Shown piece after piece: positions 1 to 64,000 of a stretch of 64,000 bases of DNA (the first letter of the stretch is position 1; each line of letters starts with the position of its first letter). The stretch lies in NCBI GenBank assembly GCA_963731925.1, contig CAVSXK010000024.1, forward strand, positions 64,147 to 128,146, written 5' to 3'. The notes under the pieces were generated by a model. The model did no database searches. It was given only the letters and a program-made list of their open reading frames with translations, and was not told where the DNA came from. This stretch comes from an uncultured Actinomycetes bacterium (GTDB lineage: Bacteria; Actinomycetota; UBA4738; HRBIN12). The position numbers and the translations under genes were made by a program.

Positions 1-506
1 CGGTAGGTCATGCCGACCTGTGGATCGGCGGGCATGATGACGCCCGGCTGCGCGCCGTCCAATCCCGCTTCCCACGAACCTGCCGTGGTGACGACCTCCC
101 CGTCCTCGTACTCCTTGGTGTTCTCGCCCATGTACCAGACGTTCCCGCACCGATCCTGCGCGTACCAATCGAAGGTGTTCTCGATCAACTCGCCGTGCTC
201 GGTCACCTTGTCGTGAACGACCGTGGCCGCGATCCCGAGGATCTCCCTCGTGCGATCGGTGACGGTCACCTTGACCCTCTGCGCGTTCCCCTTCGTGTCG
301 CTCTCCCGATAGACCCACCTGGTCCCCGGCGCCATGGGCCAGTAGGGATGGTCGATGCCGTCCACGAAGTCGGCCGGCTCGAGCGTCACCGGATCGCTCC
401 CCTGGGGAAGCGGAACCGGACACGTGCCGGCGGTCGCGATCGCTCCCTGCCACGTCCCGAGAGCGAGCACGCCCACGACGATGATCCCCGCGATCTTCCG
501 ATGCAT
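1..506 (-). CDS. secreted hypothetical protein, partial (C-terminus beyond window start)
   Basis: Not in ORF track because it runs off the window. Minus-strand ATG at 504-506. Hand translation gives MHRKIAGIIVVGVLALGTWQGAIATAGTCPV... with N-terminal signal peptide and a coherent, non-R-rich composition. Confidence 0.5.
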   Translation of the reverse strand, partial: MHRKIAGIIVVGVLALGTWQGAIATAGTCPVPLPQGSDPVTLEPADFVDGIDHPYWPMAPGTRWVYRESDTKGNAQRVKVTVTDRTREILGIAATVVHDKVTEHGELIENTFDWYAQDRCGNVWYMGENTKEYEDGEVVTTAGSWEAGLDGAQPGVIMPADPQVGMTY

Positions 507-594
507 GGCGGCCTCCCTTCCTCGTATGGAGACACAGGATGCCGGGCGTCTGATGAGAGGAACATGAGCCGGGACAAGAGGCCGACCGGCCCGG

Positions 595-1417
595 TCAGAT
601 CGTGGCGAGGAAGTCCAGGACCGACCGACGGAACACGTCGGCGACGGCGGGGTCTCCGAACTCGAGGATGTCCGTGCCGTGCTCGCCGGTATCGAGCAGG
701 ACGACCTCCTTGGGAGGGGGTGCCGCGCGCTCGACCGCCGGACGCAGCTCGACCGCGTCGCTGTCGAACTCGCCCGCTGCCAGGAGCTTCGGCACGCGCA
801 CGGCCCGAACCTGCTCGGTGACGGGGACGCCCCCGTACAGATCCGACGCCGGACAACCAGATGAGCCCGTCCGCATCCAGACCCCGGGTCAGGGCGTACA
901 GCGACTCCATCGCCCCGAGGCTCGCACCGCCGACGACGACGCGAGACGCTCCCCGCGCCCGGAGGAGTTCGACGGCGAACGCCAGGTCCTCCCAACCGAT
1001 GTCGCCGGTCTTCCCGCTCGAGCAACCGAGCTCGCCCCCCGGACACACGCCTCGGTGGTCGTAGGTCAGCACCAGGTAGCCGTGATCGGCGAGCAGCGCC
1101 GCGAACTCGATCCATTGGGATTGATCGCCCGGGCGCATGTGGGCCAGGACCACGCCGACGTCACCCGATCCGAAGACGCGACCCTCGAGGTCGACACCCC
1201 GGGCCCCTCGGAACCTCACCGCTTCCGACATCGACAGGACCTCGGCCCGATCGAACGAGGCGAACTCGGAGGCGACCTCCGTCGACGCGGACACCGACGC
1301 CGACGTCGATGCGGTCACGGACGCGGACGGACGCGGCGCCGAACCCGCTCCGTCGCCGGCGCAGCTCGCCACGGCGAGCGCCGTCACCACGGCCGTCGCC
1401 ACCGATCGGATCCCCAT
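595..1417 (-). CDS. alpha/beta hydrolase lipoprotein (dienelactone-hydrolase-like); frameshifted near 870
   Basis: N-term has signal peptide plus lipobox (LAVASCAG) and hydrolase core (GGASLGA nucleophile elbow) in frame of 386..1417. The C-terminal hydrolase region (...VLLDTGEHGTDILEF...) is in a second frame, 595..876. Confidence 0.6.
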
Positions 1418-1534
1418 CTCTCAGATGCATACGAGTGCGACCGCGCATGGGTCTTTGCCTTCCTGCCGAGCGACGTTCGACGCGGAGGGTCCGGTCGGAG
1501 AGATCGCTGGTAGGCACGTCGGACGGCCTCGGTC

Positions 1535-2608
1535 GTGATCGTCGGTAGCATGGGACGGATGCGCAGAGCCCTGGCCGTGCTCGCCGTGCTCGCGGTCGCG
1601 GGGTCGGTGATCCACTCCGAGGCGACCGAGCAGCCCGGACCCTGGGCGCGCCACCGCGTCGAGCACCGCGGTCCGGCGGCCACGCGATACGTGATCGGTG
1701 CCGCCGGCGACATCGCGTGCCAGAACCAGGCCTTCGGTCCGGGATCGCCCGCCAACTGCCAGTACGACGAGACCGCCGACCTCATCGAGCGCGGGGACCT
1801 CGCCGAAGTGCTCCTGCTCGGTGACAACCAGTACGAGCGGGGAACGTACGCCGCGTACACGAGCTACTTCGATCCCACGTGGGGACGGTCGATCTCGAAC
1901 CTGTCGCCCGCACCCGGCAATCACGAGTACGCGAACGATCCCTCGTCCAGTCCCCGGGGCTACTTCCGCTACTTCGGGAACCGCGTGAAGGGTCCGGACG
2001 GGCTCGGCTACTACTCGTTCGACCTCGGTGCGTGCCCCGACGACCCGTGCTGGCACCTGATCTCGTTGAACTCGGAGCTCTGCTTCGCGGCCGGCGGCTG
2101 CGGGCCGGCCGCGGATCCGTCCGACCCCGGCCCGGGCAACCGCATGCACGCCTGGCTGGCGGCCGACCTCGCCGAGCACCCCGACGCCGAGTACCCCTGC
2201 ACGCTCGCGTACTGGCACCACCCCCGGTTCTCGTTCTCGACCGGGAGCGGCGCGACGAGCGCCGTCGGCCCGCTCTGGCACCTGCTCTACGAGGCGCGGG
2301 CCGACGTGGTCCTGAACGGCCATTCGCACAACTACCAGCGCTGGCGGCCCATGGATCCGGACGGGGACCTGGACCGTGTCGCGGGGATCCGGGAGTTCGT
2401 GGTGGGAACGGGGGGCCGGAGCCACTACGCGCTGCCGAGCGGCACCGCGCCCGAGAACCTCCTCTCGGCACAGGCCGACGCGTTCGGCATCCTCCGACTG
2501 ACGCTCAAGGCAGAGGCCTATCGGTGGAGATGGGTGTCGGCGGCCGGCCAGCCCGCGTTCGACGACGCCTCCGACCACGGCGTCCGGTGCGTGCGAACTA
2601 GCCCTTGA
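1535..2608 (+). CDS. secreted metallophosphoesterase (calcineurin-like phosphoesterase)
   Basis: 357-aa ORF with signal peptide and metallophosphatase motifs (GDIAC, GDNQYE, GNHEY, NGHSHNYQR). Confidence 0.8.
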   Translation: MIVGSMGRMRRALAVLAVLAVAGSVIHSEATEQPGPWARHRVEHRGPAATRYVIGAAGDIACQNQAFGPGSPANCQYDETADLIERGDLAEVLLLGDNQYERGTYAAYTSYFDPTWGRSISNLSPAPGNHEYANDPSSSPRGYFRYFGNRVKGPDGLGYYSFDLGACPDDPCWHLISLNSELCFAAGGCGPAADPSDPGPGNRMHAWLAADLAEHPDAEYPCTLAYWHHPRFSFSTGSGATSAVGPLWHLLYEARADVVLNGHSHNYQRWRPMDPDGDLDRVAGIREFVVGTGGRSHYALPSGTAPENLLSAQADAFGILRLTLKAEAYRWRWVSAAGQPAFDDASDHGVRCVRTSP

Positions 2609-3404
2609 CGCCCGTGAGCGTCACGCCCTCGACGAACACCCGTTGCGCGAGGAAGAACAGGACGATCACCGGGACCATGAACAGCACCGATGCGGCCATC
2701 GTCAGGTTCCACTGGACGTGGAACTGCGACTCGAACTCGGACAGCGCGATCGAGAGCGTCCACTGGTCGGGGTTTTCCACGAGGTAGAGCAAAGGCGAGA
2801 AGAAGTCGTTCCAGGAGTAGAGGAACTGGAACAGCGCAACCGCCGCGATCGCCGGCTTCGCGAGCGGAACGATGACCCGCGTCATGATCTGGAACTCGCT
2901 CGCCCCGTCGACGCGCGCAGCGTCCGAGAGGTCCTCCGGGATCGTGAGGAAGAACTGTCTCAGCAGGAAGATCGTGAACGCGTCCCCGAAGAACAACGGC
3001 ACGACGAGCGGCTTGATCGACCCGATCCAACCGAACCGCACGAAGATGATGTACAGGGGCACGATCGTCGCCTGGACGGGCAGCATCAGGGTCGAGAGCA
3101 CCAGGAGGAAGACGCCCTGCCGGCCGCGCCAACGGAGCCGCGACAAGGCGTAGGCAACGGGGATGCAGGACACGATCACGCCGATCGTGGCCAGGGCCGC
3201 GATCCGGAACGTGTTCCACGTGTACCGGAGGAGCGGGATCTCCCGGAACACATCCGAGAAGTTCGACCAGCGGAACGGCCGCGGCCACAGCGCCGGGGTG
3301 AGCGCCTGCCGGTCCGTCATGAGCGCCGTGAGGACGATCAGGACCACCGGCAGCAAGAAGACCGCAGAGACCGCGATCAACACGGTGTGGTTCGCCACGC
3401 CCAT
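2598..3404 (-). CDS. carbohydrate ABC transporter permease (MalG/UgpE-like)
   Basis: C-terminal 268 aa of the 594-aa ORF: six TM helices and the EAA-type signature (DAARVDGASEFQIMTRVIVPLAKPAIA). Upstream in-frame sequence is R-rich garbage, so start is placed at ATG 3404. Confidence 0.85.
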   Translation of the reverse strand: MGVANHTVLIAVSAVFLLPVVLIVLTALMTDRQALTPALWPRPFRWSNFSDVFREIPLLRYTWNTFRIAALATIGVIVSCIPVAYALSRLRWRGRQGVFLLVLSTLMLPVQATIVPLYIIFVRFGWIGSIKPLVVPLFFGDAFTIFLLRQFFLTIPEDLSDAARVDGASEFQIMTRVIVPLAKPAIAAVALFQFLYSWNDFFSPLLYLVENPDQWTLSIALSEFESQFHVQWNLTMAASVLFMVPVIVLFFLAQRVFVEGVTLTGVKG

Positions 3405-3496
3405 CAGGAAGCGGCGGCGGCGAACGTCGGGTGCCTCGGGGCGTCGGACGATCTGCGCGGCTTCGCGAGGTCGGGACCGGACGGCGGTGTCAACGG

Positions 3497-4420
3497 CTAT
3501 TTGAACCCACCCGCCTGATAGTGGACCCAGTGCCTGGACGAACGGATCAGCAGCGCGGTGCAGGCGAGCGTGAGCAGCAGCAGCATCCAGGCCATCGCCG
3601 ACGCGTAGCCCATCCGGAAGTCGGAGAAGCCCTTCAGGTACAGGTAGATCGAGTAGAAGAGCAGCGACCCCTGTGGGCTCCCGACGGCAGCCGAGGCCTC
3701 CTCCGTCGCCTGGCCGGAGACGGCGAAGCTCGCGACGTACGCCTGCGTGAAGTACTGGAAGCCGGCGATGACGCCGATCACCAGCGTGAAGAACAGCACC
3801 GGCGACAGCGACGGCAAGGTGACGTGTCGGAACTTCTGCCACGGGCTCGCCCCCTCGATGTCCGCGGCCTCGTAGAGCTGCCTCGGGACGTCGAGGAGTC
3901 CGGCCAGGTAGATGATCATCGTCTGTCCGACCACCCACAGGCCGAGGAACAACAGCCCCCATTTCGACCAGAAGGGATCGTAGAACCACAGCGGCGGGTT
4001 CTTGATCCCGATGCCGGAGAGCAACTGGTTCACCGGTCCGGTGGCCGGATTGAAGATCACGAAGAACGCGAGTGCCGCCGCCACCGGGGGCGCCATCGTC
4101 GGGAGGAACAGGATCGTCCGATAGCCCTTCACGCCACGGCGAGGCCTGGTCAGCAACATCGCCGTCCCGAGTGCGACCAGCATCGAGAGCGGAACGCCCA
4201 CGCAGATCATCCAGATCGTGTTCCGCATCGCCTGCCAGAACTGCGGGTCCTTCGTGAACATGAACCGATAGTTGTCGAGCCCGACGAAGCTCGGGGTGGA
4301 GAGCAGGTCGTAGTTCGTGAACGAGTAGTACAGGCTCGCGAGGGCCGGATAGAGGATGAAGACCGAGAACCCGATGATCCACGGCGACATGAACAGCGCC
4401 GCGGTGGTGTAGCGCCTCAC
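3497..4420 (-). CDS. carbohydrate ABC transporter permease (MalF/UgpA-like)
   Basis: Real part of the 458-aa ORF: ...ALFMSPWIIGF... and EAA loop (EAADIEGASPWQKFRHVTLP). The conserved N-terminal pattern RRYTTAALF-SPWIIGF shows the start is upstream of ATG 4390. GTG 4420 chosen; CTG 4483 is also possible. Confidence 0.8.
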   Translation of the reverse strand: MRRYTTAALFMSPWIIGFSVFILYPALASLYYSFTNYDLLSTPSFVGLDNYRFMFTKDPQFWQAMRNTIWMICVGVPLSMLVALGTAMLLTRPRRGVKGYRTILFLPTMAPPVAAALAFFVIFNPATGPVNQLLSGIGIKNPPLWFYDPFWSKWGLLFLGLWVVGQTMIIYLAGLLDVPRQLYEAADIEGASPWQKFRHVTLPSLSPVLFFTLVIGVIAGFQYFTQAYVASFAVSGQATEEASAAVGSPQGSLLFYSIYLYLKGFSDFRMGYASAMAWMLLLLTLACTALLIRSSRHWVHYQAGGFK

Positions 4421-4508
4421 CGTGGCGCGACGGGCCGCCGGCCTCCTCTTGGGGAGGGGCCGGCGACCCGTCGACGAGGTCAGGGCCTGTGCGATCCCGC
4501 CTCCGTCC

Positions 4509-5855
4509 TCAGGACGCCGCCTCGATCTCGTCGTTGATCTGCTGTGCGACCGCCTGCAGTCCCGCCTGGAGATCGGCGACGTCTCCCGCCTGCCAGCGCT
4601 CCGCGAAGTCGCCGAGGAGGTTCTGATCGGTCGATCCGATGATGGACATGTCCTTGTAGTGGGACCCCGGGTTCCCGAAGATGTCGAGGAACGTCTGGAA
4701 CTGCTCGGGCAGGTCCAGCTCGGGAGACTCGAGCGAGGGCAGCGTGGTGGGGACGTTGCCGATCGCGTTCGCCGCCGCGACGAGCGAGTCCGTGTCGGTC
4801 GCCATGAACGACACGAGCAGCCACGCCTCTTCGGGGTGCGCCGACCCGCGGGGGATCCCGATGATCGTTCCACCGACGCGACCGATGCCGTACGTGTCCG
4901 CCTTCTCGTCCGGCACGGGGAACGGCGCCGTCGCGTAGTTCAGGCCTGGGGTCCCGTTCGCGATGAACGCGGTCCGCCACTCCCCGTCGATCGCCATCGC
5001 GATCCGGCCGTTCTGGAAGTCCTGGCTCGCCTCGCCCCACTCGTCGCCCTGTCCGGCGACGAACTTCCGCAGGTTGTCCGCGCCGTAGAAGTCGACGAGG
5101 TCCTTCTGCCACTGGAAGAGCTCGACCCAGTCGGGGTCCGTCCCGATCGCCGAGGTCCCGTCGTCGTTGTAGAAGTCCGCGCCGAAGGTGATCGCCAGTT
5201 CCGGCGGGGTCATCATGTAGTAGCCGAACCACGGGACGAACCCGGCGCGCTCGATCGAGCCGTCCGCGTTGAACACCGTCAGGTCCTTCGCCATCTGCGT
5301 GAGCTCGGACATGGTCTGCGGCGGCTCGGTGTAGCCCGCCTCCTCGAGGATGTCCGTGTTGTAGTACAGGCCGAGCGCGTCCGTGAGGAACGGGAACGCG
5401 CACTGCTTGCCGCCGAACCCCGTGTACCGGGCGACCGACGGCGGGAACACGCTCGCGTCGAAGTCTGTCGCCTCGGTGTACGGCGTGAGGTCCTGCCACG
5501 CGCCCGTGTCGCAGAACGCGGGGAGATCGTCCAGCGACCACGACATCACCGCGTCCGGAGGCGTCCCGGCGCGGATCGCGCTGATCACCTTCTGGTCGCT
5601 CGCGACGCCCTTCCGCACGTCGACCGTGATCCACGGGTACTCCTGCTCGAATCGATCGAAGACCTGCTGGACACCCGCGACCTCGTGGTCCGCGCTGAAC
5701 GGTATCCACATCTCGATCGTGACCGGCTCCTGCTCCTCGCCGGCCGCTCCGGTCTCACCGAGACCTTCGGGTACCTCGCTCTCACCGTCACCTGCCGTGC
5801 ATGCCGCGGCGATGAGTCCGAACACCGCCAGCACCACCAGCCATCGCTTCATCAT
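4509..5855 (-). CDS. ABC transporter substrate-binding lipoprotein (family 1 extracellular solute-binding, sugar-type)
   Basis: 448 aa with signal peptide plus lipobox (LIAAACTAG) and SBP_bac_1-like composition. SD GAGAGGGGG upstream. Forms an operon with the two permeases. Confidence 0.9.
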   Translation of the reverse strand: MMKRWLVVLAVFGLIAAACTAGDGESEVPEGLGETGAAGEEQEPVTIEMWIPFSADHEVAGVQQVFDRFEQEYPWITVDVRKGVASDQKVISAIRAGTPPDAVMSWSLDDLPAFCDTGAWQDLTPYTEATDFDASVFPPSVARYTGFGGKQCAFPFLTDALGLYYNTDILEEAGYTEPPQTMSELTQMAKDLTVFNADGSIERAGFVPWFGYYMMTPPELAITFGADFYNDDGTSAIGTDPDWVELFQWQKDLVDFYGADNLRKFVAGQGDEWGEASQDFQNGRIAMAIDGEWRTAFIANGTPGLNYATAPFPVPDEKADTYGIGRVGGTIIGIPRGSAHPEEAWLLVSFMATDTDSLVAAANAIGNVPTTLPSLESPELDLPEQFQTFLDIFGNPGSHYKDMSIIGSTDQNLLGDFAERWQAGDVADLQAGLQAVAQQINDEIEAAS

Positions 5856-5877
5856 GTTCGCGCCCCCTCTCGTCCGA

Positions 5878-7053
5878 TCAACGTCCTCTCACGTCCTCGC
5901 TCGAACCGCCACCCAACACGCTCATCGCGGAGCCACCCCCTTGCGTGCGCGTGAAGAGCAGATCCTGGGCCACCTGCAGCGCCATCCACACCGCTCCGAG
6001 GACGACGGCCTCCTCGCCGAGCGGCGAGATCTCCAGCCGCACCTTGAACGGCAAGATCGCCTTGAGTGCCTGCCTCACCGGCTCGAGGAGCAGGTCACCG
6101 TTCCGCCCGATCCCGCCGCCCAAGATCACCAGCTCGGGGTCGACGATCGGGACGATCGCTGCGATCGCGAGCGCGATCTGTTCGGCCTCCAGGGCGACGA
6201 CGCGTTGTGCGATGCGATCGCCGCGACGGGCGGCCGCGAACACGTTCCGCGGGGAGACCGGCGGCTTCATCCCGAGCTCTCGAGCGATGGCGACCACGCC
6301 CGACGCTCCGGCACGCGTGTCGAGGGCCCCGCGCTTGCGGAGCGATCGATCCTTCGGATCCCCGATCAGGGGGAGGTACCCGACCTCGCCGGCCGCTCCG
6401 GTCTCGCCCCGATACAGCTCGCCGCGCATGACGAGCCCGGCGCCGACACCCGTACCGACGTGCAGGTACACGAAGTTCGCGACGTCCTTGCCCAGGCCGA
6501 GCCACTGCTCCCCGAGCGCCGCAAGGTTCACGTCGTTCTCGATGCCGACCTTGGTTCCGAGCCCCTCCTGCACCGCCTGCACCAGACCCGTCCTGCCCCA
6601 TCCGGGCAGGGCGTGGGCGAGGGCGACGTGCCCCGTGACCGGATCGAAGACACCCGGGCTGCCGACCGTCGCGAAGGTCACCTGCTTCCAGCGCACGCCC
6701 GCCTCGGCGGCGAGCCCGTGAGCGATCTCGCCGATCTGGGAGATGAGCGTGCGCTGGCTCCGCACCCGTGCTCGCTCGTCCCGACGCGCGACGATGTCCC
6801 CGGAGAGGTTCGCGATGGCGGCACGCACGTAGTCGCGGCCGACGTCGAGGCCGACCACCCACCCCGCTCGAGGGTTCAACTCGTACAGGACCGCAGACGG
6901 TCCACGGCTCCCGCTCGACCGCCCCGCCTCCCGGACGAGGCCCGCGTCGACCAACGCGACGAGCGCCTGCGAGACCGTCGGCTTGGACAGGTCGCTGTCC
7001 CGAGCGATCTGGGCCCGGGAGACGGGCCCCATCTGCCGGACGAACTCGAGCAC
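5878..7053 (-). CDS. ROK-family transcriptional regulator (NagC/XylR-like repressor)
   Basis: N-terminal wHTH (SRAQIARDSDLSKPTVSQALVALVDAGLV). ROK sugar-kinase-like core with ATP/zinc motifs (GLDVGRDYVRAA, HVGTGVGAGLV, GETGAAGEVGYLP). Confidence 0.85.
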   Translation of the reverse strand: MLEFVRQMGPVSRAQIARDSDLSKPTVSQALVALVDAGLVREAGRSSGSRGPSAVLYELNPRAGWVVGLDVGRDYVRAAIANLSGDIVARRDERARVRSQRTLISQIGEIAHGLAAEAGVRWKQVTFATVGSPGVFDPVTGHVALAHALPGWGRTGLVQAVQEGLGTKVGIENDVNLAALGEQWLGLGKDVANFVYLHVGTGVGAGLVMRGELYRGETGAAGEVGYLPLIGDPKDRSLRKRGALDTRAGASGVVAIARELGMKPPVSPRNVFAAARRGDRIAQRVVALEAEQIALAIAAIVPIVDPELVILGGGIGRNGDLLLEPVRQALKAILPFKVRLEISPLGEEAVVLGAVWMALQVAQDLLFTRTQGGGSAMSVLGGGSSEDVRGR

Positions 7054-7164
7054 CGAACGCTCGTTGATCGCCTTCAGCAGGCTCGGCGTGCCGGCGGCGA
7101 ACGGGTGAACGGCCGTTTGGTGCGCCCCCTCTAGTTCGGTTCGCTCTCGTCTCGAGTAGCTCTA

Positions 7165-7184
7165 GTTCGGAAACTTTCCTAACT
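7165..7184. promoter_or_regulatory. operator-like palindrome GGAAACTTTCC (gttcGGAAACTTTCCtaact) in the ROK / eda-kdgK divergent intergenic region
   Basis: An AT-rich 11-bp inverted repeat in a 70% GC genome. A 15-nt block is identical (as reverse complement) to 11726-11740. Lies ~30 nt upstream of the eda start and ~115 nt upstream of the ROK start. Confidence 0.55.
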
Positions 7185-7210
7185 ATTCTCGCCGATGCTA
7201 CGCTCGACCC

Positions 7211-7855
7211 CTGAGCGCAGTCAAGGCACCCCGTCCGGACACCACGATCTTCGATACCCGCAGGGTTCTCGCGGTCGTACGGTTCCGAGATCCGTGCGAC
7301 CTCGACGCGATCGTCGAGGCGATACGTCGTGGCGGCATCGACCTCGTGGAGGTGACGGCGGACACGCCCGGCGCGATCGACGCGGTGCGACGAGCTGCAC
7401 GGGCCGGGGCCCCGGTGGGGGCGGGGACGATCGGCTCGGCGACGGAAGCGCGGGCGTTCGGCGAGGCGGGAGCCGCCTTCCTCGTGAGCCCCGGGGTGAT
7501 GCCGGAGGTCGTACGGGTCGCCGTCGAGCTGGGCATCCCTGCGGTGCCGGGGGCGCTCTCCCCGACCGAGATCGCGACGGCCCAAAGAGCCGGGGCAACC
7601 GCCGTGAAGCTCTTCCCGGCGAGCCTCGGCGGTCCCGGCTACCTGCGGGTCCTTCGAGGCCCGTTCTCCGACGTGCGTTTCGTCCCGACCGGAGGCATCG
7701 AGCCCGCCGACGTGAGGTCGTGGTTGGACGCGGGCGCCACGTGCGTCGGGCTTGGTTCCGCACTCGTCGGGGCCACCCCTCCCGCAACGCCCGGCGACCT
7801 CCGAGCGCTGACCGAGCGTGCACGTCGCGTCGTGCGGCTCGCGGGGCGGCGATGA
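7211..7855 (+). CDS. eda: 2-dehydro-3-deoxyphosphogluconate (KDPG) aldolase / KHG aldolase
   Basis: Track ORF 7346..7855 (GTG) is truncated. The same frame upstream reads ...TTIFDTRRVLAVVRFRDPCDLDAIVEAIRRGGIDLVEVTADTPGAIDAV..., aligning to the Eda N-terminus. The only in-frame candidate start is CTG 7211, so the start is uncertain or affected by an indel. Ends in an ATGA overlap with kdgK. Confidence 0.75.
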   Translation: MSAVKAPRPDTTIFDTRRVLAVVRFRDPCDLDAIVEAIRRGGIDLVEVTADTPGAIDAVRRAARAGAPVGAGTIGSATEARAFGEAGAAFLVSPGVMPEVVRVAVELGIPAVPGALSPTEIATAQRAGATAVKLFPASLGGPGYLRVLRGPFSDVRFVPTGGIEPADVRSWLDAGATCVGLGSALVGATPPATPGDLRALTERARRVVRLAGRR

Positions 7856-8760
7856 CGCCGGTTCCCGATGTCATCGCGCTGGGTGAGACCATGCTCTCGC
7901 TCATCGCCGTCGGGGTCCCGCTCGCCGAGGCATCCGAGCTCCGCGTGACGCACGGCGGTTCCGAGAGCAACACGTGCGTCGGGCTCGCTCGGTTGGGACT
8001 TCGGGCCGCGTGGGTGAGCCGTCTCGGTTCGGATCAAGCCGGGGATCGGATCGCTTCGGATCTCGGTCGCGAGGGCGTCGACCTCCGGTGGGTGCGCCGC
8101 GACCCAGAACGGCCCACCGGGCTGATGCTGCGCGGAACGTCGGGCGCGCCGGCCCGGTACGAGCGCGCCGGCTCCGCGGCGAGCGCGCTCTCCCCGAGCG
8201 ATCTCGACGGCGTTCCGGTGGAGGATGCCGGGGCCGTGATCACGAGCGGGATCACCGCCATGCTCGGTGCGGGTCCGCAGGAAACGGCGATCGCGCTGCT
8301 GGAACGCGCCCGCGGGCTCCGCGTGGTCGATCCGAACCTGCGTCTCGGCCTCTGGGGCTCGGACCGAGCCGGCGAGCTCGTCCGGCCCCTGCTCGAGCGC
8401 GCCGACCTCGTGCTCGGCGGGGAGGCCGAGCTCGCCGCGCTCGTCGGGGGCATCGGGCGCGAGCTCGCCGAGCGATGCCGCGACCTCGGACCGAGCGAGG
8501 TCGTCCTGAAGCTCGGCGCGGACGGGGCGGCGGCGTTCGACGAGGAGGGCAGGTGGTGCGAGGTGCGTCCGCCGCGGAGCGCCGAGGTCGACCCGGTCGG
8601 CGCCGGCGACGCGTTCGACGCCGGGTATCTCGCTGCCCGGCTGCGAGGGGCGTCGGTGGAGGACGCCCTCCGGCAGGGGGCGCGTTGCGGCGCCGGCGTG
8701 GCGGGGATGGTCGGAGACACCGCGGGCTTCCCCACGCTCGCCGAGATCGAAGGAGGGTGA
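7852..8760 (+). CDS. kdgK: PfkB-family sugar kinase, 2-dehydro-3-deoxygluconokinase-like
   Basis: MTPVPDVIALGETMLSL..., GSESNT, C-terminal DPVGAGDAFDAGYL (PfkB anion hole). Translationally coupled to eda (ATGA). Confidence 0.8.
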   Translation: MTPVPDVIALGETMLSLIAVGVPLAEASELRVTHGGSESNTCVGLARLGLRAAWVSRLGSDQAGDRIASDLGREGVDLRWVRRDPERPTGLMLRGTSGAPARYERAGSAASALSPSDLDGVPVEDAGAVITSGITAMLGAGPQETAIALLERARGLRVVDPNLRLGLWGSDRAGELVRPLLERADLVLGGEAELAALVGGIGRELAERCRDLGPSEVVLKLGADGAAAFDEEGRWCEVRPPRSAEVDPVGAGDAFDAGYLAARLRGASVEDALRQGARCGAGVAGMVGDTAGFPTLAEIEGG

Positions 8761-8762
8761 CG

Positions 8763-9158
8763 ATGACGAGAGACGCCCGGCAGCCCGAGGGCGTGGCCCG
8801 ACCGGCGCTTCCGTACAGCCCGGTCGTCGTGACCGGCGATCTGGTCTTCACCGCGGGACAGGTCGCACTCGATGCCCGGGGCGACCTGGTCGCCGGAGGG
8901 ATCGAAGCGCAGACCGCGCAGGTGCTCGACAACCTCGCGCGCTGTCTGGACGGCGTGGGCTGTTCGATGGAGGACGTCGTGAAGGTGACGGCGTTCCTGG
9001 CCGATCTCGCCGATGCCGACGGCTACAACCGTGTCTACGCGACACGGTTCGCCCCGCCCTACCCGGCTCGCTCGACGGTCGGAGCGCGGCTGGCCGACAA
9101 CCTGCTCGTCGAGATCGAGGCGATCGCGCGACGGGCCGGCGACGGAGCCAACCTCCTA
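8763..9158 (+). CDS. ridA: RidA/YjgF family reactive-intermediate (enamine/imine) deaminase; no in-frame stop
   Basis: MTRDARQPEGVARPALPYSPVVVTGDLVFTAGQVALDARGDLVAGGIEAQTAQVLDNL...LVEIEAIARRAG matches RidA over ~130 aa. The frame then reads through antisense of the convergent DSD1-like gene until 10448. The stop was presumably lost to an indel; the end coordinate is approximate. Confidence 0.65.
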
Positions 9159-10427
9159 GAAGAACGTCGCGATGGCGTCGACGACCCGGTCGCCGTCGTC
9201 CAGGACCGGGAGTACGCGCCAACGATCGAGCGCCGAGCAGGGGTGCGAGATCCCGCACATGAGGAGGTCGCCGACCCCCAGGGAGACGCCGCTCCCGACG
9301 CGGCAGTACGCGTGTTGGTCGTCGAGCGAGGTGATCTCGATCCGTCCGTCGATGCGCTCCACCTCTCCCCCGGCTCGTCGAACGAGGGTCGGCGTCGGAT
9401 ACCCCCGGTCGAACGGCACGTCGCGTCGTCCGAGACCCACCAGCGCGAGCCCTCGTTCGGGGGTGGAGAGCACGGCCCCCCAGGCTTCGAGCGTGGGATG
9501 GAAGCGGCGCTCGAGAGGCTCGTTCGCGAACGGCGAGGAGCGGGCGTCCGGGCCCGAGTCGTGGATCAGGTAGGAGCCGCAACGCAGGAGCACGGTCGAC
9601 GGCCCGGACCCGCCGCCGGCCAGCCGGTCGACGACGAGGTCGAAGAACAGGCTCCCCCCGGCCGTCACGATCGGCTCGCGCGCGAACGCACCCTCCTCGA
9701 GCAAGCGCATCGCCAAGCCACCAAGGTCGTCGAGGAACGCCTCCACCTGACCGAGGCTCGCCGGAGATCGATCGTGCGCGATCGTCCCTTCGTAGCCGGC
9801 GACCCCGGCGAGATCGAGCAGCTTCGAGCGTTCGACGGCGCGGGCCACCTCGATCGCCTCCGGCAGGCTCCGGCATCCCGTTCGACCCGCCCGGTGACCC
9901 AGCTCGACGAGGACCGAGAGAGGCCGATCCTCGCGGGAGTCGCGGACCCCCTCTTCGAGGAGGGCGACCCCACGGGTCGAATCGACCAGGCACACGAGCT
10001 CGGTCGTCTCCTCCGCGATGTCGGCGGCGGCCCACCGGAGCGACCCCGGGTCGGTGAGCTCGTTCGCGAGCAGCACTCGTCGCACCCCGGCCGCGCGCAG
10101 CACCCGCGCCTGTGTGGCCCCCGCGGCGCTCATCCCCCAGCCGCCCGCGTCGAGCTGCTTCCACCAGAGCTGGGGAGCCATGGTCGTCTTGGCGTGCGGC
10201 GCGATCGACACCCCATGCTGCCCGCAGTACCCGGCCATCAACCGGACGTTGTGCTCGAGCGCCGTCCGACGCAGCACGAGGACCGGTGGGACGAGGTCCG
10301 CGAACGTCCACCCCTGGTCCCCCGCCTCGAGCAACGGGACGGGCTCCGCGATCGTGGGGAATCCCTTGGTCGTGGACCCGACCCGGACCTCGGCCAGCAG
10401 CGCCTCGGCCCCGGCCGCGCTGGTCAT
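9156..10427 (-). CDS. DSD1-family PLP-dependent enzyme (alanine-racemase-fold N-domain plus D-serine-dehydratase-like C-domain); candidate amino-sugar-acid dehydratase
   Basis: 423 aa from ATG 10427 (MTSAAGAEALLAEV...). PLP-lysine region HAKTTMAP typical of the fold-type III DSD1 / D-threo-3-hydroxyaspartate dehydratase family. Start overlaps the GH4 stop (ATGA). Confidence 0.8.
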   Translation of the reverse strand: MTSAAGAEALLAEVRVGSTTKGFPTIAEPVPLLEAGDQGWTFADLVPPVLVLRRTALEHNVRLMAGYCGQHGVSIAPHAKTTMAPQLWWKQLDAGGWGMSAAGATQARVLRAAGVRRVLLANELTDPGSLRWAAADIAEETTELVCLVDSTRGVALLEEGVRDSREDRPLSVLVELGHRAGRTGCRSLPEAIEVARAVERSKLLDLAGVAGYEGTIAHDRSPASLGQVEAFLDDLGGLAMRLLEEGAFAREPIVTAGGSLFFDLVVDRLAGGGSGPSTVLLRCGSYLIHDSGPDARSSPFANEPLERRFHPTLEAWGAVLSTPERGLALVGLGRRDVPFDRGYPTPTLVRRAGGEVERIDGRIEITSLDDQHAYCRVGSGVSLGVGDLLMCGISHPCSALDRWRVLPVLDDGDRVVDAIATFF

Positions 10428-11692
10428 GAACGGAAGCGCGGCAGATGATCGCGGTTCGCGTCGAGGATCGCGGTGAGCAGGCCCGAGGCGGTCGGGTAGT
10501 CGGGCACGAGCGGGTTCGACAGCAGCGCCCTCAGCGCCAGCACGCGGTCGCCGCTCGTCGCCGCGCGGATCGTGAGCCGCTCGTACGCCTTGGCGTGCTG
10601 CACCAGCCCGAGCATCTCCTCCGAAAGCGGCGCGACCGGCAGGGGGTGAGCGCCTTCGGCATCGATCGTCGCTGCGACCTCGACGACGTCGTCGAGGGGG
10701 AGGTTGGGGATCGCGCCGGCGTTCCGGACGTTGACCACCTGCACGTCGCCGGTCCCGGCCGCGAGCGACGCAACGAGCTCCGCGGCGGCCTCGCTGTAGT
10801 AGGCGCCGCCGCGTCGCTCGAGGAGCTCGGGCTTCTCGGTCAGGTTGGGGTCCCGGTACATCTCGAGCAGCCGCGCCTCGATCTCCATGACCTCTTCGGC
10901 CCGCGTCCTCCCACGGCGTTGCTCCTCGACGATCTCTCGCGTCAGGTAGTAGTAGCGGAGGTAGTACGACGGGACGGCCCCGAGAGCCCGGATCAGCTCG
11001 GATGGCATGTCCGTCTCGCGCGAAAGCTCTGGGAGGTCGGTCTCGAGCAGCGCGGGGAGTCGGTCGACTCCGTCGACCATCACCGCACGCACCCACGAGA
11101 GGTGGTTGAGCCCGACGTGCTCGAGCTGCACCCGCTGCGGCTGCACGTCGAACCGGGTCGCGAACCGGCGCTGGAGGTTGATCGCGACGTTGCACAGACC
11201 GAGCGCCCGATGGCCCTCGTCGATCAGGGCCTGGGTGACCATGCCCGTCGGGTTCGTGAAGTCGACGAACCATGCCCCGGGCGCGCCGCGGCGAGCCGTG
11301 AGCTCCGCGAGCTCGAGCACGACGGGGATCGTCCGAAGCGCTTTGGCGAACCCACCCGGGCCGGTCGTCTCCTGCCCCACGCACCCGAACCGGGGCGGGA
11401 TCGTCTCGTCGGACAGGCGCGCGGCCTGACCGCCGACCCGAAGCTGGACGATCACGAAGCCCGCGCCCTCGAGGGCTTCGTCGCGATCGGTGGTGAGGAT
11501 CAGGTGACCCCCGTACCCGGCACGGTCGAGCATCCGGCCCGCGAGCCCACCGACGACGTCGAGCCGATCCCTGTCCACGTCGAGCAGGGCCAGCTCGTCG
11601 ACGGGGAAGCGCTCGATGCGGCGGACGAAGCCCTCCACGAGCTCGGGGGTGTAGGTGCTCCCGGCCCCGACCACGGCTACCTTCACACCCAT
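10424..11692 (-). CDS. glycoside hydrolase family 4 (NAD+/Mn2+-dependent 6-phospho-glucosidase / alpha-glycosidase)
   Basis: 422 aa from ATG 11692: MGVKVAVVGAGSTYTPELV (Rossmann NAD site), GH4 signature region ...CNVAINLQRRF..., and a typical C-terminal domain. Confidence 0.85.
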   Translation of the reverse strand: MGVKVAVVGAGSTYTPELVEGFVRRIERFPVDELALLDVDRDRLDVVGGLAGRMLDRAGYGGHLILTTDRDEALEGAGFVIVQLRVGGQAARLSDETIPPRFGCVGQETTGPGGFAKALRTIPVVLELAELTARRGAPGAWFVDFTNPTGMVTQALIDEGHRALGLCNVAINLQRRFATRFDVQPQRVQLEHVGLNHLSWVRAVMVDGVDRLPALLETDLPELSRETDMPSELIRALGAVPSYYLRYYYLTREIVEEQRRGRTRAEEVMEIEARLLEMYRDPNLTEKPELLERRGGAYYSEAAAELVASLAAGTGDVQVVNVRNAGAIPNLPLDDVVEVAATIDAEGAHPLPVAPLSEEMLGLVQHAKAYERLTIRAATSGDRVLALRALLSNPLVPDYPTASGLLTAILDANRDHLPRFRS

Positions 11693-11717
11693 CGCCGGGC
11701 ATCGTACACTCACGCCG

Positions 11718-12791
11718 ATGAATTGGTTAGGAAAGTTTCCTGACCCATTCCTGGCCGAGATCGCCGGGCAGGCAGAGGCGATTCGCCGCGCCGCGGGCTC
11801 ACTCGAGGAGCAGGTCCCCACCCTCGACGCGCTGGGCGAAGCGGCGGGGCGAGGTGGCGGCGTCGTGTTCACCGGCATGGGCAGCTCGTACGACGCGTGC
11901 TACCCGGCGGTGAACGAGCTGGCCGCTCGAGGCGTGCCGGCGCTCCACGTCGACGCGGCCGAGCTCCTGCATTTCCGGACCAACGCGCTGTCGTCGGACA
12001 CCGTGCTCGTCGTGGTGAGCCAATCGGGCGAGAGCGCCGAGATCGTGCACCTCGCCGCATCGCTGAATGCCCGCCCGGACCCGCCGCTGATGACGTCGCT
12101 CACGAACGGGCTCGCGAACGAGCTCGCGGAGCGGGCCGACCTTCGACTCGACACCCGCGCGGGCCCGGAGACCGGCCCGTCGACCATGACGTTCGCGGCC
12201 TCGATGGCGCTCCTCGCGGCGGTGGCGCCGATCCTCGGCGGGGACACGACCGCCGATGCCACCGCGCGCGCTCGAACGGGGGCGGAGCGGGCGGCCGGCG
12301 CGGTCGAGGCGTTCATGGAGGTGGGCGACGCCACGGGCTCGTTGCTCGAGGACGTCGTCGACGGGCGCGAGATCCTGGCGGTGCTCGGCCGAGGCTCGGC
12401 GCGGGCGGCCGCCGAGATGGGGGCGCTGACGTTGAAAGAGAGCGGGGTGATGGCCGAGTCGTTCGCGACGGCGAGCTTCCGCCACGGACCGTTCGAGCTC
12501 GCGGGGCCGGACATGGCGGCGATCATCCTGTCGACCGAGGAGCAGACCCGAACGCTGGATCTCGGCCTCGCGGCGGATCTGGCGAGCACGGGCGCATCCG
12601 TCGCCGTGATCGCGCCCGGCGAGGAGGTTCCCGCCGGTTGTGCCCGGATCCACCTCCCCGGCCTCGACCGCCTGTTCTCTTCGACGGTCGGGGTCGTGCC
12701 GCTCCAGTTGCTCGCGTGGCGGCTCGCGCTGCGCCACGGCCGCGCCCCCGGCGTCTACACACGCGCGTCGAAGGTGACCACACGTGAGTGA
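11718..12791 (+). CDS. double SIS-domain sugar-phosphate isomerase/deaminase (GlmS-isomerase-domain-like; GlmD/NagB-II/AgaS/FrlB family)
   Basis: 357 aa starting MNWLGKFPDPFLAEIAGQ.... SIS motifs VFTGMGSSYDA and VVVSQSGESAE. C-terminal second SIS domain (RHGPFEL). The paralog at 15626 has the same N-terminal register. Confidence 0.85.
   Translation: MNWLGKFPDPFLAEIAGQAEAIRRAAGSLEEQVPTLDALGEAAGRGGGVVFTGMGSSYDACYPAVNELAARGVPALHVDAAELLHFRTNALSSDTVLVVVSQSGESAEIVHLAASLNARPDPPLMTSLTNGLANELAERADLRLDTRAGPETGPSTMTFAASMALLAAVAPILGGDTTADATARARTGAERAAGAVEAFMEVGDATGSLLEDVVDGREILAVLGRGSARAAAEMGALTLKESGVMAESFATASFRHGPFELAGPDMAAIILSTEEQTRTLDLGLAADLASTGASVAVIAPGEEVPAGCARIHLPGLDRLFSSTVGVVPLQLLAWRLALRHGRAPGVYTRASKVTTRE
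11726..11744. promoter_or_regulatory. second copy of the GGAAAGTTTCC operator-like palindrome (gttaGGAAAGTTTCCtgac)
   Basis: Reverse complement shares 15/15 nt with 7169-7183. Lies 34-52 nt upstream of the GH4 start on the opposite strand. Overlaps codons 3-9 of the SIS gene, which use unusually AT-rich codons (tta gga aag ttt cct). Confidence 0.55.
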
Positions 12792-13398
12792 ACGGCTACG
12801 GACGGCGCTCACGTTCGACGCGGAGCACCCGGACCGGCCGAACGCCTCCGCGGGAGCCGCCGAACGGATCCTGGACGTCCTCGAGGATGCGGGGGCCCGT
12901 GCGACGTTCTTCCTCCAGTCGCGGTGGGCGATGGCGAACCCCGAACTCGCTCGTCGGATCGCAGACGCCGGCCACCTGGTCGGCAACCACTCGACCTACC
13001 ATGCCCGCATGACGCTGTTCTCCGACGACGGCATCCGGGTCGACGTGCGACAGGCCGGCGACACCATCGCCGAGCTGGCGGGCGTCGACCCGCGCCCCTG
13101 GTTCCGGTGCCCGTTCGGAGACGGCCACGACGATCGCCGCGTGCTCGACGTCCTCGAGGAGCTCGGGTATCGGAACGTGCACTGGCACGTGGAGTCCGAG
13201 GACTGGGAACCGTGGAGGACGCCGGCGGAGATCGGCCGAGCGAGCGTGGAGGGCGCGATCGCGCACGGCGACGGTGCCGTCGTCCTGCTCCACACGTGGC
13301 CCCGAGCGACGGCTGCGGCCCTGCCGATCGCGCTCGAGGGGTTGGAGCGCGCGATGGCCTCGCTGGTCACGATCGACGAGCTCGAGGAGCTGCCGTGA
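12784..13398 (+). CDS. polysaccharide deacetylase (NodB homology domain, carbohydrate esterase family 4)
   Basis: CE4 motifs: TFDAEHPD, ATFFLQSRWA (resembles the TFFL... motif), LVGNHSTYHARM (His-His metal site), RCPFGDGHD. GTG start overlaps the SIS stop. Confidence 0.8.
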   Translation: MSERLRTALTFDAEHPDRPNASAGAAERILDVLEDAGARATFFLQSRWAMANPELARRIADAGHLVGNHSTYHARMTLFSDDGIRVDVRQAGDTIAELAGVDPRPWFRCPFGDGHDDRRVLDVLEELGYRNVHWHVESEDWEPWRTPAEIGRASVEGAIAHGDGAVVLLHTWPRATAAALPIALEGLERAMASLVTIDELEELP

Positions 13399-14414
13399 GC
13401 CGGCCCGCGGTGCTCGCGATCGACGGCGGAGGATCGAAGATCGACGCGGTCCTGATCGATCGGGACGGAGCGATCGCCGGGAGCGCTCGCGTGGAGCCTT
13501 CGGACACCGACGGCCAACGGGCGGGCGACCTCGCGGCGATCGGGCTGGCGGTCAAGGCGGCATGCCGTGACGCGCGGATCGACACCGACGAACTGCCCGT
13601 CGCGCGCCTCGGCGTGTTCTGTCTCGCCGGCGCGGATCTTCCCGCCGACGACCGAAGGATCCTCCGTTCGCTCGAGCCGCACCGGTGGACCACCGACACG
13701 ATCCTTCGCAACGACACGTTCGCGGTGCTCCGTGCCGGAACCAACCGGACCTGGGGGGTGGGGGTGGTCTGCGGGTTCGGGACCAACTGCTCGGCGGTGG
13801 CTCCCGACGGTCGGACGTATCGCTTCCCCGCCCTGGGATGGATCGCCGGCGACTGGGGTGGCGGTGCCGACATCGGAGAGGCCGCGATCTGGCACGCCGT
13901 GCGATCCGAGGACGGCCGAGGCGAGCGGACGTCCCTGGCGAGCGCCGTGCCCGCCCACTTCGATCTCCGCCGGCCGAGACAGGTCATGGAGGCGATGTAC
14001 TTCGGCCGTTTGAGCGTGAGCCGGATCGCCGAGCTCCCTCCGTTGGTGTTCGAGGCGGCGGCGGACGGCGACGCCGTCGCCCGATCGATCGTCGATCGCC
14101 AGGCGGACGAGGTCGTGTCGATGGCGACGGCCGCGATCCGACGCCTGCGGATGACGGAGCTCGACGTCCACGTGGTCCTGGGCGGCGGCATCTTCCGCAA
14201 CACGTTCGTACCGTTCCTCGAGCGGGTCGACGACGGGATCCATCGCTCGGCCCCGGCGGCCAGCGTGACCGTCCTCGGTGCACCACCGGTGGTGGGCGCG
14301 GCCCTGCTCGGACTCGACCGCCTGCGCGCGTCCCGCACCGCGAAGGACCGCCTGCGGACCACCTTGACCAAGGATCCGGTCGGCAACAGACTCGATGGCA
14401 AGCGGCGGAGGTAG
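13395..14414 (+). CDS. BadF/BadG/BcrA/BcrD-type ATPase, N-acetylglucosamine-kinase-like sugar kinase
   Basis: N-terminal AIDGGGSKIDAVL (actin-fold phosphate-1 loop). VVCGFGTNCSA. C-terminal VLGGGIF. GTGA overlap with the deacetylase stop. Confidence 0.8.
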   Translation: MSRPAVLAIDGGGSKIDAVLIDRDGAIAGSARVEPSDTDGQRAGDLAAIGLAVKAACRDARIDTDELPVARLGVFCLAGADLPADDRRILRSLEPHRWTTDTILRNDTFAVLRAGTNRTWGVGVVCGFGTNCSAVAPDGRTYRFPALGWIAGDWGGGADIGEAAIWHAVRSEDGRGERTSLASAVPAHFDLRRPRQVMEAMYFGRLSVSRIAELPPLVFEAAADGDAVARSIVDRQADEVVSMATAAIRRLRMTELDVHVVLGGGIFRNTFVPFLERVDDGIHRSAPAASVTVLGAPPVVGAALLGLDRLRASRTAKDRLRTTLTKDPVGNRLDGKRRR

Positions 14415-14416
14415 AG

Positions 14417-15607
14417 ATGGCGCGGATCGTCCTCGATGGTGTGACGAAGGTCTTCGGGACCGACGTGGTGGCGGTCGACGACGTGTCGCTCGAGATCGCC
14501 GACGGCGAGTTCATGGTCCTCGTCGGTCCATCGGGCTGCGGGAAGTCCACGATCCTTCGCATCCTCGCCGGACTCGAGGAGGTGACGGCCGGCGAGGTGT
14601 ACATCGGCGAGAGGCAGGTCACGGACCTCCCACCGAAGGCGCGGGACATCGCGATGGTGTTCCAGAACTACGCGCTCTACCCACACATGACCGTCGAGCA
14701 GAACCTCGGGTTCGGTCTCAAGCTCCGCAGGATGCCGAAGGACGAACGAGGCCACCGGGTGCACGACGTCGCGAAGATCCTCGGTCTCGACGGACTGATG
14801 GAGCGCAAGCCGGGTGAGCTGTCCGGCGGCCAGCGTCAGCGCGTGGCGATGGGTCGAGCGATGGTTCGAGAGCCGGTCGCGTTCCTGATGGACGAACCAC
14901 TGTCGAACCTCGACGCGAAGCTCAGGGTCCAGATGCGCGGGCAGTTCGCCAAGCTTCACGATCGCCTGCGCACGACGACGGTGTACGTGACGCACGATCA
15001 GGTCGAAGCGATGACGCTCGGACAGCGCGTGGCGGTCCTGCGCGACGGCATGCTGCAGCAGGTCGACACGCCGCAGCGTCTGTATCAGTACCCGGCGAAC
15101 CTGTTCGTCGCAGCCTTCATCGGATCGCCGCCGATGAACCTCGTGGGTGCCGAGGTTCGGGGAGGCGCGGTCCGCTTCGCGGGCTTCGAGATCCCTTTGC
15201 CGGCCGACCGGGCCCCGGACGGCCTCGAGGGTCGCGAGCTGATCCTCGGGATACGGCCATCGGATCTGGAGGACACGGCCGTGTGGACGGGACAGGACCT
15301 GCCCACGATCACCGTCCTCGCGGACGTCACCGAGGACCTCGGCTCCGAGGTGAACGTGCTGTTCACGGTGGACGCACCGCCCGTAGAGACCGACGAGACG
15401 CTCGCCGCGACCGAGCAGGACGAAGGCGAGATCCCTCTCCTCGCCGAGGAGCACCGCGCCGTCTTCTGCGCGCGGGTGGACCCCCGGACCTCGTGCGGGC
15501 CCGGGACGCCGATCCGCCTCTCGGTCGACCCACGCCGGTTCCACTTCTTCGATCCCGAGACGGGGCAGGCGCTCACGACCGAGCCCGCCGCGGTAGCCAG
15601 CGCCTGA
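14417..15607 (+). CDS. msiK: sugar ABC transporter ATP-binding protein (MalK/UgpC/MsiK family)
   Basis: Walker A GPSGCGKST, signature LSGGQRQRVA, Walker B FLMDEPLSNLD, H-loop VTHDQ. C-terminal TOBE/MalK regulatory domain. GGAGG SD 7 nt upstream of ATG. Confidence 0.9.
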   Translation: MARIVLDGVTKVFGTDVVAVDDVSLEIADGEFMVLVGPSGCGKSTILRILAGLEEVTAGEVYIGERQVTDLPPKARDIAMVFQNYALYPHMTVEQNLGFGLKLRRMPKDERGHRVHDVAKILGLDGLMERKPGELSGGQRQRVAMGRAMVREPVAFLMDEPLSNLDAKLRVQMRGQFAKLHDRLRTTTVYVTHDQVEAMTLGQRVAVLRDGMLQQVDTPQRLYQYPANLFVAAFIGSPPMNLVGAEVRGGAVRFAGFEIPLPADRAPDGLEGRELILGIRPSDLEDTAVWTGQDLPTITVLADVTEDLGSEVNVLFTVDAPPVETDETLAATEQDEGEIPLLAEEHRAVFCARVDPRTSCGPGTPIRLSVDPRRFHFFDPETGQALTTEPAAVASA

Positions 15608-15625
15608 GGCCGTAGACTCGGGCGC

Positions 15626-16700
15626 ATGAGATCGCTCGAAGGCTTCTCCGACCGCTTCCTCGGCGAGATCGCGGGCCAGCCCGACGCGATGCGACGAGCC
15701 GCGGCGGCCCTCGTCGACCAGCGCGAGGCGCTCGACCGGATCCGCGAAGCCAGCGCGGCCTCGCGCACCATCGTCTTCACCGGCATGGGGGGCTCGTACG
15801 ACGCCTGCTACCCGGCGGTGAACGACCTCGCGGCGCGGGGCGTCCCCGCATTGTTGGTAGATGCCGCGGAGGTCCTGCACTTCCGAAGGCCGATCCTGAA
15901 CGCGCAGACGCTCGCCGTCGTCGTCAGCCAGTCCGGCGAGAGCGCCGAGATCGTGCGCCTGGTGAACGAGCTCGCCAAGCAACGCACGCGGCCGTTCGTG
16001 GTCGCGATCACGAACGGCACCAACAACGACCTGAGCCGGCGGGCTGACATCGAGCTCGACACGTGGGCGGGACCGGAGTCCGGGCCCTCGTCGATGACCT
16101 TCGCGGCCTCGATGACCACGCTCTCCGGTCTGGCCCGGCTCCTCGCCGGCGACAGCGTCGACACCGCGGTCGATCGAACCCGGACGGCGGCGGAGGGAGC
16201 CGCGCGCTCGGCCGAACGGCTCCTCGACGACCCCGAGGCGTTCGCGACCGATCTCGAGGCGTGGCACGGGGGTCGGGACGTGATCGTGCTTGCTCGGTCG
16301 CGGGCCGGCGCGGGCGGCGACCGAGCTCGGAGCGCTCGTCCTGAAGGAATCCGGCGTGATGGCCGAGTCGCTGGAATCCGGTCTGTTCCGTCACGGCCCG
16401 TTCGAGCTCGCCGGCCCGAACATGAGCGCGATCGTCATGGCGACCGAGCCGGAGACCCGGCGGCTCGACCTCGGGCTCGCGGCCGACCTCGTCGACGCGG
16501 GGAGCGCCGTCATGGTGGTCACGCCCGACGGCGAGGCGCCGAAGGGAGCGCGGCCCGTCGCGACGGGCTATCTGGACCGAGCGCTGATGTCGGCGGTCGC
16601 GGTGATCCCCACGCAGCTCCTCGCCTGGCGGCTCGCGGGCGCGCGGGGACGCACGCCCGGCGCGTACACCAGAGCGTCGAAGGTCACGACCCGCGAATAG
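15626..16700 (+). CDS. double SIS-domain isomerase/deaminase paralog; frameshifted near 16293
   Basis: N-terminal ~220 aa in frame of 15626 (MRSLEGFSDRFLGEIAGQ..VFTGMGGSYDA..VVVSQSGESAE). C-terminal ~135 aa in frame of 16290 (LGRGPARAATELGALVLKESGVMAES...RASKVTTRE), co-linear with the 11718 paralog. A single indel lies at ...VIVL|ARS. Confidence 0.7.
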
Positions 16701-17825
16701 CTAGGCTCCCGCGTCCGCCGACGCCGCCTGGTCGACCGGGAGCCATGCGCTCACCGAGGTCCCGTGCCCGAGCTCGCTCTCGACCCGGCAACGACCTCCG
16801 GCGAGCTGTGCGCGCTCGATCATCGTCGGAAGGCCGATGTGTCCGGGCTCGGGCGAACCGATCACGCCGACGTCGAAACCGCGCCCGTCGTCGCTGACCG
16901 TCAACCGCACACCGCCGTCGACGTCGGCGATCGAGACGTCGATCCGCGTCGCGGACGCGTGCTTGCGCGCGTTCGCGATCGCCTCCTGCGCGATCCGGAA
17001 CAGCACCGCTCGCATCTCGGAGGACGGCTCGAACGACAGCAGGTCCTCGATCTCGGGTACCGGATCCGCCGTTCCCGCGTAGGCGCGGAGCGCGGGGACG
17101 AGACCCTCCCGTTCGAGCGCCGTTGGCCGGAGCTCGAACAGCAGGTGCCGCAGACGCTCGACCGATGCGCGGATCGACTCTCGGAGGTCGTCGGCTTCCT
17201 CGCGGAGCTCGGGATCCTCGATCCGGCGCGCGATCGCCTGCGCACGGATGTCGGCCGCACTCATGACCTGGATCGGGTCGTCGTGGATGTCGGAGGCGAT
17301 CCGCCGGCGCTCCTCCTCCTGCGCATCCTCGAGGCGGAGGACCAGCTCGCGGCGGTCCTCCATCGTTCGACGGAGCACGTCGAGGCTCCGTCGGAGACGG
17401 TCCTGGACGCGCTTGGTCGGCGTGATGTCCGTCATGATGCCGCGCCAGAAGAGGGGTTCGCCCTGCTCGTCGCGGACCAGGACGGCCTCGTCCCGGATCC
17501 ACACCTCTCGGCCGTCGGCCGCCTGCAGCCGGTACTCGGTCGTGAACGGGCCACCCGTGCGTCGGGACTCGCGGTGCTCGCGCAGGACGCGGTCACGGTC
17601 GTGCTCGTGGACGCGATCGGCCCACAGGTCCGGCTCGTCGCGCCACTGCTCGATCGTGAAGCCGAGCAGCGGCTCGACCTGCGGGCTGGTGTAGATGTTC
17701 GTCGAGCCCTCGTCGTTGGCGTCGACGTACAGCACGGCGGGGATGCCCTCCACCAGATGGCGGTAGGTCTCGTGCGCCTCGCGGAGATGGTCGGCGAACC
17801 CGGGCCGGACGCGGACCTCGCTCAC
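16701..17825 (-). CDS. PAS-domain sensor histidine kinase (HisKA_3 + HATPase_c), cytoplasmic
   Basis: PAS region (EWIRDEAVLVRDEQGEPLFWRGIMTDITP). HisKA_3 H-box (RRRIASDIHDDPIQ). ATPase G-box (DDGRGFD, GHIGL). No TM segments and no adjacent response regulator. Confidence 0.85.
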   Translation of the reverse strand: MSEVRVRPGFADHLREAHETYRHLVEGIPAVLYVDANDEGSTNIYTSPQVEPLLGFTIEQWRDEPDLWADRVHEHDRDRVLREHRESRRTGGPFTTEYRLQAADGREVWIRDEAVLVRDEQGEPLFWRGIMTDITPTKRVQDRLRRSLDVLRRTMEDRRELVLRLEDAQEEERRRIASDIHDDPIQVMSAADIRAQAIARRIEDPELREEADDLRESIRASVERLRHLLFELRPTALEREGLVPALRAYAGTADPVPEIEDLLSFEPSSEMRAVLFRIAQEAIANARKHASATRIDVSIADVDGGVRLTVSDDGRGFDVGVIGSPEPGHIGLPTMIERAQLAGGRCRVESELGHGTSVSAWLPVDQAASADAGA

Positions 17826-18301
17826 AGCTTGTACCCGAAGCGTCGCAGCATCTGCTTGCGCTCGACCTCGTCGTCATGGGTCTCGACCCCTGCGGGCGGC
17901 GAGCCGTCGATCACGCCGAGCACGCCGCGGCCCTGCTCGGTCTGCCCGACCACGACCTCGAGCGGGTTCGCCGTCGCGCAGAAGACGCGACATACCTCGG
18001 GCACCGACTTGATCGCGTTCAGCACGTTGATGGGGAACCCATCCCGCAGCGCGAGGACGAACAGGTGTCCGGCGCCGATCGCCTGCGCGTTCCGAGTGGA
18101 GATGTCCACGAGCTCGTCGTCGTTGCCGCTCCGACGGACCAGCCGAGGTCCGCTCGCCTCGTTGAACGCGATCCCGAACCTCAGCCCCGGGACGTTGACG
18201 CACGCCTCGTGGAGGTCCTCGACCGTCTTGATGAAGTGAGATTGACCCAGGATGACGTTCAGATCGTCGGGCTTGTCGAACGTGACGGTGGTGATGTCCA
18301 C
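17822..18301 (-). CDS. conserved hypothetical protein co-transcribed with the PAS kinase (possibly adenosine-specific-kinase-like, PF04008; function unverified)
   Basis: 159 aa with balanced composition (MDITTVTFDKPDDLNVILGQSHFIKTVEDLHEA...). Stop overlaps the kinase start (ATGA). Confidence 0.55.
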   Translation of the reverse strand: MDITTVTFDKPDDLNVILGQSHFIKTVEDLHEACVNVPGLRFGIAFNEASGPRLVRRSGNDDELVDISTRNAQAIGAGHLFVLALRDGFPINVLNAIKSVPEVCRVFCATANPLEVVVGQTEQGRGVLGVIDGSPPAGVETHDDEVERKQMLRRFGYKL

Positions 18302-18346
18302 CGGCGAACCCTCCTCGTCGTCGGGTGACCCATCGGGATCAGGTCG

Positions 18347-19516
18347 TCAGATCCCTTCGAGCCTGGAGAGTAGCCCGGCGAGCAACGAGATTCGAGGAAC
18401 CACGCTCGACAGATCGAGCCACTCCCTCGGCCCGTGGTCGTCCCCACCGATCGGTCCCAGCCCGTCCAGGGACGGCACGCCGGCCCCGGAGGTCGTGTTC
18501 GCGTCCGAGGCTCCACCGGTGGCCGCATCCTTCAGGTCGAACCCGAGTTCGGCCGCGACCTGGGTGGCGAGGGCCGCCAGCTTCGCTCCACCTTCCCCCT
18601 TCTCCATCGGCCGGTGCCATCCGTTGCCGATCGAGCGTACGGTCACGTCGGGCACGGTGTGCTCGTTCGCGATCGCCTCGACGGCCCTGCCGGCCTCCGC
18701 GAAGGTGGCCTCCTGCGGAGAACGCACGTCGACCTCGAGCACGCACCGTTCGGCGACGACGTTCGGACGCGTCCCTCCATGCACGACACCGACGTTCACG
18801 GTCACGCCCGGCCAGCGGCCGTTCAGCGCCTGCAGCGCGACCGTCTTGTGCGCCGCCTCGAGGATCGCACTCCTGCCGCGCTCGGGCTCGACACCGGCGT
18901 GCGCCGCGCGGCCCTCGATCTCGAGCCGGACGTCGAGCACCCCCTTGCGTGAGGAGACGATGTCGCCGTTCTCACGCGCGCCCTCCAGCACCAACGCCGC
19001 GTCGGCCCGCCCCGCCTCGGCGAGGATCGTCTCGCGGGACCAGGGGGAACCGATCTCTTCGTCCGGGTTGCAGATGTACGTGACCCTGCCGAAGTCCTCG
19101 AAGCCCGCCGCCTGCAGGACCTCGACCGCGAAGAAGCCCGTCAGGAGCCCGCCCTTCATGTCCGTGACACCGGGCCCGAACGCCCGGTCGCCGTCGGTCG
19201 CGAACGGGCGCTCGGCGACGGTCCCGGTGTCGAACACGGTGTCCGTGTGCCCGATCATCAGGACCCGTTTGCTGCCGCTGCCCTCGAGACGTCCGATCAC
19301 GAGGTCACCGAGCTGCTCCTGCCCCTCGTCGGGCTCGTGCCGCATCCGCTCGACGGCCCAGCCACCGCCCTCGAACCTCGCCTGACACAGATCGGCGATC
19401 ACGTTCACCCCGTCGGGGGTGTAGGAGCCACAGTCGACGTTCACCATCTCGCGGAGCGCGTCGACGAAGTCGTCGTACCGCTTCTGCGCGATGTCCCGTA
19501 GATCCGATGTCTCCAC
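18347..19516 (-). CDS. M20-family metallopeptidase (carboxypeptidase G2 / ArgE-DapE-like)
   Basis: Metal-binding motifs HTDTV, GPGVTDMKGG, NPDEEIGS. Dimerisation-domain region present. Confidence 0.85.
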   Translation of the reverse strand: METSDLRDIAQKRYDDFVDALREMVNVDCGSYTPDGVNVIADLCQARFEGGGWAVERMRHEPDEGQEQLGDLVIGRLEGSGSKRVLMIGHTDTVFDTGTVAERPFATDGDRAFGPGVTDMKGGLLTGFFAVEVLQAAGFEDFGRVTYICNPDEEIGSPWSRETILAEAGRADAALVLEGARENGDIVSSRKGVLDVRLEIEGRAAHAGVEPERGRSAILEAAHKTVALQALNGRWPGVTVNVGVVHGGTRPNVVAERCVLEVDVRSPQEATFAEAGRAVEAIANEHTVPDVTVRSIGNGWHRPMEKGEGGAKLAALATQVAAELGFDLKDAATGGASDANTTSGAGVPSLDGLGPIGGDDHGPREWLDLSSVVPRISLLAGLLSRLEGI

Positions 19517-19628
19517 CGACCACGCACCTCCGGGCGGGTGAACGGAGCGCTCATCCTATCGCTCGGACTTTCGCTCGATCCTTTCGTTCGATCCCTTCGT
19601 TCGATCGGGGCCCGGTACCATCCGGCGC

Positions 19629-20300
19629 GTGGCTCGACGCGGGGACCTCAACGGGTGGTGGTTGCTCGGCATCGCCGTGGTCGGCTTCTTCTGGCGGATC
19701 GCGTTCCGGCCCCGCGTCGAGGGGGCCGGACGAGTTCCCTCAACGGGACCCGCGATCGTGGCCGCCAACCACGTGTCGGCGCTTGACGGCGTCGTCCTCG
19801 CGCTCACCACGAGCTCGCGCAGCAGGCGGATGACCCGGTTCCTGGTGGCGGCGGAGTTCTTCCGGAGGATCCGCTTCGGATGGGCGCTCCGGTTGTACCG
19901 TCAGATCCCCATCCGCCGCGGCGAGCGCGATCAGGGCGCCCTCGACGTGGCGATCGAGACGATCCGCGACGGAGCGCTCGCCGGCATCTTCCCGGAGGGA
20001 ACGGTCAATCCGGAGCCGGAGACGGGCCTGTCCCGAGGTCGCAGGGGTGCCGCTCGGATCGCGCTCGCGACAGGAGCACCCGTCGTCCCGGTCGGGATCT
20101 GGGGCACGCAGGATCGATGGCCGAAGTCCGGCCTTCACATCCGGCGTCCGTGGCGTCCGGTGGTTGCCGTCTCGTACGGCGAACCGATCTCTCCGAAGGG
20201 GGCGCCGGACTCGCCCGGGGACGTCCTCGCCTTCACCGACCTCGTCATGGCCGCGATCGCCGAGCAGACAGAACAGGCGAGGAAGCTCGCGGAGGCATAG
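19629..20300 (+). CDS. plsC: 1-acyl-sn-glycerol-3-phosphate acyltransferase (PlsC / LPLAT family)
   Basis: HxxxxD acyltransferase motif (ANHVSALDG). FPEGTV motif. VPVGIWGT. Confidence 0.85.
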   Translation: MARRGDLNGWWLLGIAVVGFFWRIAFRPRVEGAGRVPSTGPAIVAANHVSALDGVVLALTTSSRSRRMTRFLVAAEFFRRIRFGWALRLYRQIPIRRGERDQGALDVAIETIRDGALAGIFPEGTVNPEPETGLSRGRRGAARIALATGAPVVPVGIWGTQDRWPKSGLHIRRPWRPVVAVSYGEPISPKGAPDSPGDVLAFTDLVMAAIAEQTEQARKLAEA

Positions 20301-20306
20301 CGAGCA

Positions 20307-20943
20307 TCAGCCGACGTGGTCCGTGAACCACGCGGCCGCGAGCTCGGCAACACGATCCAACCCACCGGGCTCCTCGAACAGGTGGGTGGCTCCGGGGACG
20401 ATCTCGAGCCGCGTCTCGCACCGCATCCGAGCCTGAGCGGCTCGGTTCAACCCCAGGACCTGACGGTCCAGGCCTCCGACGACGAACAGGGTCGGAGCCG
20501 TGACACGTTCGAGCGCCTCCCCCGCCAGATCCGGCCGGCCACCGCGGGAGACGATCGCCGTGATGTCCGGTGTGCGCGGCCGCGACGACGAGGGCCGCGG
20601 CGGCGCCGGTGCTCGCGCCGAACAGATCCACCGGCAACCCGTCGAGCTCCGACCGGCCCCGGACCCATCCGACCGCCGCACCGAGCCGCCGGGCGAGCAG
20701 CTCGATGTCGAAAGCCTTCCGTCGCTCCTCGGCCTCCGCGTCGGTCAACAGATCGAACAGCAGCGTTCCGAGACCTTCGCGATGCAGCCGGTCGGCGACG
20801 CGCACGTTCCGCGGAGAGCGCCGGCTCGAACCGCTGCCGTGGGCGAACACCACGACGGCGATCGCCTGCCCGGGGATCGTCAGATCGCCGGGCAGGGCTA
20901 CCCCGTCGGACTCGACGGTCACGGATCGAGAACGGGCATCCAC
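20307..20943 (-). CDS. dienelactone hydrolase family protein; frameshifted near 20630
   Basis: N-terminal half in frame of 20245..20943 (AVVVFAHGSGSS...DLFGASTGAAAAL). C-terminal half in frame of 20307..20681 (ITAIVSRGGRPDLAGEALERVTAPTLFVVGGLDRQV...IVPGATHLFEE). Confidence 0.65.
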
Positions 20944-20970
20944 GACGTTGTCGGCAACAGCGTAAAGCGA

Positions 20971-21002
20971 GAGGGCCGGCCCGCCTGAGCGGGCCGGCCC
21001 TC
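20971..21002. terminator. perfect 14-bp GC-rich hairpin (GAGGGCCGGCCCGC-ctga-GCGGGCCGGCCCTC) downstream of the sigma factor gene
   Basis: Seen directly. Stem 20971-20984 / 20989-21002 with a 4-nt loop. Located between the sigma-70 gene stop (21032) and the DLH gene start (20943). On the minus strand it is followed only by a weak CTTTAC T-tract. Confidence 0.5.
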
Positions 21003-21031
21003 CCGGGCGACTCCGGTGGACACCGTCGTCG

Positions 21032-21964
21032 TCACATAGCGGCGACGGCGGAGATCAGGTTCGAATCGCGGAGCTTGCGCAGCGCTTCGCGTTCGATCAG
21101 CCGGACGCGCTCGCCCGAGAGCCCGAGCACCTTGCCGGTCTCCCGAAGGGACAGCGGCTGCCCGTTCTCCAGACCGTAGCGGAGCGCCACGACGTGACGC
21201 TCACGCTCGTCCAGCACGCGGTCGACCGCCGTGCCGATCTCCTCGCGGAGCAGGGCGTCCTCGACCTCGTTGAACGCGGCGTCCGAGTCGACCTCCTCGA
21301 TCAGGTCGCCGAGCTCGGTGTCCTCGCCCACGGGCGACTGCAGCGACAGCGGCTCGCGCCGACCCATCTCGGTCAGGTCGTCGATCTCGTCGACCGTCGT
21401 GTCCAGCGCCTTCGCGAGCTCGTCGCGACTGGGCTCGCGTCCCATGGACTGGGCGAACTGGAAGCGCGTGCGGTTCAGCTTCCGGAGGCGGTCGTGGATG
21501 TGCACCGGCAGCCGGATCGAACGCGAGCGATCGGCGATCGCGCGCGTGATCCCCTGGCGGATCCACCACGTCGCGTACGTGGAGAACTTGAACCCGCGGC
21601 GCCAGTCGAACAGCTCGACGGCCCGCATCAGCCCGATGTTGCCCTCCTGGATCAGGTCGAGCAGCGGGAGTCCCTGGCCCTGGTACTTGCGGGCTACGGA
21701 GACGACCAGCCGCAGGTTGGCCATGATGAATCGCTGTCGGGCCGCCTCCGCCTTCCGGACCTCCTGGCGGGCCTTCATGATGGATCGTTCCGAACGCAGA
21801 CGGCCGGCGCGGAGACGCTCCTCCGCTTCCTTGCCGTGCTCGATCAGGATGGCGAGCTCGACCTCCTCCTCCTTCGTGAGGAGTGGCTCGCGCGCCGCCG
21901 CCTCCAGGTACAGCCGGAGATCGTCGGCGTCATCCGTGCCGAGCGGACGTGCAGGTTCTGGCAT
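21032..21964 (-). CDS. RNA polymerase sigma-70 family factor (group 2 / SigB-HrdB-like, regions 1.2-4)
   Basis: Region 2 ([35 protein letters not shown]). Region 3. Region 4 HTH ([29 protein letters not shown]). 310 aa. Confidence 0.9.
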
Positions 21965-22295
21965 GAACTCACTCTCCTCCTCGAAGCTCCCATGTGGAGC
22001 GTGCTTCGCCCCCGGAAGTCTTCGGGACCGTTCTCAGTCGACAGGGCCCCGGGCATAAGAAGACCGGCCTCCCCGGGCCACCGGGAAGCCATGCTAGCCG
22101 CACCCCTGCGCCCCTGTAAAGCCGACATACATGTAGACATCGTGGAGATACCCAGTATTCCCCGATCCGTGCCTGCCGGGGGCATATCGGGGCGGATCAT
22201 CCTCGCACGTTCACCCGATGGCCTCGGCGACGACCCGCTCCGGCCACCCTGCTCGGGTTCGATGGGTGGAGGTCTTCGAGCCAAAAGGAGGCGGC

Positions 22296-22511
22296 ATGGA
22301 CAGCGAGACCCTTGAGGGCGACCTCGACCTCATCCTCGGACCGCCGGCGAACGCCGAGCCGGTCGGCGAGTGGGACTGGGAGCCGCCCCTGGGGACGACC
22401 GTCCCGACGGCGAGCTCGGCGTACGAGCCCGAGGAGCCCGAGGAGGCCGAGACGGCCGACGAGGCCGACTCCGGGGCGTCGGACGACGAGGACGACGAAG
22501 AGGACGACTGA
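22296..22511 (+). CDS. small highly acidic hypothetical protein (71 aa)
   Basis: AGGAGG SD 5 nt upstream of ATG 22296. The long track ORF from 22218 likely starts here. C-terminal poly-D/E tail. Confidence 0.5.
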   Translation: MDSETLEGDLDLILGPPANAEPVGEWDWEPPLGTTVPTASSAYEPEEPEEAETADEADSGASDDEDDEEDD

Positions 22512-22623
22512 GCCTTCCCCGGTTCAACGGACGGAGGGGGCGGTCCGGGCCGTCCCCTCCTTCGCGTCGCGAGCCATCCAACGCCTGACCTATGCGACCC
22601 GCAAGCCGCCCGTACCGCTCTCC

Positions 22624-23946
22624 TCAGGCCGCGCGGACCGACAGGACGGGCGCGAGGTCTCGAGCGACGAGCCTCCAGGTCGCGCCGGCATCGGTGGACC
22701 CGAACACCTCACCCGACGTCGCACCGAACCACAGGCCCAGCGGATCGCCGTCGTCGCGGGCGAACGCCTGGCGGAGGATCGTGAGATACGCATCGGTCTG
22801 CGGGAGGCCATCCGTCCGACCCCTCCACGTCGCGCCCGCGTCGCGGGTCTCGAACACCCGCAGGCGTCCCTCGGCGGAGACGCGGTCGAGGTCGGAGTTG
22901 AGCGGGATCACGTAGGCGGAATCCGGATCGTTCGGATCGACCGCCATCGGGAACCCGAAGTCGCTGGGCAGGCCCTGGGCGATGCTCGTCCAGGTGAGCC
23001 CGGCGTCGTCGGATCGATAGACGCCGCCGTGGAACTGCATGAAGAGGCGTTCGGGCATCCGTGGGGCGCGGTGCAGGTTGTGGACGCACCTGCCGAGCGG
23101 CTGTGACCGCGCTTCCTCCGGGAGGTAACGGGCAACGATCCCGGCGTTGCCGACCTCCCAGGACGTCCCCCCGTCCTCGGTGATCCAGACACCGACGGCC
23201 GAGATGCCGACGGCGAGCCGATCGGGCTCGCCGGGCCACGGGCAGATCGAGTGCAAGCAGAGTCCACCTGCCCCCGGGCCCCACTCGGACCGGCTCGGCT
23301 GGTCCCACAGGGGCCGGTTCAGCTCCCAGGTCATGCCGCCGTCTCGGCTCTCGAACAGCGCGGCCGGGTCGACCCCCGCGTAGACGACGCCGTCTGCCTC
23401 ACCGGGGGTGACCACCCAGGTGCGAACGAGGGTGGTGTCCGTGTCTTCGGGGAACCGGGGGCCGTCCGTCTGTTCCCACGCTCCCGTCGGATCGTCGGTC
23501 AGGTAGACGCGCGGCCCGAACTGCCCGTGGGTCACGCTGGCGAAGTAGCGGCCGGTCCGAGGGTCACGGATGGCGAACTCGACCGAGCTGCCGGGGAATG
23601 CCCGAGCGGCGATGTCGATCTCGCCCCCGCGATCGCCGCGCAGGACGAAGAGGCCCTTCCTCGTTCCGACCAGCAGCTCCGTCTCGGCTCCGCCGGACAC
23701 CGCGCCGACGATCTCGATGCGGTCCGCGCTCGCGACGGGCGCGGAGCCGTCCACGCGTTCGCCTCCGAGGAACACCGCGACGTGCTGACGGACACGCCCT
23801 CGATCGTCGAGGGTCCAGCCGCCCAGGGCCGGGTGCGACCGCTCCAGCTCCCGGAGGACCTCGGCGACCGTTCCGCCCTCGACGATCACCTCTCGGTTGC
23901 CCTCGGCGAGCTCGCGCAGGGGCGGGCGCAGTCGGACGATCGCCAT
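22624..23946 (-). CDS. MoaD/ThiS-like ubiquitin-fold domain fused to a BNR/Asp-box repeat beta-propeller (sialidase / Ycf48-like fold)
   Basis: 440 aa from ATG 23946. Residues 1-87 are a canonical MoaD (MAIVRLRPPLRELAEGNREVIVEGGTVAEVL...VFLGGERV...RIEIVGAVSGG). It continues without a stop into five SxDxGxTW repeats (SRDGGMTWE, TEDGGTSWE, SDDAGLTWT, TRDAGATWR, STDAGATWR). No signal peptide. Confidence 0.7.
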   Translation of the reverse strand: MAIVRLRPPLRELAEGNREVIVEGGTVAEVLRELERSHPALGGWTLDDRGRVRQHVAVFLGGERVDGSAPVASADRIEIVGAVSGGAETELLVGTRKGLFVLRGDRGGEIDIAARAFPGSSVEFAIRDPRTGRYFASVTHGQFGPRVYLTDDPTGAWEQTDGPRFPEDTDTTLVRTWVVTPGEADGVVYAGVDPAALFESRDGGMTWELNRPLWDQPSRSEWGPGAGGLCLHSICPWPGEPDRLAVGISAVGVWITEDGGTSWEVGNAGIVARYLPEEARSQPLGRCVHNLHRAPRMPERLFMQFHGGVYRSDDAGLTWTSIAQGLPSDFGFPMAVDPNDPDSAYVIPLNSDLDRVSAEGRLRVFETRDAGATWRGRTDGLPQTDAYLTILRQAFARDDGDPLGLWFGATSGEVFGSTDAGATWRLVARDLAPVLSVRAA

Positions 23947-24058
23947 CGCCCCCGAGTCTAGAGGCGGGACGGGGTGGAAGGGGGTTCTCCTTCCTGCCGA
24001 CCGCGAGCTCGTCAACGCACCGGGACGAGGTCGTCGGCGGTGCGCATCCGGGGGCATC

Positions 24059-24988
24059 ATGGCGGTCGGAGGTCGCCGATCACCCATGCGGATCGAGATG
24101 CCCGAGAGCCGGTTCGCGGACCTGGACGGTCCCGTGCACTTCGTCGAGTGGGACGGGCCGCCGGGGAGGACGATCGTGCTCGTGCACGGGCTCGGCGGAT
24201 CGCTGCTGTCGTGGCTCGCCGTCGCCCCCGGCCTGGCGAAGCACGGACGGGTGCTCGCCCTCGATCTCCCCGGCTTCGGTCGCAGCGACCGGGGCGGCCG
24301 CCGGAGCCGCGTGAGCGATCTCCGGACCACGGTGTCGAGGTTCATCGACGAGGTTGCGGACGGAGGACCCGTCGTGCTCGTCGGGAACTCGATGGGCGGA
24401 GGGATCTCGATGCTCGAGGCAGCGCTGGAGCCCGCGGCGGTCGAGGCGCTCGTCCTGTCGAACTCGGTCTTCCCGTGGAAGCGCGGGTCGACGCTCCCGG
24501 CGCCGATCGTCATGCTCGGCTTCGCCCTGTACGAGTTGCCCCGCGTCGGCGAATGGGCCTCGCGTCAGCGCGTGACGCGCCTGGAAGCCGAGCGAGCCGT
24601 CCGGCTGGGGCTCCGCATCATCGCGGCGGACCCGTCGACGATCCCGCCGGACCTAGTGCGCCTGCACGTCGATCAACTGGTGCGTCAGCAACAGGATCCC
24701 GACGCCGGGGCGGCATTCCTCGAGGCCGCCCGGTCGCTCCTGGCGCTCGGCCGGCGGAGGGAGGTCGTGCGGTGGATCGTCGGGTCGGTGAAGTGCCCCG
24801 TGCTCGTGATCCACGGGCGCGAGGACCGGCTCGTGCCGCTCGGGTTCGCCTTGGGGGCGCTCGAGATGCGGCCCGATTGGGACGTGCGGCTGATCCCCAA
24901 GGTGGGTCACGTGCCGCAGATGGAAGCGCCCGAACGATGGCTCGCCGCCGTCGACGATTGGTTGGGGCGACTCACGGCGCCGCCCTAG
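24059..24988 (+). CDS. alpha/beta-fold hydrolase
   Basis: HGLGGS oxyanion region. Nucleophile elbow GNSMGG. C-terminal His region (PKVGHVPQMEAP). Start at ATG 24059; 24086 also possible. Confidence 0.8.
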   Translation: MAVGGRRSPMRIEMPESRFADLDGPVHFVEWDGPPGRTIVLVHGLGGSLLSWLAVAPGLAKHGRVLALDLPGFGRSDRGGRRSRVSDLRTTVSRFIDEVADGGPVVLVGNSMGGGISMLEAALEPAAVEALVLSNSVFPWKRGSTLPAPIVMLGFALYELPRVGEWASRQRVTRLEAERAVRLGLRIIAADPSTIPPDLVRLHVDQLVRQQQDPDAGAAFLEAARSLLALGRRREVVRWIVGSVKCPVLVIHGREDRLVPLGFALGALEMRPDWDVRLIPKVGHVPQMEAPERWLAAVDDWLGRLTAPP

Positions 24989-25029
24989 GAGTCGGTCTCC
25001 GGGCATCGTTGGCTGGGGAGGGACGGCTC

Positions 25030-26424
25030 TCAGAGCCCGGCGGCCTTCGAGACCTCTGAGAGCGACTCCTCGAGCGCGAACGCGAGCCGCGGCAGATCGG
25101 GCATGCCGTCGTAGTCGCCGGTCAGGCCGAACGCCATCGTGCCACCGATGGACGTGCAGGCGATCGAGAGCGCCGAGTTCTCGCCGAGCGGGAGCGAGGG
25201 GTACTGCGCGACCAGCTTGGCGCCGGCCATGTACATCGGCTGGGGCGGGCCGGGGATGTTCGAGACGACCAGGTTGAACCACGGTCCCCGGCTCGCCAGG
25301 CGCGCGGCCGCGGCGAGCAGGCCACCCGGTGCGTACGCGCCGAGCCCGATGATCGCGTCGGCGCTCATGGCCATCATCGAGTCCTTCAGATAGCTCGTCC
25401 CCTCCCGCACGACGGCGAGGCGTCGCTTCGGACCCATCGCGCCGACCGGCAGGTCGATGAACGCCGGCGCCACACGGTTGCCGAGCGAGGCGTCACGTCC
25501 CCCCTGCACCGAGACCGGCACCATCACGCGCAACGTCCTGCCGCGCGTCGGTTCCCTCCGGTCGCGCAGCAGCCGATGCAGGGCGCCACCGACGACCGTG
25601 AGCACGACGTCGTTCACCGTCCCGCCGAGGACGTCCTTGATCTCCTTGAACCGCTGGAGCGGCGCGTCGGCGATCGCGAACCGGCGGTTCGGACCGATCT
25701 GCACGTCGAGCGGTGACGTCGGCCGCGCGCCCATGTCGACGATGCTGCGGAACCCGGACAGGACCGTGCCCACGTCGAGCGCCGCCAGGGCGGGCGATCG
25801 GCGAACCGTGTCGACGCCGTTCATGAGCGCCTGGACCGGATGGGAGAACAGCGATTCGGTGGCCTCGCGCAGCAGATCTCGTGACGACGGTTCGGGTTCG
25901 GGCTCCCAGGCGGGAGGCGGAGGTTCCTCCCGTGGCTCAGGCGAGAGGTCGAACAGCGCCGCCGTGAGGTGCATGCCCGACAGCCCGTCGATCATCGCGT
26001 GGTGCACCTTCATGAGCGTCGCGACGTGTCCGTCCTCCAGGCCCTCGATCACGTAGAGCTCCCAGAGCGGCTTCGACCGGTCGAGCGGCCGGGAGAGGAT
26101 CCGCTGGACCTGCTCGGCCAGCTCCACCCGGCCCCCCGGGTGCGGGAGCGCCGCGCGACGGATGTGGAAGTCCAGGTCGAACGCGGGGTCATCGACCCAG
26201 ACCGGCAACGCGAGCCCGAACGGCACCATCTTGACCTTCTGCCGCAGACGCGGCGCCAGGTGCAGGCGCGAGGCGAACACCGACACGACGTCCTCGAATC
26301 GCAGCCTGCCGTCGGGCCGGGTCGTCGGATCGAGCACGGACAGCCCGGCGACGTGCATGTGCATCGCCGGTCGCTCCAGGTACAGGAACGACGCGTCGAG
26401 CGCGGTGAGGCGTTCGGTGGCCAT
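25030..26424 (-). CDS. wax ester synthase / acyl-CoA:diacylglycerol acyltransferase (WS/DGAT)
   Basis: 464 aa. Catalytic HHxxxDG motif (HHAMIDGLSG). Typical WS/DGAT length and C-terminal domain. Confidence 0.9.
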   Translation of the reverse strand: MATERLTALDASFLYLERPAMHMHVAGLSVLDPTTRPDGRLRFEDVVSVFASRLHLAPRLRQKVKMVPFGLALPVWVDDPAFDLDFHIRRAALPHPGGRVELAEQVQRILSRPLDRSKPLWELYVIEGLEDGHVATLMKVHHAMIDGLSGMHLTAALFDLSPEPREEPPPPAWEPEPEPSSRDLLREATESLFSHPVQALMNGVDTVRRSPALAALDVGTVLSGFRSIVDMGARPTSPLDVQIGPNRRFAIADAPLQRFKEIKDVLGGTVNDVVLTVVGGALHRLLRDRREPTRGRTLRVMVPVSVQGGRDASLGNRVAPAFIDLPVGAMGPKRRLAVVREGTSYLKDSMMAMSADAIIGLGAYAPGGLLAAAARLASRGPWFNLVVSNIPGPPQPMYMAGAKLVAQYPSLPLGENSALSIACTSIGGTMAFGLTGDYDGMPDLPRLAFALEESLSEVSKAAGL

Positions 26425-26687
26425 GACCCCAACCTACCGCTCCACGACCGGGGTGGGACCGGTGCTAGCCTCGCCCGCGGTGCGCGACGCCTGCGCGCCG
26501 TCACCCTGCTCGCATTCCCCCTCGCGCTCGCCCTCCCCGTGACACCGGCGCGGGCGACGAGGGGTGAGGCAGGTCGTGCCCGGGTTGCCGCCTCGCCTAG
26601 GGTTCCCTCCGCCGGATGTCGAGAACGCCTCGACGGCTCCGACCCAGTCGTGTCGCAGCCACCGGTGCAGGCGAAGGGAGTGACGGG

Positions 26688-27059
26688 ATGAAGTACATGA
26701 TCATGATGTTCGGAGACCAGGCAACGATGGTCGAGACCCGGTCGACGGAGTGGATCAAGGGGATGATCCGGTTCATGACGGACCTCGACCAGGAGCTCGC
26801 GGACTCGGGCGAGCTTGCCGCGAGCGAGGGCCTGGCCGATCCCACACAGGCCATGACCGTCCGGTTCGATCACGGAACGCCGGTCCCGACCGACGGTCCG
26901 TTCGCCGAGGCCAAGGAGTCGCTCGCCGGCTACTTGATCGTCGACGTCGAGGACGAGGCTCGCGCGCTCGAGATCGCATCGCGGATCGTCGCGGTCATCG
27001 AGGGACCGGTCGAGGTTCGACAGGTGATGGACGCGCCGCCGGAGGAGTACACCAGCTGA
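26688..27059 (+). CDS. YciI-like (YCII-related) small protein
   Basis: MKYMIMMFGDQ.... Conserved DGPFAEAKESLAGYLIVDVEDEARALEIAS...VEVRQVM. GAAGGGAG SD upstream of ATG 26688. Confidence 0.8.
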   Translation: MKYMIMMFGDQATMVETRSTEWIKGMIRFMTDLDQELADSGELAASEGLADPTQAMTVRFDHGTPVPTDGPFAEAKESLAGYLIVDVEDEARALEIASRIVAVIEGPVEVRQVMDAPPEEYTS

Positions 27060-27081
27060 TCCGACCGAGAGGAGAACCATC

Positions 27082-27576
27082 ATGCAGAAGATCACGCCGT
27101 TCCTGTGGTTCGACGACAAGGCCGAGGAGGCCGCCGAGCACTACGTGTCCGTGTTCAACGCCAGGCCCGGAACCGCTGGCGGTTCGGAGATCCTCGAGGT
27201 CTCCCGTTACGGCGAGGGCGGCCCGGGCAAGCCCGGCACGGCGATGACCGTGTCCTTCCGCCTGGAGGGTCAGGAGTTCACCGCCCTGAACGGCGGGCCG
27301 GACCACAACTTCACCGATGCCGTCTCGTTCCTCGTGAGCTGCGAGACGCAGGAGGAGGTCGACGCTTTCTGGTCGGCGCTCTCCGAGGGCGGCGAGGAAG
27401 GCCCGTGTGGCTGGCTCAAGGACCGGTACGGCCTGTCCTGGCAGATCATCCCGACCGCGCTGTCGGAGCTGCTCGGCGACCCCGACCCGGGGCGGTCGCA
27501 GCGGGCCCTGCAGGCGATGCTCCAGATGCGCAAGATCGACATCGCGGGCCTGCGGCGCGCCGCCGAGGCCGCCTAG
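27082..27576 (+). CDS. VOC-family protein (PhnB / 3-demethylubiquinone-9 methyltransferase-like glyoxalase fold)
   Basis: MQKITPFLWFDDKAEEAAEHYVSVF...GWLKDRYGLSWQIIP, characteristic of the PhnB-like VOC group. Confidence 0.8.
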   Translation: MQKITPFLWFDDKAEEAAEHYVSVFNARPGTAGGSEILEVSRYGEGGPGKPGTAMTVSFRLEGQEFTALNGGPDHNFTDAVSFLVSCETQEEVDAFWSALSEGGEEGPCGWLKDRYGLSWQIIPTALSELLGDPDPGRSQRALQAMLQMRKIDIAGLRRAAEAA

Positions 27577-27596
27577 CGATCGCTCGCGGTCCCGCC

Positions 27597-28820
27597 GTGT
27601 CGTCGGTCGACGCTCCCCGTGTCGAGGACCTGCTGCGCGAGCTCGCGCCGCAGGTCCTCGGCACACTGGTGCGCCGGTACGGGCAGTTCGACGCGGCCGA
27701 AGACGCCGTGCAGGAGGCGCTCATCGCCGCTGCGCTGCAGTGGTCCGATGAGGGCGTGCCCGACCACCCGCGACCCTGGCTCGTCACCGTCGCGTCGCGA
27801 CGCCTGGTCGACGGCTGGAGGACGGAGAGCGCGCGGCGGCGGAGAGAGGAGTCCGAGGCCGTGCTCGACTTGCGGGTCTCGGGCCCGGCGTCCGAGCACG
27901 ACGACACCCTCACGCTCCTGTTCCTGTGCTGCCATCCTGCGCTCTCCGTCCCGTCGCAGCTGGCCCTCACCCTCCGCGCGGTCGGCGGGCTGACCACGAC
28001 CGAGATCGCGAACGCCTTCCTCGTCCCCGAGGCCACGATGGCTCAGCGCATCAGCCGCGCGAAGCAACGGATCAAGAGCACCGGTGCGCGGTTCGACCTC
28101 CCGCCGGAACCGCAACGGGCGGAACGGCTCCGCGTCGTGCTGCAGGTGCTCTACCTGATCTTCAACGAGGGCTACACGTCGAGCTCGGGATCGTCGCTGC
28201 ACCGAGCCGACCTCACCACCGAGGCCATACGGCTGACGCGGATGCTCCACCAGCTCCTGCCGCAGGACGGCGAGGTCGCGGGTCTGCTGGCGCTCATGCT
28301 GCTGACCGATGCCCGGCGGGAGGCCCGAGCGACGGCCGACGGCTCCCTCGTCCCGCTCGCCGAACAGGATCGCGACCTCTGGAACGCGGACCAGATCGAC
28401 GAGGGCGTGAGCCTCATCACGGCCACGCTCGGCAAGGCGCCGATCGGTCCCTATCAGCTGCAGGCCGCGATCGCCGCGATCCACGACGAAGCGACGAGCG
28501 CCGAGGAGACCGACTGGCCGCAGATCCTCGCGCTGTACGAGGTGCTCGAACAGGTGTCGCCGGGCCCCGTCGTCACGCTGAACCGCGCGGTCGCGGTCGC
28601 GATGGTCGATGGACCGCGGGCCGGCCTGGCGCTGCTCGGAACCCTCGACACGGACGACCGCATGAGTCACACGCACCGACTCGAGGCGGTCCGGGGCCAC
28701 CTGCTCGAGCTTGCCGGCGACCCGATCGCCGCCCGCGAGTCCTACCGGCTCGCTGCGAGGATGACGGCGAGCATCCCCGAGCAGCGATACCTCGCGCTGC
28801 GCGCGGCTCGGTTGCGCTAG
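27597..28820 (+). CDS. ECF-type sigma-70 factor with long C-terminal extension (DUF6596-like), YciI-associated subgroup
   Basis: GTG 27597 in the frame of track ORF 27105. Sigma2 region (FDAAEDAVQEALIAAALQW). Sigma4 HTH (LTTTEIANAFLVPEATMAQRISRAKQRI). ~200-aa C-terminal domain with GPYQLQAAIAAIHDEA. Confidence 0.8.
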   Translation: MSSVDAPRVEDLLRELAPQVLGTLVRRYGQFDAAEDAVQEALIAAALQWSDEGVPDHPRPWLVTVASRRLVDGWRTESARRRREESEAVLDLRVSGPASEHDDTLTLLFLCCHPALSVPSQLALTLRAVGGLTTTEIANAFLVPEATMAQRISRAKQRIKSTGARFDLPPEPQRAERLRVVLQVLYLIFNEGYTSSSGSSLHRADLTTEAIRLTRMLHQLLPQDGEVAGLLALMLLTDARREARATADGSLVPLAEQDRDLWNADQIDEGVSLITATLGKAPIGPYQLQAAIAAIHDEATSAEETDWPQILALYEVLEQVSPGPVVTLNRAVAVAMVDGPRAGLALLGTLDTDDRMSHTHRLEAVRGHLLELAGDPIAARESYRLAARMTASIPEQRYLALRAARLR

Positions 28821-29599
28821 GGGATCTGCTGCTCCTGGGACGTCGGCTCGCGAGCCAGGCTCGCCATCACGGCTCCGGCCAGGATCAACAGCCCCCCGGC
28901 CGCCACGCCGAGCGTGACCGACTCGTCGAGGAACCAGAACCCGAGCACCGCGGCGGCGAGCGGCTCCATCGCCGAGACGATCGCGGTGCGGACGGCGCCG
29001 ATCCTGGCCAGTGCCTCCATCAGGAAGAAGAACGCGCCGGCCGACGAGAGCCCCATCCCTACGAGCGGCCACCACTCGGCCGCGCCGGAAGGCAGCTCCC
29101 AGTGCCCGACCACGTTCGCGTAGACGAACAGCCCGACCGACGCGCCGGCGCTCACCCACATCGCGCTCGTGAGCGCGCCGGTGCGGTCGATCAGCAGGTC
29201 GACGCCCGTGAGATAGGCGCTGTACGTCATCGCCGTGACGAACGCGAGCAGGACGCCGATGCCGTCGATCGCGAGACCGGTCCCGGTGCCGACGACGATC
29301 GCCGCGCCCGCGACCGCGCACAGGAGCGCGACGACGGTCAGGCGAGCCGGCAGGTCGCCGCCCAGCGCCCACGCCCAGGCGGTCACGAACACGGGATAGG
29401 TGAAGAACAGGAGCGTCACGGCGGCGACCGTTCCGTGCTGGGTGGCGGTGAAGAACAGGCTCGCCTCGATCGCGTAGCCGAAGAGGGCGAGCAGGACGAG
29501 CCGGAGCCGCTCGCCGGGCGCGGCGAGGATCGGCCGGTGCGTGAGCAGCAGGGCGAGGAACAGCGCGACGGCGCCGATCGCGAACCGGATCGACAGCAT
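28817..29599 (-). CDS. EamA/DMT-family transporter
   Basis: Two EamA-like halves with many TM segments. The upstream in-frame sequence (…DLLGGVSAAVSAVLFGTIIIWGRFVLERG…) encodes TM1 but has no ATG/GTG. The true start is therefore likely ~29698 (CTG) or obscured by an indel. Confidence 0.7.
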   Translation of the reverse strand: MLSIRFAIGAVALFLALLLTHRPILAAPGERLRLVLLALFGYAIEASLFFTATQHGTVAAVTLLFFTYPVFVTAWAWALGGDLPARLTVVALLCAVAGAAIVVGTGTGLAIDGIGVLLAFVTAMTYSAYLTGVDLLIDRTGALTSAMWVSAGASVGLFVYANVVGHWELPSGAAEWWPLVGMGLSSAGAFFFLMEALARIGAVRTAIVSAMEPLAAAVLGFWFLDESVTLGVAAGGLLILAGAVMASLAREPTSQEQQIP

Positions 29600-29745
29600 C
29601 GTCTCGACGGGGACCCCGCGCTCCAGGACGAATCGGCCCCAGATGATGATCGTCCCGAACAGGACCGCCGAGACGGCCGCCGATACGCCGCCGAGCAGGT
29701 CGTTCCGGGCGGGCGGGTCCTGACCGGCGGGCGGGTCGGTCGCGC

Positions 29746-30513
29746 TCAGACGAGTTCGATCCGCATCCGCTTGAAGGCCTTGCCCTTGTTCTCGGTCTTC
29801 GCGACCCGAACGCGGCCGACCTCGGCGGTCGACCGGACGTGCGTCCCGCCGTCGGCCTGCTTGTCGAGCCCCTCGATCTCGATCACGCGGATCGGATCGA
29901 CCGACTCGGGGATCAGGTTCACCTTCGTGCGGATCAGGTCGGGGTCGGCGAGCGCCTCGGTCCTCGGCAGAAAGCTCACGTGCACGGGCCGGTCGGCGTC
30001 GAGCTCGGCGTTGAGCTTGTCCTCCACCTCGCGGCCGAACTCCGCATCGATCGTCTCGAGCTCGAAGTCCATACGGGCGACACCGGGCTCCATGTTCCCG
30101 CCGGTGACCTTCGCGTGGTAGTCGCGGAACACCACGGCCGACAGCGCATGCAGCGCGGTGTGGGTCCGCATGAGCGTGTGGCGGCGGCCCCAGTCGATCT
30201 CGGCGGTGACGGCGGCACCCACCGGGAGCGGAACGCCCTCGACCTGGTGCAGTGGCGAGCCACCTTCCTTGACGGTGTCGACGACCCGCGTCTCACCGCC
30301 GTCCCAGCGCAGGACACCGGTGTCTCCGGGTTGGCCGCCGCTCCGAGCGTAGAAGACCGTTCGATCGAGGACGACACCCCCGTCCGTGACCTGCTCGACG
30401 GTCGCCTCGCACGAACGCACGTAGGCGTCGGTGGCACACAGCTCCTCGGTCACGCCGACAGGGTAGCGGACCCCGGAGGCGGCCCTCGTGCCCTCGAGGC
30501 CGTTCCACCGCAA
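29746..30513 (-). CDS. alanyl-tRNA editing protein AlaX-like (threonyl/alanyl-tRNA synthetase second additional domain)
   Basis: HxxxH...CGGTH zinc motif (HTALHAL ... ADGGTHV). Track start is TTG 30513; GTG 30453 (VTEELCATDAYVRSCEATV) is an alternative start. Confidence 0.75.
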   Translation of the reverse strand: MRWNGLEGTRAASGVRYPVGVTEELCATDAYVRSCEATVEQVTDGGVVLDRTVFYARSGGQPGDTGVLRWDGGETRVVDTVKEGGSPLHQVEGVPLPVGAAVTAEIDWGRRHTLMRTHTALHALSAVVFRDYHAKVTGGNMEPGVARMDFELETIDAEFGREVEDKLNAELDADRPVHVSFLPRTEALADPDLIRTKVNLIPESVDPIRVIEIEGLDKQADGGTHVRSTAEVGRVRVAKTENKGKAFKRMRIELV

Positions 30514-30515
30514 GC

Positions 30516-30968
30516 ATGAGAAGTCGGGCGCAGATACTCAGGACGGCGTCGTTTTGGACCGATACTTGTCAGGAGATGCTCCGAGAACTCGAACGCCGCC
30601 CCCTCCATACCCTCGAGGTCGACCTGGCCGAAACGGCCCGCGGGGTCGTAGCAGGGCTCGGTGCGTTCGACCGTGTCGTCATCGACATCCCGGAGGGCAC
30701 CGTCGCCGCGGACCGCGAACTGGTCATCCAAGCCTTGACGGACCTGCTGGTCCACGCGCTGGAGAACGCGCCCGATGGCTCGACCGTCACGATCTGCGCC
30801 GACAGCGAGAAGTCGGGGTTGCGGCTATGGGTCGACGACCACGGCGCGGGGATCGACGCGGCCGACCAGATCGCGCTCGTCGAGCGCTTCCAGCGGTTCG
30901 ACCGATCCGAAGCCCGGCCGCACGGCGGTCCGGGTCTCGGTCTGCATCTCGCGGCCCCGGCCGCCTGA
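30516..30968 (+). CDS. stand-alone histidine-kinase-like ATPase (HATPase_c) fragment
   Basis: N-box (LLVHALENAPDGSTVTI). G1 box (DDHGAGID). G2 box (GGPGLGL). No HisKA or sensor domain; 150 aa. Confidence 0.55.
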   Translation: MRSRAQILRTASFWTDTCQEMLRELERRPLHTLEVDLAETARGVVAGLGAFDRVVIDIPEGTVAADRELVIQALTDLLVHALENAPDGSTVTICADSEKSGLRLWVDDHGAGIDAADQIALVERFQRFDRSEARPHGGPGLGLHLAAPAA

Positions 30969-30989
30969 TCCCGCAGCCGCCCGCCAGGC

Positions 30990-31790
30990 TCAGCCCGCGC
31001 CGGCGATGAAGCCGGACACGCGGACCACGATCTCCGGGATCCGTCGGAGCAGCTCCTCCTGGCTCTGGAGCGCGATCAGCTCGGCGTTCGGCAGCAGCTC
31101 CGCGAAGAGCGGGCCGAGCTCGGCCGGGTGGATCTCGTCGCCTTCGATCGTCACGATGATCGTCGGGATCCGGACGTCACGAAGCAGCTCCCGGTCAGGG
31201 ATCGGCCAGTCCTCGACCACCCCGTGGATCGCTCGAGACAGCCCGTCGGGGTCGTCGTGCTGCCACGTCACGCGGTCGAGCTCGAGGCGCCACGGTGTCT
31301 CGACGTACTCGGCCACGCGGGCCGGGTCGTTCAAGACGGACTCCAGCGCCTCCTCGGGCGTCTTGCCCTCGAGGTCCTCCGCCAGGAGGTGGTAGCGGGC
31401 GGCGAGCCCGAAGGGCAGATCGAGCCCGGCCGGTAGGAGCCACACCATCCGTTGGAAGCGTTCGGGCACGCGGCACACGAGGTTGCCGATCGCGCCTGCG
31501 CCCAGCGAGGTCCCGACGGCGACGGTGGCCCCGAACGCGCTCGCAACGGCGTCCAGGTCACGCGCGAAGTCCTCGAACCGGAACGCCTTCGGATCGGCGG
31601 GCGAGCTCGACCGTCCGTGGCCGCGGAAGTCGAACCGCACCTTGGTCCCCGGCAGGAGCGGGGTGAACGCCGCCAGCTCGTTGCGGTTGTTCGTCAGGCC
31701 GTGCGCGAAGACGGTGACGGGCTCGCCCTCACCCTCCACCTCGCAGAACAGCGTGACGTCGTCGTTCCGGACCTCGGGCACGAGGCCCAA
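30990..31790 (-). CDS. alpha/beta-fold hydrolase
   Basis: FAHGLT oxyanion region. Nucleophile elbow GTSLGAG. 266 aa. Confidence 0.8.
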   Translation of the reverse strand: MGLVPEVRNDDVTLFCEVEGEGEPVTVFAHGLTNNRNELAAFTPLLPGTKVRFDFRGHGRSSSPADPKAFRFEDFARDLDAVASAFGATVAVGTSLGAGAIGNLVCRVPERFQRMVWLLPAGLDLPFGLAARYHLLAEDLEGKTPEEALESVLNDPARVAEYVETPWRLELDRVTWQHDDPDGLSRAIHGVVEDWPIPDRELLRDVRIPTIIVTIEGDEIHPAELGPLFAELLPNAELIALQSQEELLRRIPEIVVRVSGFIAGAG

Positions 31791-31813
31791 CCTACCGAAG
31801 GCCGGGTCGTACG

Positions 31814-32098
31814 ATGCGGGAGGTGGCCGACATCACCGTGACTCGCAGGGCGGACGGAAACCCGATCCGGTTCGACGTGGTCGTGCGCGAGGGCGATCCA
31901 AGCACCGAGCATGCCGTCACGCTCTCAGAGAGCGATCTCGAGCGTCTGGGCGGCGGCCGCACGCCCGAGGCGTTCGTGCGCGACTGCTTCGCGTTCCTGT
32001 TGGAGCGCGAACCCAAGGAGTCGATCCTGCGATCGTTCGACGTGAGCGTGATCGGCGGGTACTTCCCCGAGTTCGAACGAGAGATCGCCGGCCGATAG
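31814..32098 (+). CDS. hypothetical protein (94 aa)
   Basis: ORF with balanced composition, divergent from the 30990 hydrolase. No recognisable motif. Confidence 0.45.
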   Translation: MREVADITVTRRADGNPIRFDVVVREGDPSTEHAVTLSESDLERLGGGRTPEAFVRDCFAFLLEREPKESILRSFDVSVIGGYFPEFEREIAGR

Positions 32099-32106
32099 GG
32101 TCCGGG

Positions 32107-32637
32107 TCAGCCGAGCGCCGCGAGCGCTCGCCGCGCCTGATCCAGGTGGAACCGGTCGTGGCCGGCCATCAGACGGAACGTGAGGTCGTAGCTCTCGGGG
32201 CCGCGCTCGGCGTGGAGACCGACCCGCGCTCGCTCCTGTTCGGTCGAACGCGCCCACAGGGCGAGGTTGGCACTCCGCAGCGCCTCCCACGTCTCGAGCA
32301 GCGCTTCCGGATCGTCCTGTCCGTGGTGCAGCCGGTCCACCCACAGGTCCTGGTCGTACCCGATCAGCGGCGGCTCGTCGTGGGCGACGATCCACCGATA
32401 CCGGCCCGAGACCACCAGCTCGGCGTCCAGGGCGTGACCCAGGCACTCGAGTACCGACCACTCTTCCGGCTCGGGGCGTTCGGCGACTCGGGCGCCGGCC
32501 TCTCGGATGAGCGTGCGCCAGGCGTCGGAGGTCGAGGCCTGCACGTCGGCCGGATCGTCGTGGCCGACCAGACCGGTGAGGTACCGCTGGTACTCGGCCG
32601 CCTCGGCGACCGGGTCGGGTGTGGGGACGCGCTCCAT
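32107..32637 (-). CDS. DinB/YfiT-like (DinB_2) four-helix-bundle metalloprotein
   Basis: H...E...H pattern: WSVLECLGHALDAELVVSGRY ... HGQDDPEAL ... AGHDRFHLDQ. Confidence 0.75.
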   Translation of the reverse strand: MERVPTPDPVAEAAEYQRYLTGLVGHDDPADVQASTSDAWRTLIREAGARVAERPEPEEWSVLECLGHALDAELVVSGRYRWIVAHDEPPLIGYDQDLWVDRLHHGQDDPEALLETWEALRSANLALWARSTEQERARVGLHAERGPESYDLTFRLMAGHDRFHLDQARRALAALG

Positions 32638-35600
32638 CTACACCTCCTGCTCGACGAGGTCGTCCTGCGGCGCGAACGAGTCGCGGATCGCGCGCGACCA
32701 GCGCCACACGAGCGCGGTGAGCACGAGGAACAGCGCGCCCGAGGCGACGAGGATGGTACGCACCTGCGCCGGGTCGTTCTCGACCCAGACGAACGACAGG
32801 ATCAACGCCGGCACGATGAAGCCGAGGTTGTACGCGATGTCGAACAGCGCGAAGGCTCGTCCTCGGAAGTCGTCGGGCATCGCTTGCTGCACGATCGTGT
32901 CCGCCGAGATCTTCCCGAGGAAGAACGAGAAGAAGCCGACGAAGAGCAGCGCGGCGAACCCCGCGAGCGAGACCGGCGCGCCGAACACGATCGTCCCGGC
33001 CCCCAGCAACACCATCGAGGCGAGCAGCATGCGGATCGGCGCGACCGTGTCCTTCCACCTCTGCGCCAGGATCAGGCCGAGCACGCCGCCGAGCAGGCCG
33101 CCGCCACCCGACAGCCCGAGGGCCACGCTGCTGGCGTCGCCGCCCTCGACGAGGTTCTTCGCGTACAGGGCGAACGTGAACAGGACGAAGCCCCAGAACT
33201 GGTAGCGCAGCATCTGGAACGACGTGAGCCCGACCGCGGCGGGCGGCCGCGCGGCGAGCTCGCGGACGCCGGCGACGACGTTCCGCAGCACCTGCGATGC
33301 TTCCCTGCCGAAGCTGGTCGCGTGCACGGAGACCTCTGCGTGACGCATGCGCTTCGCGACGATCGCGGCTGCCACCAGCAGGCCGGCGCCGACCACGACC
33401 ACGAGCCAGGCGGGCAGCGCCGCGGCGGCTCCGAGCGCGAACCCGATCCCCACCACCTGGAACAACGCACCTCCGGCCTGCGACAGGCCGTTGCCCTGGA
33501 GCAGGTCCTTGCCCGAGAGCACGTCGGGCATCGCCGCCGACTTCACGGCGAGGGCGACCCGCACGCACCCCTGCGCGGCGAGCAGGCCGATCACCAGCGC
33601 GACCGTGGCGACCACGTCGCCCTCGGTCGTGGCCTTGCCCAGCGGGAGCATCGCGATCAGGGCGACCGCGGCGACGATCGCGGCCACCGCGATGTTCGTC
33701 CAGCTCACGACCTTCCGCCGCTGGAAGCGGTCGATGAAGACCCCGATGAACGGCGAGATCAGCGTGTACGGCACGTAGAGCGCGAGCACGACCTTCAACA
33801 GGTAGTCCGCGGACGGGACCGTGGAGACGTCGAACCCCTTCTCGCCGCCGAACGCGATCGACTTGCCGATCGCGCCCTGCACCACGCCCTGTCCGGCCTG
33901 GGCCAGGTACTGCATGCCGACCAGCACCGAGAAGTCTCGGTTGGAGAACACCGAGAACAGGTTGTTGAAGAAGCCGCTGAAGCCGTTCAGCACGCGCAGG
34001 ATCGGCGCGGCGCCCAATCGCAGCCCGGCCGCGACGGCCGTCGCGAGAACCAGCGACGCCCACCCGTGGGCGACGCCGAAGGGCGCTCGCGTGACCGCCA
34101 CCACGACGATTCCGGAGAGCACGACGAGCGTGATCGAGATTCCGGGCACGAGCGCGATCTTCAGCCACGCGTCGTCGAGCTCGAACCATCGCGCCGCGAT
34201 CGCACCGGGCACCACCAGCAGCAAGGCGAGCGCGAACACCACCCACAGCGTGTGACCGAGGTTCCCGAGGACCCCCGGGTGATCGGCGTAGAAGGCAGCG
34301 ACCTCCACTTCGGCAGCCCTGGCGTCCGCGATCGCTCCGTCCGACGGCGTCGTCAGGCCTTCGCCCGTCACGACCGCGACGTCGTCGCCGAGGACCAAGA
34401 GGTCCTCGGGTGCCTGATCGAGCAGCTCCTCGTTCACCGTGCCCTCGTTGAACTGGCGGACGAGGAACGCGATCGGCGGGCCGGTGTACTCCTCGCGCAG
34501 GTCGGTGAGCTCACGGTGGAACGCGCGCGACATCTTGTTGTACGTGTCGTTCGTGAGCACGGTCGGCTGGTCGGCCAGGAAGTCCTCGACGCTCCCGAAG
34601 TACGTCATCGATCGCTTCACCGCGTCGCCGGGGAGGCCGGTGCGCGAGACGTTCGTGAACGTCTTGGACCATCCGTAGGACTGGTAGGTGTCGTCGTAGT
34701 TCACGACGAACACGATCGGACGATCGCCGGGCTCGTTCTCGACCACGGCTCGGGCCGCGTCGAGCGCGGTCCGGGTCGGCTGGTCGATCCACTGGCTGTC
34801 GGGGTCGGCCCAGTGCGAGATCTCGCGACCCTGGACCCAGATGTAGCCGAACGAGGCGACGATCAGCAGCGACGCCAGGATGCCCGCGATCCTCGCGGCA
34901 CCGTCCCGATTCGACAGCCACCTGATCGCGACGTACGCACCGAGGCCGCCGAGCGCGAACAGCGCCATCGTCGCGTTCATGAAGCGGTAGTACGGGTAGG
35001 TCGCCGCGACGAACCCGAAGATGCCCAGGAACGGCAGCAGCAGCATCGCCGAGATCGTCCCGAACTCGTCCGAACGCGCGCGGTCCTTCCGCGCCCGCCA
35101 GATCGTCCACCCGATCGCGAGCACGCACGAGCGGCACGATGATCCCGGGCTGGAGCGAGCCGACCCATCCGGAGAGACGGTTGAAGAAGACCTCCTTCGT
35201 GTACGGCGGGGGCAACGCGGCGTCGGCGAGCGAGCCGGTCACGCCCCACGGCGCGATCAGCCACGTCGCCAGGCCGAAGATCATCCCGAAGCCGACCGAC
35301 ATCAACGACGGCCCGAGCTCCTTGAGCGGTGGCCCCAGGTGGAACCGGCTGGTCAACAACCGCAGGCCGAACACCGCCATCAGCGAGAAGCCGAAGATGA
35401 CGCAGGTCGTCGGGTGCGTGAACGCCGCCGCGATGCCGAACAGGAACATCGCCGTTCGCGCGCCCCACGACGTCCGCGCGGGGACGAAGAACGCGAGGAT
35501 CAACGACAGGAAGTACAGGACCGTGATGTTGTCGAGGTAGCCCACGTACGGCGTGGTCATGAACAGCGCCGCCGTCGAGAGCATCACGAGCAGGAAGAGC

Positions 35601-36082
35601 AACGGGTCCCGGTGCGTCCGCCAGGAGAACGCGCCGAGCGCGAGCCCGGTCAGCACGGGGACGCCGACCATCATGAAGGCGCTGAACGTGTACAGGTCGA
35701 TCCCGGCGACCCGCTGCAGGATCGAGCCGAACAGCGGGACGCTCACCCGGTACCCGCCCCCGAACATCGAGAACGGGCCCCAGTCCCCGGCGATCAGGCC
35801 CGGGGTGTCGTGCATCATCAGGTTCGAGCGCCAGGTGTACCAGGCGGGGTCGCGCGTGGGGGCGCTGATCGAGGGGTCCTGCAGGAAGGTCCACCCGAAC
35901 GCGACCAGCAGGAGCGCGATCGCGCCGATCAGGACGATCGGACTGGACAGCCGCCCCCGCTGTTGGGGTTCGGGGATCTGCACGCCCTCGTCGGAGCGAT
36001 CCTTCGTGAGCGCCATCGGTTGCGGTGTCCCCCTCGTGCTCCTAGCTCGCGCGGACATCGGGGAAGCCTGGGAGCCGCGCAA
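32638..36082 (-). CDS. large (~1100 aa) integral membrane protein: N-terminal polytopic domain plus extracytoplasmic domain plus C-terminal MFS transporter domain; frameshifted at ~35125
   Basis: Frame of 34511..36082 encodes ~320 aa with >=8 TM helices up to ...QPGIIVPLV. Frame of 32638..35124 continues exactly there (LAIGWTIWRARKD...) with a ~330-aa soluble region and then a 12-TM MFS-like domain (FQMLRYQFWGFVLF...). The two frames abut at 35123-35126. Confidence 0.65.
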
Positions 36083-36118
36083 GGATACGCGACGCGCCGG
36101 TGCTCGGGTCCGAGGCGC

Positions 36119-37807
36119 TCAACCTCGGGCCTCCGGCAGGCAGTCGAGAGCGTCCATCAGCGTGATCGGGAACGCGGCCGAGAACACGGGCTCGGAGCGT
36201 TCGGCCTCGGGCAATGGAGGCGCATCGTCGGGGTTCCCCTGCTCATGCGTGTAGTCGAGGATGAACCGCGAGATCTGCTCGAGCGAGAAGCCGCTGGAGG
36301 CCATCGTGTCCTCGTTCACGTAGATCTGGCTGGACCGCACGGCCTGGAACACGGATCCACCGCCGGCGGCCGGGAAGGCCGCGTTCAGGTCGCGTTCGAG
36401 CTCGGTCGGCGTCACCTGGAAGGCGCCCGACACGGCCGGGTCGAACTGCGCACCGTGGTCGGCGGTGAGCAGGAGCACGTAGCGGCCTTGACCGACCTCC
36501 CGGTCCAGGAACTCGACGAACCGCCCGAGGTCCTCGTCCTGCCACGCGAGCGTGTCCTGCATCTCGGGACTGTTCGCGCTCCAGATGTGGCTCACGTGGT
36601 CGATCGCCTTGAAGTTGACGAACAGCAGGTCGGGCACCGGATCGTCGCCGAACCCCTCGCGCGCGATCACCTCCTCGACCATGGCGCCCTGGTACGGGAT
36701 CCGGGCCGGCGTCGCCCATCCGCTCTCGTACTGCTCGATCGAGTTGTCGCGCCACTTCCCGTCGAGCGCGCCGTCCTGCCGGTCGATCGCCTCGGTATAG
36801 GCCGAGAGCGGTGGGAGATCGTTCACGTACGCCGGGAGCTCGTAGAAGGGCTGGTACCGGCCCTGCAGGTTCCACGTCGTCCCCTCGGCCCCCTCGTTGT
36901 CGGCTGCGGTCGGAACGCGCAGGACGGCGATGTCGCGGTCCCCGCCTCCCCACAGCGACCCGTGGCTCGCCATGTTGAGGTGCCAGGTCACGCTCGCGAG
37001 CGCCCCGACGAGCGGCTCGTTGCCCATCGCGCGGTCGTACAGGTCGGCGAGCGTCGGCTCCATCAACAGGACCGGGCCGAGCGCGCCCGCGCGCACGAGG
37101 TCATCGCCGAGGCGGAACTCCGCATCCGTCTGCCCGGTGTGCATCGGGAACGCGCCCGTGCCGATCGTGGCGTGGGTGGCCGGCGTGATCGAGGGCGAGG
37201 AGCCCACGCTGGCGTGGTCGAACCAGATCCCGTCGGGGATCATCGAGCGCAGCACCGGCCAGTCGTTCGGGAACGCGTCGAGCAGGCTCAGGCCACCGGC
37301 ATCCCAGACGAGCGTCACGATCAACGGGGGAGGCGTGTCGGGCTTCGGGATCTCGGGCAGCGCCCGCCCGTCGGGGGCGTCGAACGCGAAATCGAGCAGC
37401 TTGCCCTGGGTGGGCGCGACGTCGGCGAGCGTCACCGGTCGCTCTACCCGTCCGAGCGCCGGGACGATCCCCGGCCCGTACCAGAACAGCGGCACGTCCT
37501 GCAGGTAGTTCCACGGCCCCGAGTGAGGGAAGTTCGTGCCGACGAAGTTCGGCTCCTGCGGCACGAACACGATCTGCCCCGAGCGCTCGGGGTCGGTTCC
37601 CCGCCAGATCCGCAGGAGCTGCTGATGCGGGATCGCGCACGCGGCGTCGGCCAGGTCCTCGGACACGGGTGGTTGGAGCGAGAACGCGACGGTGCCCGGC
37701 GAGGGGCCGGCAGAGCCGGACGCAGCGGGGCTCGATGGAGGGGTCGAAGCCGACGACGTGCAGGCGCCGACCAGTCCGAGGGCGAGCACCACCGCGAGCC
37801 GCTTCAT
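36119..37807 (-). CDS. nucleotide pyrophosphatase/phosphodiesterase (NPP) family lipoprotein, alkaline-phosphatase superfamily
   Basis: Signal peptide plus lipobox (LALGLVGACTSS) from ATG 37807. Metal and nucleophile motifs TLVWDAGG, THATIGTGAFPMHTG, LLLTADHGAQ. Confidence 0.8.
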   Translation of the reverse strand: MKRLAVVLALGLVGACTSSASTPPSSPAASGSAGPSPGTVAFSLQPPVSEDLADAACAIPHQQLLRIWRGTDPERSGQIVFVPQEPNFVGTNFPHSGPWNYLQDVPLFWYGPGIVPALGRVERPVTLADVAPTQGKLLDFAFDAPDGRALPEIPKPDTPPPLIVTLVWDAGGLSLLDAFPNDWPVLRSMIPDGIWFDHASVGSSPSITPATHATIGTGAFPMHTGQTDAEFRLGDDLVRAGALGPVLLMEPTLADLYDRAMGNEPLVGALASVTWHLNMASHGSLWGGGDRDIAVLRVPTAADNEGAEGTTWNLQGRYQPFYELPAYVNDLPPLSAYTEAIDRQDGALDGKWRDNSIEQYESGWATPARIPYQGAMVEEVIAREGFGDDPVPDLLFVNFKAIDHVSHIWSANSPEMQDTLAWQDEDLGRFVEFLDREVGQGRYVLLLTADHGAQFDPAVSGAFQVTPTELERDLNAAFPAAGGGSVFQAVRSSQIYVNEDTMASSGFSLEQISRFILDYTHEQGNPDDAPPLPEAERSEPVFSAAFPITLMDALDCLPEARG

Positions 37808-37886
37808 CCGCGCGCCTCGGGCAGGCACGGGAGGCGGCCCATCATCGTCCGACGGGAACGCGGCCTGGAACACCAGGTCGTCCGCC

Positions 37887-39518
37887 TCACCCGCCGGGAC
37901 GGTCACGCCGGGCTGCAGCGGTGTCGGCCTTGGTCAGGCCGAGGATCCACTCGGAGACCTCCTCCAGCGTGTGCCCGTTCTGCCGGAGCTCGGCTTCGTT
38001 GACGAAGATCTGTGTCGGCTGGATCAGCTCGACGACGCGCGTCTGATCGCCGTCGGTGTCGAACGTCGCGTTGATGCCGTTCTGGATCGGTGTGGCGGCG
38101 ATCTGGAACGCGCCGGAGACCTTCGGGTCCGGGATCGAGCCGTGATCGGCCGTGAGCACGAGAGCCCACTCCCCCTCGCCCACCGTGGCGTCGAGGAAGT
38201 GGACGAACGTCTCGAGCGCCGCGTCCTGCCCCTTGACGGCGTCCTGCATCTCGGGGCTGTTCACGGTCCACACGTGGCTGATGTAGTCGATCATCTTGTA
38301 GTTCACGAACAGCAGGTCGGGCACCTCGTCGGCGCCGAACCCCTCGCGAGCGATCATCTCCTCCATCACGCGGGTCTGATACGGGATCCGCGCCGGCGTG
38401 TCGAACCCCTCGAGCAGCGTCTCGATGTCGTTCGTCCGCCACCTCCCGTCGATCTGTCCGTCGTTCGAATCGACTTCCCGAACGTCCCGATCGAACCCGC
38501 CGACCTCGTCGAGGTAGTCGGGGAACCGGTAGTAGGGCATGAGGTCGGGCGTGAGGTTCCAGTCGAACCCCTCGGCGCCGAGCGTGTCCGCACCGATCTT
38601 CTCCCGGATCACCGCGATGTCCTGGTCGCCCCCACCCCACATCGCGCCGTGCCCGAGCATCCCGAGGTGGATGCTCACGGTCCCGATCTCGCCCACGACC
38701 GGCTCGTTGCCCATCGCGCGGTCGTACAGGTCCGCGAGCGTCGGTTCGACCAGGTACGCGGGACCCTTCGCCCACGGCGTGGTGAGCTCGTCGCCGATCC
38801 GGAGCCTGTGCGCGACGATCCCGTGCGCGTCGGGGAACGCGCCCGTTCCGATCGTCGCGTGCGTCTGCGCCGTGGACGTCGGGCTCGTGCCGACGGTCGC
38901 GTGCTCGTACCACGCGCCCTGCGGGATCAGCGACTCGAGATAGGGCCAGTCGTCCTTCCAGCGTCCGAGGACGTTGCGACCGCCCGCGTCCCAGATCATC
39001 GTGACGATCAGACGCGGCGGCGTCTCGTTGCCGGCGATCGCCTCGACCATCGGCGTGCCGTCGATCGCGCGGAACGGGAACCCGAGCAGCTCGGCCTGCG
39101 TCGGCGCGACGCCGGCGAGCGTGACCGGACGGTCGACGACGCCGGCCGGCGCCACGTGGCCGGGCCCGTACCAGAACATCGGGATGTCCTGCGCGTACGG
39201 CCAGGGCCCGACGTGCGGGAGGCCCGAGCCCACGTAGTTCGGCTCGATCGGCAGGATCTGGATCTCGGCGCTCCTGTCGTCGCTGTTCCCCCGCCAGGTG
39301 CGCAGGAGCCACTCGTGCGGCATCGAGCACGCGATCGACGCCAGGCTGCCGCCCGAGGCCGAGGACTGCTCGAGGGGCTCGGATCCGGTGCTGCCCAAGC
39401 TCGCGGCCGCCGCTGACGAGGTTCGGGGGGCTTCGCGGAGCTCGACCTCCTCCCCCGAGCACGCAACACCCGTGACGAGCAGGAAGGCGAGCACGGCGAA
39501 CACACGTCGGGAGGTCAT
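37887..39518 (-). CDS. NPP-family phosphodiesterase lipoprotein (tandem paralog)
   Basis: Lipobox LLVTGVACSG from ATG 39518. Same motifs as the 36119 paralog (TMIWDAGG, THATIGTGAFPDAHG, LVLTADHGSI). Confidence 0.8.
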   Translation of the reverse strand: MTSRRVFAVLAFLLVTGVACSGEEVELREAPRTSSAAAASLGSTGSEPLEQSSASGGSLASIACSMPHEWLLRTWRGNSDDRSAEIQILPIEPNYVGSGLPHVGPWPYAQDIPMFWYGPGHVAPAGVVDRPVTLAGVAPTQAELLGFPFRAIDGTPMVEAIAGNETPPRLIVTMIWDAGGRNVLGRWKDDWPYLESLIPQGAWYEHATVGTSPTSTAQTHATIGTGAFPDAHGIVAHRLRIGDELTTPWAKGPAYLVEPTLADLYDRAMGNEPVVGEIGTVSIHLGMLGHGAMWGGGDQDIAVIREKIGADTLGAEGFDWNLTPDLMPYYRFPDYLDEVGGFDRDVREVDSNDGQIDGRWRTNDIETLLEGFDTPARIPYQTRVMEEMIAREGFGADEVPDLLFVNYKMIDYISHVWTVNSPEMQDAVKGQDAALETFVHFLDATVGEGEWALVLTADHGSIPDPKVSGAFQIAATPIQNGINATFDTDGDQTRVVELIQPTQIFVNEAELRQNGHTLEEVSEWILGLTKADTAAARRDRPGG

Positions 39519-39657
39519 CGGCGCGCATACGAAACACGACCCCGCCCGGAACGACAACCCAAGCCCAACCGAGCGCGATAGCGTGGCCCCCTCGTGACCG
39601 GTCGACGTCTCCTCGCGATGCTCGTCTTCGCTCGCGGCGATCGGGATCCCGGCGGCC

Positions 39658-40923
39658 GTGCTCACGGCCACCTGCGCCGGTCGCTCGTGCGACGCATCGG
39701 GTGGTGAGGCGGTGCGCGTTCCGTTCTGTCCGCTCCCGCAAGACGTGAAGGAAGGGGTCGTGAACGGATTCCGGGAGGGACGCTCGCCCGACGTCCTCGG
39801 TGTCGCGGACGGAACGCTCGTCTACACCGATCTCGAGGGCCTGCGGATGCCCTGGCCCGCCGCCGGGACGCTCACCGACACCCGCGTGCCGATCGTGTTC
39901 GCCGGCGCGGGCGTCACGAGCGGCGCCAGCGTGCCGAACAGGACGACGCTGGACCGCGTCGCGCCGACGGTGAGCGAGATATTGGGGTTCGAGCGAGAGC
40001 ACCCGGAGGTGCGTTCCGGGACCGCGGTGGCGGGTATCGCGAACGGCGAGCCGCCGAGTCTGGTCCTGCTCGTGGGGTGGAAGGGCGTCGGCTCGTCGGA
40101 GCTCGAGAACCATCCGCAAGACTGGCCGTTCCTCTCGTCGCTGCTCGACGATGGCGCCGGAACGCTCGAAGGCGAGACGGGGTCGCTCCCGATCGACCCC
40201 GCCGCGACGCTCACCACCGTCGGGACGGGGGGCCTGCCGTCGCAGCACGGGATCACCGGCTCGTTCATCCGGGACGGCGAGGGCGAGGTCGCTGAGGCGT
40301 TCCGTCCGGGCTTGCCCGTCGAGGACCGCCAGATCATCGCGACGCTCGCCGACGACCTCGACGACGCGAACCATTCGACGCTCGTCGGGCTCGTCGCGAC
40401 CGACGAACGCGATCGCGGGATCGTCGGCGGCGGCTGGTATCCGGGCGAGGATCCCGTCGACGTGGTGATCGGCGACAGCGCCGCGGCTCCGCTCGCCGTC
40501 GAGGTGCATCTCACGACCGGGTACGGAGCGGACGACGTCCCCGATGTCATCGGTGTGGTGCTCGAGGGTCGCGTTCGGGCGATGGACCGCTGGACCCGGG
40601 AGATCGTCACCGAGGCAGAGCGCGCCACGTCGGAGTCGACGCTGGTCGTGGTGACCGGAACCGGATCGGGTGAGGCGAGCCGGCTCGCGGTGCCGGACGG
40701 CGAGCTGGTCGAGGCGGTCGAGGACGCCGTCCCAGGGGACGCGCCGGCTGTCGCGGCGACCGTGGCGGGCGGCGTCTTCCTCGACCAGGCGGTACTCCGG
40801 GAGGAGCAGGTGACCGGGCAGGTCGCGGTCGACGCGATGCTGTCGGCCACCGGGCCCGACGGTGAGAGGATGCTGGCGGACGCCTTCCAGGGGTTCGCCG
40901 TCTCGTTCGCCCGGTACTGCTAG
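39658..40923 (+). CDS. divergent NPP/alkaline-phosphatase-superfamily paralog, probably catalytically degenerate
   Basis: Retains a TLTTVGTGGLPSQHG nucleophile-loop-like motif. The DHG metal motif is replaced by VVVTGTGSG. GTG start, and no obvious signal peptide. Confidence 0.55.
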   Translation: MLTATCAGRSCDASGGEAVRVPFCPLPQDVKEGVVNGFREGRSPDVLGVADGTLVYTDLEGLRMPWPAAGTLTDTRVPIVFAGAGVTSGASVPNRTTLDRVAPTVSEILGFEREHPEVRSGTAVAGIANGEPPSLVLLVGWKGVGSSELENHPQDWPFLSSLLDDGAGTLEGETGSLPIDPAATLTTVGTGGLPSQHGITGSFIRDGEGEVAEAFRPGLPVEDRQIIATLADDLDDANHSTLVGLVATDERDRGIVGGGWYPGEDPVDVVIGDSAAAPLAVEVHLTTGYGADDVPDVIGVVLEGRVRAMDRWTREIVTEAERATSESTLVVVTGTGSGEASRLAVPDGELVEAVEDAVPGDAPAVAATVAGGVFLDQAVLREEQVTGQVAVDAMLSATGPDGERMLADAFQGFAVSFARYC

Positions 40924-40938
40924 CAGGAGTCCGTTTCG

Positions 40939-41961
40939 ATGGCCCAGATCGCCGACCCGCGCCGCATCGCCGAGCTTCCACGCCCGGCCGACCGGCGCAC
41001 GGCGATCGCCGTGGGGGCGCTGCTCGTGGCGGTCGCGCTCGTCGTGAGCGTCGGCGACCCCGGACGCTTCGCGTGGGTCCGAACGTTCTTCGTGATCTTC
41101 GGCTCGCTGCTGATCCAGGCGTTGCCGTTCGTGATGCTGGGGGCGCTCGCGGCGGCGCTCGTCGAGGTGTTCGTGCCGATCGGCACGTTCGAGAAGCTCG
41201 GCGCGCTCCCTCGGCCGCTGCAGCTCCCCGCCGCGGCGCTGGCCGGCATCGCGTTCCCGATCTGCGAGTGCGGTTCGGTGCCGGTCGCGCGCCGGCTGAT
41301 GCAGCGAGGGCTCATGCCCTCGGCCGCGGTGACGTTCATGCTCGCGGCGCCGGTGCTGAACCCGGTCGTGATCGCCTCGACGTTCGTCGCGTTCCGCGGG
41401 CGGACCACGCTCTGGACGATGGTCGGCGGCCGCTTCCTCCTCGGCATGCTCGTCGCGATCGCCGTCGGCTGGGTGATCGGCAACCGATCGAAGGACGAGC
41501 TGCTCAAGCCGAACCCCGAGGAGGCGCACGAGCACCTGATGGAGCTCGGACGCCCCGAGGCGCGCTGGCGGCGGTTCTTCGTGCACCTGGGCAACGACTT
41601 CCTGTTCATGGGGCGGTTCCTGCTGCTCGGCGCGACGATCGCGGCGGCGATCCAGACGTTCCTGCCGACGTCGGTGCTGACCGGCCTGGCCGAACGCCCG
41701 GTGGTGAGCGTCCTCGCGATGATGGGGCTGGCGGCGGCGCTCTCGCTCTGCTCCGAATCCGACGCGTTCGTCGCGGCGTCGTTCGTGCAGTTCGGGCCGT
41801 CGGCGATGCTGGGCTTCCTGGTGTTCGGGCCGATGGTCGACCTGAAGCTCGTCGCGCTGTACGCGGGAACGTTCCGGCGCGGGTTCACGCGGACGGTCGT
41901 CCTCGTCGCCGCGGCGGCGACCCTGGTGGGTGCGCTCTGGGTGGGGGTGGCGTTCGGATGA
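40939..41961 (+). CDS. DUF318/YraQ-type predicted permease
   Basis: 340 aa, ~8 TM helices. Conserved Cys pair (FPICECGSVP) typical of the PF03773 permease family. Confidence 0.8.
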   Translation: MAQIADPRRIAELPRPADRRTAIAVGALLVAVALVVSVGDPGRFAWVRTFFVIFGSLLIQALPFVMLGALAAALVEVFVPIGTFEKLGALPRPLQLPAAALAGIAFPICECGSVPVARRLMQRGLMPSAAVTFMLAAPVLNPVVIASTFVAFRGRTTLWTMVGGRFLLGMLVAIAVGWVIGNRSKDELLKPNPEEAHEHLMELGRPEARWRRFFVHLGNDFLFMGRFLLLGATIAAAIQTFLPTSVLTGLAERPVVSVLAMMGLAAALSLCSESDAFVAASFVQFGPSAMLGFLVFGPMVDLKLVALYAGTFRRGFTRTVVLVAAAATLVGALWVGVAFG

Positions 41962-42719
41962 CCGACTCGGTCGTCGCTCGCACCGGCGCGCGCGTCCGCG
42001 CGGAGACCGGACCTCCCCGAACGTGGAGTCCCGGCGGCGTCGCCGGCGCCTTCGTCCTCGCCGCGTGGGCGGGTCTGTTCTGGTTCCTATGGCTCTCGGG
42101 GCGCGAGGCGTTCTACCTGTCGACGCGAACCGATTGGGTGGTTCCGGTTGCCGCGGTGCTGCTCACCGCCGCGACGATCGGCCGGCTCGCCTCGGCGCGC
42201 GTCGTCACGCCGAAGCCGCTCGCCGCCCGCGAGCTCTGGATCATGGGTCTGATGGTCGTGCCGGTCGTCCTCGTGCTGTTCGCGCCCGTGACGACGCTCG
42301 GCGCCTTCTCGGCGGACAAGCGGGCGGGGTTCTCGGGCACCGGGTTCGCGACCTCGAGCGGCGACATCGGCAGCGGCGAGCTCACGCTGGTCGACGTCGC
42401 TTCCGCCGAGACGAGCCCCGAGGGCGAACGCGCCCTCGCGAAGCGAGCCGGCGAGACGGTTCGGTTCGTCGGGTTCGTGTCGATCCGCGACGACACGCCG
42501 GCCGACGAGTTCCTCCTCGCGCGCTACGTCGTGTCCTGCTGCGTCGCCGACGCGACGATCGCCGAGGTACGCGTGGTGAACGTGACGCCCGGGCAGTTCG
42601 CCAACGAGGACTGGGTCGAGGTGACCGGCACGATCTACCCGATCGGACGCGAGGTGATCGTCGATGCAAGCAGCATCGCCGAGGTCGCGCGTCCCGATCA
42701 CCCCTACCTCACGCCCTGA
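41958..42719 (+). CDS. TIGR03943/DUF1980-family membrane protein (permease partner) with CC motif
   Basis: ATGA overlap with the permease gene. Two N-terminal TM helices. Conserved C-terminal RYVVSCCVADA. Confidence 0.75.
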   Translation: MTDSVVARTGARVRAETGPPRTWSPGGVAGAFVLAAWAGLFWFLWLSGREAFYLSTRTDWVVPVAAVLLTAATIGRLASARVVTPKPLAARELWIMGLMVVPVVLVLFAPVTTLGAFSADKRAGFSGTGFATSSGDIGSGELTLVDVASAETSPEGERALAKRAGETVRFVGFVSIRDDTPADEFLLARYVVSCCVADATIAEVRVVNVTPGQFANEDWVEVTGTIYPIGREVIVDASSIAEVARPDHPYLTP

Positions 42720-42754
42720 GCGGTTCCGGCACAACGGTCGTGTAGCCTCAGCCC

Positions 42755-43516
42755 GTGCTCGCGGCGTCCTCCTCGGTCTGGTTCCAGACGATCGTCTCGG
42801 TCCTCATCGTCAGTGCGATCGCGTTCGTCGGGATCGTCATCTTGATCGTGCAGGCGGGGCTTCTCCAGCGTGTCGTCCCGATCCTGGTGAGCTTCGCGGT
42901 CGGGGCTCTCCTCGGCGATGCGCTGTTCCACATCCTGCCCGAGCTCGCCGAGGACGGAGGGATCACGGTCGGCATCTCCTGGGTCATGGCGCTGGCCATC
43001 CTCGGGTTCTTCGTACTCGAGAAGTTCATCCACATGCACCACCGGCTGGAGGCGCCACCGCACGGGCACATCCATCCGGTCGCGCTCACCAACCTGCTCG
43101 GTGACGGGCTCCACAACTTCATCGACGGCGCGATCATCGCGGGGGCGTACCTGGCGAGCGCTCCACTCGGCATCGCCACGACGGCGGCGGTCGTGCTGCA
43201 CGAGATCCCGCAGGAGATGGGCGATCTCGGTGTCCTGGTGCACGCCGGGCTCACGCCAAGGCGAGCCCTGATCTTCAACTTCGCCACGGCGCTCACCGCG
43301 GTGGCCGGTGCGGTGATCACCCTCCTCCTCGAGGACACCGTCGGCGGCGTCGTTCGGCCGATGCTCGCGCTGTCGGCCGGCGCGTTCATCTACATCGCCG
43401 GCTCGGACCTGATCCCCGAGCTCCACAAGGCGACCGACCTCCGCGTCTCGATCCTGCAGTTCCTCGGCATCGCGGCCGGCTTCGGCGTGATGGCCGCGCT
43501 GCTGGCCCTCGAGTAG
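42755..43516 (+). CDS. zupT: ZIP-family divalent metal transporter (ZupT-like)
   Basis: 253 aa, 8 TM helices. His-rich loop HMHHRLEAPPHGHIHP. Conserved HNFIDGAII and HEIPQEMGD motifs. Confidence 0.85.
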   Translation: MLAASSSVWFQTIVSVLIVSAIAFVGIVILIVQAGLLQRVVPILVSFAVGALLGDALFHILPELAEDGGITVGISWVMALAILGFFVLEKFIHMHHRLEAPPHGHIHPVALTNLLGDGLHNFIDGAIIAGAYLASAPLGIATTAAVVLHEIPQEMGDLGVLVHAGLTPRRALIFNFATALTAVAGAVITLLLEDTVGGVVRPMLALSAGAFIYIAGSDLIPELHKATDLRVSILQFLGIAAGFGVMAALLALE

Positions 43517-43560
43517 ATCAGCGGGTGCGGAGGGCGCGGTTCAGCGCTCGTCGCACGTCC

Positions 43561-43971
43561 TCATCGCCGAACCCGAGCTGCGCGCCACGCCGGGCGAACG
43601 CCTCGGCCGCTTCGGCGAGCCGCCGTTCGCGACCCGGGACGCGTTCCGGCAGCCGGTCGGCGACGAACGTTCCCCTGCCGTCCGCGTCCTTCGATCAGCC
43701 GCTCATCCTCGAGCGCCCGGTACGCCTTCGCGACGGTGTTCGGCGCGAGCTCGAGCTCCTCCGCGAGCGCTCGGACGGTCGGCAAGCGAGCACCGGGGGC
43801 GAGCGACCCGCGAAGGATCCGTCGCGCCAGCGCCGCCGAGAGCTGATCCGAGAGCGGCTCCGCGGAAACGTGGTCGAGCGCGATCCGCACGCCGGCATCA
43901 TCCCCCGCCCGCCGAGGACCGGCGTGTAACGTCTCGTCGATGGGCGTCCGAGTCGGCATCGGGCTGTTCAC
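43561..43971 (-). CDS. GntR-family (YtrA-like, short) transcriptional regulator
   Basis: wHTH: PGARLPTVRALAEELELAPNTVAKAYRALEDERLIEGRGRQG. N-terminal extent uncertain. Confidence 0.7.
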   Translation of the reverse strand: MNSPMPTRTPIDETLHAGPRRAGDDAGVRIALDHVSAEPLSDQLSAALARRILRGSLAPGARLPTVRALAEELELAPNTVAKAYRALEDERLIEGRGRQGNVRRRPAAGTRPGSRTAARRSGRGVRPAWRAARVRR

Positions 43972-44975
43972 GGCCCAGCTCCCGGCGGGCTCGAAACGAA
44001 CCTTCGAGCAGGAGTACCGGGAGACGCTCGAGCTCGTGCGCTTGGCCGAACGCGTCGGGTTCGACTCCGCGTGGGTGAGCGAGCATCACGGTTCGTCGGA
44101 CGGTTATCTGCCGTCGATGCTCCCGTTGCTCGCGGCGCTCGCCGCGGTGACCGAGCGGATCGAGCTGGGGACCGGCGTCGTGCTCACGTCGTTCCACGAC
44201 CCTCTGCGACTCGCCGAGGACGCGGCCGTCGTCGACCTCCTGTCGGGCGGCCGGTTGCTCCTCGGTCTCGGCAACGGGTGGCGCGAGGAGGAGTTCCGGA
44301 TGTTCGGCGCCTCGAAGGCCGAACGCGGCGCCCGGACCGAGGAGACCGTCGAGGTCCTGCGGCGAGCGTGGACCGGCCGCCGGTTCTCGTTCGAGGGCCG
44401 AACCCTTGCGTACGACCGCGTGAAGGTGACCCCGCAGCCGGCGAGACCCGGCGGACCGCCGATCCTGCTCGGCGGCTACGACCGGAAAGCGGTCCTCCGG
44501 GCCGGCCGGCTCGCCGACGGCTACGTCACGGACGAGACGGGCCCCGACGAGGTCCGGAGCAACCTCGCGCTCGTGGACGAGGGTGCGACCAGCGTCGGCC
44601 GCGACCCGTCCGGACTCGACGGTCGTGCTCCTCCAGAACGCGTTCGCGTGGCGCGACGGCGATCCTTGGTCGCTGATCCGCGAGGGCCTCGTCCAGCAGC
44701 TCGGAACGTACGAAGCCTGGGGGAACGGCGCCGACACGCCGGAGCTCGACCGCCTCGATCCCTTCGAGCCCGCCGACGAGGACCTCCGCCTCTCGACGGC
44801 CGTGGGAACGCCCGAGGAGGTGCTCGCACGGCTCCTACCGTTGGTGCGCGCGTTCGGCGACCGGGACCTCCACCTGGTCGTACGGCTCCACTATCCGGGG
44901 ATGGATCTCGAGACCGCCGCGCGGGCCGTCGAGCTCTTCGCCGCCGAGGTGACACCGGCCCTGAAGTCCGGCTGA
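43940..44975 (+). CDS. LLM-class (luciferase-like) flavin/F420-dependent oxidoreductase; frameshifted near 44620
   Basis: N-terminal ~225 aa in frame of 43940 (MGVRVGIGLFTAQ...FDSAWVSEHHGS...GLGNGWREEEF). C-terminal ~120 aa in frame of 44583 (…VVLLQNAFAWRDGDPWSLIREGLVQQLGTYEAWG...). Confidence 0.7.
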
Positions 44976-45033
44976 CGATCACGCCCTCGCAAGACTCAGC
45001 TCGTCGGTCGTGAGCTCGACAACCTCCCCCCGA

Positions 45034-45381
45034 TCAAGAGTCGGCGAGCGAGATGCCGATCACGTTTCCGGCCGGGTCGCGGAACTCCGCCCACGTGACC
45101 ATGTCCGGGATCTCGGTGATCGGCGTCACGACCTCGCCGCCCATCGAGACCGCCTTGTCCAGGTACTTCTGGAGGTCGTCGACGTCGACCACGACGTTCA
45201 CGCGTGCATCGCCCTCGGTGATTCCGCCGCCGATGCCCTTGTCACCGGAGTTCGTGTGGACGATCCCGTAGTTCATCGGGTTGTCGGCGTGGATCTCCCA
45301 GCCGAACAGGTCGGCGTAGAACGACTGCAGCTTCGACGCGTCCTTCCCGTAGATCTCGAAGTGCACGACCGGTGCGCCCAT
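45034..45381 (-). CDS. VOC-family (glyoxalase/bleomycin-resistance fold) protein
   Basis: 115 aa from ATG 45381 (MGAPVVHFEIYGKDASKLQSFYADLFGWEI...). GGAGGAAGGAGG SD upstream. Confidence 0.75.
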   Translation of the reverse strand: MGAPVVHFEIYGKDASKLQSFYADLFGWEIHADNPMNYGIVHTNSGDKGIGGGITEGDARVNVVVDVDDLQKYLDKAVSMGGEVVTPITEIPDMVTWAEFRDPAGNVIGISLADS

Positions 45382-45428
45382 CGACTCCTCCTTCCTCCGA
45401 CGGCCGGGTCGGCCGTCAACATCGACCA

Positions 45429-45878
45429 TCACATCGACCAGGGGTCCGGGCCCGGATCCCGTCCCGCCGCGGCCTCGACGAGTCGCGGCACGAAGTGCTC
45501 CCAACCCTCCATCTGCCTCGCACCCTGGCCGGCCGGCAGATCCCGGTGCACGAGCCGGAGCACCGTCGCGTCGCCGTCGCTCGTGAGCGTCACCTCGACG
45601 GTGCTCGAACCGGGCGGGACGTCCTCGTCGCCCTCCCAGCCCCACGTGAACACCAGGTGGTTGGGCGGGTCGACCTCGACGAACTCGCCGACCACCGTCG
45701 CCCCGCCGGCGATCCCGCCAACCCGGTACGTGCCACCCGGACGAGGGTCGAGCTCGGCCGAGCTCCCCTTCCAGCGCCTCATCTTCTCGGGGTCGGTGAA
45801 GAACTCGAACACGGTCTCGGGACGCGCCTGGATGCGGACCTCGAGCTCACCGGTCTCGGGGCGAAGGACCTGCGCCAC
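45429..45878 (-). CDS. SRPBCC-superfamily protein, AHSA1 (activator of Hsp90 ATPase homolog 1-like) family
   Basis: ...ARPETVFEFFTDPEKMRRW... and FTWGWEGDE. Start set at GTG 45878; the track's upstream extension overlaps arsR. Confidence 0.7.
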   Translation of the reverse strand: MAQVLRPETGELEVRIQARPETVFEFFTDPEKMRRWKGSSAELDPRPGGTYRVGGIAGGATVVGEFVEVDPPNHLVFTWGWEGDEDVPPGSSTVEVTLTSDGDATVLRLVHRDLPAGQGARQMEGWEHFVPRLVEAAAGRDPGPDPWSM

Positions 45879-46182
45879 GCCGCCTCCTCTCCTCGTGCTC
45901 GGCCTCATCTTTCAGCGCCGAGAGTCGCTCCGTCCACATCTCTTCGATGAACGTTCGGAGCTCCTCCACGCCCTCGGGCCGGAAACGGTAGATGCGCTTG
46001 GTGCCGTCGCGACGTTCGGCGACCAGGCCGGCCTCCTTCAGCACGGTCAGGTGCTGGCTGATCGCCGGTCGCGTGACGTCGAAGTGCGAGGCGATCTCGC
46101 CCGCCGTCATCTCACCCTCGCGGACCAGCCGCAGGATCTGGCGGCGGCGGGGTTCGGCGATCGCCTTCAGGGCGGCTTCCAT
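45847..46182 (-). CDS. ArsR/SmtB-family metalloregulatory transcriptional repressor
   Basis: HTH: LRLVREGEMTAGEIASHFDVTRPAISQHLTVLKEAGLV. A typical ArsR-AHSA1 gene pair. Confidence 0.85.
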   Translation of the reverse strand: MEAALKAIAEPRRRQILRLVREGEMTAGEIASHFDVTRPAISQHLTVLKEAGLVAERRDGTKRIYRFRPEGVEELRTFIEEMWTERLSALKDEAEHEERRRRGAGPSPRDR

Positions 46183-46202
46183 GCCGAGCAGGGTAGGCCC
46201 GG

Positions 46203-46224
46203 CTTACGTAAGCGTCAACTTAAG
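46203..46224. promoter_or_regulatory. AT-rich palindromes CTTACGTAAG and CTTAAG immediately upstream of arsR (candidate ArsR operator)
   Basis: A perfect 10-bp palindrome at 46203-46212 and a 6-bp palindrome at 46219-46224. They lie within the 51-bp arsR upstream region in an otherwise GC-rich context. Confidence 0.4.
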
Positions 46225-46233
46225 AAGAACGGA

Positions 46234-47106
46234 TCACGACGCCAGCCGGACCCTGCCGGAACCAACCTCGACGAGTCCATCGACCACGAGGGTTCCGATC
46301 GCCGCGTCGATACGATCGCGCGCGAACCCGGTCTCGGCGACGAGCCGGGCTGGCGTGAGCGATGGGTTCGAGCGCAAGGCGTTCACGACCGCGCCCCGAA
46401 CCTGCCTGGTCGAGCCCTCGAACGGTCCCTGACGCTTCGGCCCACGTCGCGCGGTCGCCCCCGAGAGGCGGAACCGGCAGACGCGGGCGAGCGGGCAGGC
46501 GTCGCAATGGGGTTTGGGCCTGCACACCTCCCGGCCGAGATCCATCACGGCTTGGTTCCACATCGCGGGATCGCCCCGATCCAGCCACGCGTCGGCGAGC
46601 GCCCACACCTCCTCCGCCGGCGCTTCGTGACCCTCGATCCCGAGATGCACCCGCGACACCACTCGCCGCACGTTGGTGTCGACGACGGGGACGGGTTCGC
46701 CGAACCCCATCGAGGCCACCGCGGCGGCCGTGTACGGGCCGACCCCGGGGAGTTCGAGCAGCTCATCCTTCGCGCGAGGGATCCGGCCATCGTGGTCCTT
46801 GTCGATCGCTCGGGCGGCCTCGGAGAGACGAACCGCCCGCCGGTTGTAGCCCAGACCTCCCCACTCGGCGACGACGTCGCGGCGTGGCGCGGCGGCGAGC
46901 GCTCGGACCGTCGGGAAGCGGCGCAGGAACGAACGAAAGGCCGGGACGACGCGGGCCGCCTGCGTCTGCTGGAGCATCACCTCCGAGACCCAGATCGCGT
47001 ACGGGTCGCGCGTCTGCCGCCAGGGGTACGCACCGCGCCGGGGCGCGTACCACGCCCGCAGGGCTTCCCTGCCGAGACGACGGCGACTAGGCTTGGTAGG
47101 CGGCAT
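46234..47106 (-). CDS. HhH-GPD base-excision glycosylase with 4Fe-4S cluster (MutY/A-G-specific adenine glycosylase-like, no NUDIX domain)
   Basis: From ATG 47106. WYAPRRGAYPWRQTRDPYAIWVSEVMLQQT. HhH motif LPGVGPYTAAAV. Cys ligands CRPKPHCDACPLARVC. Confidence 0.8.
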   Translation of the reverse strand: MPPTKPSRRRLGREALRAWYAPRRGAYPWRQTRDPYAIWVSEVMLQQTQAARVVPAFRSFLRRFPTVRALAAAPRRDVVAEWGGLGYNRRAVRLSEAARAIDKDHDGRIPRAKDELLELPGVGPYTAAAVASMGFGEPVPVVDTNVRRVVSRVHLGIEGHEAPAEEVWALADAWLDRGDPAMWNQAVMDLGREVCRPKPHCDACPLARVCRFRLSGATARRGPKRQGPFEGSTRQVRGAVVNALRSNPSLTPARLVAETGFARDRIDAAIGTLVVDGLVEVGSGRVRLAS

Positions 47107-47473
47107 GACGACGGTCCGAGACATCATGAGCAAGGACCTGGTCGCGGTCGAACCCACCGCCACCGTCGCCGAGGCGGCGACGCTGATGGGCGGACGCCAC
47201 GTCGGCTCGGCGCTCGTGATCGAGGACGGCCGTGCGACCGGGATCTTCACCGAGCGCGACGTCCTGCGAGCGCTCGCGAGCGACTTCGACGCCGCGCATC
47301 ACCCGGTGGGCGACTGGATGACCCACGACCCCATGACGGTGGACGTGGAGGCCGACGTCCGCACGGCGCGCGACCTGATGCTCGACGGCGGGTTCCGCCA
47401 TCTGCCGGTCCTCGACGGCGGCGAGCTCGTCGGGATCGTCTCGATCCGCGACATCTCCCGCGTCGGGGACTGA
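47105..47473 (+). CDS. CBS-domain pair protein
   Basis: Two CBS motifs (VRDIMSKDLVAVEP; VGDWMTHDPMTVDV). ATG 47105 overlaps the mutY-like start (CATG). Confidence 0.8.
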   Translation: MTTVRDIMSKDLVAVEPTATVAEAATLMGGRHVGSALVIEDGRATGIFTERDVLRALASDFDAAHHPVGDWMTHDPMTVDVEADVRTARDLMLDGGFRHLPVLDGGELVGIVSIRDISRVGD

Positions 47474-47477
47474 CCCG

Positions 47478-47666
47478 CTAGAAGCCGGTGTGCCCGCGTT
47501 CGGGGAGCTCCTCGATCGCCGCCTTCAGCGCCGTCCACACGCTCTTGAACACGTCGCCGGCGTAGGACGCCGGCTGGCTGTTCTCCCCACCCATCGCGCC
47601 GCGAACGGCGGATGCGGTGATCTCCACGGCCTTCTCGAACACTGCCCAGTCGAGCTCTCGTGCCAT
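47478..47666 (-). CDS. small hypothetical protein (62 aa)
   Basis: Clean ORF with protein-like composition (MARELDWAVFEKAVEITASAVRGAMGG...). Confidence 0.45.
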   Translation of the reverse strand: MARELDWAVFEKAVEITASAVRGAMGGENSQPASYAGDVFKSVWTALKAAIEELPERGHTGF

Positions 47667-47718
47667 CTCGGGTCGAACCTCCGCTGTGTCGGTTCGGGAC
47701 AGGCTACCCGCCGCGGCG

Positions 47719-48888
47719 CTACTCGTAGGCCCGGAGGCCGGTCAGCGCTTCACCGAGGATCAGCGTGTGGATCTCGGTCGTGCCCTCGTAGGTGAGGACC
47801 GACTCGAGGTTGTTCATGTGGCGGATCACCGGGTACTCGAGCGTGATCCCGCTCGCGCCGAGGATCGAGCGTGCCTCGCGGGCGATCTCGAGCGCCTCCC
47901 GAACGTTGTTGAGCTTGCCCATGCTCACGTGCTGCGGCAACAGGCGCCCCTCGTCCTTCATCCGCCCGAGGTGCAGCGCGAGCAAGGTCCCCTTGTTGAG
48001 CTCGAGCACCATGTCCGCGAGCTTGCGTTGCGTGAGCTGGAACCCGCCGATCGGCTTGCCCCATTGGACGCGCGTCTTCGCGTACTCGAGCGCCGACCCG
48101 AAGCACGAGCGAGCCGCCCCCATCGAACCCCACACGATGCCGAACCGCGCCTCGGTCAGGCAGGAGAGCGGTCCCTTCATGCCGGTGACGCCGGGAAGCA
48201 CCGCGTCGCCCGGCAACCGCACCTCGTCCAGGACGAGCTCGGAGGTCACGCTCGCGCGGAGCGAGAGCTTGCGATGCACGTCGCTCGCCGAGAAGCCGGG
48301 CGACTCGGTCGGGACGAGGAACCCGCGGATCCCTTCGTCCGTGCGGGCCCATACGATCGCGAGATCGGCGACGCTTCCGTTGGTGATCCACATCTTCGTC
48401 CCCGAGAGCACCCAGCCGTCCCCGTCGCGCCGGGCGCTCGTCCGCATCGCGCCGGGATCGGAGCCCGCGTCGGGCTCGGTCAGGCCGAAGCACCCGATCA
48501 CCTCCCCGCGGGCCATCGGCGGCAGCCACCGCTGCTTCTGCTCCTCGGAGCCGAACTTCCAGATCGGGAACATGCACAGCGACCCCTGGACGCTCACGAA
48601 CGAGCGGAACCCGCTGTCCCCGGCCTCGAGCTCCAGGCACGCGAGGCCGTAGCTCACCGCGTTCGAGCCGGCGCACCCGTATCCGGTGAGATGCATCCCG
48701 AGCAGCCCCATGCCACCGAGCTCCTTGGCGACCTCCAAGGGGAACTCCCCGGCCTCGAACCAGGTCTCGATACCCGGGAGGACGCGCTCGCCGACCCATT
48801 CCCGAACGGTGTCGCGGATCGCGCGCTCCTCGTCGGACAGGAGGTGGTCGACGTCCAAGAAATCGAGGGGTTCGGGTGATTCGGCCAT
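47719..48888 (-). CDS. acyl-CoA dehydrogenase (glutaryl-CoA dehydrogenase-like)
   Basis: 389 aa. ACAD N, middle and C domains. Conserved GCFGLTEPDAGSD, WITNG, YEGTTEIHTLILGE. Confidence 0.9.
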   Translation of the reverse strand: MAESPEPLDFLDVDHLLSDEERAIRDTVREWVGERVLPGIETWFEAGEFPLEVAKELGGMGLLGMHLTGYGCAGSNAVSYGLACLELEAGDSGFRSFVSVQGSLCMFPIWKFGSEEQKQRWLPPMARGEVIGCFGLTEPDAGSDPGAMRTSARRDGDGWVLSGTKMWITNGSVADLAIVWARTDEGIRGFLVPTESPGFSASDVHRKLSLRASVTSELVLDEVRLPGDAVLPGVTGMKGPLSCLTEARFGIVWGSMGAARSCFGSALEYAKTRVQWGKPIGGFQLTQRKLADMVLELNKGTLLALHLGRMKDEGRLLPQHVSMGKLNNVREALEIAREARSILGASGITLEYPVIRHMNNLESVLTYEGTTEIHTLILGEALTGLRAYE

Positions 48889-48980
48889 GGCGGTTCGCTA
48901 GCCTAGCGTCTGACCCGTACCCCATGGCCCGAGGCACGGTCTGAGCGAGGGGCGGCGCTTGCCCGCCGCCACAACCGTAG

Positions 48981-50399
48981 ATGCTGTTTCCGACGACCGA
49001 CTTCGCGATCTTCCTCGCGGTGGTGTTCGCGCTCTCCTGGCTGCTGAACCCGCACCGTGCAGCCTGGAAGTGGTTCATCCTGGCCGCCAGCTACGTCTTC
49101 TACGCCTGGTGGGACCCGAGGCTCGCGTGGCTCCTCGCGCTGGTGAGCACGATCGCATGGGCGTCGGCCCTGTGGGTGGAACGGACGGACGACCAGCGAC
49201 GGCGGCGGCGGCGAACGCTCGCGTCGGTGGCGGCGCTGCTGCTCCCGCTCGCGTGGTTCAAGTACTACGGCTTCTTCGCGCTGAACCTGGCGAACGCCTT
49301 CGAGTCGCTCGGGATGCGCCCGCCGCTGCCGCTGCTCCAGGTGTTGCTGCCGATCGGCATCTCCTTCTACACGTTCATGGCGATCAGCTACGTCGTCGAC
49401 GTCTCCCGGTACCAGATCCAGGTCTCGCGGTGGCTCGACGTGTCGGTGTACCTCGCGTTCTTCCCGCACCTGATCGCCGGGCCGATCGTCCGCGGCGAGG
49501 AGCTGATCCCGCAGATCCGCCGTCCGCGCGATGCCGGACGGATCGACGTCTCGAGGGCGTCGTTCCTGATCGTCGGCGGCCTGTTCAAGAAGATCGTGAT
49601 CTCGAGCCTGCTCGCCACCCAGATCGTGGACCCCGTGTTCGGCGCGCCGAACGCGCACGGCGGGCTCGAGGTGTTGGTCGCGATCTACGCGTACGCGATC
49701 GTGATCTACGCCGACTTCAGCGCCTACAGCGACATCGCGATCGGCGTCGCGCTGCTGCTCGGGTTCGAGTTCCCGGCCAACTTCGACCGTCCCTACACGG
49801 CGGTGTCGCTGCGCGACTTCTGGCGGCGATGGCACATGACGTTGTCGCGCTGGTTGCGCGACTACCTGTACATCCCGCTCGGCGGGAGCCGGCAGGGCGA
49901 GCTCCGAACGGCCGTGAACATCATGATCACGATGCTGATCGGCGGGCTGTGGCACGGCGCGGGGTGGACGTTCGTCGTGTGGGGCGCGTTCCACGGGTTG
50001 GGCCAGGTGATCGGGCGGTGGCGGCACCGGCGGACGGTGGCGCTCGGGATCGTGGAGCGGTCCTCCGCGTGGATCGTGGCACGCAAACGGCTCGTGACGT
50101 TCAACCTCGTCTGCCTCGGCTGGGTGTTCTTCCGCGCGGACTCGATCGGGAGCGCGTTCGAGATCTTGGGTCGGCTCGGCGCGGCGGGCTCGACGGCGCT
50201 CGTGACGCCGATCGTCCTGCTCACGATCGCCGGGATGCTCGGCGCGCAGTACCTCCCGAGCGATCCGGCCGCCAGGCTGCGCGAGGGGTTCGGACGCCTC
50301 GGCCCCGTGCTGCAGGGCGCGGCGCTCGCGCTCGGCCTGTTCGCGATCACGACGCTGGGCGGCCAGGGCGTGACCCCGTTCATCTACTTCCGGTTCTGA
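48981..50399 (+). CDS. MBOAT-family membrane-bound O-acyltransferase (AlgI/DltB/PatA-like)
   Basis: 472 aa polytopic protein with the conserved MBOAT His region (DFWRRWHMTLSRWLRDYLYIPLGG). Confidence 0.9.
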   Translation: MLFPTTDFAIFLAVVFALSWLLNPHRAAWKWFILAASYVFYAWWDPRLAWLLALVSTIAWASALWVERTDDQRRRRRRTLASVAALLLPLAWFKYYGFFALNLANAFESLGMRPPLPLLQVLLPIGISFYTFMAISYVVDVSRYQIQVSRWLDVSVYLAFFPHLIAGPIVRGEELIPQIRRPRDAGRIDVSRASFLIVGGLFKKIVISSLLATQIVDPVFGAPNAHGGLEVLVAIYAYAIVIYADFSAYSDIAIGVALLLGFEFPANFDRPYTAVSLRDFWRRWHMTLSRWLRDYLYIPLGGSRQGELRTAVNIMITMLIGGLWHGAGWTFVVWGAFHGLGQVIGRWRHRRTVALGIVERSSAWIVARKRLVTFNLVCLGWVFFRADSIGSAFEILGRLGAAGSTALVTPIVLLTIAGMLGAQYLPSDPAARLREGFGRLGPVLQGAALALGLFAITTLGGQGVTPFIYFRF

Positions 50400-50405
50400 G
50401 GTGAC

Positions 50406-50720
50406 GTGACGCAGACGTTGGAGCGGGTCGTCGTGGCGCGGGAGGCGAGGGCTCCCGAGCCTCCAGAGCCCGAGCCGCGGCGCGCCTCCGCGCGGGACGT
50501 GTTCGTGACCATCGTCGTGTGCCTGTCGCTGTGGGCCCTGCTCGCCGCGCCGCTCCTGGAGCGCAACGCCGAGGCCGGACCGGTCGGCGCCCGCCGGTCT
50601 GCGGCGCTCACGCTCCTGCGCCCGCTGGTCGCGCTCTCGGACAGGTTGCTGCTGTCTCGCGCGACGAGCTCGGTCGAGCGAGCGCTCGGCCGGGACCCCG
50701 AGACGCGCGCCCGGCGGTGA
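50406..50720 (+). CDS. small single-TM protein; possibly the N-terminal anchor of the downstream SGNH protein separated by a frameshift
   Basis: TM helix VFVTIVVCLSLWALLAAPLL. The +1 frame just downstream of its stop runs continuously into the SGNH ORF (…[29 protein letters not shown]…). Confidence 0.4.
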   Translation: MTQTLERVVVAREARAPEPPEPEPRRASARDVFVTIVVCLSLWALLAAPLLERNAEAGPVGARRSAALTLLRPLVALSDRLLLSRATSSVERALGRDPETRARR

Positions 50721-50772
50721 GCTGGCCCTGCCGGCGTTCGACCTTCCGGCCGAGGAGTTCGAGTCGACGCGC

Positions 50773-51552
50773 GTGCCGCCGGGGCCATCTGCGGGATCCG
50801 AGCCCACGACTGCCGAGCCGCCGGCCAGCGCGGACGACGAGGACCAACCAGCGGAGGGACCCACGGCCCCGAACCCCATCCGAACCCCCAGCCCCTCGAA
50901 CAAGCTCCGCGTGGCCGTGATCGGCGACTCGCTCTCGCAGGGGCTGGGGCCGGCGATCGAGCGGTGGATGAACCCGGGCGTCGTCCGCGTGCTCTCGCTC
51001 GGACGCCCGTCGACCGGGCTGTCGCGCGAGGACTACTTCAACTGGCGGTCGGGCATGCGCCTGATCGTCGAGGAGTTCCGCCCCGACCTCGTGTTCGTGA
51101 TGCTCGGAAGCAACGACGCGCAGGCGCAGATCTCGCGCGACGGCGCCGCGATCCCGGTCGGCAGCGCGGACTGGATGGAGGGGTACCGGGAGCGGGCGGC
51201 CGAGCTCCTGCGCGAGGCGACGCGAGCCGGAACCCACGTCGTGTGGGTGGGGATCCCGATCGTGAAGGAGCGGGAGCGCTGGGACTTCTACCGTCGCGTG
51301 AACGACATCTACCGAGACACGGCGAACGCCGACCCGTTCGGCACCTTCGTGGACTCGTGGGAACCGTTCGAGGCCCGGGACGGCGGCTACACCGCGTTCG
51401 TCCGAAACGAGCGCGGCGGCTTGGTGGAGGTACGGGCACCCGACGGCGTGCACTTCACGTCGACGGGCTACGGGTTCCTCGGCAAGATGGCGATCCGCGC
51501 CGCAGACGAGGCCTTCGGGATGCCCAAGAAGGCCGTGTCGTTCCACGTCTGA
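50773..51552 (+). CDS. SGNH/GDSL-hydrolase-fold protein (DUF459 / AlgJ-PatB-like O-acyltransferase partner of MBOAT)
   Basis: Block I GDSLSQG. Block II region. Block V DGVHF. Follows the MBOAT gene. Confidence 0.8.
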
Positions 51553-51567
51553 GCGCCGTCCGCCAGG

Positions 51568-51597
51568 TGTCGAAACTCAGCCCATCCGTTCGTCGTT
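51568..51597 (+). promoter_or_regulatory. candidate ECF-type promoter (TGTCGAAAC-N17-CGTT) upstream of the second yciI-sigma module
   Basis: GAAAC (51572-51576) followed by a 17-nt spacer then CGTT (51594-51597), ~70 nt upstream of ATG 51665. A similar TGTCGAGAAC element occurs upstream of the first yciI (26616-26626). Confidence 0.25.
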
Positions 51598-51664
51598 AGG
51601 GTGGGTCGGCCACCCGGCCGCCGAGTCGGCCACGGAGCAGGGCCATGAGCAGAAGGAGGACGGC

Positions 51665-52034
51665 ATGCAATACATCTTGCTGATCTACGGGGATGAAACC
51701 GCGGGCACCGCCATGTCACCCGAGGATCAGGGGAAGCGCCTGCAGGAGTGGGATGACTACACCCAGTGGCTGAAGGACAAGAACTACTACGTGGGCGGCG
51801 ACGCGCTGCATCCCACCCAGGACGCGACCACGGTTCGCGTTCGCGACGGCAAGACGATCACGACGGACGGGCCGTTCGCCGAGACCAAAGAGCAGCTCGG
51901 CGGCTACTACCTCGTCGACTGCCCGAGCCTGGACGAGGCGATCGAGGCGAGCGCGCAAGCTGCCGATCGGATACCGGGGCTCGGTCGAGATCCGGCCGGT
52001 CATGGTGTTCGACGAGGAGGACCACCCGTCGTAG
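51665..52034 (+). CDS. YciI-like protein; frameshifted in the G-run at ~51978
   Basis: N-terminus [11 protein letters not shown]...[38 protein letters not shown] in frame 2. The canonical C-terminus [18 protein letters not shown] is in frame 0 and ends at TAG 52032-52034. Confidence 0.65.
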
Positions 52035-52036
52035 CG

Positions 52037-53269
52037 ACCGCGACCGCAGCCGTCGTCGACCGCCTGTTCCGGACCGAGCAGGGGCGGGCGGTCGCGACGA
52101 TGATCCGCGTCCTGGGCGACTTCGACCTGGCCGAGGACGCGGTGCAGGACGCGTTCGCGCAGGCGATGCGGGTGTGGCCGGAACGCGGGATCCCCGACAA
52201 CCCCGGCGCGTGGATCACCACGACCGCGCGCAACCGAGCGATCGACCGGCTGCGGCGTGAGCGGACCCTTCGCGAGAAGACGGGGCAGCTCGGCGCGCTC
52301 GAAGCGCTCGAGTCGCTCGGAGGAGACGAGACCGACGTGAGCGGCATCCCCGACGACCGGCTCCGGCTGATCTTCACCTGCTGCCACCCGGCCCTGCGGA
52401 TGGATGCGAGGGTCGCGCTCACGCTGAGGACCCTGGGCGGGCTCACCACGGGCGAGATCGCACGAGCGTTCCTGGTCCCCGAGCCCACGATGGCGCAGCG
52501 CCTCGTCCGGGCCAAGCACAAGATCCGCGAGGCCGCGATCCCCTACCGTGTGCCCCCGGCCGAACTCCTGCCCGAGCGCCTTCCCGGTGTGCTCGCCGTC
52601 CTGTACCTGGTCTTCAACGAGGGATACGCCGCCACGTCGGGTCCGCTCGTTCGGACGGAGCTCTGCGACGAGGGGATCCGGCTCGCCCGCGTCCTCGTGA
52701 CGCTGATGCCCGACGAACCCGAGGCGGCGGGCCTGCTCGCGCTCATGCTGCTGCAGCACTCGCGGCGCGACGCCCGGACGGATCAGCGGGGGACGATGAT
52801 CCTGCTGGAGGACCAGGACCGGGCCAGGTGGGACCACGCGATGATCGACGAGGGCCTCGCCACGCTCGACGGGGCGCTCGTCGCTCGACGACCGGGGCCG
52901 TACCAGCTACAAGGAGCGATCGCCGCGCTCCACGCCCGAGCGCCCCGACCGGAGGACACGGACTGGCCACAGATCGCGGCGCTCTACGACCGGCTCGCCG
53001 AGACCTCGCCCTCACCCGTCGTCGAGCTCAACCGCGCGGTCGCGATCGCGATGGCCGACGGTCCCGAACGCGGGCTCGCGCTCTTCGTCCCGCTCGAAGG
53101 CGAGCTGGACGGCTACCACTTGTTCCACGCGGCTCGGGCGGACCTGTTCCGGCGGCTCGAGCGCAACGAGGATGCCGCGGCCGCGTACCGTCGAGCGCTC
53201 GAGCTCGTGACGAACCCCCAACAGCGCTCCTACCTCGAGCGCCGGCTCGCCGAGGTCACAGGTTCTTGA
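52037..53269 (+). CDS. ECF-type sigma factor paralog with DUF6596-like C-terminal extension (start codon unresolved)
   Basis: Colinear with the 27597 sigma: [66 protein letters not shown]. No ATG/GTG/TTG between the yciI stop and the conserved N-terminus. Confidence 0.7.
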
Positions 53270-53876
53270 CGAGGTAGTTCATCACGGCCCCCACGGCGAT
53301 CGGCCCGTCGTCCCCGATCAGGTCGGTGCTCGAGACGAACGGCCCGTGCGCGTGGGCGTAGCCGAGCCGCTCGTAGAGCGCTCGCGCGGGGGCGGCGTCG
53401 TCGTCGAGCGAGACCGAGAGTCCGATCCTCGGGAGCCCCCGGTCCCGAACGGCCTCCTCGAGCACGGCCATCAGCGCCGACGCGACGCCGAGCCGACGCC
53501 TCGGACGCGTCACGAAGACGTCGCGCACCTCCGCGCACCCCTCGCGAACCGCCGACGTCGAGAGCTCCTCGTGTTCGGGGAACAGCACCATCCCACGACC
53601 ACCCGGCACGTCGCCGAACCACGCGATCGCCTCCACGAGCTGGCCGCGGTCCTGCGCCTGGAGCCGCTGCGCGTACTCCTGCGCGTTCCACACCGGGAGC
53701 CGGTCGTTCAGGACCCCGAAGTCCCCGGCCGCGAGGTGGCGGATCTGGAACGCGCCGGTGGGCCTCGTCGCTCCGAGATCGCCCGCTCGTGCCGCGATCG
53801 CCCTCAGTCCTCCTTCGCGACCGGATAGGCGCGGCTCTGGTAGTCGTACGCGTCGCGCTGGCCCGACACGTGCCAC
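53256..53876 (-). CDS. GNAT-family N-acetyltransferase
   Basis: Acetyl-CoA binding motif region (…[33 protein letters not shown]...YERLGY). GTG start as in track; overlaps the zwf 3' end by ~70 nt, so the true start may be internal. Confidence 0.65.
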
Positions 53877-55279
53877 TTGCGGGGCGCGAGGAGCTCATCG
53901 GCCTCTGGCGGACCCCACGTCCCCATCGGGTACATGCAGATCGGCGTCGGGTGCTCGAGCACCGGCTCGAGGATCTCCCATGCGCGCTCGACGCCGTCCT
54001 GCCGGATGAACAGGGAATGGTCGCCGCGCATCGCCTCCAGCAGCAGCAGCTCGTACGCGTCGGCGATCTCCGCGTGCGCGAAATCCTCCGCGTAGTCGAA
54101 ATCCATCGTGGCGCGATCCAGGTGCATCCCGTGGCCGGGGCGTTTGGCGTTGAAGGCGATCGTGATGCCCTCGTTGGGCTGCACACGGATCGTGAGATGA
54201 CTGCGCATCGGCAGTTCCATGTCGGTGCCGGAGAAGACGTTGAACGGCACCTTGTTGAACTTGAGCGTGATCTCGCTCACCTTGTCCTTGAGGCCCTTGC
54301 CGGTCCGAAGGAAGAACGGGACGCCGGCCCACCGCCAGTTGTCGATGTCGAGCTCCATCGCGGAGAAGGTCTCGGTCGTCGAGTCCTTCGCCACGCCGGG
54401 CTCGTCTCGATACCCGAGGTACTGGCCCCGAACCACGTGATCGGGGCTCGCGATCTCGGTAGAGCGGAGCGCCTTCACCGTCTCGTCGCGCAGCCGGTCC
54501 GGCTCGAACGACACCGGGGGCTCCATCGCGACGAACGTCATCACCTGGAACAGGTGCGTCGAGATCATGTCCCTGATGTTGCCCACCTGCTCGTAGAACG
54601 CCCCACGACCCTCGATCCCGATCTTCTCGGCGACCGTGATCTGCACGTGGTCGATGTACCGGCGGTTCCAGATCGGCTCGAACATCCCGTTCGCGAAGCG
54701 GAAGGCCAGGATGTTCTGCACGGTCTCCTTGCCGAGGTAGTGGTCGATGCGGAAGACCTGCGTCTCGTCGAAGACCGAGTGGATGACCTCGTTCAGCTCG
54801 CGCGCGCTCTGCAGGTCTCGGCCGAACGGCTTCTCCAAGACGATCTTCGCGTCCTTCTGCAGCCCGGCCTCGCCGAGCCGGTGGACGATGTCCGCGTACA
54901 CGGCCGGCGGCACGGCCGCGTCGAAGAACCGGCGCCCCTCCGTGCCGAACTCGGCGTCGAGCTTCTCGAGGTAGGTCGCGAAGTCGTTCATCGCACCGGG
55001 CTCCGAGAAATCGCCCTGGTAGTACGACAGACGGCGGGCGAACTCGTCCCAGGTCTCGCCCTCGGGTGCGTGGTTGGAGAACTCCTTGAGGCTGTCGAAC
55101 GTGTGCCGGCGGAACTCCTCGGTCGTCATCGGAGACCGCGCGTAGCCGACGAGCGCGAAGCCGTTCGGCAGCCGCCGCTCGAGCCACAGGTGCCAGAACG
55201 CGGGCAGCAGCTTCCGCTTGGTGAGATCGCCCGACGCGCCGAAGATCACGACCGCCTGCGGGAGCAGCTCTGACGACAT
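53804..55279 (-). CDS. zwf: glucose-6-phosphate 1-dehydrogenase
   Basis: From ATG 55279: AVVIFGASGDLTKRKLLPA (NADP site). IDHYLGKE active-site motif. RYIDHVQIT. 491 aa. Confidence 0.9.
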   Translation of the reverse strand: MSSELLPQAVVIFGASGDLTKRKLLPAFWHLWLERRLPNGFALVGYARSPMTTEEFRRHTFDSLKEFSNHAPEGETWDEFARRLSYYQGDFSEPGAMNDFATYLEKLDAEFGTEGRRFFDAAVPPAVYADIVHRLGEAGLQKDAKIVLEKPFGRDLQSARELNEVIHSVFDETQVFRIDHYLGKETVQNILAFRFANGMFEPIWNRRYIDHVQITVAEKIGIEGRGAFYEQVGNIRDMISTHLFQVMTFVAMEPPVSFEPDRLRDETVKALRSTEIASPDHVVRGQYLGYRDEPGVAKDSTTETFSAMELDIDNWRWAGVPFFLRTGKGLKDKVSEITLKFNKVPFNVFSGTDMELPMRSHLTIRVQPNEGITIAFNAKRPGHGMHLDRATMDFDYAEDFAHAEIADAYELLLLEAMRGDHSLFIRQDGVERAWEILEPVLEHPTPICMYPMGTWGPPEADELLAPRKWHVSGQRDAYDYQSRAYPVAKED

Positions 55280-55605
55280 CACCAACTCCCTTCGGATGGT
55301 GGCCCGACCTCGATCCACTCGTCGGTCACACGGACCGTGTACACGGGCACGGGATCGACCGCCGGTCCGCCGACGGGCTCCCCGGTCGCCAGGTCGAACT
55401 CGCTCTCGTGGCACGGGCACACGACGGTGTCCTCCTGTTCGCCGAGCTTGCCCTCGGCGAGCGAGCATCCCTCGTGCGTGCACTCGTCGCCGAACACGAA
55501 CAGCTCGTTCTCGATGTGTGCGATCGCCACACGCAGACCGGGGAGGTCGAAGGAGCGGAGCTCCCCCTCGGGGACCTCGGCCAGCGACCCCACCCGCCGG
55601 TACAT
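55279..55605 (-). CDS. Rieske [2Fe-2S] domain protein
   Basis: CXH...CXXH: CTHEGCSL and CPCHESEF. 108 aa from ATG 55605. Stop overlaps the zwf start (TGATG). Confidence 0.7.
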   Translation of the reverse strand: MYRRVGSLAEVPEGELRSFDLPGLRVAIAHIENELFVFGDECTHEGCSLAEGKLGEQEDTVVCPCHESEFDLATGEPVGGPAVDPVPVYTVRVTDEWIEVGPPSEGSW

Positions 55606-55675
55606 CTCGTCCACGCGTGCATCTTCGCCCAAACGAAGGTCTCCGGCACCGGCGTCTGTCTGCGAGGCCTCCGCT

Positions 55676-56437
55676 TTACGCGCCGAGGGTCGCGCTCGGG
55701 TCCGACGAAGGCTCCCCGACGGGGGCGCTCTTCTGGCCATCGGCCCCGACGATCGCGATCGCGTCGCGGTCCGCCTCGGCCGCGACGACCCTGATGAGCG
55801 CGGACCACACCCGTTGCGCGAGGGTGACCGCACCCAGCACGGTGAGGATCGCGAGCGCCGGCAGGAGTGCGCCGGGCACCGGTAAACCGATCATCATCGC
55901 GACGTACCGTTCGAGTCGCTGGAAGTAGCCCTCGGTGAGCTCGGCGCCGGCGGCCTCCGCCTCGGCGCGCACGTGGCTGACGCAGAGCGCGATCACGAGC
56001 GTCAGCAGCGCAAGCGCCGCCTCCAGGCGGAGTCCCTGGCCGGCGAGCGACCAGAACAGGCACCCGAACAGGATCACGTCGGCGACGCGATCGAGGACGG
56101 AATCGAGGAACGCACCCCAGCGGCTCGCCTCTCCTCGGAGGCGAGCGACGGCGCCGTCGAGGATGTCGAACAGCCCGGCGGGGATCAGCAACAGCCCGGC
56201 GAGCAGGAACTGGCCGCGCAGGAGGGAAGCTCCGACCCAGACGTTCGTGACGAGCCCGAGCAGCGTCAGGTGCCACGGCCGGAACCCGGCCCGGTAGACC
56301 CCGAGCAGGATGACCCGGTACGGCCAGGTGAAGGCCCAGCGCATCGGCCGGGCCGCCACGCCTTCGGCCAGCCTGGGCGCCGGCATGTCGCGGATGCGCG
56401 TCGCCTGGATCGGCTCGTCGGGCTGGGTTCGGCTCAT
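55676..56437 (-). CDS. CDP-alcohol phosphatidyltransferase family protein (PgsA/PIS-like)
   Basis: Signature D-G-x2-A-R...G...D...D (LFDILDGAVARLRGEASRWGAFLDSVLDRVADV). Multiple TM helices. Confidence 0.8.
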   Translation of the reverse strand: MSRTQPDEPIQATRIRDMPAPRLAEGVAARPMRWAFTWPYRVILLGVYRAGFRPWHLTLLGLVTNVWVGASLLRGQFLLAGLLLIPAGLFDILDGAVARLRGEASRWGAFLDSVLDRVADVILFGCLFWSLAGQGLRLEAALALLTLVIALCVSHVRAEAEAAGAELTEGYFQRLERYVAMMIGLPVPGALLPALAILTVLGAVTLAQRVWSALIRVVAAEADRDAIAIVGADGQKSAPVGEPSSDPSATLGA

Positions 56438-56487
56438 CTGACCCCGGTTCCGAGGCTATCGCCGCGGCGACGACGCCGCCATCCGGC

Positions 56488-57021
56488 TCAGTCTCTCGGC
56501 TCGAAGGCGACGACCAGGTAGTGGAACGTTCCACCCGGCGCCTCGTAGGCGATCCGGTCCTCGAGCGCCGCGCCCAGGAGCGCGTTCCCGAGCGGCGAGG
56601 TGGTCGTGATCGTCCGAACGCCGTTCGCGCGCTCCTCGGCGGACTCGGCGAGCAGGTACGTCTCGTCCTCTGGCTCGTCGTCCTCGGCCGGCCGGAGCGT
56701 GACCAGCATCCCCGAGGCCACCACGTCGGAGTCCTGCGGGTGCTCGATGATCTCCGGATCGCGGAGCATCCGCTGGAGGTTGCGGATCCGCGACTCCATC
56801 AGCGCCTGTTCGTTCTTCGCGGCGTCGTACTCCGCGTTCTCACGGATGTCGCCGTGCTCGCGAGCGGCCTTGAGCCGTTCGGCGATGTTCGTCCGGCCCG
56901 CGGTCGTCAGCTCGTCGAGCTCGCCCCGCAGACGCAGGTACGCATCGAGGGTGAGCGTGGACGTGGGCTGCTGTCCCGACTTCCGGGCGGGGCGATTGGC
57001 CAGCTCTTCGGGCAGTTCCAT
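56488..57021 (-). CDS. greA: transcription elongation factor GreA
   Basis: 177 aa from ATG 57021. N-terminal coiled-coil with acidic tip (DIRENAEYDAAKNEQ). C-terminal FKBP-like domain. Confidence 0.85.
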   Translation of the reverse strand: MELPEELANRPARKSGQQPTSTLTLDAYLRLRGELDELTTAGRTNIAERLKAAREHGDIRENAEYDAAKNEQALMESRIRNLQRMLRDPEIIEHPQDSDVVASGMLVTLRPAEDDEPEDETYLLAESAEERANGVRTITTTSPLGNALLGAALEDRIAYEAPGGTFHYLVVAFEPRD

Positions 57022-57147
57022 GAGACCGGCGAGCCTACCAATTCGGGCCGGAAGCTCCCGGTTCGGGTCCGAGATCGCCCAGCCTGCGGGGGATCGCTGC
57101 CGGGACGAGGTGCGTATGCTCGGCCCGTCGCTGAACGGGAGGGCTCG

Positions 57148-57963
57148 ATGGGACGGCTCGACGGGAAGGTTGCGCTCATCACCGGCGGCGCGAGCGGGAT
57201 GGGGATGGTCGCCTCGAAGCTGTTCGCGAGCGAGGGCGCGAAGATCGTCCTCACCGACGTCGCCGACGACGCCGGTGAGGCCGTTGCCGCCGAGATCGAG
57301 GCGGCGGGCGGGCAGGCGCTGTACGTCCACTCGGATGTCTCGGACGAGGCGGACGCGGAGGCGATGGTCAAGGCCGCGGTGGATCGCTTCGGCGGGCTGA
57401 GCGTCCTGTACAACAACGCCGGGGTCATGATGAGTCAGGACGGCTCGGTGACCGAGACCGACGTCTCGATCTGGGACACGACGCTCGGCATCAACGTCAA
57501 GGGTGTGGCGTTCGGGTGCAAGTACGGCGTCCCGGCGATGATCGCCTCGGGCGGCGGATCGATCATCAACGTCGCCTCGTTCGTCGCCTGGATGGGCGCC
57601 GCCACGTCCCAGACCGCTTACACCGCGTCCAAGGGCGCCGTGGTCTCGATGACGCGCGAGATCGCCGTCGAGTTCGCGCGCCGGGGGATCCGGTGCAACG
57701 CGCTTTGTCCCGGGCCGATCGACACCCCGCTGCTCGCCGAGCTGCTCGCCGATCCCGCGAGGCGCCAGCGCCGCTTCGTGCACATCCCGATGGGCAGGCT
57801 CGGACGGGCGGACGAGCTCGCGAAGGCGGCCCTGTTCCTCGCGAGCGACGACTCGTCGTTCATGACGGGGGCCTCGCTGATCGTGGACGGGGGGATCACG
57901 CGCCGCGTACGTGACGCCCGAGGACTAAACTCGTGGCCGAGACTGAACGATAGGAAGCCATGA
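57148..57963 (+). CDS. SDR-family NAD(P)-dependent oxidoreductase
   Basis: TGGASGMG cofactor motif. NNAG. Catalytic YTASK. GGGAGGG SD upstream of ATG 57148. Confidence 0.85.
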   Translation: MGRLDGKVALITGGASGMGMVASKLFASEGAKIVLTDVADDAGEAVAAEIEAAGGQALYVHSDVSDEADAEAMVKAAVDRFGGLSVLYNNAGVMMSQDGSVTETDVSIWDTTLGINVKGVAFGCKYGVPAMIASGGGSIINVASFVAWMGAATSQTAYTASKGAVVSMTREIAVEFARRGIRCNALCPGPIDTPLLAELLADPARRQRRFVHIPMGRLGRADELAKAALFLASDDSSFMTGASLIVDGGITRRVRDARGLNSWPRLNDRKP

Positions 57964-58256
57964 GCGCCCTCCTGGCGACCGTCGCGACCGGGCACCCCGC
58001 GATCCCGACGGGGGGTGAATTCGACTTCACGCCGCTGCTCTACTGCGCCATCGGGATCCTGGCGTTCAGGAAGCTCCGCCCGGGCCTGCTGCTTCTGGCC
58101 GCCCCGCTGTTCCTTTTCGCAGGGGGCCTGGTGGACTCGATCTCGGACGTGCTCGGGCTGTCCACGGTCACCACGGCTTCGGCACTGGTGCTCCCCGCGC
58201 TCCTGCTCCCCTTGCCTCGCCAGCTGGGTCGGCATCACCGCCCTTCGGCCGGTTGA
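57960..58256 (+). CDS. small two-TM membrane protein
   Basis: ATGA overlap with the SDR stop. Two hydrophobic helices (LLYCAIGILAF; LLLLAAPLFLFAGGLV). Confidence 0.45.
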   Translation: MSALLATVATGHPAIPTGGEFDFTPLLYCAIGILAFRKLRPGLLLLAAPLFLFAGGLVDSISDVLGLSTVTTASALVLPALLLPLPRQLGRHHRPSAG

Positions 58257-58322
58257 CACGGAAAGTTCAGGTGTGGCTCCATACGGCTGAATCTTCATCC
58301 GCCGTTCTCGGGAGGGGGGCGT

Positions 58323-59955
58323 ATGTCCGAACGGAAGGTCGGTTCGGTCACCTATCAAGAGGTAGGTGAGGAGTACTTCAAGAACCGCGGACTTCGGCGA
58401 CACGCGGGGGTTTGGTCGCTGTGGGCGCTCGGGGTCGGAGCCGTCATCTCGGGCGAGTTCTACGGCTGGAACTTCGGCCTGGGCACGGGCGGGTTCGGCG
58501 GCTTGGCCATCGCCGGGGTCCTGATGGCGATCATGTACTACGGCCTCGTGTATTCGATCGCCGAGATGTCGCCCGCGCTCCCGCACACGGGCGGCGCGTA
58601 CTCCTTCGCGCGGTCGGCGATGGGGCCGTGGGGAGGATTCCTCACCGGCCTGGCCGAGAACGCGGAGTACGTGATCACGCCGGCGGTCGTCGTCGGCGCG
58701 ATGGCCCTGCTGATGCAGGAGATCGTGGGCGGGCTGTTCGATGTCACCGGCGATCCGTTCTGGAACAGCCTGCCGTTCTGGGCGCTGATCTTCTACGTCA
58801 TCTTCGTGGGGATCAACATCGTCGGGATCGAGGCGACGATGCGGTTCACGGTCACGATCACGGTGCTCTCGCTCGCCGTGCTCGCGTTCTTCATCCTCGC
58901 CGCGATCTTCTCCGGCGAGCTCGACTTCAACCTGTGGACGAACATCGCGAAGGATGGCGCCGAGATCCCGGGCGGCGGAGGGCCCATGCTCCCGTTCGGG
59001 ATCGAAGGGATCTTCAAGTCGTTGCCGTTCGCCATCTGGTTCTTCCTGGCGATCGAGGAGGTGCCGCTCGCGGCCGAGGAGTCCATGGACCCGCGTCGCG
59101 ACGTCCCCAAGGGGATCCATATGGGGCATGCACACGCTGCTGATCGCGGCGATCCTCGTGCTGGTCTTCAACTCGGCGCTGCCGGGCGGGGCCTTCCTGT
59201 ACGGGGCGTCCGGATTCCCGCTGCTCGACGGCCTGTACGCGATCTTCGGACAGAACAACGCCACCGAGCTCCTCGGGTTGCTGTTCATGATCGGCCTGGT
59301 GGCCAGCTTCTTCACGATCATCTTCGCGTACGGCCGGAACACGTACTCGCTCTCGCGGGCGGGGTACTTCCCGAAGTTCCTGTCGCAGACCCACGGCGTG
59401 CGGAAGACCCCGCACGTCGCGCTGATCGCGGGAGCGGTCGTCGGGTACGCCGTGTTCTTCCTCGTCTGGGCCCTGCAGCAGCAGGAACTGGGCGCGCAGA
59501 TCGTGGCGGCGCTGCTCAACATGGCCGTGTTCGCCGCGGTCATCTCGTACATCATGCAGATGGTGTCGTTCGTCCTGCTCCGGCGGAAGCTGCCGAACAT
59601 CGAGCGGCCGTACCGAAGCAAGTGGGGGGTCCCCGGCGCGGTCATCGCCGGGCTGCTGGCCGCGACCTCGCTCGTCGCGATCTTCCTGAACGACGCGTAT
59701 CGGCCCGGTGTCTACGGCGTGGCCGATCTACTACGTGCTCGGCGTCCTCTACTTCGCGATCGCCGGACGGAACCGTCTCGTGCTGTCGCCGGAGGAGGAG
59801 TTCGCGCTCACGCAGGGCGAGCATGGCATCCCTCAGGAGGAGGGATACAGCCACGCTCGCGCGCGGAGCAGGAGGCGATCCTCGGCGGCGGAGCGCCGAG
59901 CGCTCCGCAGCGCCGCGCTCGACGCAGCCGCCATCGGAGACGCCCATCCGGCTAG
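58323..59955 (+). CDS. APC-superfamily permease, ethanolamine-permease-like; at least two frameshifts (~59115 and ~59700)
   Basis: Frame 0 58323-59115 (…GGAYSFARSAMGPWGGFLTG…DPRRDVPKGI). Frame 2 to ~59700 (IWGMHTLLIAAILVLVF…). Frame 1 for the C-terminus (AWPIYYVLGVLYFAIAGRNRLVLSPEEEFALTQ…). True 3' end unresolved. Confidence 0.65.
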
Positions 59956-60068
59956 CGGACCAGCGAGTCGGCACGAACGGCGGGCCCGTGCTCGGGCCCG
60001 CCGTTCGCGTTCGACAGCCTCGTGCGGCGGTTCTTCGATAGCGACCCCGAACCGAAAGGCGGACGAAC

Positions 60069-61457
60069 GTGACAGGCGCGACCGGCACACTGAGCGCGAA
60101 ACAGCTCGAGGATCTCGCCGACGCGGGCGAGGTCGACACCGTCCTGTGCATGTTCACCGACCTGCAGGGCCGCTTCATGGGCAAGCGCGTCGTCCCGCAT
60201 TTCCTGTTCGAGGAGATCCTCGGCGAGGAGGGTCTGCACGCCTGCCTCTACCTGCTGGCGATCGACATGGAGATGGAGCCGCTCCCGGGCTATCAGTACG
60301 CGTCGTGGGAGACCGGCTACGGCGACTTCCGGATGGTCCCGGACATGAGCACGCTCCGATGGTGCCCGTGGATCGAGAAGACCGTGATGGTGATCTGCGA
60401 CATCTTCGAGGAAGAGGAGGCAGACAAAGAAGTAGAGGTCACGCCTCGAACGATCCTCAAGCGCCAGATCGCTCGTGCCGCCGAGCTCGGCTACACGATC
60501 AAGACCGGCTCCGAGCTCGAGTTCTACCTGTTCCAGGACTCCTACCGCGACGCGGCCGAACGCGGCTACCGGGACCTGCGTCCCAGCTCGCCGTACATCA
60601 TGGACTACCACATGCTCCAGACCACCCGGGATGAGTGGTTCATACGCCAGGTACGCAACTCGATGCTCGGCGCCGGGATCCCCGTGGAGTTCAGCAAGGG
60701 TGAGTTCGGGAGGGGCCAGCAGGAGATCAACATCACGTACTCCGACGCGCTCTCGAACGCTGATCACCATGCCCTCTACAAGCACGGCGTGAAGGAGATG
60801 GCCGAGCTGAACGGGGTCGCCGCCACGTTCATGGCCAAGTGGACGATGGCCGAGGCCGGCTCCAGCTGCCATCTGCACTCGAGCGTGTGGAACGCCGACG
60901 GGACCGAGAGCCTGATGTGGTCGGAGGATGGCGAGCACCACATGAGCGACACCTACCGCTGGTACATGGGCGGGCTCATCGCCTGCGCGCGCGAGATGGC
61001 CTGGATGTACGCCCCGTTCGTGAACTCGTACAAGCGCTACCAGCTCGGTTCGTGGGCGCCGACCGCGATCGTGTGGAGCCGGGACAACCGGACCTGCGGG
61101 TTCCGGACGGTGGGCGAGCACACGGGGGCCCGCGTCGAGTGCCGGATCCCCGGGGCCGACGCGAACCCCTACCTCGCGTTCGCGGCCACGATCGCGGCCG
61201 GCCTGTGGGGGATCCAGAACGAGGTCGAGCCCCCGCCGATGTTCGTCGGCAACGCCTACGAGGCGAAGGACGTCCCCCGCGTGCCGTACTCGCTCCACGA
61301 GGCCGTCGAGACATTCCGCGGCTCCACGGTGGCCCGAGAGGCGTTCGGCGACTTCGTGTTCGAGCACCTGCTGAACACCGCTCACCAGGAGCAGGTCATC
61401 TTCGACAACACGACGGTCACCGACTGGGAGCTCGCCCGCTACTTCGAGCGAGGCTGA
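60069..61457 (+). CDS. glutamine-synthetase-family protein, GlnA3/GlnA4-like gamma-glutamyl-(poly)amine/ethanolamide synthetase
   Basis: 462 aa. GS catalytic-domain motifs (KTGSELEFYLF, FSKGEFGRGQQEINI, NPYLAFAATIAAGL). No adenylylation-loop Tyr context. Located next to an ethanolamine-type permease. Confidence 0.9.
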   Translation: MTGATGTLSAKQLEDLADAGEVDTVLCMFTDLQGRFMGKRVVPHFLFEEILGEEGLHACLYLLAIDMEMEPLPGYQYASWETGYGDFRMVPDMSTLRWCPWIEKTVMVICDIFEEEEADKEVEVTPRTILKRQIARAAELGYTIKTGSELEFYLFQDSYRDAAERGYRDLRPSSPYIMDYHMLQTTRDEWFIRQVRNSMLGAGIPVEFSKGEFGRGQQEINITYSDALSNADHHALYKHGVKEMAELNGVAATFMAKWTMAEAGSSCHLHSSVWNADGTESLMWSEDGEHHMSDTYRWYMGGLIACAREMAWMYAPFVNSYKRYQLGSWAPTAIVWSRDNRTCGFRTVGEHTGARVECRIPGADANPYLAFAATIAAGLWGIQNEVEPPPMFVGNAYEAKDVPRVPYSLHEAVETFRGSTVAREAFGDFVFEHLLNTAHQEQVIFDNTTVTDWELARYFERG

Positions 61458-61689
61458 ACCGTCCCGGCTTTTCGGCCTCGGACGCCGGTGTGTCGACCGG
61501 TTCGGAGCGACCTGGTGGGTTCCTAACTCCGGCGGGCCTCAGAGACTCCGGTGGGGAGTAGAGACTCCGACCGGGACATCTTGACTGGGACTGTGACGCT
61601 CCCCCACAAGGATCACCAGCGAGCTCGCGGGAAGGACTGAACAGATCCTGGGTAGATAGAGGGATCAGGAAGAGTACGCTCAGGCACAG

Positions 61690-62070
61690 ATGGCTCGCCA
61701 GAGCGTCGCGAAGCGTTTCCTGATGTACGGGCTCGCGGCACTCCTGCTCGCGGCGGTCATGACCGTACCCGCGGCGAGGTCCTCCGATACGCGCGTCCCT
61801 TCGGCCGCGGGCTCGGACGACGCGTTGGCCGCCTTGCTCCCGGCCGGCGATGGAGTGCTCGCCAGCACGACGAAGGTCTCCCGCGGCGAGCTCTACGAGC
61901 GGAACGAGCGGACACGACCTGTTTCGGCTCCGATGGGACTTGCTATCGCGGCGAGTCTCCTGTCGGCGATCATGTCCTGGTGGTCGATCCGGCTGCGGCG
62001 CAGCCGGGCAGGGTCTTTCCTGCATCTGCACATCCGCGGACCCCGCGCACCGCCTCTTCGGCTCCACTGA
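61690..62070 (+). CDS. hypothetical exported protein with C-terminal hydrophobic segment followed by an Arg cluster
   Basis: Signal peptide (LMYGLAALLLAAVMTVPAA). C-terminal GLAIAASLLSAIMSWWSIRLRRSR. Confidence 0.45.
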   Translation: MARQSVAKRFLMYGLAALLLAAVMTVPAARSSDTRVPSAAGSDDALAALLPAGDGVLASTTKVSRGELYERNERTRPVSAPMGLAIAASLLSAIMSWWSIRLRRSRAGSFLHLHIRGPRAPPLRLH

Positions 62071-62102
62071 GATCCGCTTCAGCGAGCTGGAGGTTCACGT
62101 TA

Positions 62103-62623
62103 TGGACGTGTCTTTTCGTGGATCCACGCCCACCCGCATGACCGTGTTCGGTGATCGACGCGGCGATCCGGCGCCGACTCGGCAGGCAGGCACCCGCACG
62201 GAACCGTGCAGGGGCCAACCGGCACTGGCGAAACGGGTGGGCGCAGTGGCGACAGCCGCGATGCTTCTTACCGCCGCCGCGTGCGGTCCTGGATCGAACG
62301 CTCCGTCTGTCAGCCCGGATTCGGACCGGGGCGGTATCTCGGCGTCCGCCACGGCGACGCCCTCCCCCTCCCCCTCAGACGAGGTGCGGTACCCGAATCT
62401 GTCGAGGTTCACGGATCCGGTCGACCGGTTCGCCTACAAGTCGGCGTACTCGGACTGCCGGCTCATCGGGGTCGAAGGGACCGCTGAGGCTTTCGGCGGC
62501 GATCCGGACGCTCCCTCCTCGGTCGCGCGCGCGTACGCCGTTGCCATCTTCCGCGAATCCGAGGAACACCGCGAGGCGACATCCCAGGGATGCCTCGACG
62601 CCTTCGAAGCGGAGGCGGAGTGA
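62103..62623 (+). CDS. hypothetical lipoprotein
   Basis: Lipobox LLTAAACG. Low-complexity S/P-rich linker. Start uncertain (ATG 62103 or the GTG nearer the signal peptide). Confidence 0.5.
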
Positions 62624-62720
62624 TGACACGCGGGCACGACAATGGCTCATGAAGGACCGCGCGGTATCTCGTCATCACCCGGTGGGCGGGATCCTTCTCG
62701 AACCCGTGCGTGGATATCCC

Positions 62721-63914
62721 CTAGCGCAGGTCCTTCCGGTCAAGCGGCTCACCAGCTGCGGCAGTCCGCGCTGGCGCCGCCGCGGATCGGTCGGCGAGGC
62801 GCGCGAGGAGAGGCCCCACGACCGCGAGGAGGAGGACGTACGCGGCCGCGATGGGTCCGATGTCCGGTTCGGTGCCCGAGGCGACCGCGATGCCCGCGAT
62901 CACGATCGAGAACTCACCCCTGGCTATCAGTCCAACGCCAGAGCGGATCCGCGCTCGACGCCGCAGGCCCGCGCGGCGGGCGGCGAGCCACCCCGTCGCG
63001 TACTTGCTCGTGGCTCCAACGATCGCGAGCGCTACCGCCGCCGGCAGCGCGCGGGGAAGCGTGCCGGGGTCGACCTCGAAGCCGAAGAACAGGAAGAACG
63101 TCCCGGCGAATACCGAGCGCAGGGGGATAAGCAGGGAACGCGCTCGATCCGCCGCCGGGCCCGAGAACGCGATCCCGGCGAGGAAGGCGCCGACCGCGGC
63201 CGAGACGTTCAGGGCCTCCGTCGCTCCGGCCGTCAGCAGCAAGACGGCGAGGATCGCGAACAGCAGCGCCTCGTCCGAGCGGCTGAAGACGGCGCGGCTG
63301 ATCGCCTCACCGTAGCGGGCGGCGACGGCCAGGACGGTGACGACGACGAGGGACGCGATGCCGACCGCGATCGCCACACGCCATGTCTCGCCTCCAACGA
63401 GCAACACCGTCCCCAGCGGCAGGAACGCCGCCATCGCCAGGTCCTCGAACACCAGGATGGCGAGGACCAGGGGGGTCTCGCGGTTCCCCATCCACCCCAG
63501 GTCGTCCAGGGTCCGGGCGATGACGCCGGACGAGGAGATGTAGGTGACACCGCCGAGGAACGATGCGGGAACCGGATCCCATCCGAGCAGGATCCCCGCG
63601 ACGAACCCGGGCGTGAAGTTCAGGACCAGGTCGAGCCCGCCCACGAGCGCCGTGGAGCGGAGCGACGCCACCAGCTCGCTGGCGGAGTACTCGAGCCCCA
63701 GCGAGAACAGAAGCAGGATCAGGCCGATCTCCGCCCCCGCCGCGATGAACTCGTCGGCGGTGACGAGCGGGATCACCCCACCCTGCCCGAACGCCAGACC
63801 GGCCAGCAGATACAGGGGGATCGGCGAGAAACCGAGCCGGGAGGCCAGGCGGGCCAGGATCGCGAGGAGCAGCACGACGCCGCCCAGTTCGATCAGGAAC
63901 AGCGAGCTCCCCAC
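62721..63914 (-). CDS. cation:proton antiporter (CPA2/Kef-type) membrane subunit
   Basis: 397 aa with ~11 TM helices. Typical Na_H_Exchanger-family glycine-rich helices. A downstream partial TrkA-C gene follows. Confidence 0.85.
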   Translation of the reverse strand: MGSSLFLIELGGVVLLLAILARLASRLGFSPIPLYLLAGLAFGQGGVIPLVTADEFIAAGAEIGLILLLFSLGLEYSASELVASLRSTALVGGLDLVLNFTPGFVAGILLGWDPVPASFLGGVTYISSSGVIARTLDDLGWMGNRETPLVLAILVFEDLAMAAFLPLGTVLLVGGETWRVAIAVGIASLVVVTVLAVAARYGEAISRAVFSRSDEALLFAILAVLLLTAGATEALNVSAAVGAFLAGIAFSGPAADRARSLLIPLRSVFAGTFFLFFGFEVDPGTLPRALPAAVALAIVGATSKYATGWLAARRAGLRRRARIRSGVGLIARGEFSIVIAGIAVASGTEPDIGPIAAAYVLLLAVVGPLLARLADRSAAAPARTAAAGEPLDRKDLR

Positions 63915-63918
63915 CGCT

Positions 63919-64000
63919 CAGTCCGAGCGCAGCAGGATGGCCAGCTCCTCGATGCCGCGAGGCGTGCCGACCACGACGAGCACGTCACCGCCCCGCAGGC
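63919..64000 (-). CDS. TrkA-C/RCK-domain protein, partial (C-terminal 27 codons only)
   Basis: Minus-strand reading ends ...GDVLVVVGTPRGIEELAILLRSD* (RCK C-terminal signature). The gene starts beyond the window. Confidence 0.5.

Follow-up and report, generated by a model that had tools for sequence, protein, structure and literature searches.

We found that a 13-bp palindrome, AGGAAAGTTTCCT, which lies inside the reading frame of a SIS-domain gene and occupies its codons 4-8 (tta GGA AAG TTT CCT), is a 13/13 match to the published CsnR-box consensus AGGAAANTTTCCT, with the critical positions A5 and T9 both intact. All coordinates refer to the window, by which we mean the whole 64,000-nt stretch of DNA that was analysed (Table 1). 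We consider it very probable that this palindrome is a CsnR-type operator which, by a mechanism that we infer from comparison with known systems, serves two divergent operons from within a coding sequence. The CsnR type of box is already known; the new part would be its placement inside a coding sequence at a leaderless start. Such a site would be an unusually clear natural case of dual coding in bacteria, with a repressor site and a reading frame in the same 13 bp, in which the regulatory constraint prevails at every synonymous position and even sets a pentapeptide over dozens of species. It comes with two built-in controls, namely box-less paralogs and a free operator base.

CsnR is a ROK-family repressor of chitosan-oligosaccharide genes in actinobacteria, for which both the consensus AGGAAANTTTCCT and the critical positions 5 and 9 have been described (PMC6097792); we took the consensus from a 2018 review and the RokB paper. 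The core in the window is also similar to the footprinted S. lividans site GGTAGGAAACTTTCCTATC (PMC4856308). When the 64-kb window was searched for the 15-mer palindrome with up to three mismatches, the sole other site was at 7167-7181, with 0.14 expected by chance, and a search for GGAAANTTTCC with at most one mismatch returned two places, the SIS site and 7168-7180. A previous sequence-only reading had described the SIS palindrome as the second copy of an operator; its sequence and coordinates are as described, and the second copy is real. The same reading placed the operator over SIS codons 3-9, a numbering that needs correction: after the ATG the gene continues aat tgg tta gga aag ttt cct gac, so that aat is codon 2, the stretch covers codons 2-9 and the core covers codons 4-8. 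The conserved block, of which the symmetric flanks GTT/GAC are part, reaches past this stretch to codon 11.

Table 1. Features of the operator-bearing region; promoter elements are predicted.
Feature	Position	Strand	Remarks
ABC sugar-binding protein gene	4509..5855		next after ROK gene, then two permease genes (BPD_transp_1)
ROK-family repressor gene, csnR-like	5878..7116	-	wHTH + ROK domain; Pfam; likely start from start-codon comparison
Operator copy 1, CGGAAACTTTCCT	7168..7180	.	12/13 match, mismatch at position 1; ROK/eda intergenic region
ROK (csnR-like) promoter, TTGACT-18-TAGCAT	7195..7224	-	promoter scan
DSD1-like PLP enzyme	9156..10427	-	Ala_racemase_N + D-ser_dehydrat; start overlaps GH4 stop by 4 nt
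GH4 glycoside hydrolase (csnH-like)	10424..11692	-	start MGVKVAVVGAGS; Pfam Glyco_hydro_4 + Glyco_hydro_4C; heads leftward operon
Rightward -35, TTCACA	11682..11687	+	17-nt spacer; inside GH4 codons 2-4, other strand; promoter scan
Candidate leftward -10, TACGAT	11701..11706	-	8 nt before GH4 ATG; common TA step with rightward -10
Rightward -10, TACACT	11705..11710	+	7 nt before SIS ATG; promoter scan
SIS-domain gene, 357 aa	11718..12791	+	Pfam SIS; start codon 11718-11720; heads rightward operon
Extended conserved block, AAxTxGTTAGGAAAxTTTCCTGACxCATTC	11721..11750	.	codons 2-11; consensus, information content, codon table, variant list
Core operator	11729..11741	.	perfect CsnR box, SIS codons 4-8
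CE4 deacetylase	12784..13398	+	rightward operon, overlaps SIS
BadF-type sugar kinase	13395..14414	+	rightward operon, overlaps CE4 gene
MsiK-like ABC ATPase	14417..15607	+	rightward operon, 2-nt gap after kinase
Box-less SIS paralog, ATG 15626	15613..16700	+	frameshift near 16285; GC-rich codons

The codons that spell the box are anomalous for this DNA. Across 10,492 codons of the 28 window genes (GC3 0.91), TTA accounts for 1 of 1163 Leu codons, TTT for 1 of 403 Phe codons and AAT for 3 of 192 Asn codons, while CCT and CCA each make up 4.7% of Pro codons and GGA makes up 10.8% of Gly codons. The view that the codons of this stretch are strongly disfavoured is therefore correct for tta, gga, ttt and cct and incorrect for aag, which is the preferred Lys codon (96%). 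Given the peptide, the joint probability of the synonymous choices in the box stretch is about 6e-12. To compare loci we used a set of 78, made up of 51 box-bearing loci (group A) and 27 box-less paralog loci; the genomes of the related loci likewise have a GC3 of ~0.9. Synonymous codon identity in group A was 0.95 over codons 2-11 and 0.55 over codons 12-50, and GC3 was 0-0.06 at codons 2, 4, 5, 7, 8 and 10 as against 0.8-1.0 elsewhere. At codons 4, 5, 7, 8 and 10 one rare A/T-ending codon was used in 93-100% of these loci, and TTA GGA AA[G/C] TTT CCT is invariant in related loci, which comprise 50 from MAGs and about 80 metagenome contigs. The one unconstrained base, at the centre of the palindrome, was G or C in 97/97 coding copies and in all 51 group A copies, and its choice gives either K (AAG) or N (AAC). 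At the equivalent residues the box-less paralogs carry CTC, GGC and TTC; the paralog in the window reads tcg ctc gaa ggc ttc tcc gac, as the sequence-only reading had it, and can be regarded as an internal control for codon choice. The proposal that a DNA signal overrides codon bias here is thus supported by the contrast in synonymous identity, the dip in GC3, the match to the CsnR box and the presence of the 13-mer in non-coding DNA (see below). We conclude that selection on the DNA site has probably fixed these codons, and hence the peptide L-G-K/N-F-P, and that clusters of rare codons at 5' ends can flag operators within coding sequences.

A/T-ending codons could also arise from a general bias toward weakly structured, A/T-rich 5' coding ends that aid translation initiation, and the use of AAA or AGA as codon 2 by box-bearing and box-less loci alike fits such start-proximal A-richness. 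However, the box region raises 5' structure (z -3.3, compared with +0.4 in the paralog), the box-less paralogs have an equal predicted leaderless layout with GC-rich codons at positions 4-10, and a general preference for A/T would not yield one exact palindrome of 13 bp, kept without change from species to species. We therefore consider this explanation highly improbable.

The position of the box is as well conserved as its sequence is unusual. It lies at nucleotides 12-24 of the SIS coding sequence in 50 of the 78 loci, which come from distinct MAGs, and at nucleotides 12-24 of a coding sequence in 81 of 122 metagenome matches with full context; the synteny of the rightward operon is kept in related loci. 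A total of 95 boxes was found in 995 kb, confined to a few contexts. Nearly every locus has the same 13-mer in the non-coding sequence preceding the ROK repressor gene as well; in ~37 loci the box at this place is followed by AACTAT. If the N-terminal peptide M-K-x-L-G-K/N-F-P-D-P-F had a function of its own and were under protein-level selection, with the palindrome a coincidence of codons, one would expect the elevated amino-acid identity that we observed (0.91 over codons 4-9, 0.52 over codons 12-50), as well as residues common to the box-bearing proteins and the box-less paralogs, as is the case for L4, F7, D9, P10 and F11. Selection on protein would nevertheless leave unexplained the invariant use of the rare synonymous codons TTA, GGA, TTT, CCT and CCA at a GC3 of ~0.9, and the paralogs retain the same L and F by way of CTC and TTC. 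Moreover, the box DNA is also present in non-coding leaders with stop codons in the peptide frame, and the peptide is predicted to be disordered and recurs on mini-ORFs and on a CE4 enzyme that is unrelated. We give this alternative very little probability, while the residues common to box-less paralogs suggest that part of the peptide may also be under selection at the protein level.

Two further observations bear on the origin of the peptide. The AlphaFold model of the SIS protein has a pLDDT of <50 at residues 1-6 and no structure before a helix at residues 10-27, consistent with L-G-K/N-F-P lying in a disordered N-terminal tail that tolerates the box. In addition, the module of promoter, start codon and operator is fused in frame to the CE4 gene in loci L080, L126, L175 and L185, and in L048, L049, L060, L100, L113 and L121 it survives as a relic or a mini-ORF. 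As the module has been kept on a deacetylase gene or a mini-ORF where SIS itself has been lost, the peptide appears to be a by-product of the operator. The tag M-x-x-L-G-K/N-F-P-D is accordingly found on the SIS enzyme, on the CE4 deacetylase and on mini-ORFs of 15-45 aa. We lean slightly toward a broader proposal, in which the junction is a portable cassette of bidirectional promoter, leaderless start and operator, the first rightward gene gains the operator-encoded tag, the transcribed palindrome may tune translation or stability of the mRNA, and the repressor gene is translated from an ACG codon. If this proposal is true, the cassette is a clear example from nature of a transcription-factor site that dictates protein sequence, preserved across many species, and the lone free base of the operator is the one that still follows codon bias.

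The SIS start codon is well defined by comparison. ATG or GTG is present at the conserved start in 50 of the 51 box-bearing loci, while L074 has a GTG one codon upstream; 73% of group A starts are ATG, the rest are GTG except for L074, and none is TTG. Approximately 97 metagenome copies likewise carry the conserved ATG or GTG, and the best 120 SIS homologues are alike in N-terminus and length and start at the equal residue. If the start were mis-assigned, with translation from a downstream codon and the site in an untranslated leader, a case that the sequence-only reading had raised, the only point in its favor would be that starts are generally hard to call in high-GC DNA. The frame is open, however, and the next in-frame ATG, GTG or TTG is codon 51, within the conserved TGMGSS core; residues 9-15 (DPFLAEI) are conserved, with helix 1 beginning at residue 10. 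Furthermore, as the predicted -10 hexamer is 7 nt upstream of the ATG, there is no room for a leader or a ribosome-binding site. A mis-assigned start is therefore very unlikely.

The intergenic region between the divergent GH4 and SIS start codons is exactly 25 nt long (11693-11717), as previously noted, with the GH4 start codon at 11692-11690 on the minus strand, and the two starts are 24-26 nt apart in 46 of the 51 loci. A promoter scan identified TTCACA-17-TACACT in the rightward direction (9/12 matches, with 0 expected in shuffles), of which the TTCACA, or TCACAC, is conserved in group A. Because in 78/78 loci a gap of 6-9 nt (mostly 7) separates a TANNNT motif from the start codon downstream, the SIS mRNA is probably leaderless or has a 1-nt leader; the paralog in the window has its own -10, TAGACT (15613-15618), 7 nt before its ATG. 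For the leftward direction, every locus with a divergent GH4 gene has an ANNNTA at a distance of 8-9 nt from the GH4 start, and the A needed for this reverse -10 is present in 48 of the 51 box loci (the 3 exceptions are without GH4) compared with 0/27 paralog loci. The predicted transcription starts, 11717 (+) and 11694 (-), are 23 bp apart, a documented spacing class of bidirectional promoters (PMC12825309). All promoters here are predictions from sequence. As the leftward -35, TAACCA, is a poor match and the candidate leftward -10 draws mainly on one extra conserved A and a conserved CATCG, control of GH4 by the box would be the weakest step of the explanation.

We propose that the GH4|SIS junction serves as a compact promoter for both directions, at which TTCACA-17-TACACT would direct rightward transcription from the SIS ATG, or from 1 nt before it, into a leaderless mRNA, and TACGAT, which shares a TA step with it on the opposite strand, would direct leftward transcription from 0-2 nt before the GH4 ATG. 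The usual place of an operator, just downstream of the transcription start, would then be +12 to +24, within the SIS frame; since neither transcript would have a leader and the start codons are just 25 nt apart, the operator would come to lie inside the SIS coding sequence. It would be bound by the ROK regulator, whose gene lies 4.6 kb to the left and would have a second box in its own leader. At +12 to +24, bound repressor would stand in the way of RNA polymerase at the SIS promoter and at the same time occlude the GH4 -35 region. A single site could thus shut both operons, and glucosamine oligomers would release the repressor and turn both operons on. For synthetic biology, this would provide a compact 60-bp module for two divergent operons. 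It would also mean that operator searches confined to upstream regions miss the primary operators of leaderless genes.

Because the palindrome folds into a stable RNA hairpin at the 5' end, we kept as a rival the idea that the selected feature is this hairpin of the leaderless mRNA, acting in initiation or stability, with the DNA operator secondary or absent. In the first 60 nt of the SIS mRNA, a 13-pair hairpin begins at nt 3 (dG -23.8 kcal/mol, z -3.3; z is -1.7 in L007 and +0.4 in box-less paralogs), the flanks that extend the stem, GTT/GAC and AAT/ATT, are conserved, and the sole asymmetric position (T/G at +/-7) becomes a G-U pair in RNA. Yet there are no compensatory changes, the arms being invariant, and the sole variable position of the stem, nt 8 with nt 28, is mismatched (C vs C) in most sequences. 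The 13-mer upstream of the ROK gene has a variable left flank, where only a stem of 4-5 pairs is possible. In addition, the motif matches an experimentally defined protein-binding site, the CsnR box, and any transcribed palindromic operator yields a hairpin as an automatic by-product. On balance we consider an RNA hairpin unlikely as the selected feature, and we favor the DNA operator.

The gene content around the junction resembles csnREFGH, with a ROK + wHTH regulator, an ABC binding protein, two permeases and GH4. The SIS product showed similarity to GlmS isomerase domains in NCBIfam and PDB searches, and its matches to NagB-II and GlmD were weak and below cut-offs; we regard it as a putative GlcN-6-P deaminase. 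In Streptomyces lividans and other actinomycetes, the CsnR regulon (csnA, csnREFGHK) has the same 13-bp palindrome AGGAAANTTTCCT as is found here. In both cases the ABC-transporter cluster begins with a ROK repressor gene that has a box of its own, and a GH4 hydrolase and a sugar kinase are members. In Streptomyces and Kitasatospora, CsnR operators lie between promoter and RBS or overlap the transcription start (PMC5635096; PMC3048496), which is the same place, relative to the predicted start, as that of the SIS box. The window differs from that regulon in that its second operator is within a coding sequence instead of between promoter and RBS, GH4 is in a separate divergent operon, and the genes include a SIS enzyme, CE4, a BadF-type rather than ROK kinase, an msiK-like ATPase and a DSD1/Eda/KdgK/RidA set. 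A further difference is in the hosts, which here are uncultured soil Actinomycetota instead of Streptomyces. These results would extend the CsnR regulon to uncultured soil Actinomycetota and make the SIS deaminase-like enzyme, the CE4 deacetylase, the BadF-type kinase and the MsiK-like ATPase candidate additions to it.

Operators inside coding regions are known, among them lacO2 in lacZ and galOI in galE. Those sites are auxiliary: they are found tens to hundreds of bp downstream of the gene start and work through DNA loops formed with a primary operator. Like the SIS box, they are repressor sites in translated sequence where constraints on DNA and protein overlap, whereas the SIS box appears to be the sole operator of its promoter, 11 nt after the start codon, and to dictate codons and peptide across species. 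In Deinococcus, RDRM sites can be situated within the coding sequence of leaderless genes. A literature search for operators in the coding sequences of leaderless actinobacterial genes led to DtxR papers, which describe leaderless genes but no such placement of an operator. Leaderless actinobacterial mRNAs, as described for Corynebacterium, start with AUG/GUG only (PMC5784534); their TANNNT -10 lies about 7 nt ahead of this codon, which doubles as the transcription start. SIS shares with them the lack of a Shine-Dalgarno sequence, the restriction to ATG/GTG and a TANNNT at a fixed distance. An operator forced into the coding sequence, however, is not something that leaderless genes have in general, and the leaderless status of SIS is suggested by conservation. 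Bidirectional promoters with overlapping -10 elements fall into classes with transcription starts 10, 18 or 23 bp apart (PMC12825309). The junction resembles these in that -10 elements on opposite strands share base pairs, the predicted starts are ~23 bp apart and the operons are functionally linked; it differs in that both transcripts are predicted to be leaderless or nearly so across an intergenic region of 25 nt, and that one -35 and the operator lie within the neighboring coding sequences.

The ROK repressor gene carries the other box, 4.55 kb from that of SIS. Its ORF, 5881-7161(-), has a Pfam ROK match (3e-45) and HTH matches, and in NCBIfam the protein shows just generic similarity to ROK, NagC and Mlc, below cut-offs. 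A conserved ACG codon, likely the one at 7116-7114, appears to serve as its start; a literature search for bacterial ACG starts found only eukaryotic and viral papers. We also considered ATG 7195 as an eda start, leaderless like that of SIS, and rejected it, as the GC3 profile shows its frame to be the wrong one and it lies inside the conserved GATGCTACGCT, which is TAGCAT (the ROK -10) or, on the other strand, TGcTACGCT. At this promoter the block GATGCTACGCT...GTCAAG is conserved, and transcription predicted to start near 7188 would place the box at about +9 to +21 of the leader. Some of the uncultured soil Actinomycetota that host these loci are labelled Solirubrobacterales or Gaiellales.

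The GH4 and SIS genes diverge at 11690-11720, in a window of ~70% GC, and their start codons lie exactly 25 nt apart, the distance given in the sequence-only reading. SIS codons 2-9 read aat tgg tta gga aag ttt cct gac and contain a 13-bp palindrome. When the 15-mer around this palindrome was searched with <=3 mismatches, one other match was found in the 64 kb (7167-7181; expected 0.14), which places a second palindrome between the ROK and aldolase genes. Likewise, GGAAANTTTCC with <=1 mismatch occurs at only two sites in the window, the SIS site and the ROK-proximal site. These match the published CsnR box consensus, AGGAAANTTTCCT (PMC6097792), at 13/13 and 12/13 positions, respectively; the S. 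lividans CsnR site is CCTCTTCTGGTAGGAAACTTTCCTATCAGT (PMC4856308). CsnR is a ROK-family repressor that targets chitosanase and chitosan-oligosaccharide uptake genes in Streptomyces (csnA, csnREFGHK); its binding depends mainly on positions 5 and 9 of the box, and (GlcN)2 is the most effective inducer in vitro (PMC6097792). The gene cluster resembles the csn system in its ROK repressor at the head of an ABC transporter cluster, its GH4, its kinase and its MsiK-type ATPase. The palindrome is thus a predicted CsnR-type operator, a known kind of element.

Features of the window around the GH4/SIS junction
Feature	Position	Orientation	Remark
Two ABC permeases	~2601-4500	-	
ABC sugar-binding protein	4509-5855	-	
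ROK-family regulator with winged helix	5878-7116	-	
KDPG aldolase frame	7166-7855	+	
PfkB-type KDG kinase	7852-8760	+	
RidA	8763-9143	+	
DSD1-like PLP enzyme	9156-10427	-	overlaps GH4 stop
GH4 glycoside hydrolase	ATG 11692-11690	leftward	protein start MGVKVAVVGAGS
Two-domain SIS protein	ATG 11718	rightward	protein start MNWLGKFPDPFLAEIAGQ
Operator copy 2 (predicted)	11729-11741		13-bp palindrome AGGAAAGTTTCCT inside SIS codons
CE4 deacetylase	12784-13398	rightward	after SIS
BadF-type sugar kinase	13395-14414	rightward	after CE4
MsiK-like ABC ATPase	14417-15607	rightward	after BadF-type kinase
Second SIS paralog, box-less	ATG 15626, to 16700	+	frameshift near 16285

To place the operator codons against local usage, we tallied 10,492 codons from 28 confident window genes (GC3 0.91). 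TTA accounts for 1 of 1163 Leu codons, TTT for 1 of 403 Phe codons and AAT for 3 of 192 Asn codons; CCT and CCA each make up 4.7% of Pro codons, and GGA 10.8% of Gly codons. Of the codons previously described as disfavoured, TTA, GGA, TTT and CCT are so, but AAG is the preferred Lys codon (96%). Scanning a single genome for each species gave 78 loci, every one in a MAG of uncultured soil Actinomycetota; in 50 of them the box (<=1 mismatch) was found at nt 12-24 of the SIS frame, with constant offset. In these loci and the window (51 sequences, group A), codon 4 is TTA in 94%, codon 10 is CCA in 93%, and codons 5, 7 and 8 are GGA, TTT and CCT wherever the majority residue is retained. GC3 is 0-0.06 at codons 4, 5, 7, 8 and 10 of group A, versus 0.8-1.0 at codons 11-40. 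In pairwise comparisons within this group, same-residue codon pairs are identical in 95% of cases in codons 2-11 versus 55% in codons 12-50, and codons 4-9 have an amino-acid identity of 0.91, compared with 0.52 for codons 12-50. The 27 paralog-type, box-less loci (group B) retain L4, F7, D9, P10 and F11 and spell them CTC, TTC, GAC, CCG and TTC. The published consensus puts no constraint on the palindrome centre, which in SIS coincides with the third position of codon 6. This base is C or G in 51/51 group A sequences and G or C in 97/97 coding metagenome copies among the matches listed, such that codon 6 is Asn (AAC) or Lys (AAG) and never AAT or AAA in either set; codon bias therefore returns at the single position not dictated by the operator. 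These data confirm the original observation and support its interpretation, that a DNA signal overrides codon bias, with binding, transcription starts and regulatory effect predicted from sequence. The dual-coding constraints are exceptionally clear and conserved.

We considered whether the RNA or the protein, rather than the DNA, could account for these codons. As RNA, the palindrome does form a hairpin at the 5' end (dG -23.8 kcal/mol, z -3.3). However, compensatory variation is absent from its arms, most sequences have a mismatch at the single variable stem position, and the ROK-proximal copy lacks the extended stem in other loci, so the simplest reading of the hairpin is as a by-product of the palindrome, with a possible side effect on the leaderless mRNA. 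Selection for low 5' structure is contradicted, as the box gives a more structured 5' end than is found in the paralogs (z +0.4). A functional N-terminal peptide cannot explain the codons, since it leaves unexplained both the invariant rare synonymous codons and the non-coding copies of the box.

A mis-called SIS start, with the real one downstream, is contradicted by the reading frame, the homologues and the position of the -10 element. There is no in-frame ATG, GTG or TTG between SIS codons 1 and 51, and codon 51 falls within the conserved TGMGSS core, so any production of the protein entails translation of the site. The best 120 SIS homologues (58-97% identity, almost all 355-357 aa, full coverage) share this start, with N-termini M[KN]WLGKFPD[PS]F or M[KR]SLGNFPDPF and, in a paralog-like subgroup, MRSLEGFSDPF. 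In 78/78 loci, a TANNNT hexamer (TACACT/TAGACT) ends 6-9 nt, mostly 7, before the SIS start, which is ATG or GTG in nearly all.

A promoter scan of the window identified TTCACA-17-TACACT at 11682-11710 (zero expected in shuffles). As actinobacterial leaderless mRNAs have such a layout (PMC5784534), we infer that rightward transcription starts at 11717 or 11718. The predicted -35 element, TTCACA, falls within GH4 codons 2-4 (ATG GGT GTG AAG; 11682-11692), and 47/51 box-bearing loci share the conserved block TTCACAC[CT]CA[TC], in which the Gly codon is written as GGT; this may be a second, milder DNA signal constraining codons. The GH4 start lies 24-26 nt from the SIS start in 46/51 of these loci. 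On the reverse strand, a TANNNT hexamer (TACGAT, 11706-11701, in the window) stands 8-9 nt before the GH4 start and has its TA in common with the forward hexamer. The extra A that it needs is found in 48/51 box loci, the three exceptions lacking GH4, and in 0/27 paralog loci. The predicted divergent starts are ~23 bp apart, one documented spacing class of bidirectional promoters (PMC12825309). In Kitasatospora and Streptomyces, CsnR operators lie between promoter and RBS or overlap the TSS (PMC5635096, PMC3048496). Since neither predicted transcript has a leader, this usual position falls within the reading frame. The operator position is therefore unusual: with starts as predicted, the leaderless bidirectional junction forces the operator into coding sequence. 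The site, at +12 to +24 of the predicted SIS transcript, would also lie across roughly positions -25 to -47 of the GH4 promoter, a location from which a single bound repressor could block both promoters. Both SIS groups use a rare, A-rich codon 2 that is independent of the operator, AAA/AAT with the box and AGA (0.7% of Arg codons in the window) in the paralogs (11721-11723, 15629-15631); this may reflect a leaderless-initiation preference.

In several loci the module of promoter, start codon and operator stands apart from an intact SIS gene. In L048 and L049, SIS has collapsed to a relic ORF of 43-45 aa that retains promoter, start, box and MKWLGKFPDSF, and in L049 also the C-terminal SKVTTRE overlapping the CE4 start. 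In L060, a second module copy (TTCACA...TACAAT-6-GTG AAA TCG TTA GGA AAG TTT CCT GAC) forms a 15-aa mini-ORF, VKSLGKFPDAFGGAD and stop, ending 3 nt before the CE4 ATG. The module is joined in frame to the CE4 deacetylase in L080 (MSSLGNFPDSSGRPRVALTFDAEHPDRP) and in L126, L175 and L185 (VESLGKFPDR.FPQ.VALTFDAEHPDR), and GH4 diverges as usual at these fusions. A metagenome scan for GTTAGGAAANTTTCCTGAC returned at least 120 contigs; among the matches listed, 81/122 with full context are SIS-type, and some belong to non-coding ROK leaders, where stop codons interrupt the corresponding frame. Together, these cases indicate that the L-G-K/N-F-P peptide follows the operator, not the enzyme, and that the predicted operator element behaves as a portable cassette. 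In an AlphaFold2 model of the SIS protein (31-sequence alignment; mean pLDDT 88.9), residues 1-6 score <50 and secondary structure is absent before helix 10-27, so the peptide lies in a tail that should tolerate operator-encoded residues.

The block upstream of ROK is conserved across loci as AGGAAACTTTCCTAACTATTC-N5/6-GATGCTACGCT-N15/17-GTCAAG. Its minus strand reads TTGACT-18-TAGCAT (7224 to 7195), so that the box would occupy roughly +9 to +21 in the predicted leader of the repressor itself; on the plus strand, TGcTACGCT (7196-7204) resembles an extended -10 element, and the box overlaps its -35 region. By these predictions the operator logic is as at SIS, but with a leader. Between ROK and eda there is thus a second conserved, predicted bidirectional promoter, whose -10 hexamers share a TA step, like GH4/SIS. 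An 11-nt direct repeat, CTCTAGTTCGG, occurs at 7129-7139 and 7160-7170, 31 nt apart; the second copy is the left flank of operator copy 1, and the first may be an extra half-site.

All 95 boxes in 995 kb of loci fall within few contexts: SIS codons 4-8 (~52), upstream of ROK (~37), adjoining a gene without assigned identity (3) and SIS-loss variants (3). Perfect boxes also occur in a third context, TTAGTTAGGAAACTTTCCTACCGGATGG, located between the ROK and GH4 genes and beside genes without assigned identity (L012:5120, L014:2154, L023:6638), which is a possible further regulon member. The extended box GTTAGGAAANTTTCCTGAC is also found in another conserved context, …gagggtcagtgttcgtatgcgcactgtggggg acc ctt ctG TTAGG… (L081:828, L088, L133:904, L164), with no cluster genes nearby in these four loci.

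The ROK gene appears to use a conserved ACG initiation codon. The furthest upstream in-frame ATG, GTG or TTG in the window is GTG 7053, but protein conservation (T-A-x-H-x-F-A-A-G-T-P-S-L-L-K) extends up to an ACG (7114-7116, minus strand) with GAGGGGG 5-9 nt upstream. Among 62 distinct ROK loci, ACG stands 7-10 codons before GTPSLL in 59 and ATG at the same spot in 2; a G-rich SD-like run is <=16 nt away in 60, and a canonical in-frame start is absent altogether in 42. If ACG is the initiation codon, gene callers will miss this start. For the aldolase frame, the earliest canonical start is GTG 7346, whose use would cost ~45 conserved residues; ATG 7195 is out of frame and forms part of the promoter block. 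Other loci, such as L003, have GAGGG-cac-GTG at the corresponding position, and the window frame could have a non-canonical start, an indel or be a pseudogene.

The box-less SIS paralog of the window is split near 16285 into two ORFs (15626-16285 and 16290-16700); the gene is a pseudogene or the assembly is in error here. Right behind the msiK stop, and 7 nt before the paralog's ATG, stands a separate TAGACT -10 element (15613-15618). The DSD1-like PLP enzyme, RidA, KDG kinase and KDPG aldolase occur together in the regulon neighbourhood (7166-10427), which suggests that an amino sugar acid may be deaminated and channelled to KDG and KDPG, beside the SIS (GlcN-6-P deaminase-like) route.

Follow-up and report, generated by a model that had tools for sequence, protein, structure and literature searches.

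A reverse-strand gene in the window, the whole 64-kb stretch of DNA that was analysed, encodes a MoaD/ThiS-type beta-grasp domain that continues in frame, past its diglycine, into a seven-bladed Asp-box beta-propeller. Orthologues encoded as two genes mark its halves as dedicated partners, and the fusion very probably arose when two such partners were joined by loss of a stop codon. What the fusion exposes is a widespread two-protein module. The propeller appears to be undescribed as a MoaD partner: the searchable literature, including the Aravind-lab beta-grasp surveys, yielded no description of the MoaD-propeller pairing. An earlier note on this DNA had recognised no described family with this architecture, which appears to hold for the propeller partner only; MoaD proteins with an internal Gly-Gly and a fused partner have been described as MoaX, DR2607 and SAMP1-MoaE.

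The gene and its principal parts are located in the window as follows.

22624-23946, minus strand: complete coding sequence of the fusion protein, 440 aa, with the stop codon at 22624-22626.
23689-23946, minus strand: MoaD/ThiS-type beta-grasp domain of the CysO/SAMP1-like subfamily, residues 1-86, ending AVSGG (Pfam ThiS; family profile).
23689-23694, minus strand: codons GGC GGA of Gly85-Gly86, the internal diglycine, invariant in alignments, with a putative cleavage point after Gly86.
23677-23688, minus strand: linker AETE, residues 87-90, followed by the first propeller strand.
22627-23682, minus strand: seven-bladed Asp-box beta-propeller, residues 89-440, of the uncharacterised 3B7F / YP_299179.1 family (phmmer, Foldseek, AF2 strands).

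The mechanical open reading frame extends upstream to 24513; alignment of 32 homologues favours the Met at 23946 as the start, and GGGGG stands 3 nt upstream of it. The protein has neither a hydrophobic N-terminus nor a transmembrane segment (highest 19-residue Kyte-Doolittle mean 0.97), in agreement with the earlier description of a cytoplasmic protein lacking a signal peptide. An Rfam scan of the window from 19 to 28 kb returned no RNA family, and a hairpin 3' of the stop codon does not exceed shuffled sequence in stability (z 0.17).

The N-terminal domain is a complete MoaD/ThiS module with its diglycine internal, as the earlier note had it. Pfam ThiS (PF02597) matches residues 9-86 at 36.1 bits (cut-off 22.5), covering profile positions 6-76 of 76, and where a MoaD/ThiS protein would end in a free Gly-Gly, residues 85-86 are followed in frame by AETE and the propeller, 354 residues in all. 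In profile comparisons the beta-grasp family comes out nearest to the sulfur carriers CysO and SAMP1, matching the CysO-type carriers 4n6e_B and 3dwg_C with E ~1e-18 and SAMP1 with ~1e-15. The best NCBIfam models for all 29 family members tested were SAMP1 and moaD_arch. The window protein itself scores 38.2 bits at full length, and 43.4 bits as the domain alone, against the SAMP1 equivalog (NF041918; cut-off 60); moaD_arch is among its best matches yet under cut-off, and the bacterial moaD model TIGR01682 is absent from its NCBIfam matches. Pfam found no MoaE domain in the protein, which sets it apart from fused synthases of the MoaX type.

Only three positions, R53, G85 and G86, are invariant in the 29-member beta-grasp partner family, which spans five phyla. 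The diglycine is likewise invariant in the 32-homologue alignment and in 120/120 listed cluster representatives. The tail that carries it (residues 82-86) has a pLDDT below 50 in the AF2 model, which predicts a flexible segment. Ala or Ser follows the GG in 111 of the 120 listed representatives, and the E/A/D/S-rich linker is 4-26 residues long among homologues, 4-6 in 108 of the 120, with lengths of 19-26 in some fused members.

The closest solved relatives of the domain, matching end-to-end and both ending in GG, are CysO (M. tuberculosis Rv1335, PDB 3DWG chain C) and an Amycolatopsis ThiS/MoaD carrier (PDB 4N6E chain B). Both carry sulfur as a thiocarboxylate and depend for activation on a MoeZ-type E1 encoded at an unlinked locus. 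The CysO operon holds a JAMM protease and a cysteine synthase (Iyer 2006), and CysO has the PLP enzyme CysM as its partner; neither partner nor operon genes are linked to the window fusion. SAMP1 of Haloferax volcanii (PDB 3PO0, 2L83) provides the best NCBIfam model and agrees with the domain in length and in its terminal SGG, but it is archaeal, its UbaA/JAMM context is absent at the window locus, and the window protein scores below the equivalog cut-off.

The remainder of the protein was described earlier as a propeller of about 350 aa with five Asp-boxes, and canonical boxes are indeed present at residues 200, 256, 312, 367 and 417. The blade count given at that time, five, has to be corrected to seven: the AF2 model of the fusion has 28 propeller strands, and the 3B7F relative is seven-bladed as well. 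We infer that the first strand (89-95) and the last (434-439) belong to one blade. With phmmer, residues 89-439 match 3b7f_A at E 1.8e-53 and 34% identity, and Foldseek superposes the model on PDB 3B7F with a TM of 0.89 and an rmsd of 3.0. The 3B7F structure is an Asp-box propeller of seven blades, five Asp-boxes among them, with an open tunnel of 9 x 11 Å (PMC2716378); full-length similarity, seven blades and five Asp-boxes place the window propeller in its family. The 3B7F protein (Reut_B4987 / YP_299179.1, Ralstonia eutropha JMP134, annotated "putative glycosyl hydrolase with BNR repeats") shares the conserved His, Lys and Arg residues; unlike the window protein, it is a stand-alone propeller with no fused beta-grasp, and it is a structural-genomics structure with no functional paper. 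The Asp-boxes and the conserved residues are listed below, invariance across the propeller family having been scored on an alignment of homologues at 35-63% identity.

23476-23499, minus strand: degenerate Asp-box TDDPTGAW, residues 150-157.
23326-23349, minus strand: Asp-box 1, SRDGGMTW, residues 200-207 (Pfam BNR at 198-209).
23158-23181, minus strand: Asp-box 2, TEDGGTSW, residues 256-263.
22990-23013, minus strand: Asp-box 3, SDDAGLTW, residues 312-319.
22825-22848, minus strand: Asp-box 4, TRDAGATW, residues 367-374.
22675-22698, minus strand: Asp-box 5, STDAGATW, residues 417-424.
23656-23658, minus strand: Lys97 of the invariant T-x-K-G turn after the first propeller strand.
23251-23253, minus strand: His232, invariant across the propeller family and conserved in 3b7f and the P. 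aeruginosa homologue, at the start of an innermost strand.
23080-23088, minus strand: Cys287-Val-His289; His289 nearly invariant, Cys287 kept in the actinobacterial and acidobacterial clades.
23029-23031, minus strand: His306 of the QFHGG motif, invariant, conserved in 3b7f and the P. aeruginosa homologue.
22951-22959, minus strand: Phe330-Gly-Phe332 of the DFGFP motif, invariant.
22882-22884, minus strand: Arg355, invariant, in a low-confidence loop (residues 350-358).
22771-22773, minus strand: Arg392, invariant.

From the order of the strands in the model, we infer that His232 lies on the top face near the central tunnel. Among the profiles that the earlier note had proposed for searching, ThiS, BNR and Sortilin-Vps10 scored above their Pfam cut-offs and PSII_BNR below. 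The Sortilin-Vps10 match (PF15902, 33.8 bits vs 33) covers just positions 3-115 of 446, which falls short of membership, as do the Ycf48-type matches (PSII_BNR PF14870, 18.8 bits vs 27; NF010237, 13 bits vs 326). The next-best structural matches in Foldseek were other Asp-box propellers, namely Ycf48/HCF136, the sortilin Vps10 domain and GH74 xyloglucanases, the first two of which bind peptide tails. All differ from the window propeller in being only 12-16% identical to it, and also in that sortilin has ten blades, GH74 enzymes have two tandem propellers and Ycf48 is lumenal. GH33 sialidases are six-bladed, and GH74 requires two tandem propellers (PMC2716378). Assignment to GH33 was rejected on the seven blades and on the lack of any sialidase family in Pfam, where the generic BNR repeat alone matched, or among the best 50 structural matches, a test made by blade count and by these matches. 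Assignment to GH74 was rejected on the single propeller, a target-normalised TM of ~0.3 and the lack of a signal peptide.

The relationship between the two halves becomes apparent from other genomes. They are adjacent genes at most of the roughly 90 loci compared, which come from Actinomycetota, Acidobacteriota, Gemmatimonadota and Beta- and Gammaproteobacteria; pair-bearing Proteobacteria include P. aeruginosa, R. solanacearum and C. metallidurans. Roughly half the orthologous loci have two genes, a MoaD with a stop right after its GG and then a propeller start. At these split loci the MoaD ends in SGG-stop and the propeller, beginning MTELLVGTKKG, starts 2-16 nt later, often with an ATGA overlap or with a single in-frame stop between the two. 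The stop after the GG, which the earlier note had suggested looking for in orthologues, stands exactly there in 36 of the 46 free partner MoaDs and in none of the fused forms. The other 10 of the 46 carry 1-8 extra residues, so trimming after the GG must be tolerated or carried out in those lineages.

The pairing is independent of gene order across five phyla. For example, the propeller gene comes first in Pyrinomonadaceae, Thermoanaerobaculia, Acidimicrobiales, Gemmatimonadales, Arthrobacter and Nonomuraea, and the MoaD gene in R. solanacearum, Mitsuaria, Burkholderia, C. metallidurans CH34 and P. aeruginosa. Propellers with no MoaD within a 5-8 kb flank were found in Streptomyces, Nocardioides, two Solirubrobacterales MAGs, Rhodobacter and Fuscovulum, and a more sensitive MoaD profile revealed no hidden MoaD near the propellers of Streptomyces, Nocardioides and the Alphaproteobacteria. 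The propeller also occurs fused to a Ser/Thr kinase. Given the MoaD-less propellers and this kinase fusion, a binding module fits as well as an enzyme, which counts against the sulfur-carrier reading preferred below.

It is very improbable that the beta-grasp is a housekeeping MoaD with an incidental neighbour or fusion, or that the propeller is a glycoside hydrolase unrelated to it. Database names do point that way ("molybdopterin converting factor small subunit", "MoaD/ThiS family protein", "exo-alpha-sialidase"), as do the above-threshold BNR and Sortilin-Vps10 matches and the position of GH74 enzymes as the next structural neighbours after 3B7F. However, the halves pair in both orders in five phyla and are fused besides, no moaE, moaA or moaC is nearby, and TIGR01682 is not matched. 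The hydrolase version has to contend with one seven-bladed propeller with no signal peptide and no sialidase family match, where GH74 is tandem and GH33 six-bladed.

According to the earlier note, orthologues consistently present as two genes would make the fusion a sequencing artefact. The two-gene state is common, as described above, but not consistent, and the fusion is conserved across two phyla. An identical 440-aa protein was found on 13 contigs from different samples, and 120/120 listed cluster representatives (71-98% identity) have the same architecture of xSGG plus a short acidic linker, a recurrence that chance could not produce. Fused loci extend through Actinomycetota and Acidobacteriota down to ~55% identity, in many independent assemblies. 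The idea that the stop codon between two genes was lost through sequencing or assembly error is hardly credible. It could draw on the indels between the window and its sister assemblies (11-13 gap openings per 21 kb for two sisters, 112 for the third) and on an adjoining hydrolase gene that looks frameshifted. It fails against the identical protein on 13 contigs, the at least 120 clusters that share the architecture, and a junction made of sense codons and a variable in-frame linker, not of one altered stop. Codon usage at the diglycine also differs, with GGAGG in 3 of 19 fused forms vs 23 of 33 split forms (p=4e-4); the fused-form codons have drifted from the Shine-Dalgarno GGAGG that the split forms keep. 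Comparison with three sister contigs and more than 80 genomic loci ruled the artefact out.

The fused MoaD domain is not decaying. Its divergence relative to the propeller (1.50) compares with 1.53 for reverse-order free MoaDs and 1.26 for the split class, and SGG is at least 90% conserved in the fused, split and reverse-order classes alike. In a neighbour-joining tree the fused forms are basal within the MoaD-first clade, which means that an intact fusion has long been viable.

The 64-kb window, including 30 other ORFs scanned with Pfam, contains no ThiF/MoeB, JAMM or MoaE gene. Nor was a conserved E1, JAMM or MoaE found among the two nearest genes on each side at ~75 loci (a Pfam census of 130 upstream and 130 downstream neighbours), where moaA and moaC were not seen either and a rhodanese occurred in 2 of the 130 upstream positions. 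When the ORFs lying up to 7 kb from the propeller at 82 loci were clustered all against all, no third conserved component emerged beyond lineage-specific synteny: saccharopine dehydrogenase and aldehyde dehydrogenase in Thermoleophilia, NadA/NrtR, and WS-DGAT, an alpha/beta hydrolase and a sigma factor in the clade of the window. PADLOC returned no defence-system match for the fusion protein or the P. aeruginosa pair. Stress and detoxification genes (AhpCF, VOC, DJ-1, GST, thioredoxin-like) are frequent neighbours.

The explanation that we prefer, taken as a whole, combines partner fusion, a cleaved precursor and sulfur-carrier use, and its chances fall slightly short of even. Most relatives have the two as adjacent and translationally coupled genes, in which the GGAGG glycine codons double as a ribosome-binding site for the propeller; in the lineage of the window the intervening stop codon has very probably been lost. 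The resulting protein would be a precursor, to be cut after Gly86 by a protease from another locus, for which the JAMM/MPN+ type is the obvious candidate. The released 9-kDa protein would be adenylated, and probably thiocarboxylated, by a MoeB/MoeZ-type E1 also encoded elsewhere. Its flexible C-terminal tail could dock on a conserved propeller pocket formed by Lys97, His232, His289, His306, Arg355, Arg392, Phe330 and Phe332, the top-face location of which is deduced from strand order in the model. The propeller would use the carrier, most likely as a sulfur donor, and would on this reading hold the place that MoaE, ThiG or CysM holds for its own carrier. To our knowledge, no propeller uses a protein thiocarboxylate, and sulfur-transfer chemistry is put forward only tentatively. 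Because no E1, JAMM or MoaE gene is linked, all the enzymes that the precursor model requires are hypothetical for this organism; such carriers normally share an E1 whose gene is unlinked, as MoaD and CysO do with MoeZR (PMC3227635).

Cleavage after Gly86 is proposed by analogy with three MoaD-type fusions that are processed alike. MoaX of M. tuberculosis is cut at Gly82|Ser83 and depends on this cut for its activity (PMC4326299); DR2607, the MoaD-MoaE of D. radiodurans, is cut by the JAMM protease DR0402 (PMC8832034), and the SAMP1-MoaE of Haloferax by HvJAMM1 (PMC4443979). Like the window protein, these have an N-terminal MoaD beta-grasp joined through an internal Gly-Gly to a working partner, with separate-gene versions elsewhere. 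They become active only once a protease from another locus has cut them after the GG; for the window fusion such a cut is presumed on this likeness. Ser follows the GG in MoaX, and Ala or Ser in the family of the window fusion. They differ in that their partner is MoaE instead of a seven-bladed Asp-box propeller, and in that no Moco genes are linked here. A linker of 4-6 residues in 108 of the 120 representatives is short for protease access and fits an intact, docked fusion equally well, and we regard cleavage as evenly balanced. Both options in the earlier note, proteolytic release and a role that needs no free C-terminus, are live.

The second of these options corresponds to a permanent, uncleaved fusion, in which the beta-grasp would be an attached adaptor or regulatory domain, as ubiquitin-like domains are in many multidomain proteins. 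The GG would then be kept as an interface, with the tail at the bottom entrance of the open central tunnel beside the N-terminal strand, and the C-terminus would not be activated even in split forms. The very short linker suits domains that touch near the junction, the two-domain model has a pTM of 0.76, and the 9 x 11 Å tunnel of 3B7F is open. The lack of a linked E1 or JAMM gene, the basal position of the fused forms and the binding module suggested by the kinase-propeller fusion are further points in its favour, and in PDB 1v8c a MoaD-related chain of 168 aa has its MoaD part at residues 2-87 and an extra C-terminal region in the same chain. We nevertheless consider this reading unlikely, if a serious contender. 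Most of the split partners end exactly at the GG (36 of 46), and the sole invariants R53, G85 and G86 are the signature of carriers that use the terminal carboxylate chemically. The nearest characterised relatives are true thiocarboxylate carriers, residues 82-86 are predicted to be disordered and not docked, and some members have linkers of 19-26 residues.

Another potential role for the beta-grasp is that of a protein modifier of the SAMP/TtuB/Urm1 kind, which would be conjugated to targets, with the propeller as reader, substrate, ligase-like factor or deconjugating/processing enzyme; in the last case the propeller could itself free the GG from the fusion. Among NCBIfam models, SAMP1 fits 29/29 members best, and 8/29 have Urm1-like matches. 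Several of the nearest structural analogues of the propeller are binders of a peptide tail or a protein (Ycf48 of the D1 peptide, sortilin of neurotensin, and also DAIP), a hydrolase site or one for binding a carboxylate could be built from its invariant His, Cys, Lys and Arg residues, and the stress and detoxification neighbours would also be in keeping. A modifier is nonetheless rather improbable. It lacks a linked E1 or JAMM gene and any PADLOC match to known defence or conjugation systems, the window protein reaches 38-43 bits for SAMP1 vs the cut-off of 60, and a propeller acting as a Ubl ligase or protease is without precedent.

A broader formulation, which is possible but short of probable, is that of an undescribed, widespread two-component ubiquitin-like system in which the propeller would be a new enzyme or receptor acting on the activated Gly-Gly tail and the window fusion a self-contained precursor. 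Its activity could then be a sulfur transfer that depends on the thiocarboxylate, or it could serve the system as protease or ligase. Such a system would span soil Actinomycetota, Acidobacteriota and Gemmatimonadota as well as P. aeruginosa, R. solanacearum, Burkholderia and C. metallidurans.

As a rule, a small MoaD/ThiS-type carrier is understood by way of the enzyme that it works with, such as MoaE, ThiG, CysM or TtuA. Here a CysO/SAMP1-type carrier has a dedicated partner from a fold class never linked to sulfur-carrier or ubiquitin-like chemistry, through a link strong enough to outlast changes of gene order and to yield natural fusions. The pairing offers a first functional handle on the structurally solved 3B7F family, now mislabelled "exo-alpha-sialidase". 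The fused forms would be natural substrates for finding the protease that exposes the GG. P. aeruginosa, R. solanacearum and C. metallidurans are tractable hosts for study of the pair, and in C. metallidurans CH34 the homologue of 3B7F is itself preceded by a MoaD ending in SGG.

The minus-strand open reading frame ends at 22624 of the window and has its mechanical upstream limit at 24513. The start Met at 23946 (MAIVRLRPPL) is common to all close homologues in our alignment (A1), and in the window it is preceded, 3 nt upstream, by GGGGG. The profile searches proposed in the earlier note matched both halves of the 440-aa product: Pfam ThiS (PF02597) at residues 9-86, with 36.1 bits against a cut-off of 22.5, and BNR and Sortilin-Vps10 C-terminal to this region. 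The best NCBIfam models, SAMP1 and the archaeal-type MoaD subfamily, both scored below their cut-offs. The five Asp-boxes counted earlier are canonical, a degenerate one being present in addition, and no stretch anywhere in the protein is sufficiently hydrophobic for a signal peptide or membrane helix. The first description, of a complete MoaD module with an internal diglycine running in frame into an Asp-box propeller without signal peptide, is therefore correct at the sequence level.

22624-23946, minus strand: fusion gene
23689-23694, minus strand: codons of Gly85-Gly86, followed in frame by AETE and the first propeller strand

The exception is the number of blades, which had been put at five. 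The AlphaFold2 model of the fusion protein (pLDDT 84.6, pTM 0.76) has 28 strands, i.e. seven blades, and superposes with a TM of 0.89 on PDB 3B7F, a stand-alone propeller from Ralstonia eutropha JMP134 that the propeller half also matches in sequence (E 1.8e-53). Described as an Asp-box propeller without known function (PMC2716378), this structure has seven blades, five of the boxes and an open tunnel of 9 x 11 A. The next structural neighbours, GH74 domains, Ycf48, DAIP and sortilin, share 12-16% identity. Across the propeller family, at 35-63% identity, T95-x-K97-G98, H232, H289, H306, F330, F332, R355 and R392 are conserved, in 3B7F and the P. aeruginosa protein as well. Since each Asp-box follows strand 3 of its blade and precedes strand 4, we infer from the strand order of the model that these residues would lie where innermost strands begin or in strand 2-3 loops, on the top face around the tunnel, and that the N-terminal propeller strand, the attachment point of MoaD, would begin at the bottom face. 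Databases label these proteins "MoaD/ThiS family protein", "sulfur carrier protein ThiS" or "exo-alpha-sialidase"; the last is not supported, given seven blades versus six, the lack of a signal peptide and the lack of a sialidase family match.

On sequence grounds, the fusion is real. An identical 440-aa protein is called on 13 contigs, and a search of 5.8 billion proteins yielded at least 120 clusters at 71-98% identity. The 120 listed clusters are nearly all 438-462 aa long, and in all of them xSGG leads into a linker of 4-26 residues in which Glu, Ala, Asp and Ser are frequent, with Ala or Ser directly after the GG in 111. Fused genes at 55-70% identity are found in other Actinomycetota and in Acidobacteriota. 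A few indels do separate the window from its sister assemblies, but the fused junctions are made of sense codons and lineage-specific linkers, rather than one altered stop codon. The identical protein on 13 contigs, the conserved clusters and the sense-codon junctions rule out a sequencing or assembly artefact. Orthologues consistently showing a stop after the GG had been named as a sign of such an artefact; many loci do carry separate genes, but they stand beside a fusion conserved across clusters.

A one-genome-per-species collection, homologous contigs and selected plasmid and chromid records were scanned with purpose-built HMMs, one for each half, and four arrangements were found.

Arrangements of MoaD and propeller among the scanned loci
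(i) a single fused gene, like that of the window
(ii) MoaD with ...SGG directly before its stop, then a propeller start (MTELLVGTKKG) 2-16 nt on, the two genes often overlapping by ATGA or being parted by a single in-frame stop: Thermoleophilia, Gaiellaceae, Solirubrobacterales, and also Beta- and Gammaproteobacteria (R. solanacearum, Mitsuaria, Burkholderia, C. metallidurans CH34, P. aeruginosa)
(iii) propeller 5' of MoaD: Pyrinomonadaceae, Thermoanaerobaculia, Acidimicrobiales, Gemmatimonadales, Arthrobacter, Nonomuraea
(iv) propeller without MoaD in the 5-8 kb of flanking sequence covered: Streptomyces, Nocardioides, two Solirubrobacterales MAGs, Rhodobacter, Fuscovulum

Both gene orders occur across these taxa; the gene arrangements therefore mark MoaD and propeller as dedicated partners in five phyla, independent of gene order, and it is very probable that the fusion arose from two partner proteins. 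The C-terminus of the free partner MoaDs is exactly GG in 36 of 46 and carries 1-8 extra residues in 10. In split orthologues the glycine codons are usually GGA GGN, which gives a GGAGG Shine-Dalgarno 5-10 nt 5' of the propeller start codon, whereas fused genes mostly have GGC GGN; GGAGG is present at 23 of 33 split loci versus 3 of 19 fused ones (p = 4e-4; loci L009-L076, with an example junction at L009 8253-8276). Its retention in split genes argues for translational coupling, and its rarity in fused genes for a long-standing fusion. In a rough, midpoint-rooted NJ tree of the propellers, the fused forms make up a paraphyletic group at the base of the MoaD-first clade. One split form branches from within this group, so that fusion or fission would have occurred more than once.

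The only invariant positions in the partner MoaD profile (29 sequences, five phyla) are R53, G85 and G86. Among solved structures it is closest to 4n6e_B and 3dwg_C (E ~1e-18), the latter being M. tuberculosis CysO, a thiocarboxylate carrier, and then to SAMP1 (~1e-15); SAMP1 and moaD_arch are the top NCBIfam matches of all 29. The MoaD/propeller divergence ratio is similar for fused forms (1.5) and reverse-order free MoaDs (1.53), slightly above that of the split class (1.26), and therefore the fused domain is under constraint comparable to that on free MoaDs.

There are precedents for a MoaD-type protein fused linearly to its partner so that the GG lies inside the chain. MoaX is cut between Gly82 and Ser83, a cut required for activity (PMC4326299), D. 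radiodurans MoaD-MoaE is cut by the JAMM protease DR0402 (PMC8832034), and SAMP1-MoaE by HvJAMM1 (PMC4443979). MoeZR is the E1 for both MoaD and CysO (PMC3227635), and an unlinked, shared E1 is normal. The main rival reading is an uncleaved fusion with the beta-grasp as a permanent domain. In its favour, the linker is very short, propellers without MoaD and a kinase-propeller fusion exist, and no linked E1 or protease was found: no ThiF/MoeB, JAMM or MoaE turned up when all ORFs up to 7 kb from the propeller were clustered, when the Pfam families of 130 neighbours on its upstream and 130 on its downstream side were counted, or in the window annotation. We favour a precursor, because the known MoaD-partner fusions are cleaved and an unlinked E1 is not unusual. 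The fusion protein would be cut after Gly86, the 9-kDa carrier would be activated by a MoeB/MoeZ-type enzyme, and its tail would dock on the propeller pocket, the propeller taking the role held by MoaE, ThiG or CysM. By analogy, the chances of cleavage after Gly86 are about even, while sulfur-transfer chemistry by carrier and propeller is a more tentative proposal. A third possibility is a SAMP/Urm1-like role in conjugation.

The earlier interpretation is supported in part. It knew of no family with this architecture; a carrier-partner fusion with an internal GG is known from MoaX, but broad surveys of prokaryotic beta-grasp proteins mention no propeller or BNR partner, and keyword searches of the literature gave none. 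What is new is thus the partner, which, unlike that of MoaX, comes from an unexplained propeller family. This opens a question that can be addressed experimentally in model bacteria.

In P0129, a 704-aa protein of the representative library, a Ser/Thr kinase domain (Pfam Pkinase, 10-262) is fused to a propeller of this family (308-665). The stretch that joins them shows no evident membrane segment, a hint that the propeller could serve as a module for sensing or binding in the cytoplasm.

Rhodanese was seen in 2 of the 130 upstream neighbours, PADLOC defence-system models gave no match, and Rfam no RNA family near the fusion gene. The synteny of the window clade, with a divergent alpha/beta hydrolase and WS/DGAT on one side and a sigma-70-family gene on the other, is lineage-specific. 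Within 21900-24300 a sigma-70-like promoter was matched at one place only, upstream of the sigma-factor gene, which suggests that this gene and the fusion gene have separate transcripts. A short ORF in the 660-nt gap between the two has a third-position GC of 0.90, a very acidic C-terminal tail (DDEDDEEDD) and no Pfam match, and is called at this position on some sister contigs only. One hydrolase gene is broken in the window, either through an assembly indel or because it has recently become a pseudogene; in the sister contigs L002 and L003 it is an intact 242-aa ORF, and over 21 kb 11-13 gap openings separate the window from these contigs.

20245-20943, minus strand: Abhydrolase_11/DLH-like alpha/beta hydrolase, broken into overlapping ORFs of 232 and 124 aa in different frames
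21964: start of the sigma-factor gene
22091-22120, minus strand: sigma-70-like promoter match
22218-22511, plus strand: 97-aa ORF
26616-28820 and 51665-53269: YCII sites
36119-39671, minus strand: two tandem paralogues of ~595 aa each, with a type I phosphodiesterase/nucleotide pyrophosphatase domain (PF01663)

YCII-domain genes lie near the pair in three unrelated lineages and at 12 of 92 loci overall (further sites at L091 4016-4441 and in L059, L060, L063, L065, L070 and L077). The window clade has a YCII, VOC-like and ECF-sigma (DUF6596) cluster ~3 kb from the fusion gene, and in P. aeruginosa a divergent YciI gene adjoins the pair. At six Pyrinomonadaceae/Blastocatellia loci, a double-YCII protein with a signal-peptide-like N-terminus is encoded directly 3' of the propeller, between propeller and MoaD in all five where MoaD was found. 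Such clusters being common, this recurrence may be due to chance.

In Rhodobacter sp. CZR27 (L089 3583-7110), a single case, the stand-alone propeller gene adjoins, divergently, egtB-egtD of ergothioneine biosynthesis, a sulfur-insertion pathway; this may be coincidence. On the R. solanacearum megaplasmid (L085 4497-7152), hppD, RidA and MBL-fold hydrolase genes precede the pair on the same strand, the MBL-fold gene not being conserved beside the pair in Mitsuaria, Burkholderia or P. aeruginosa.
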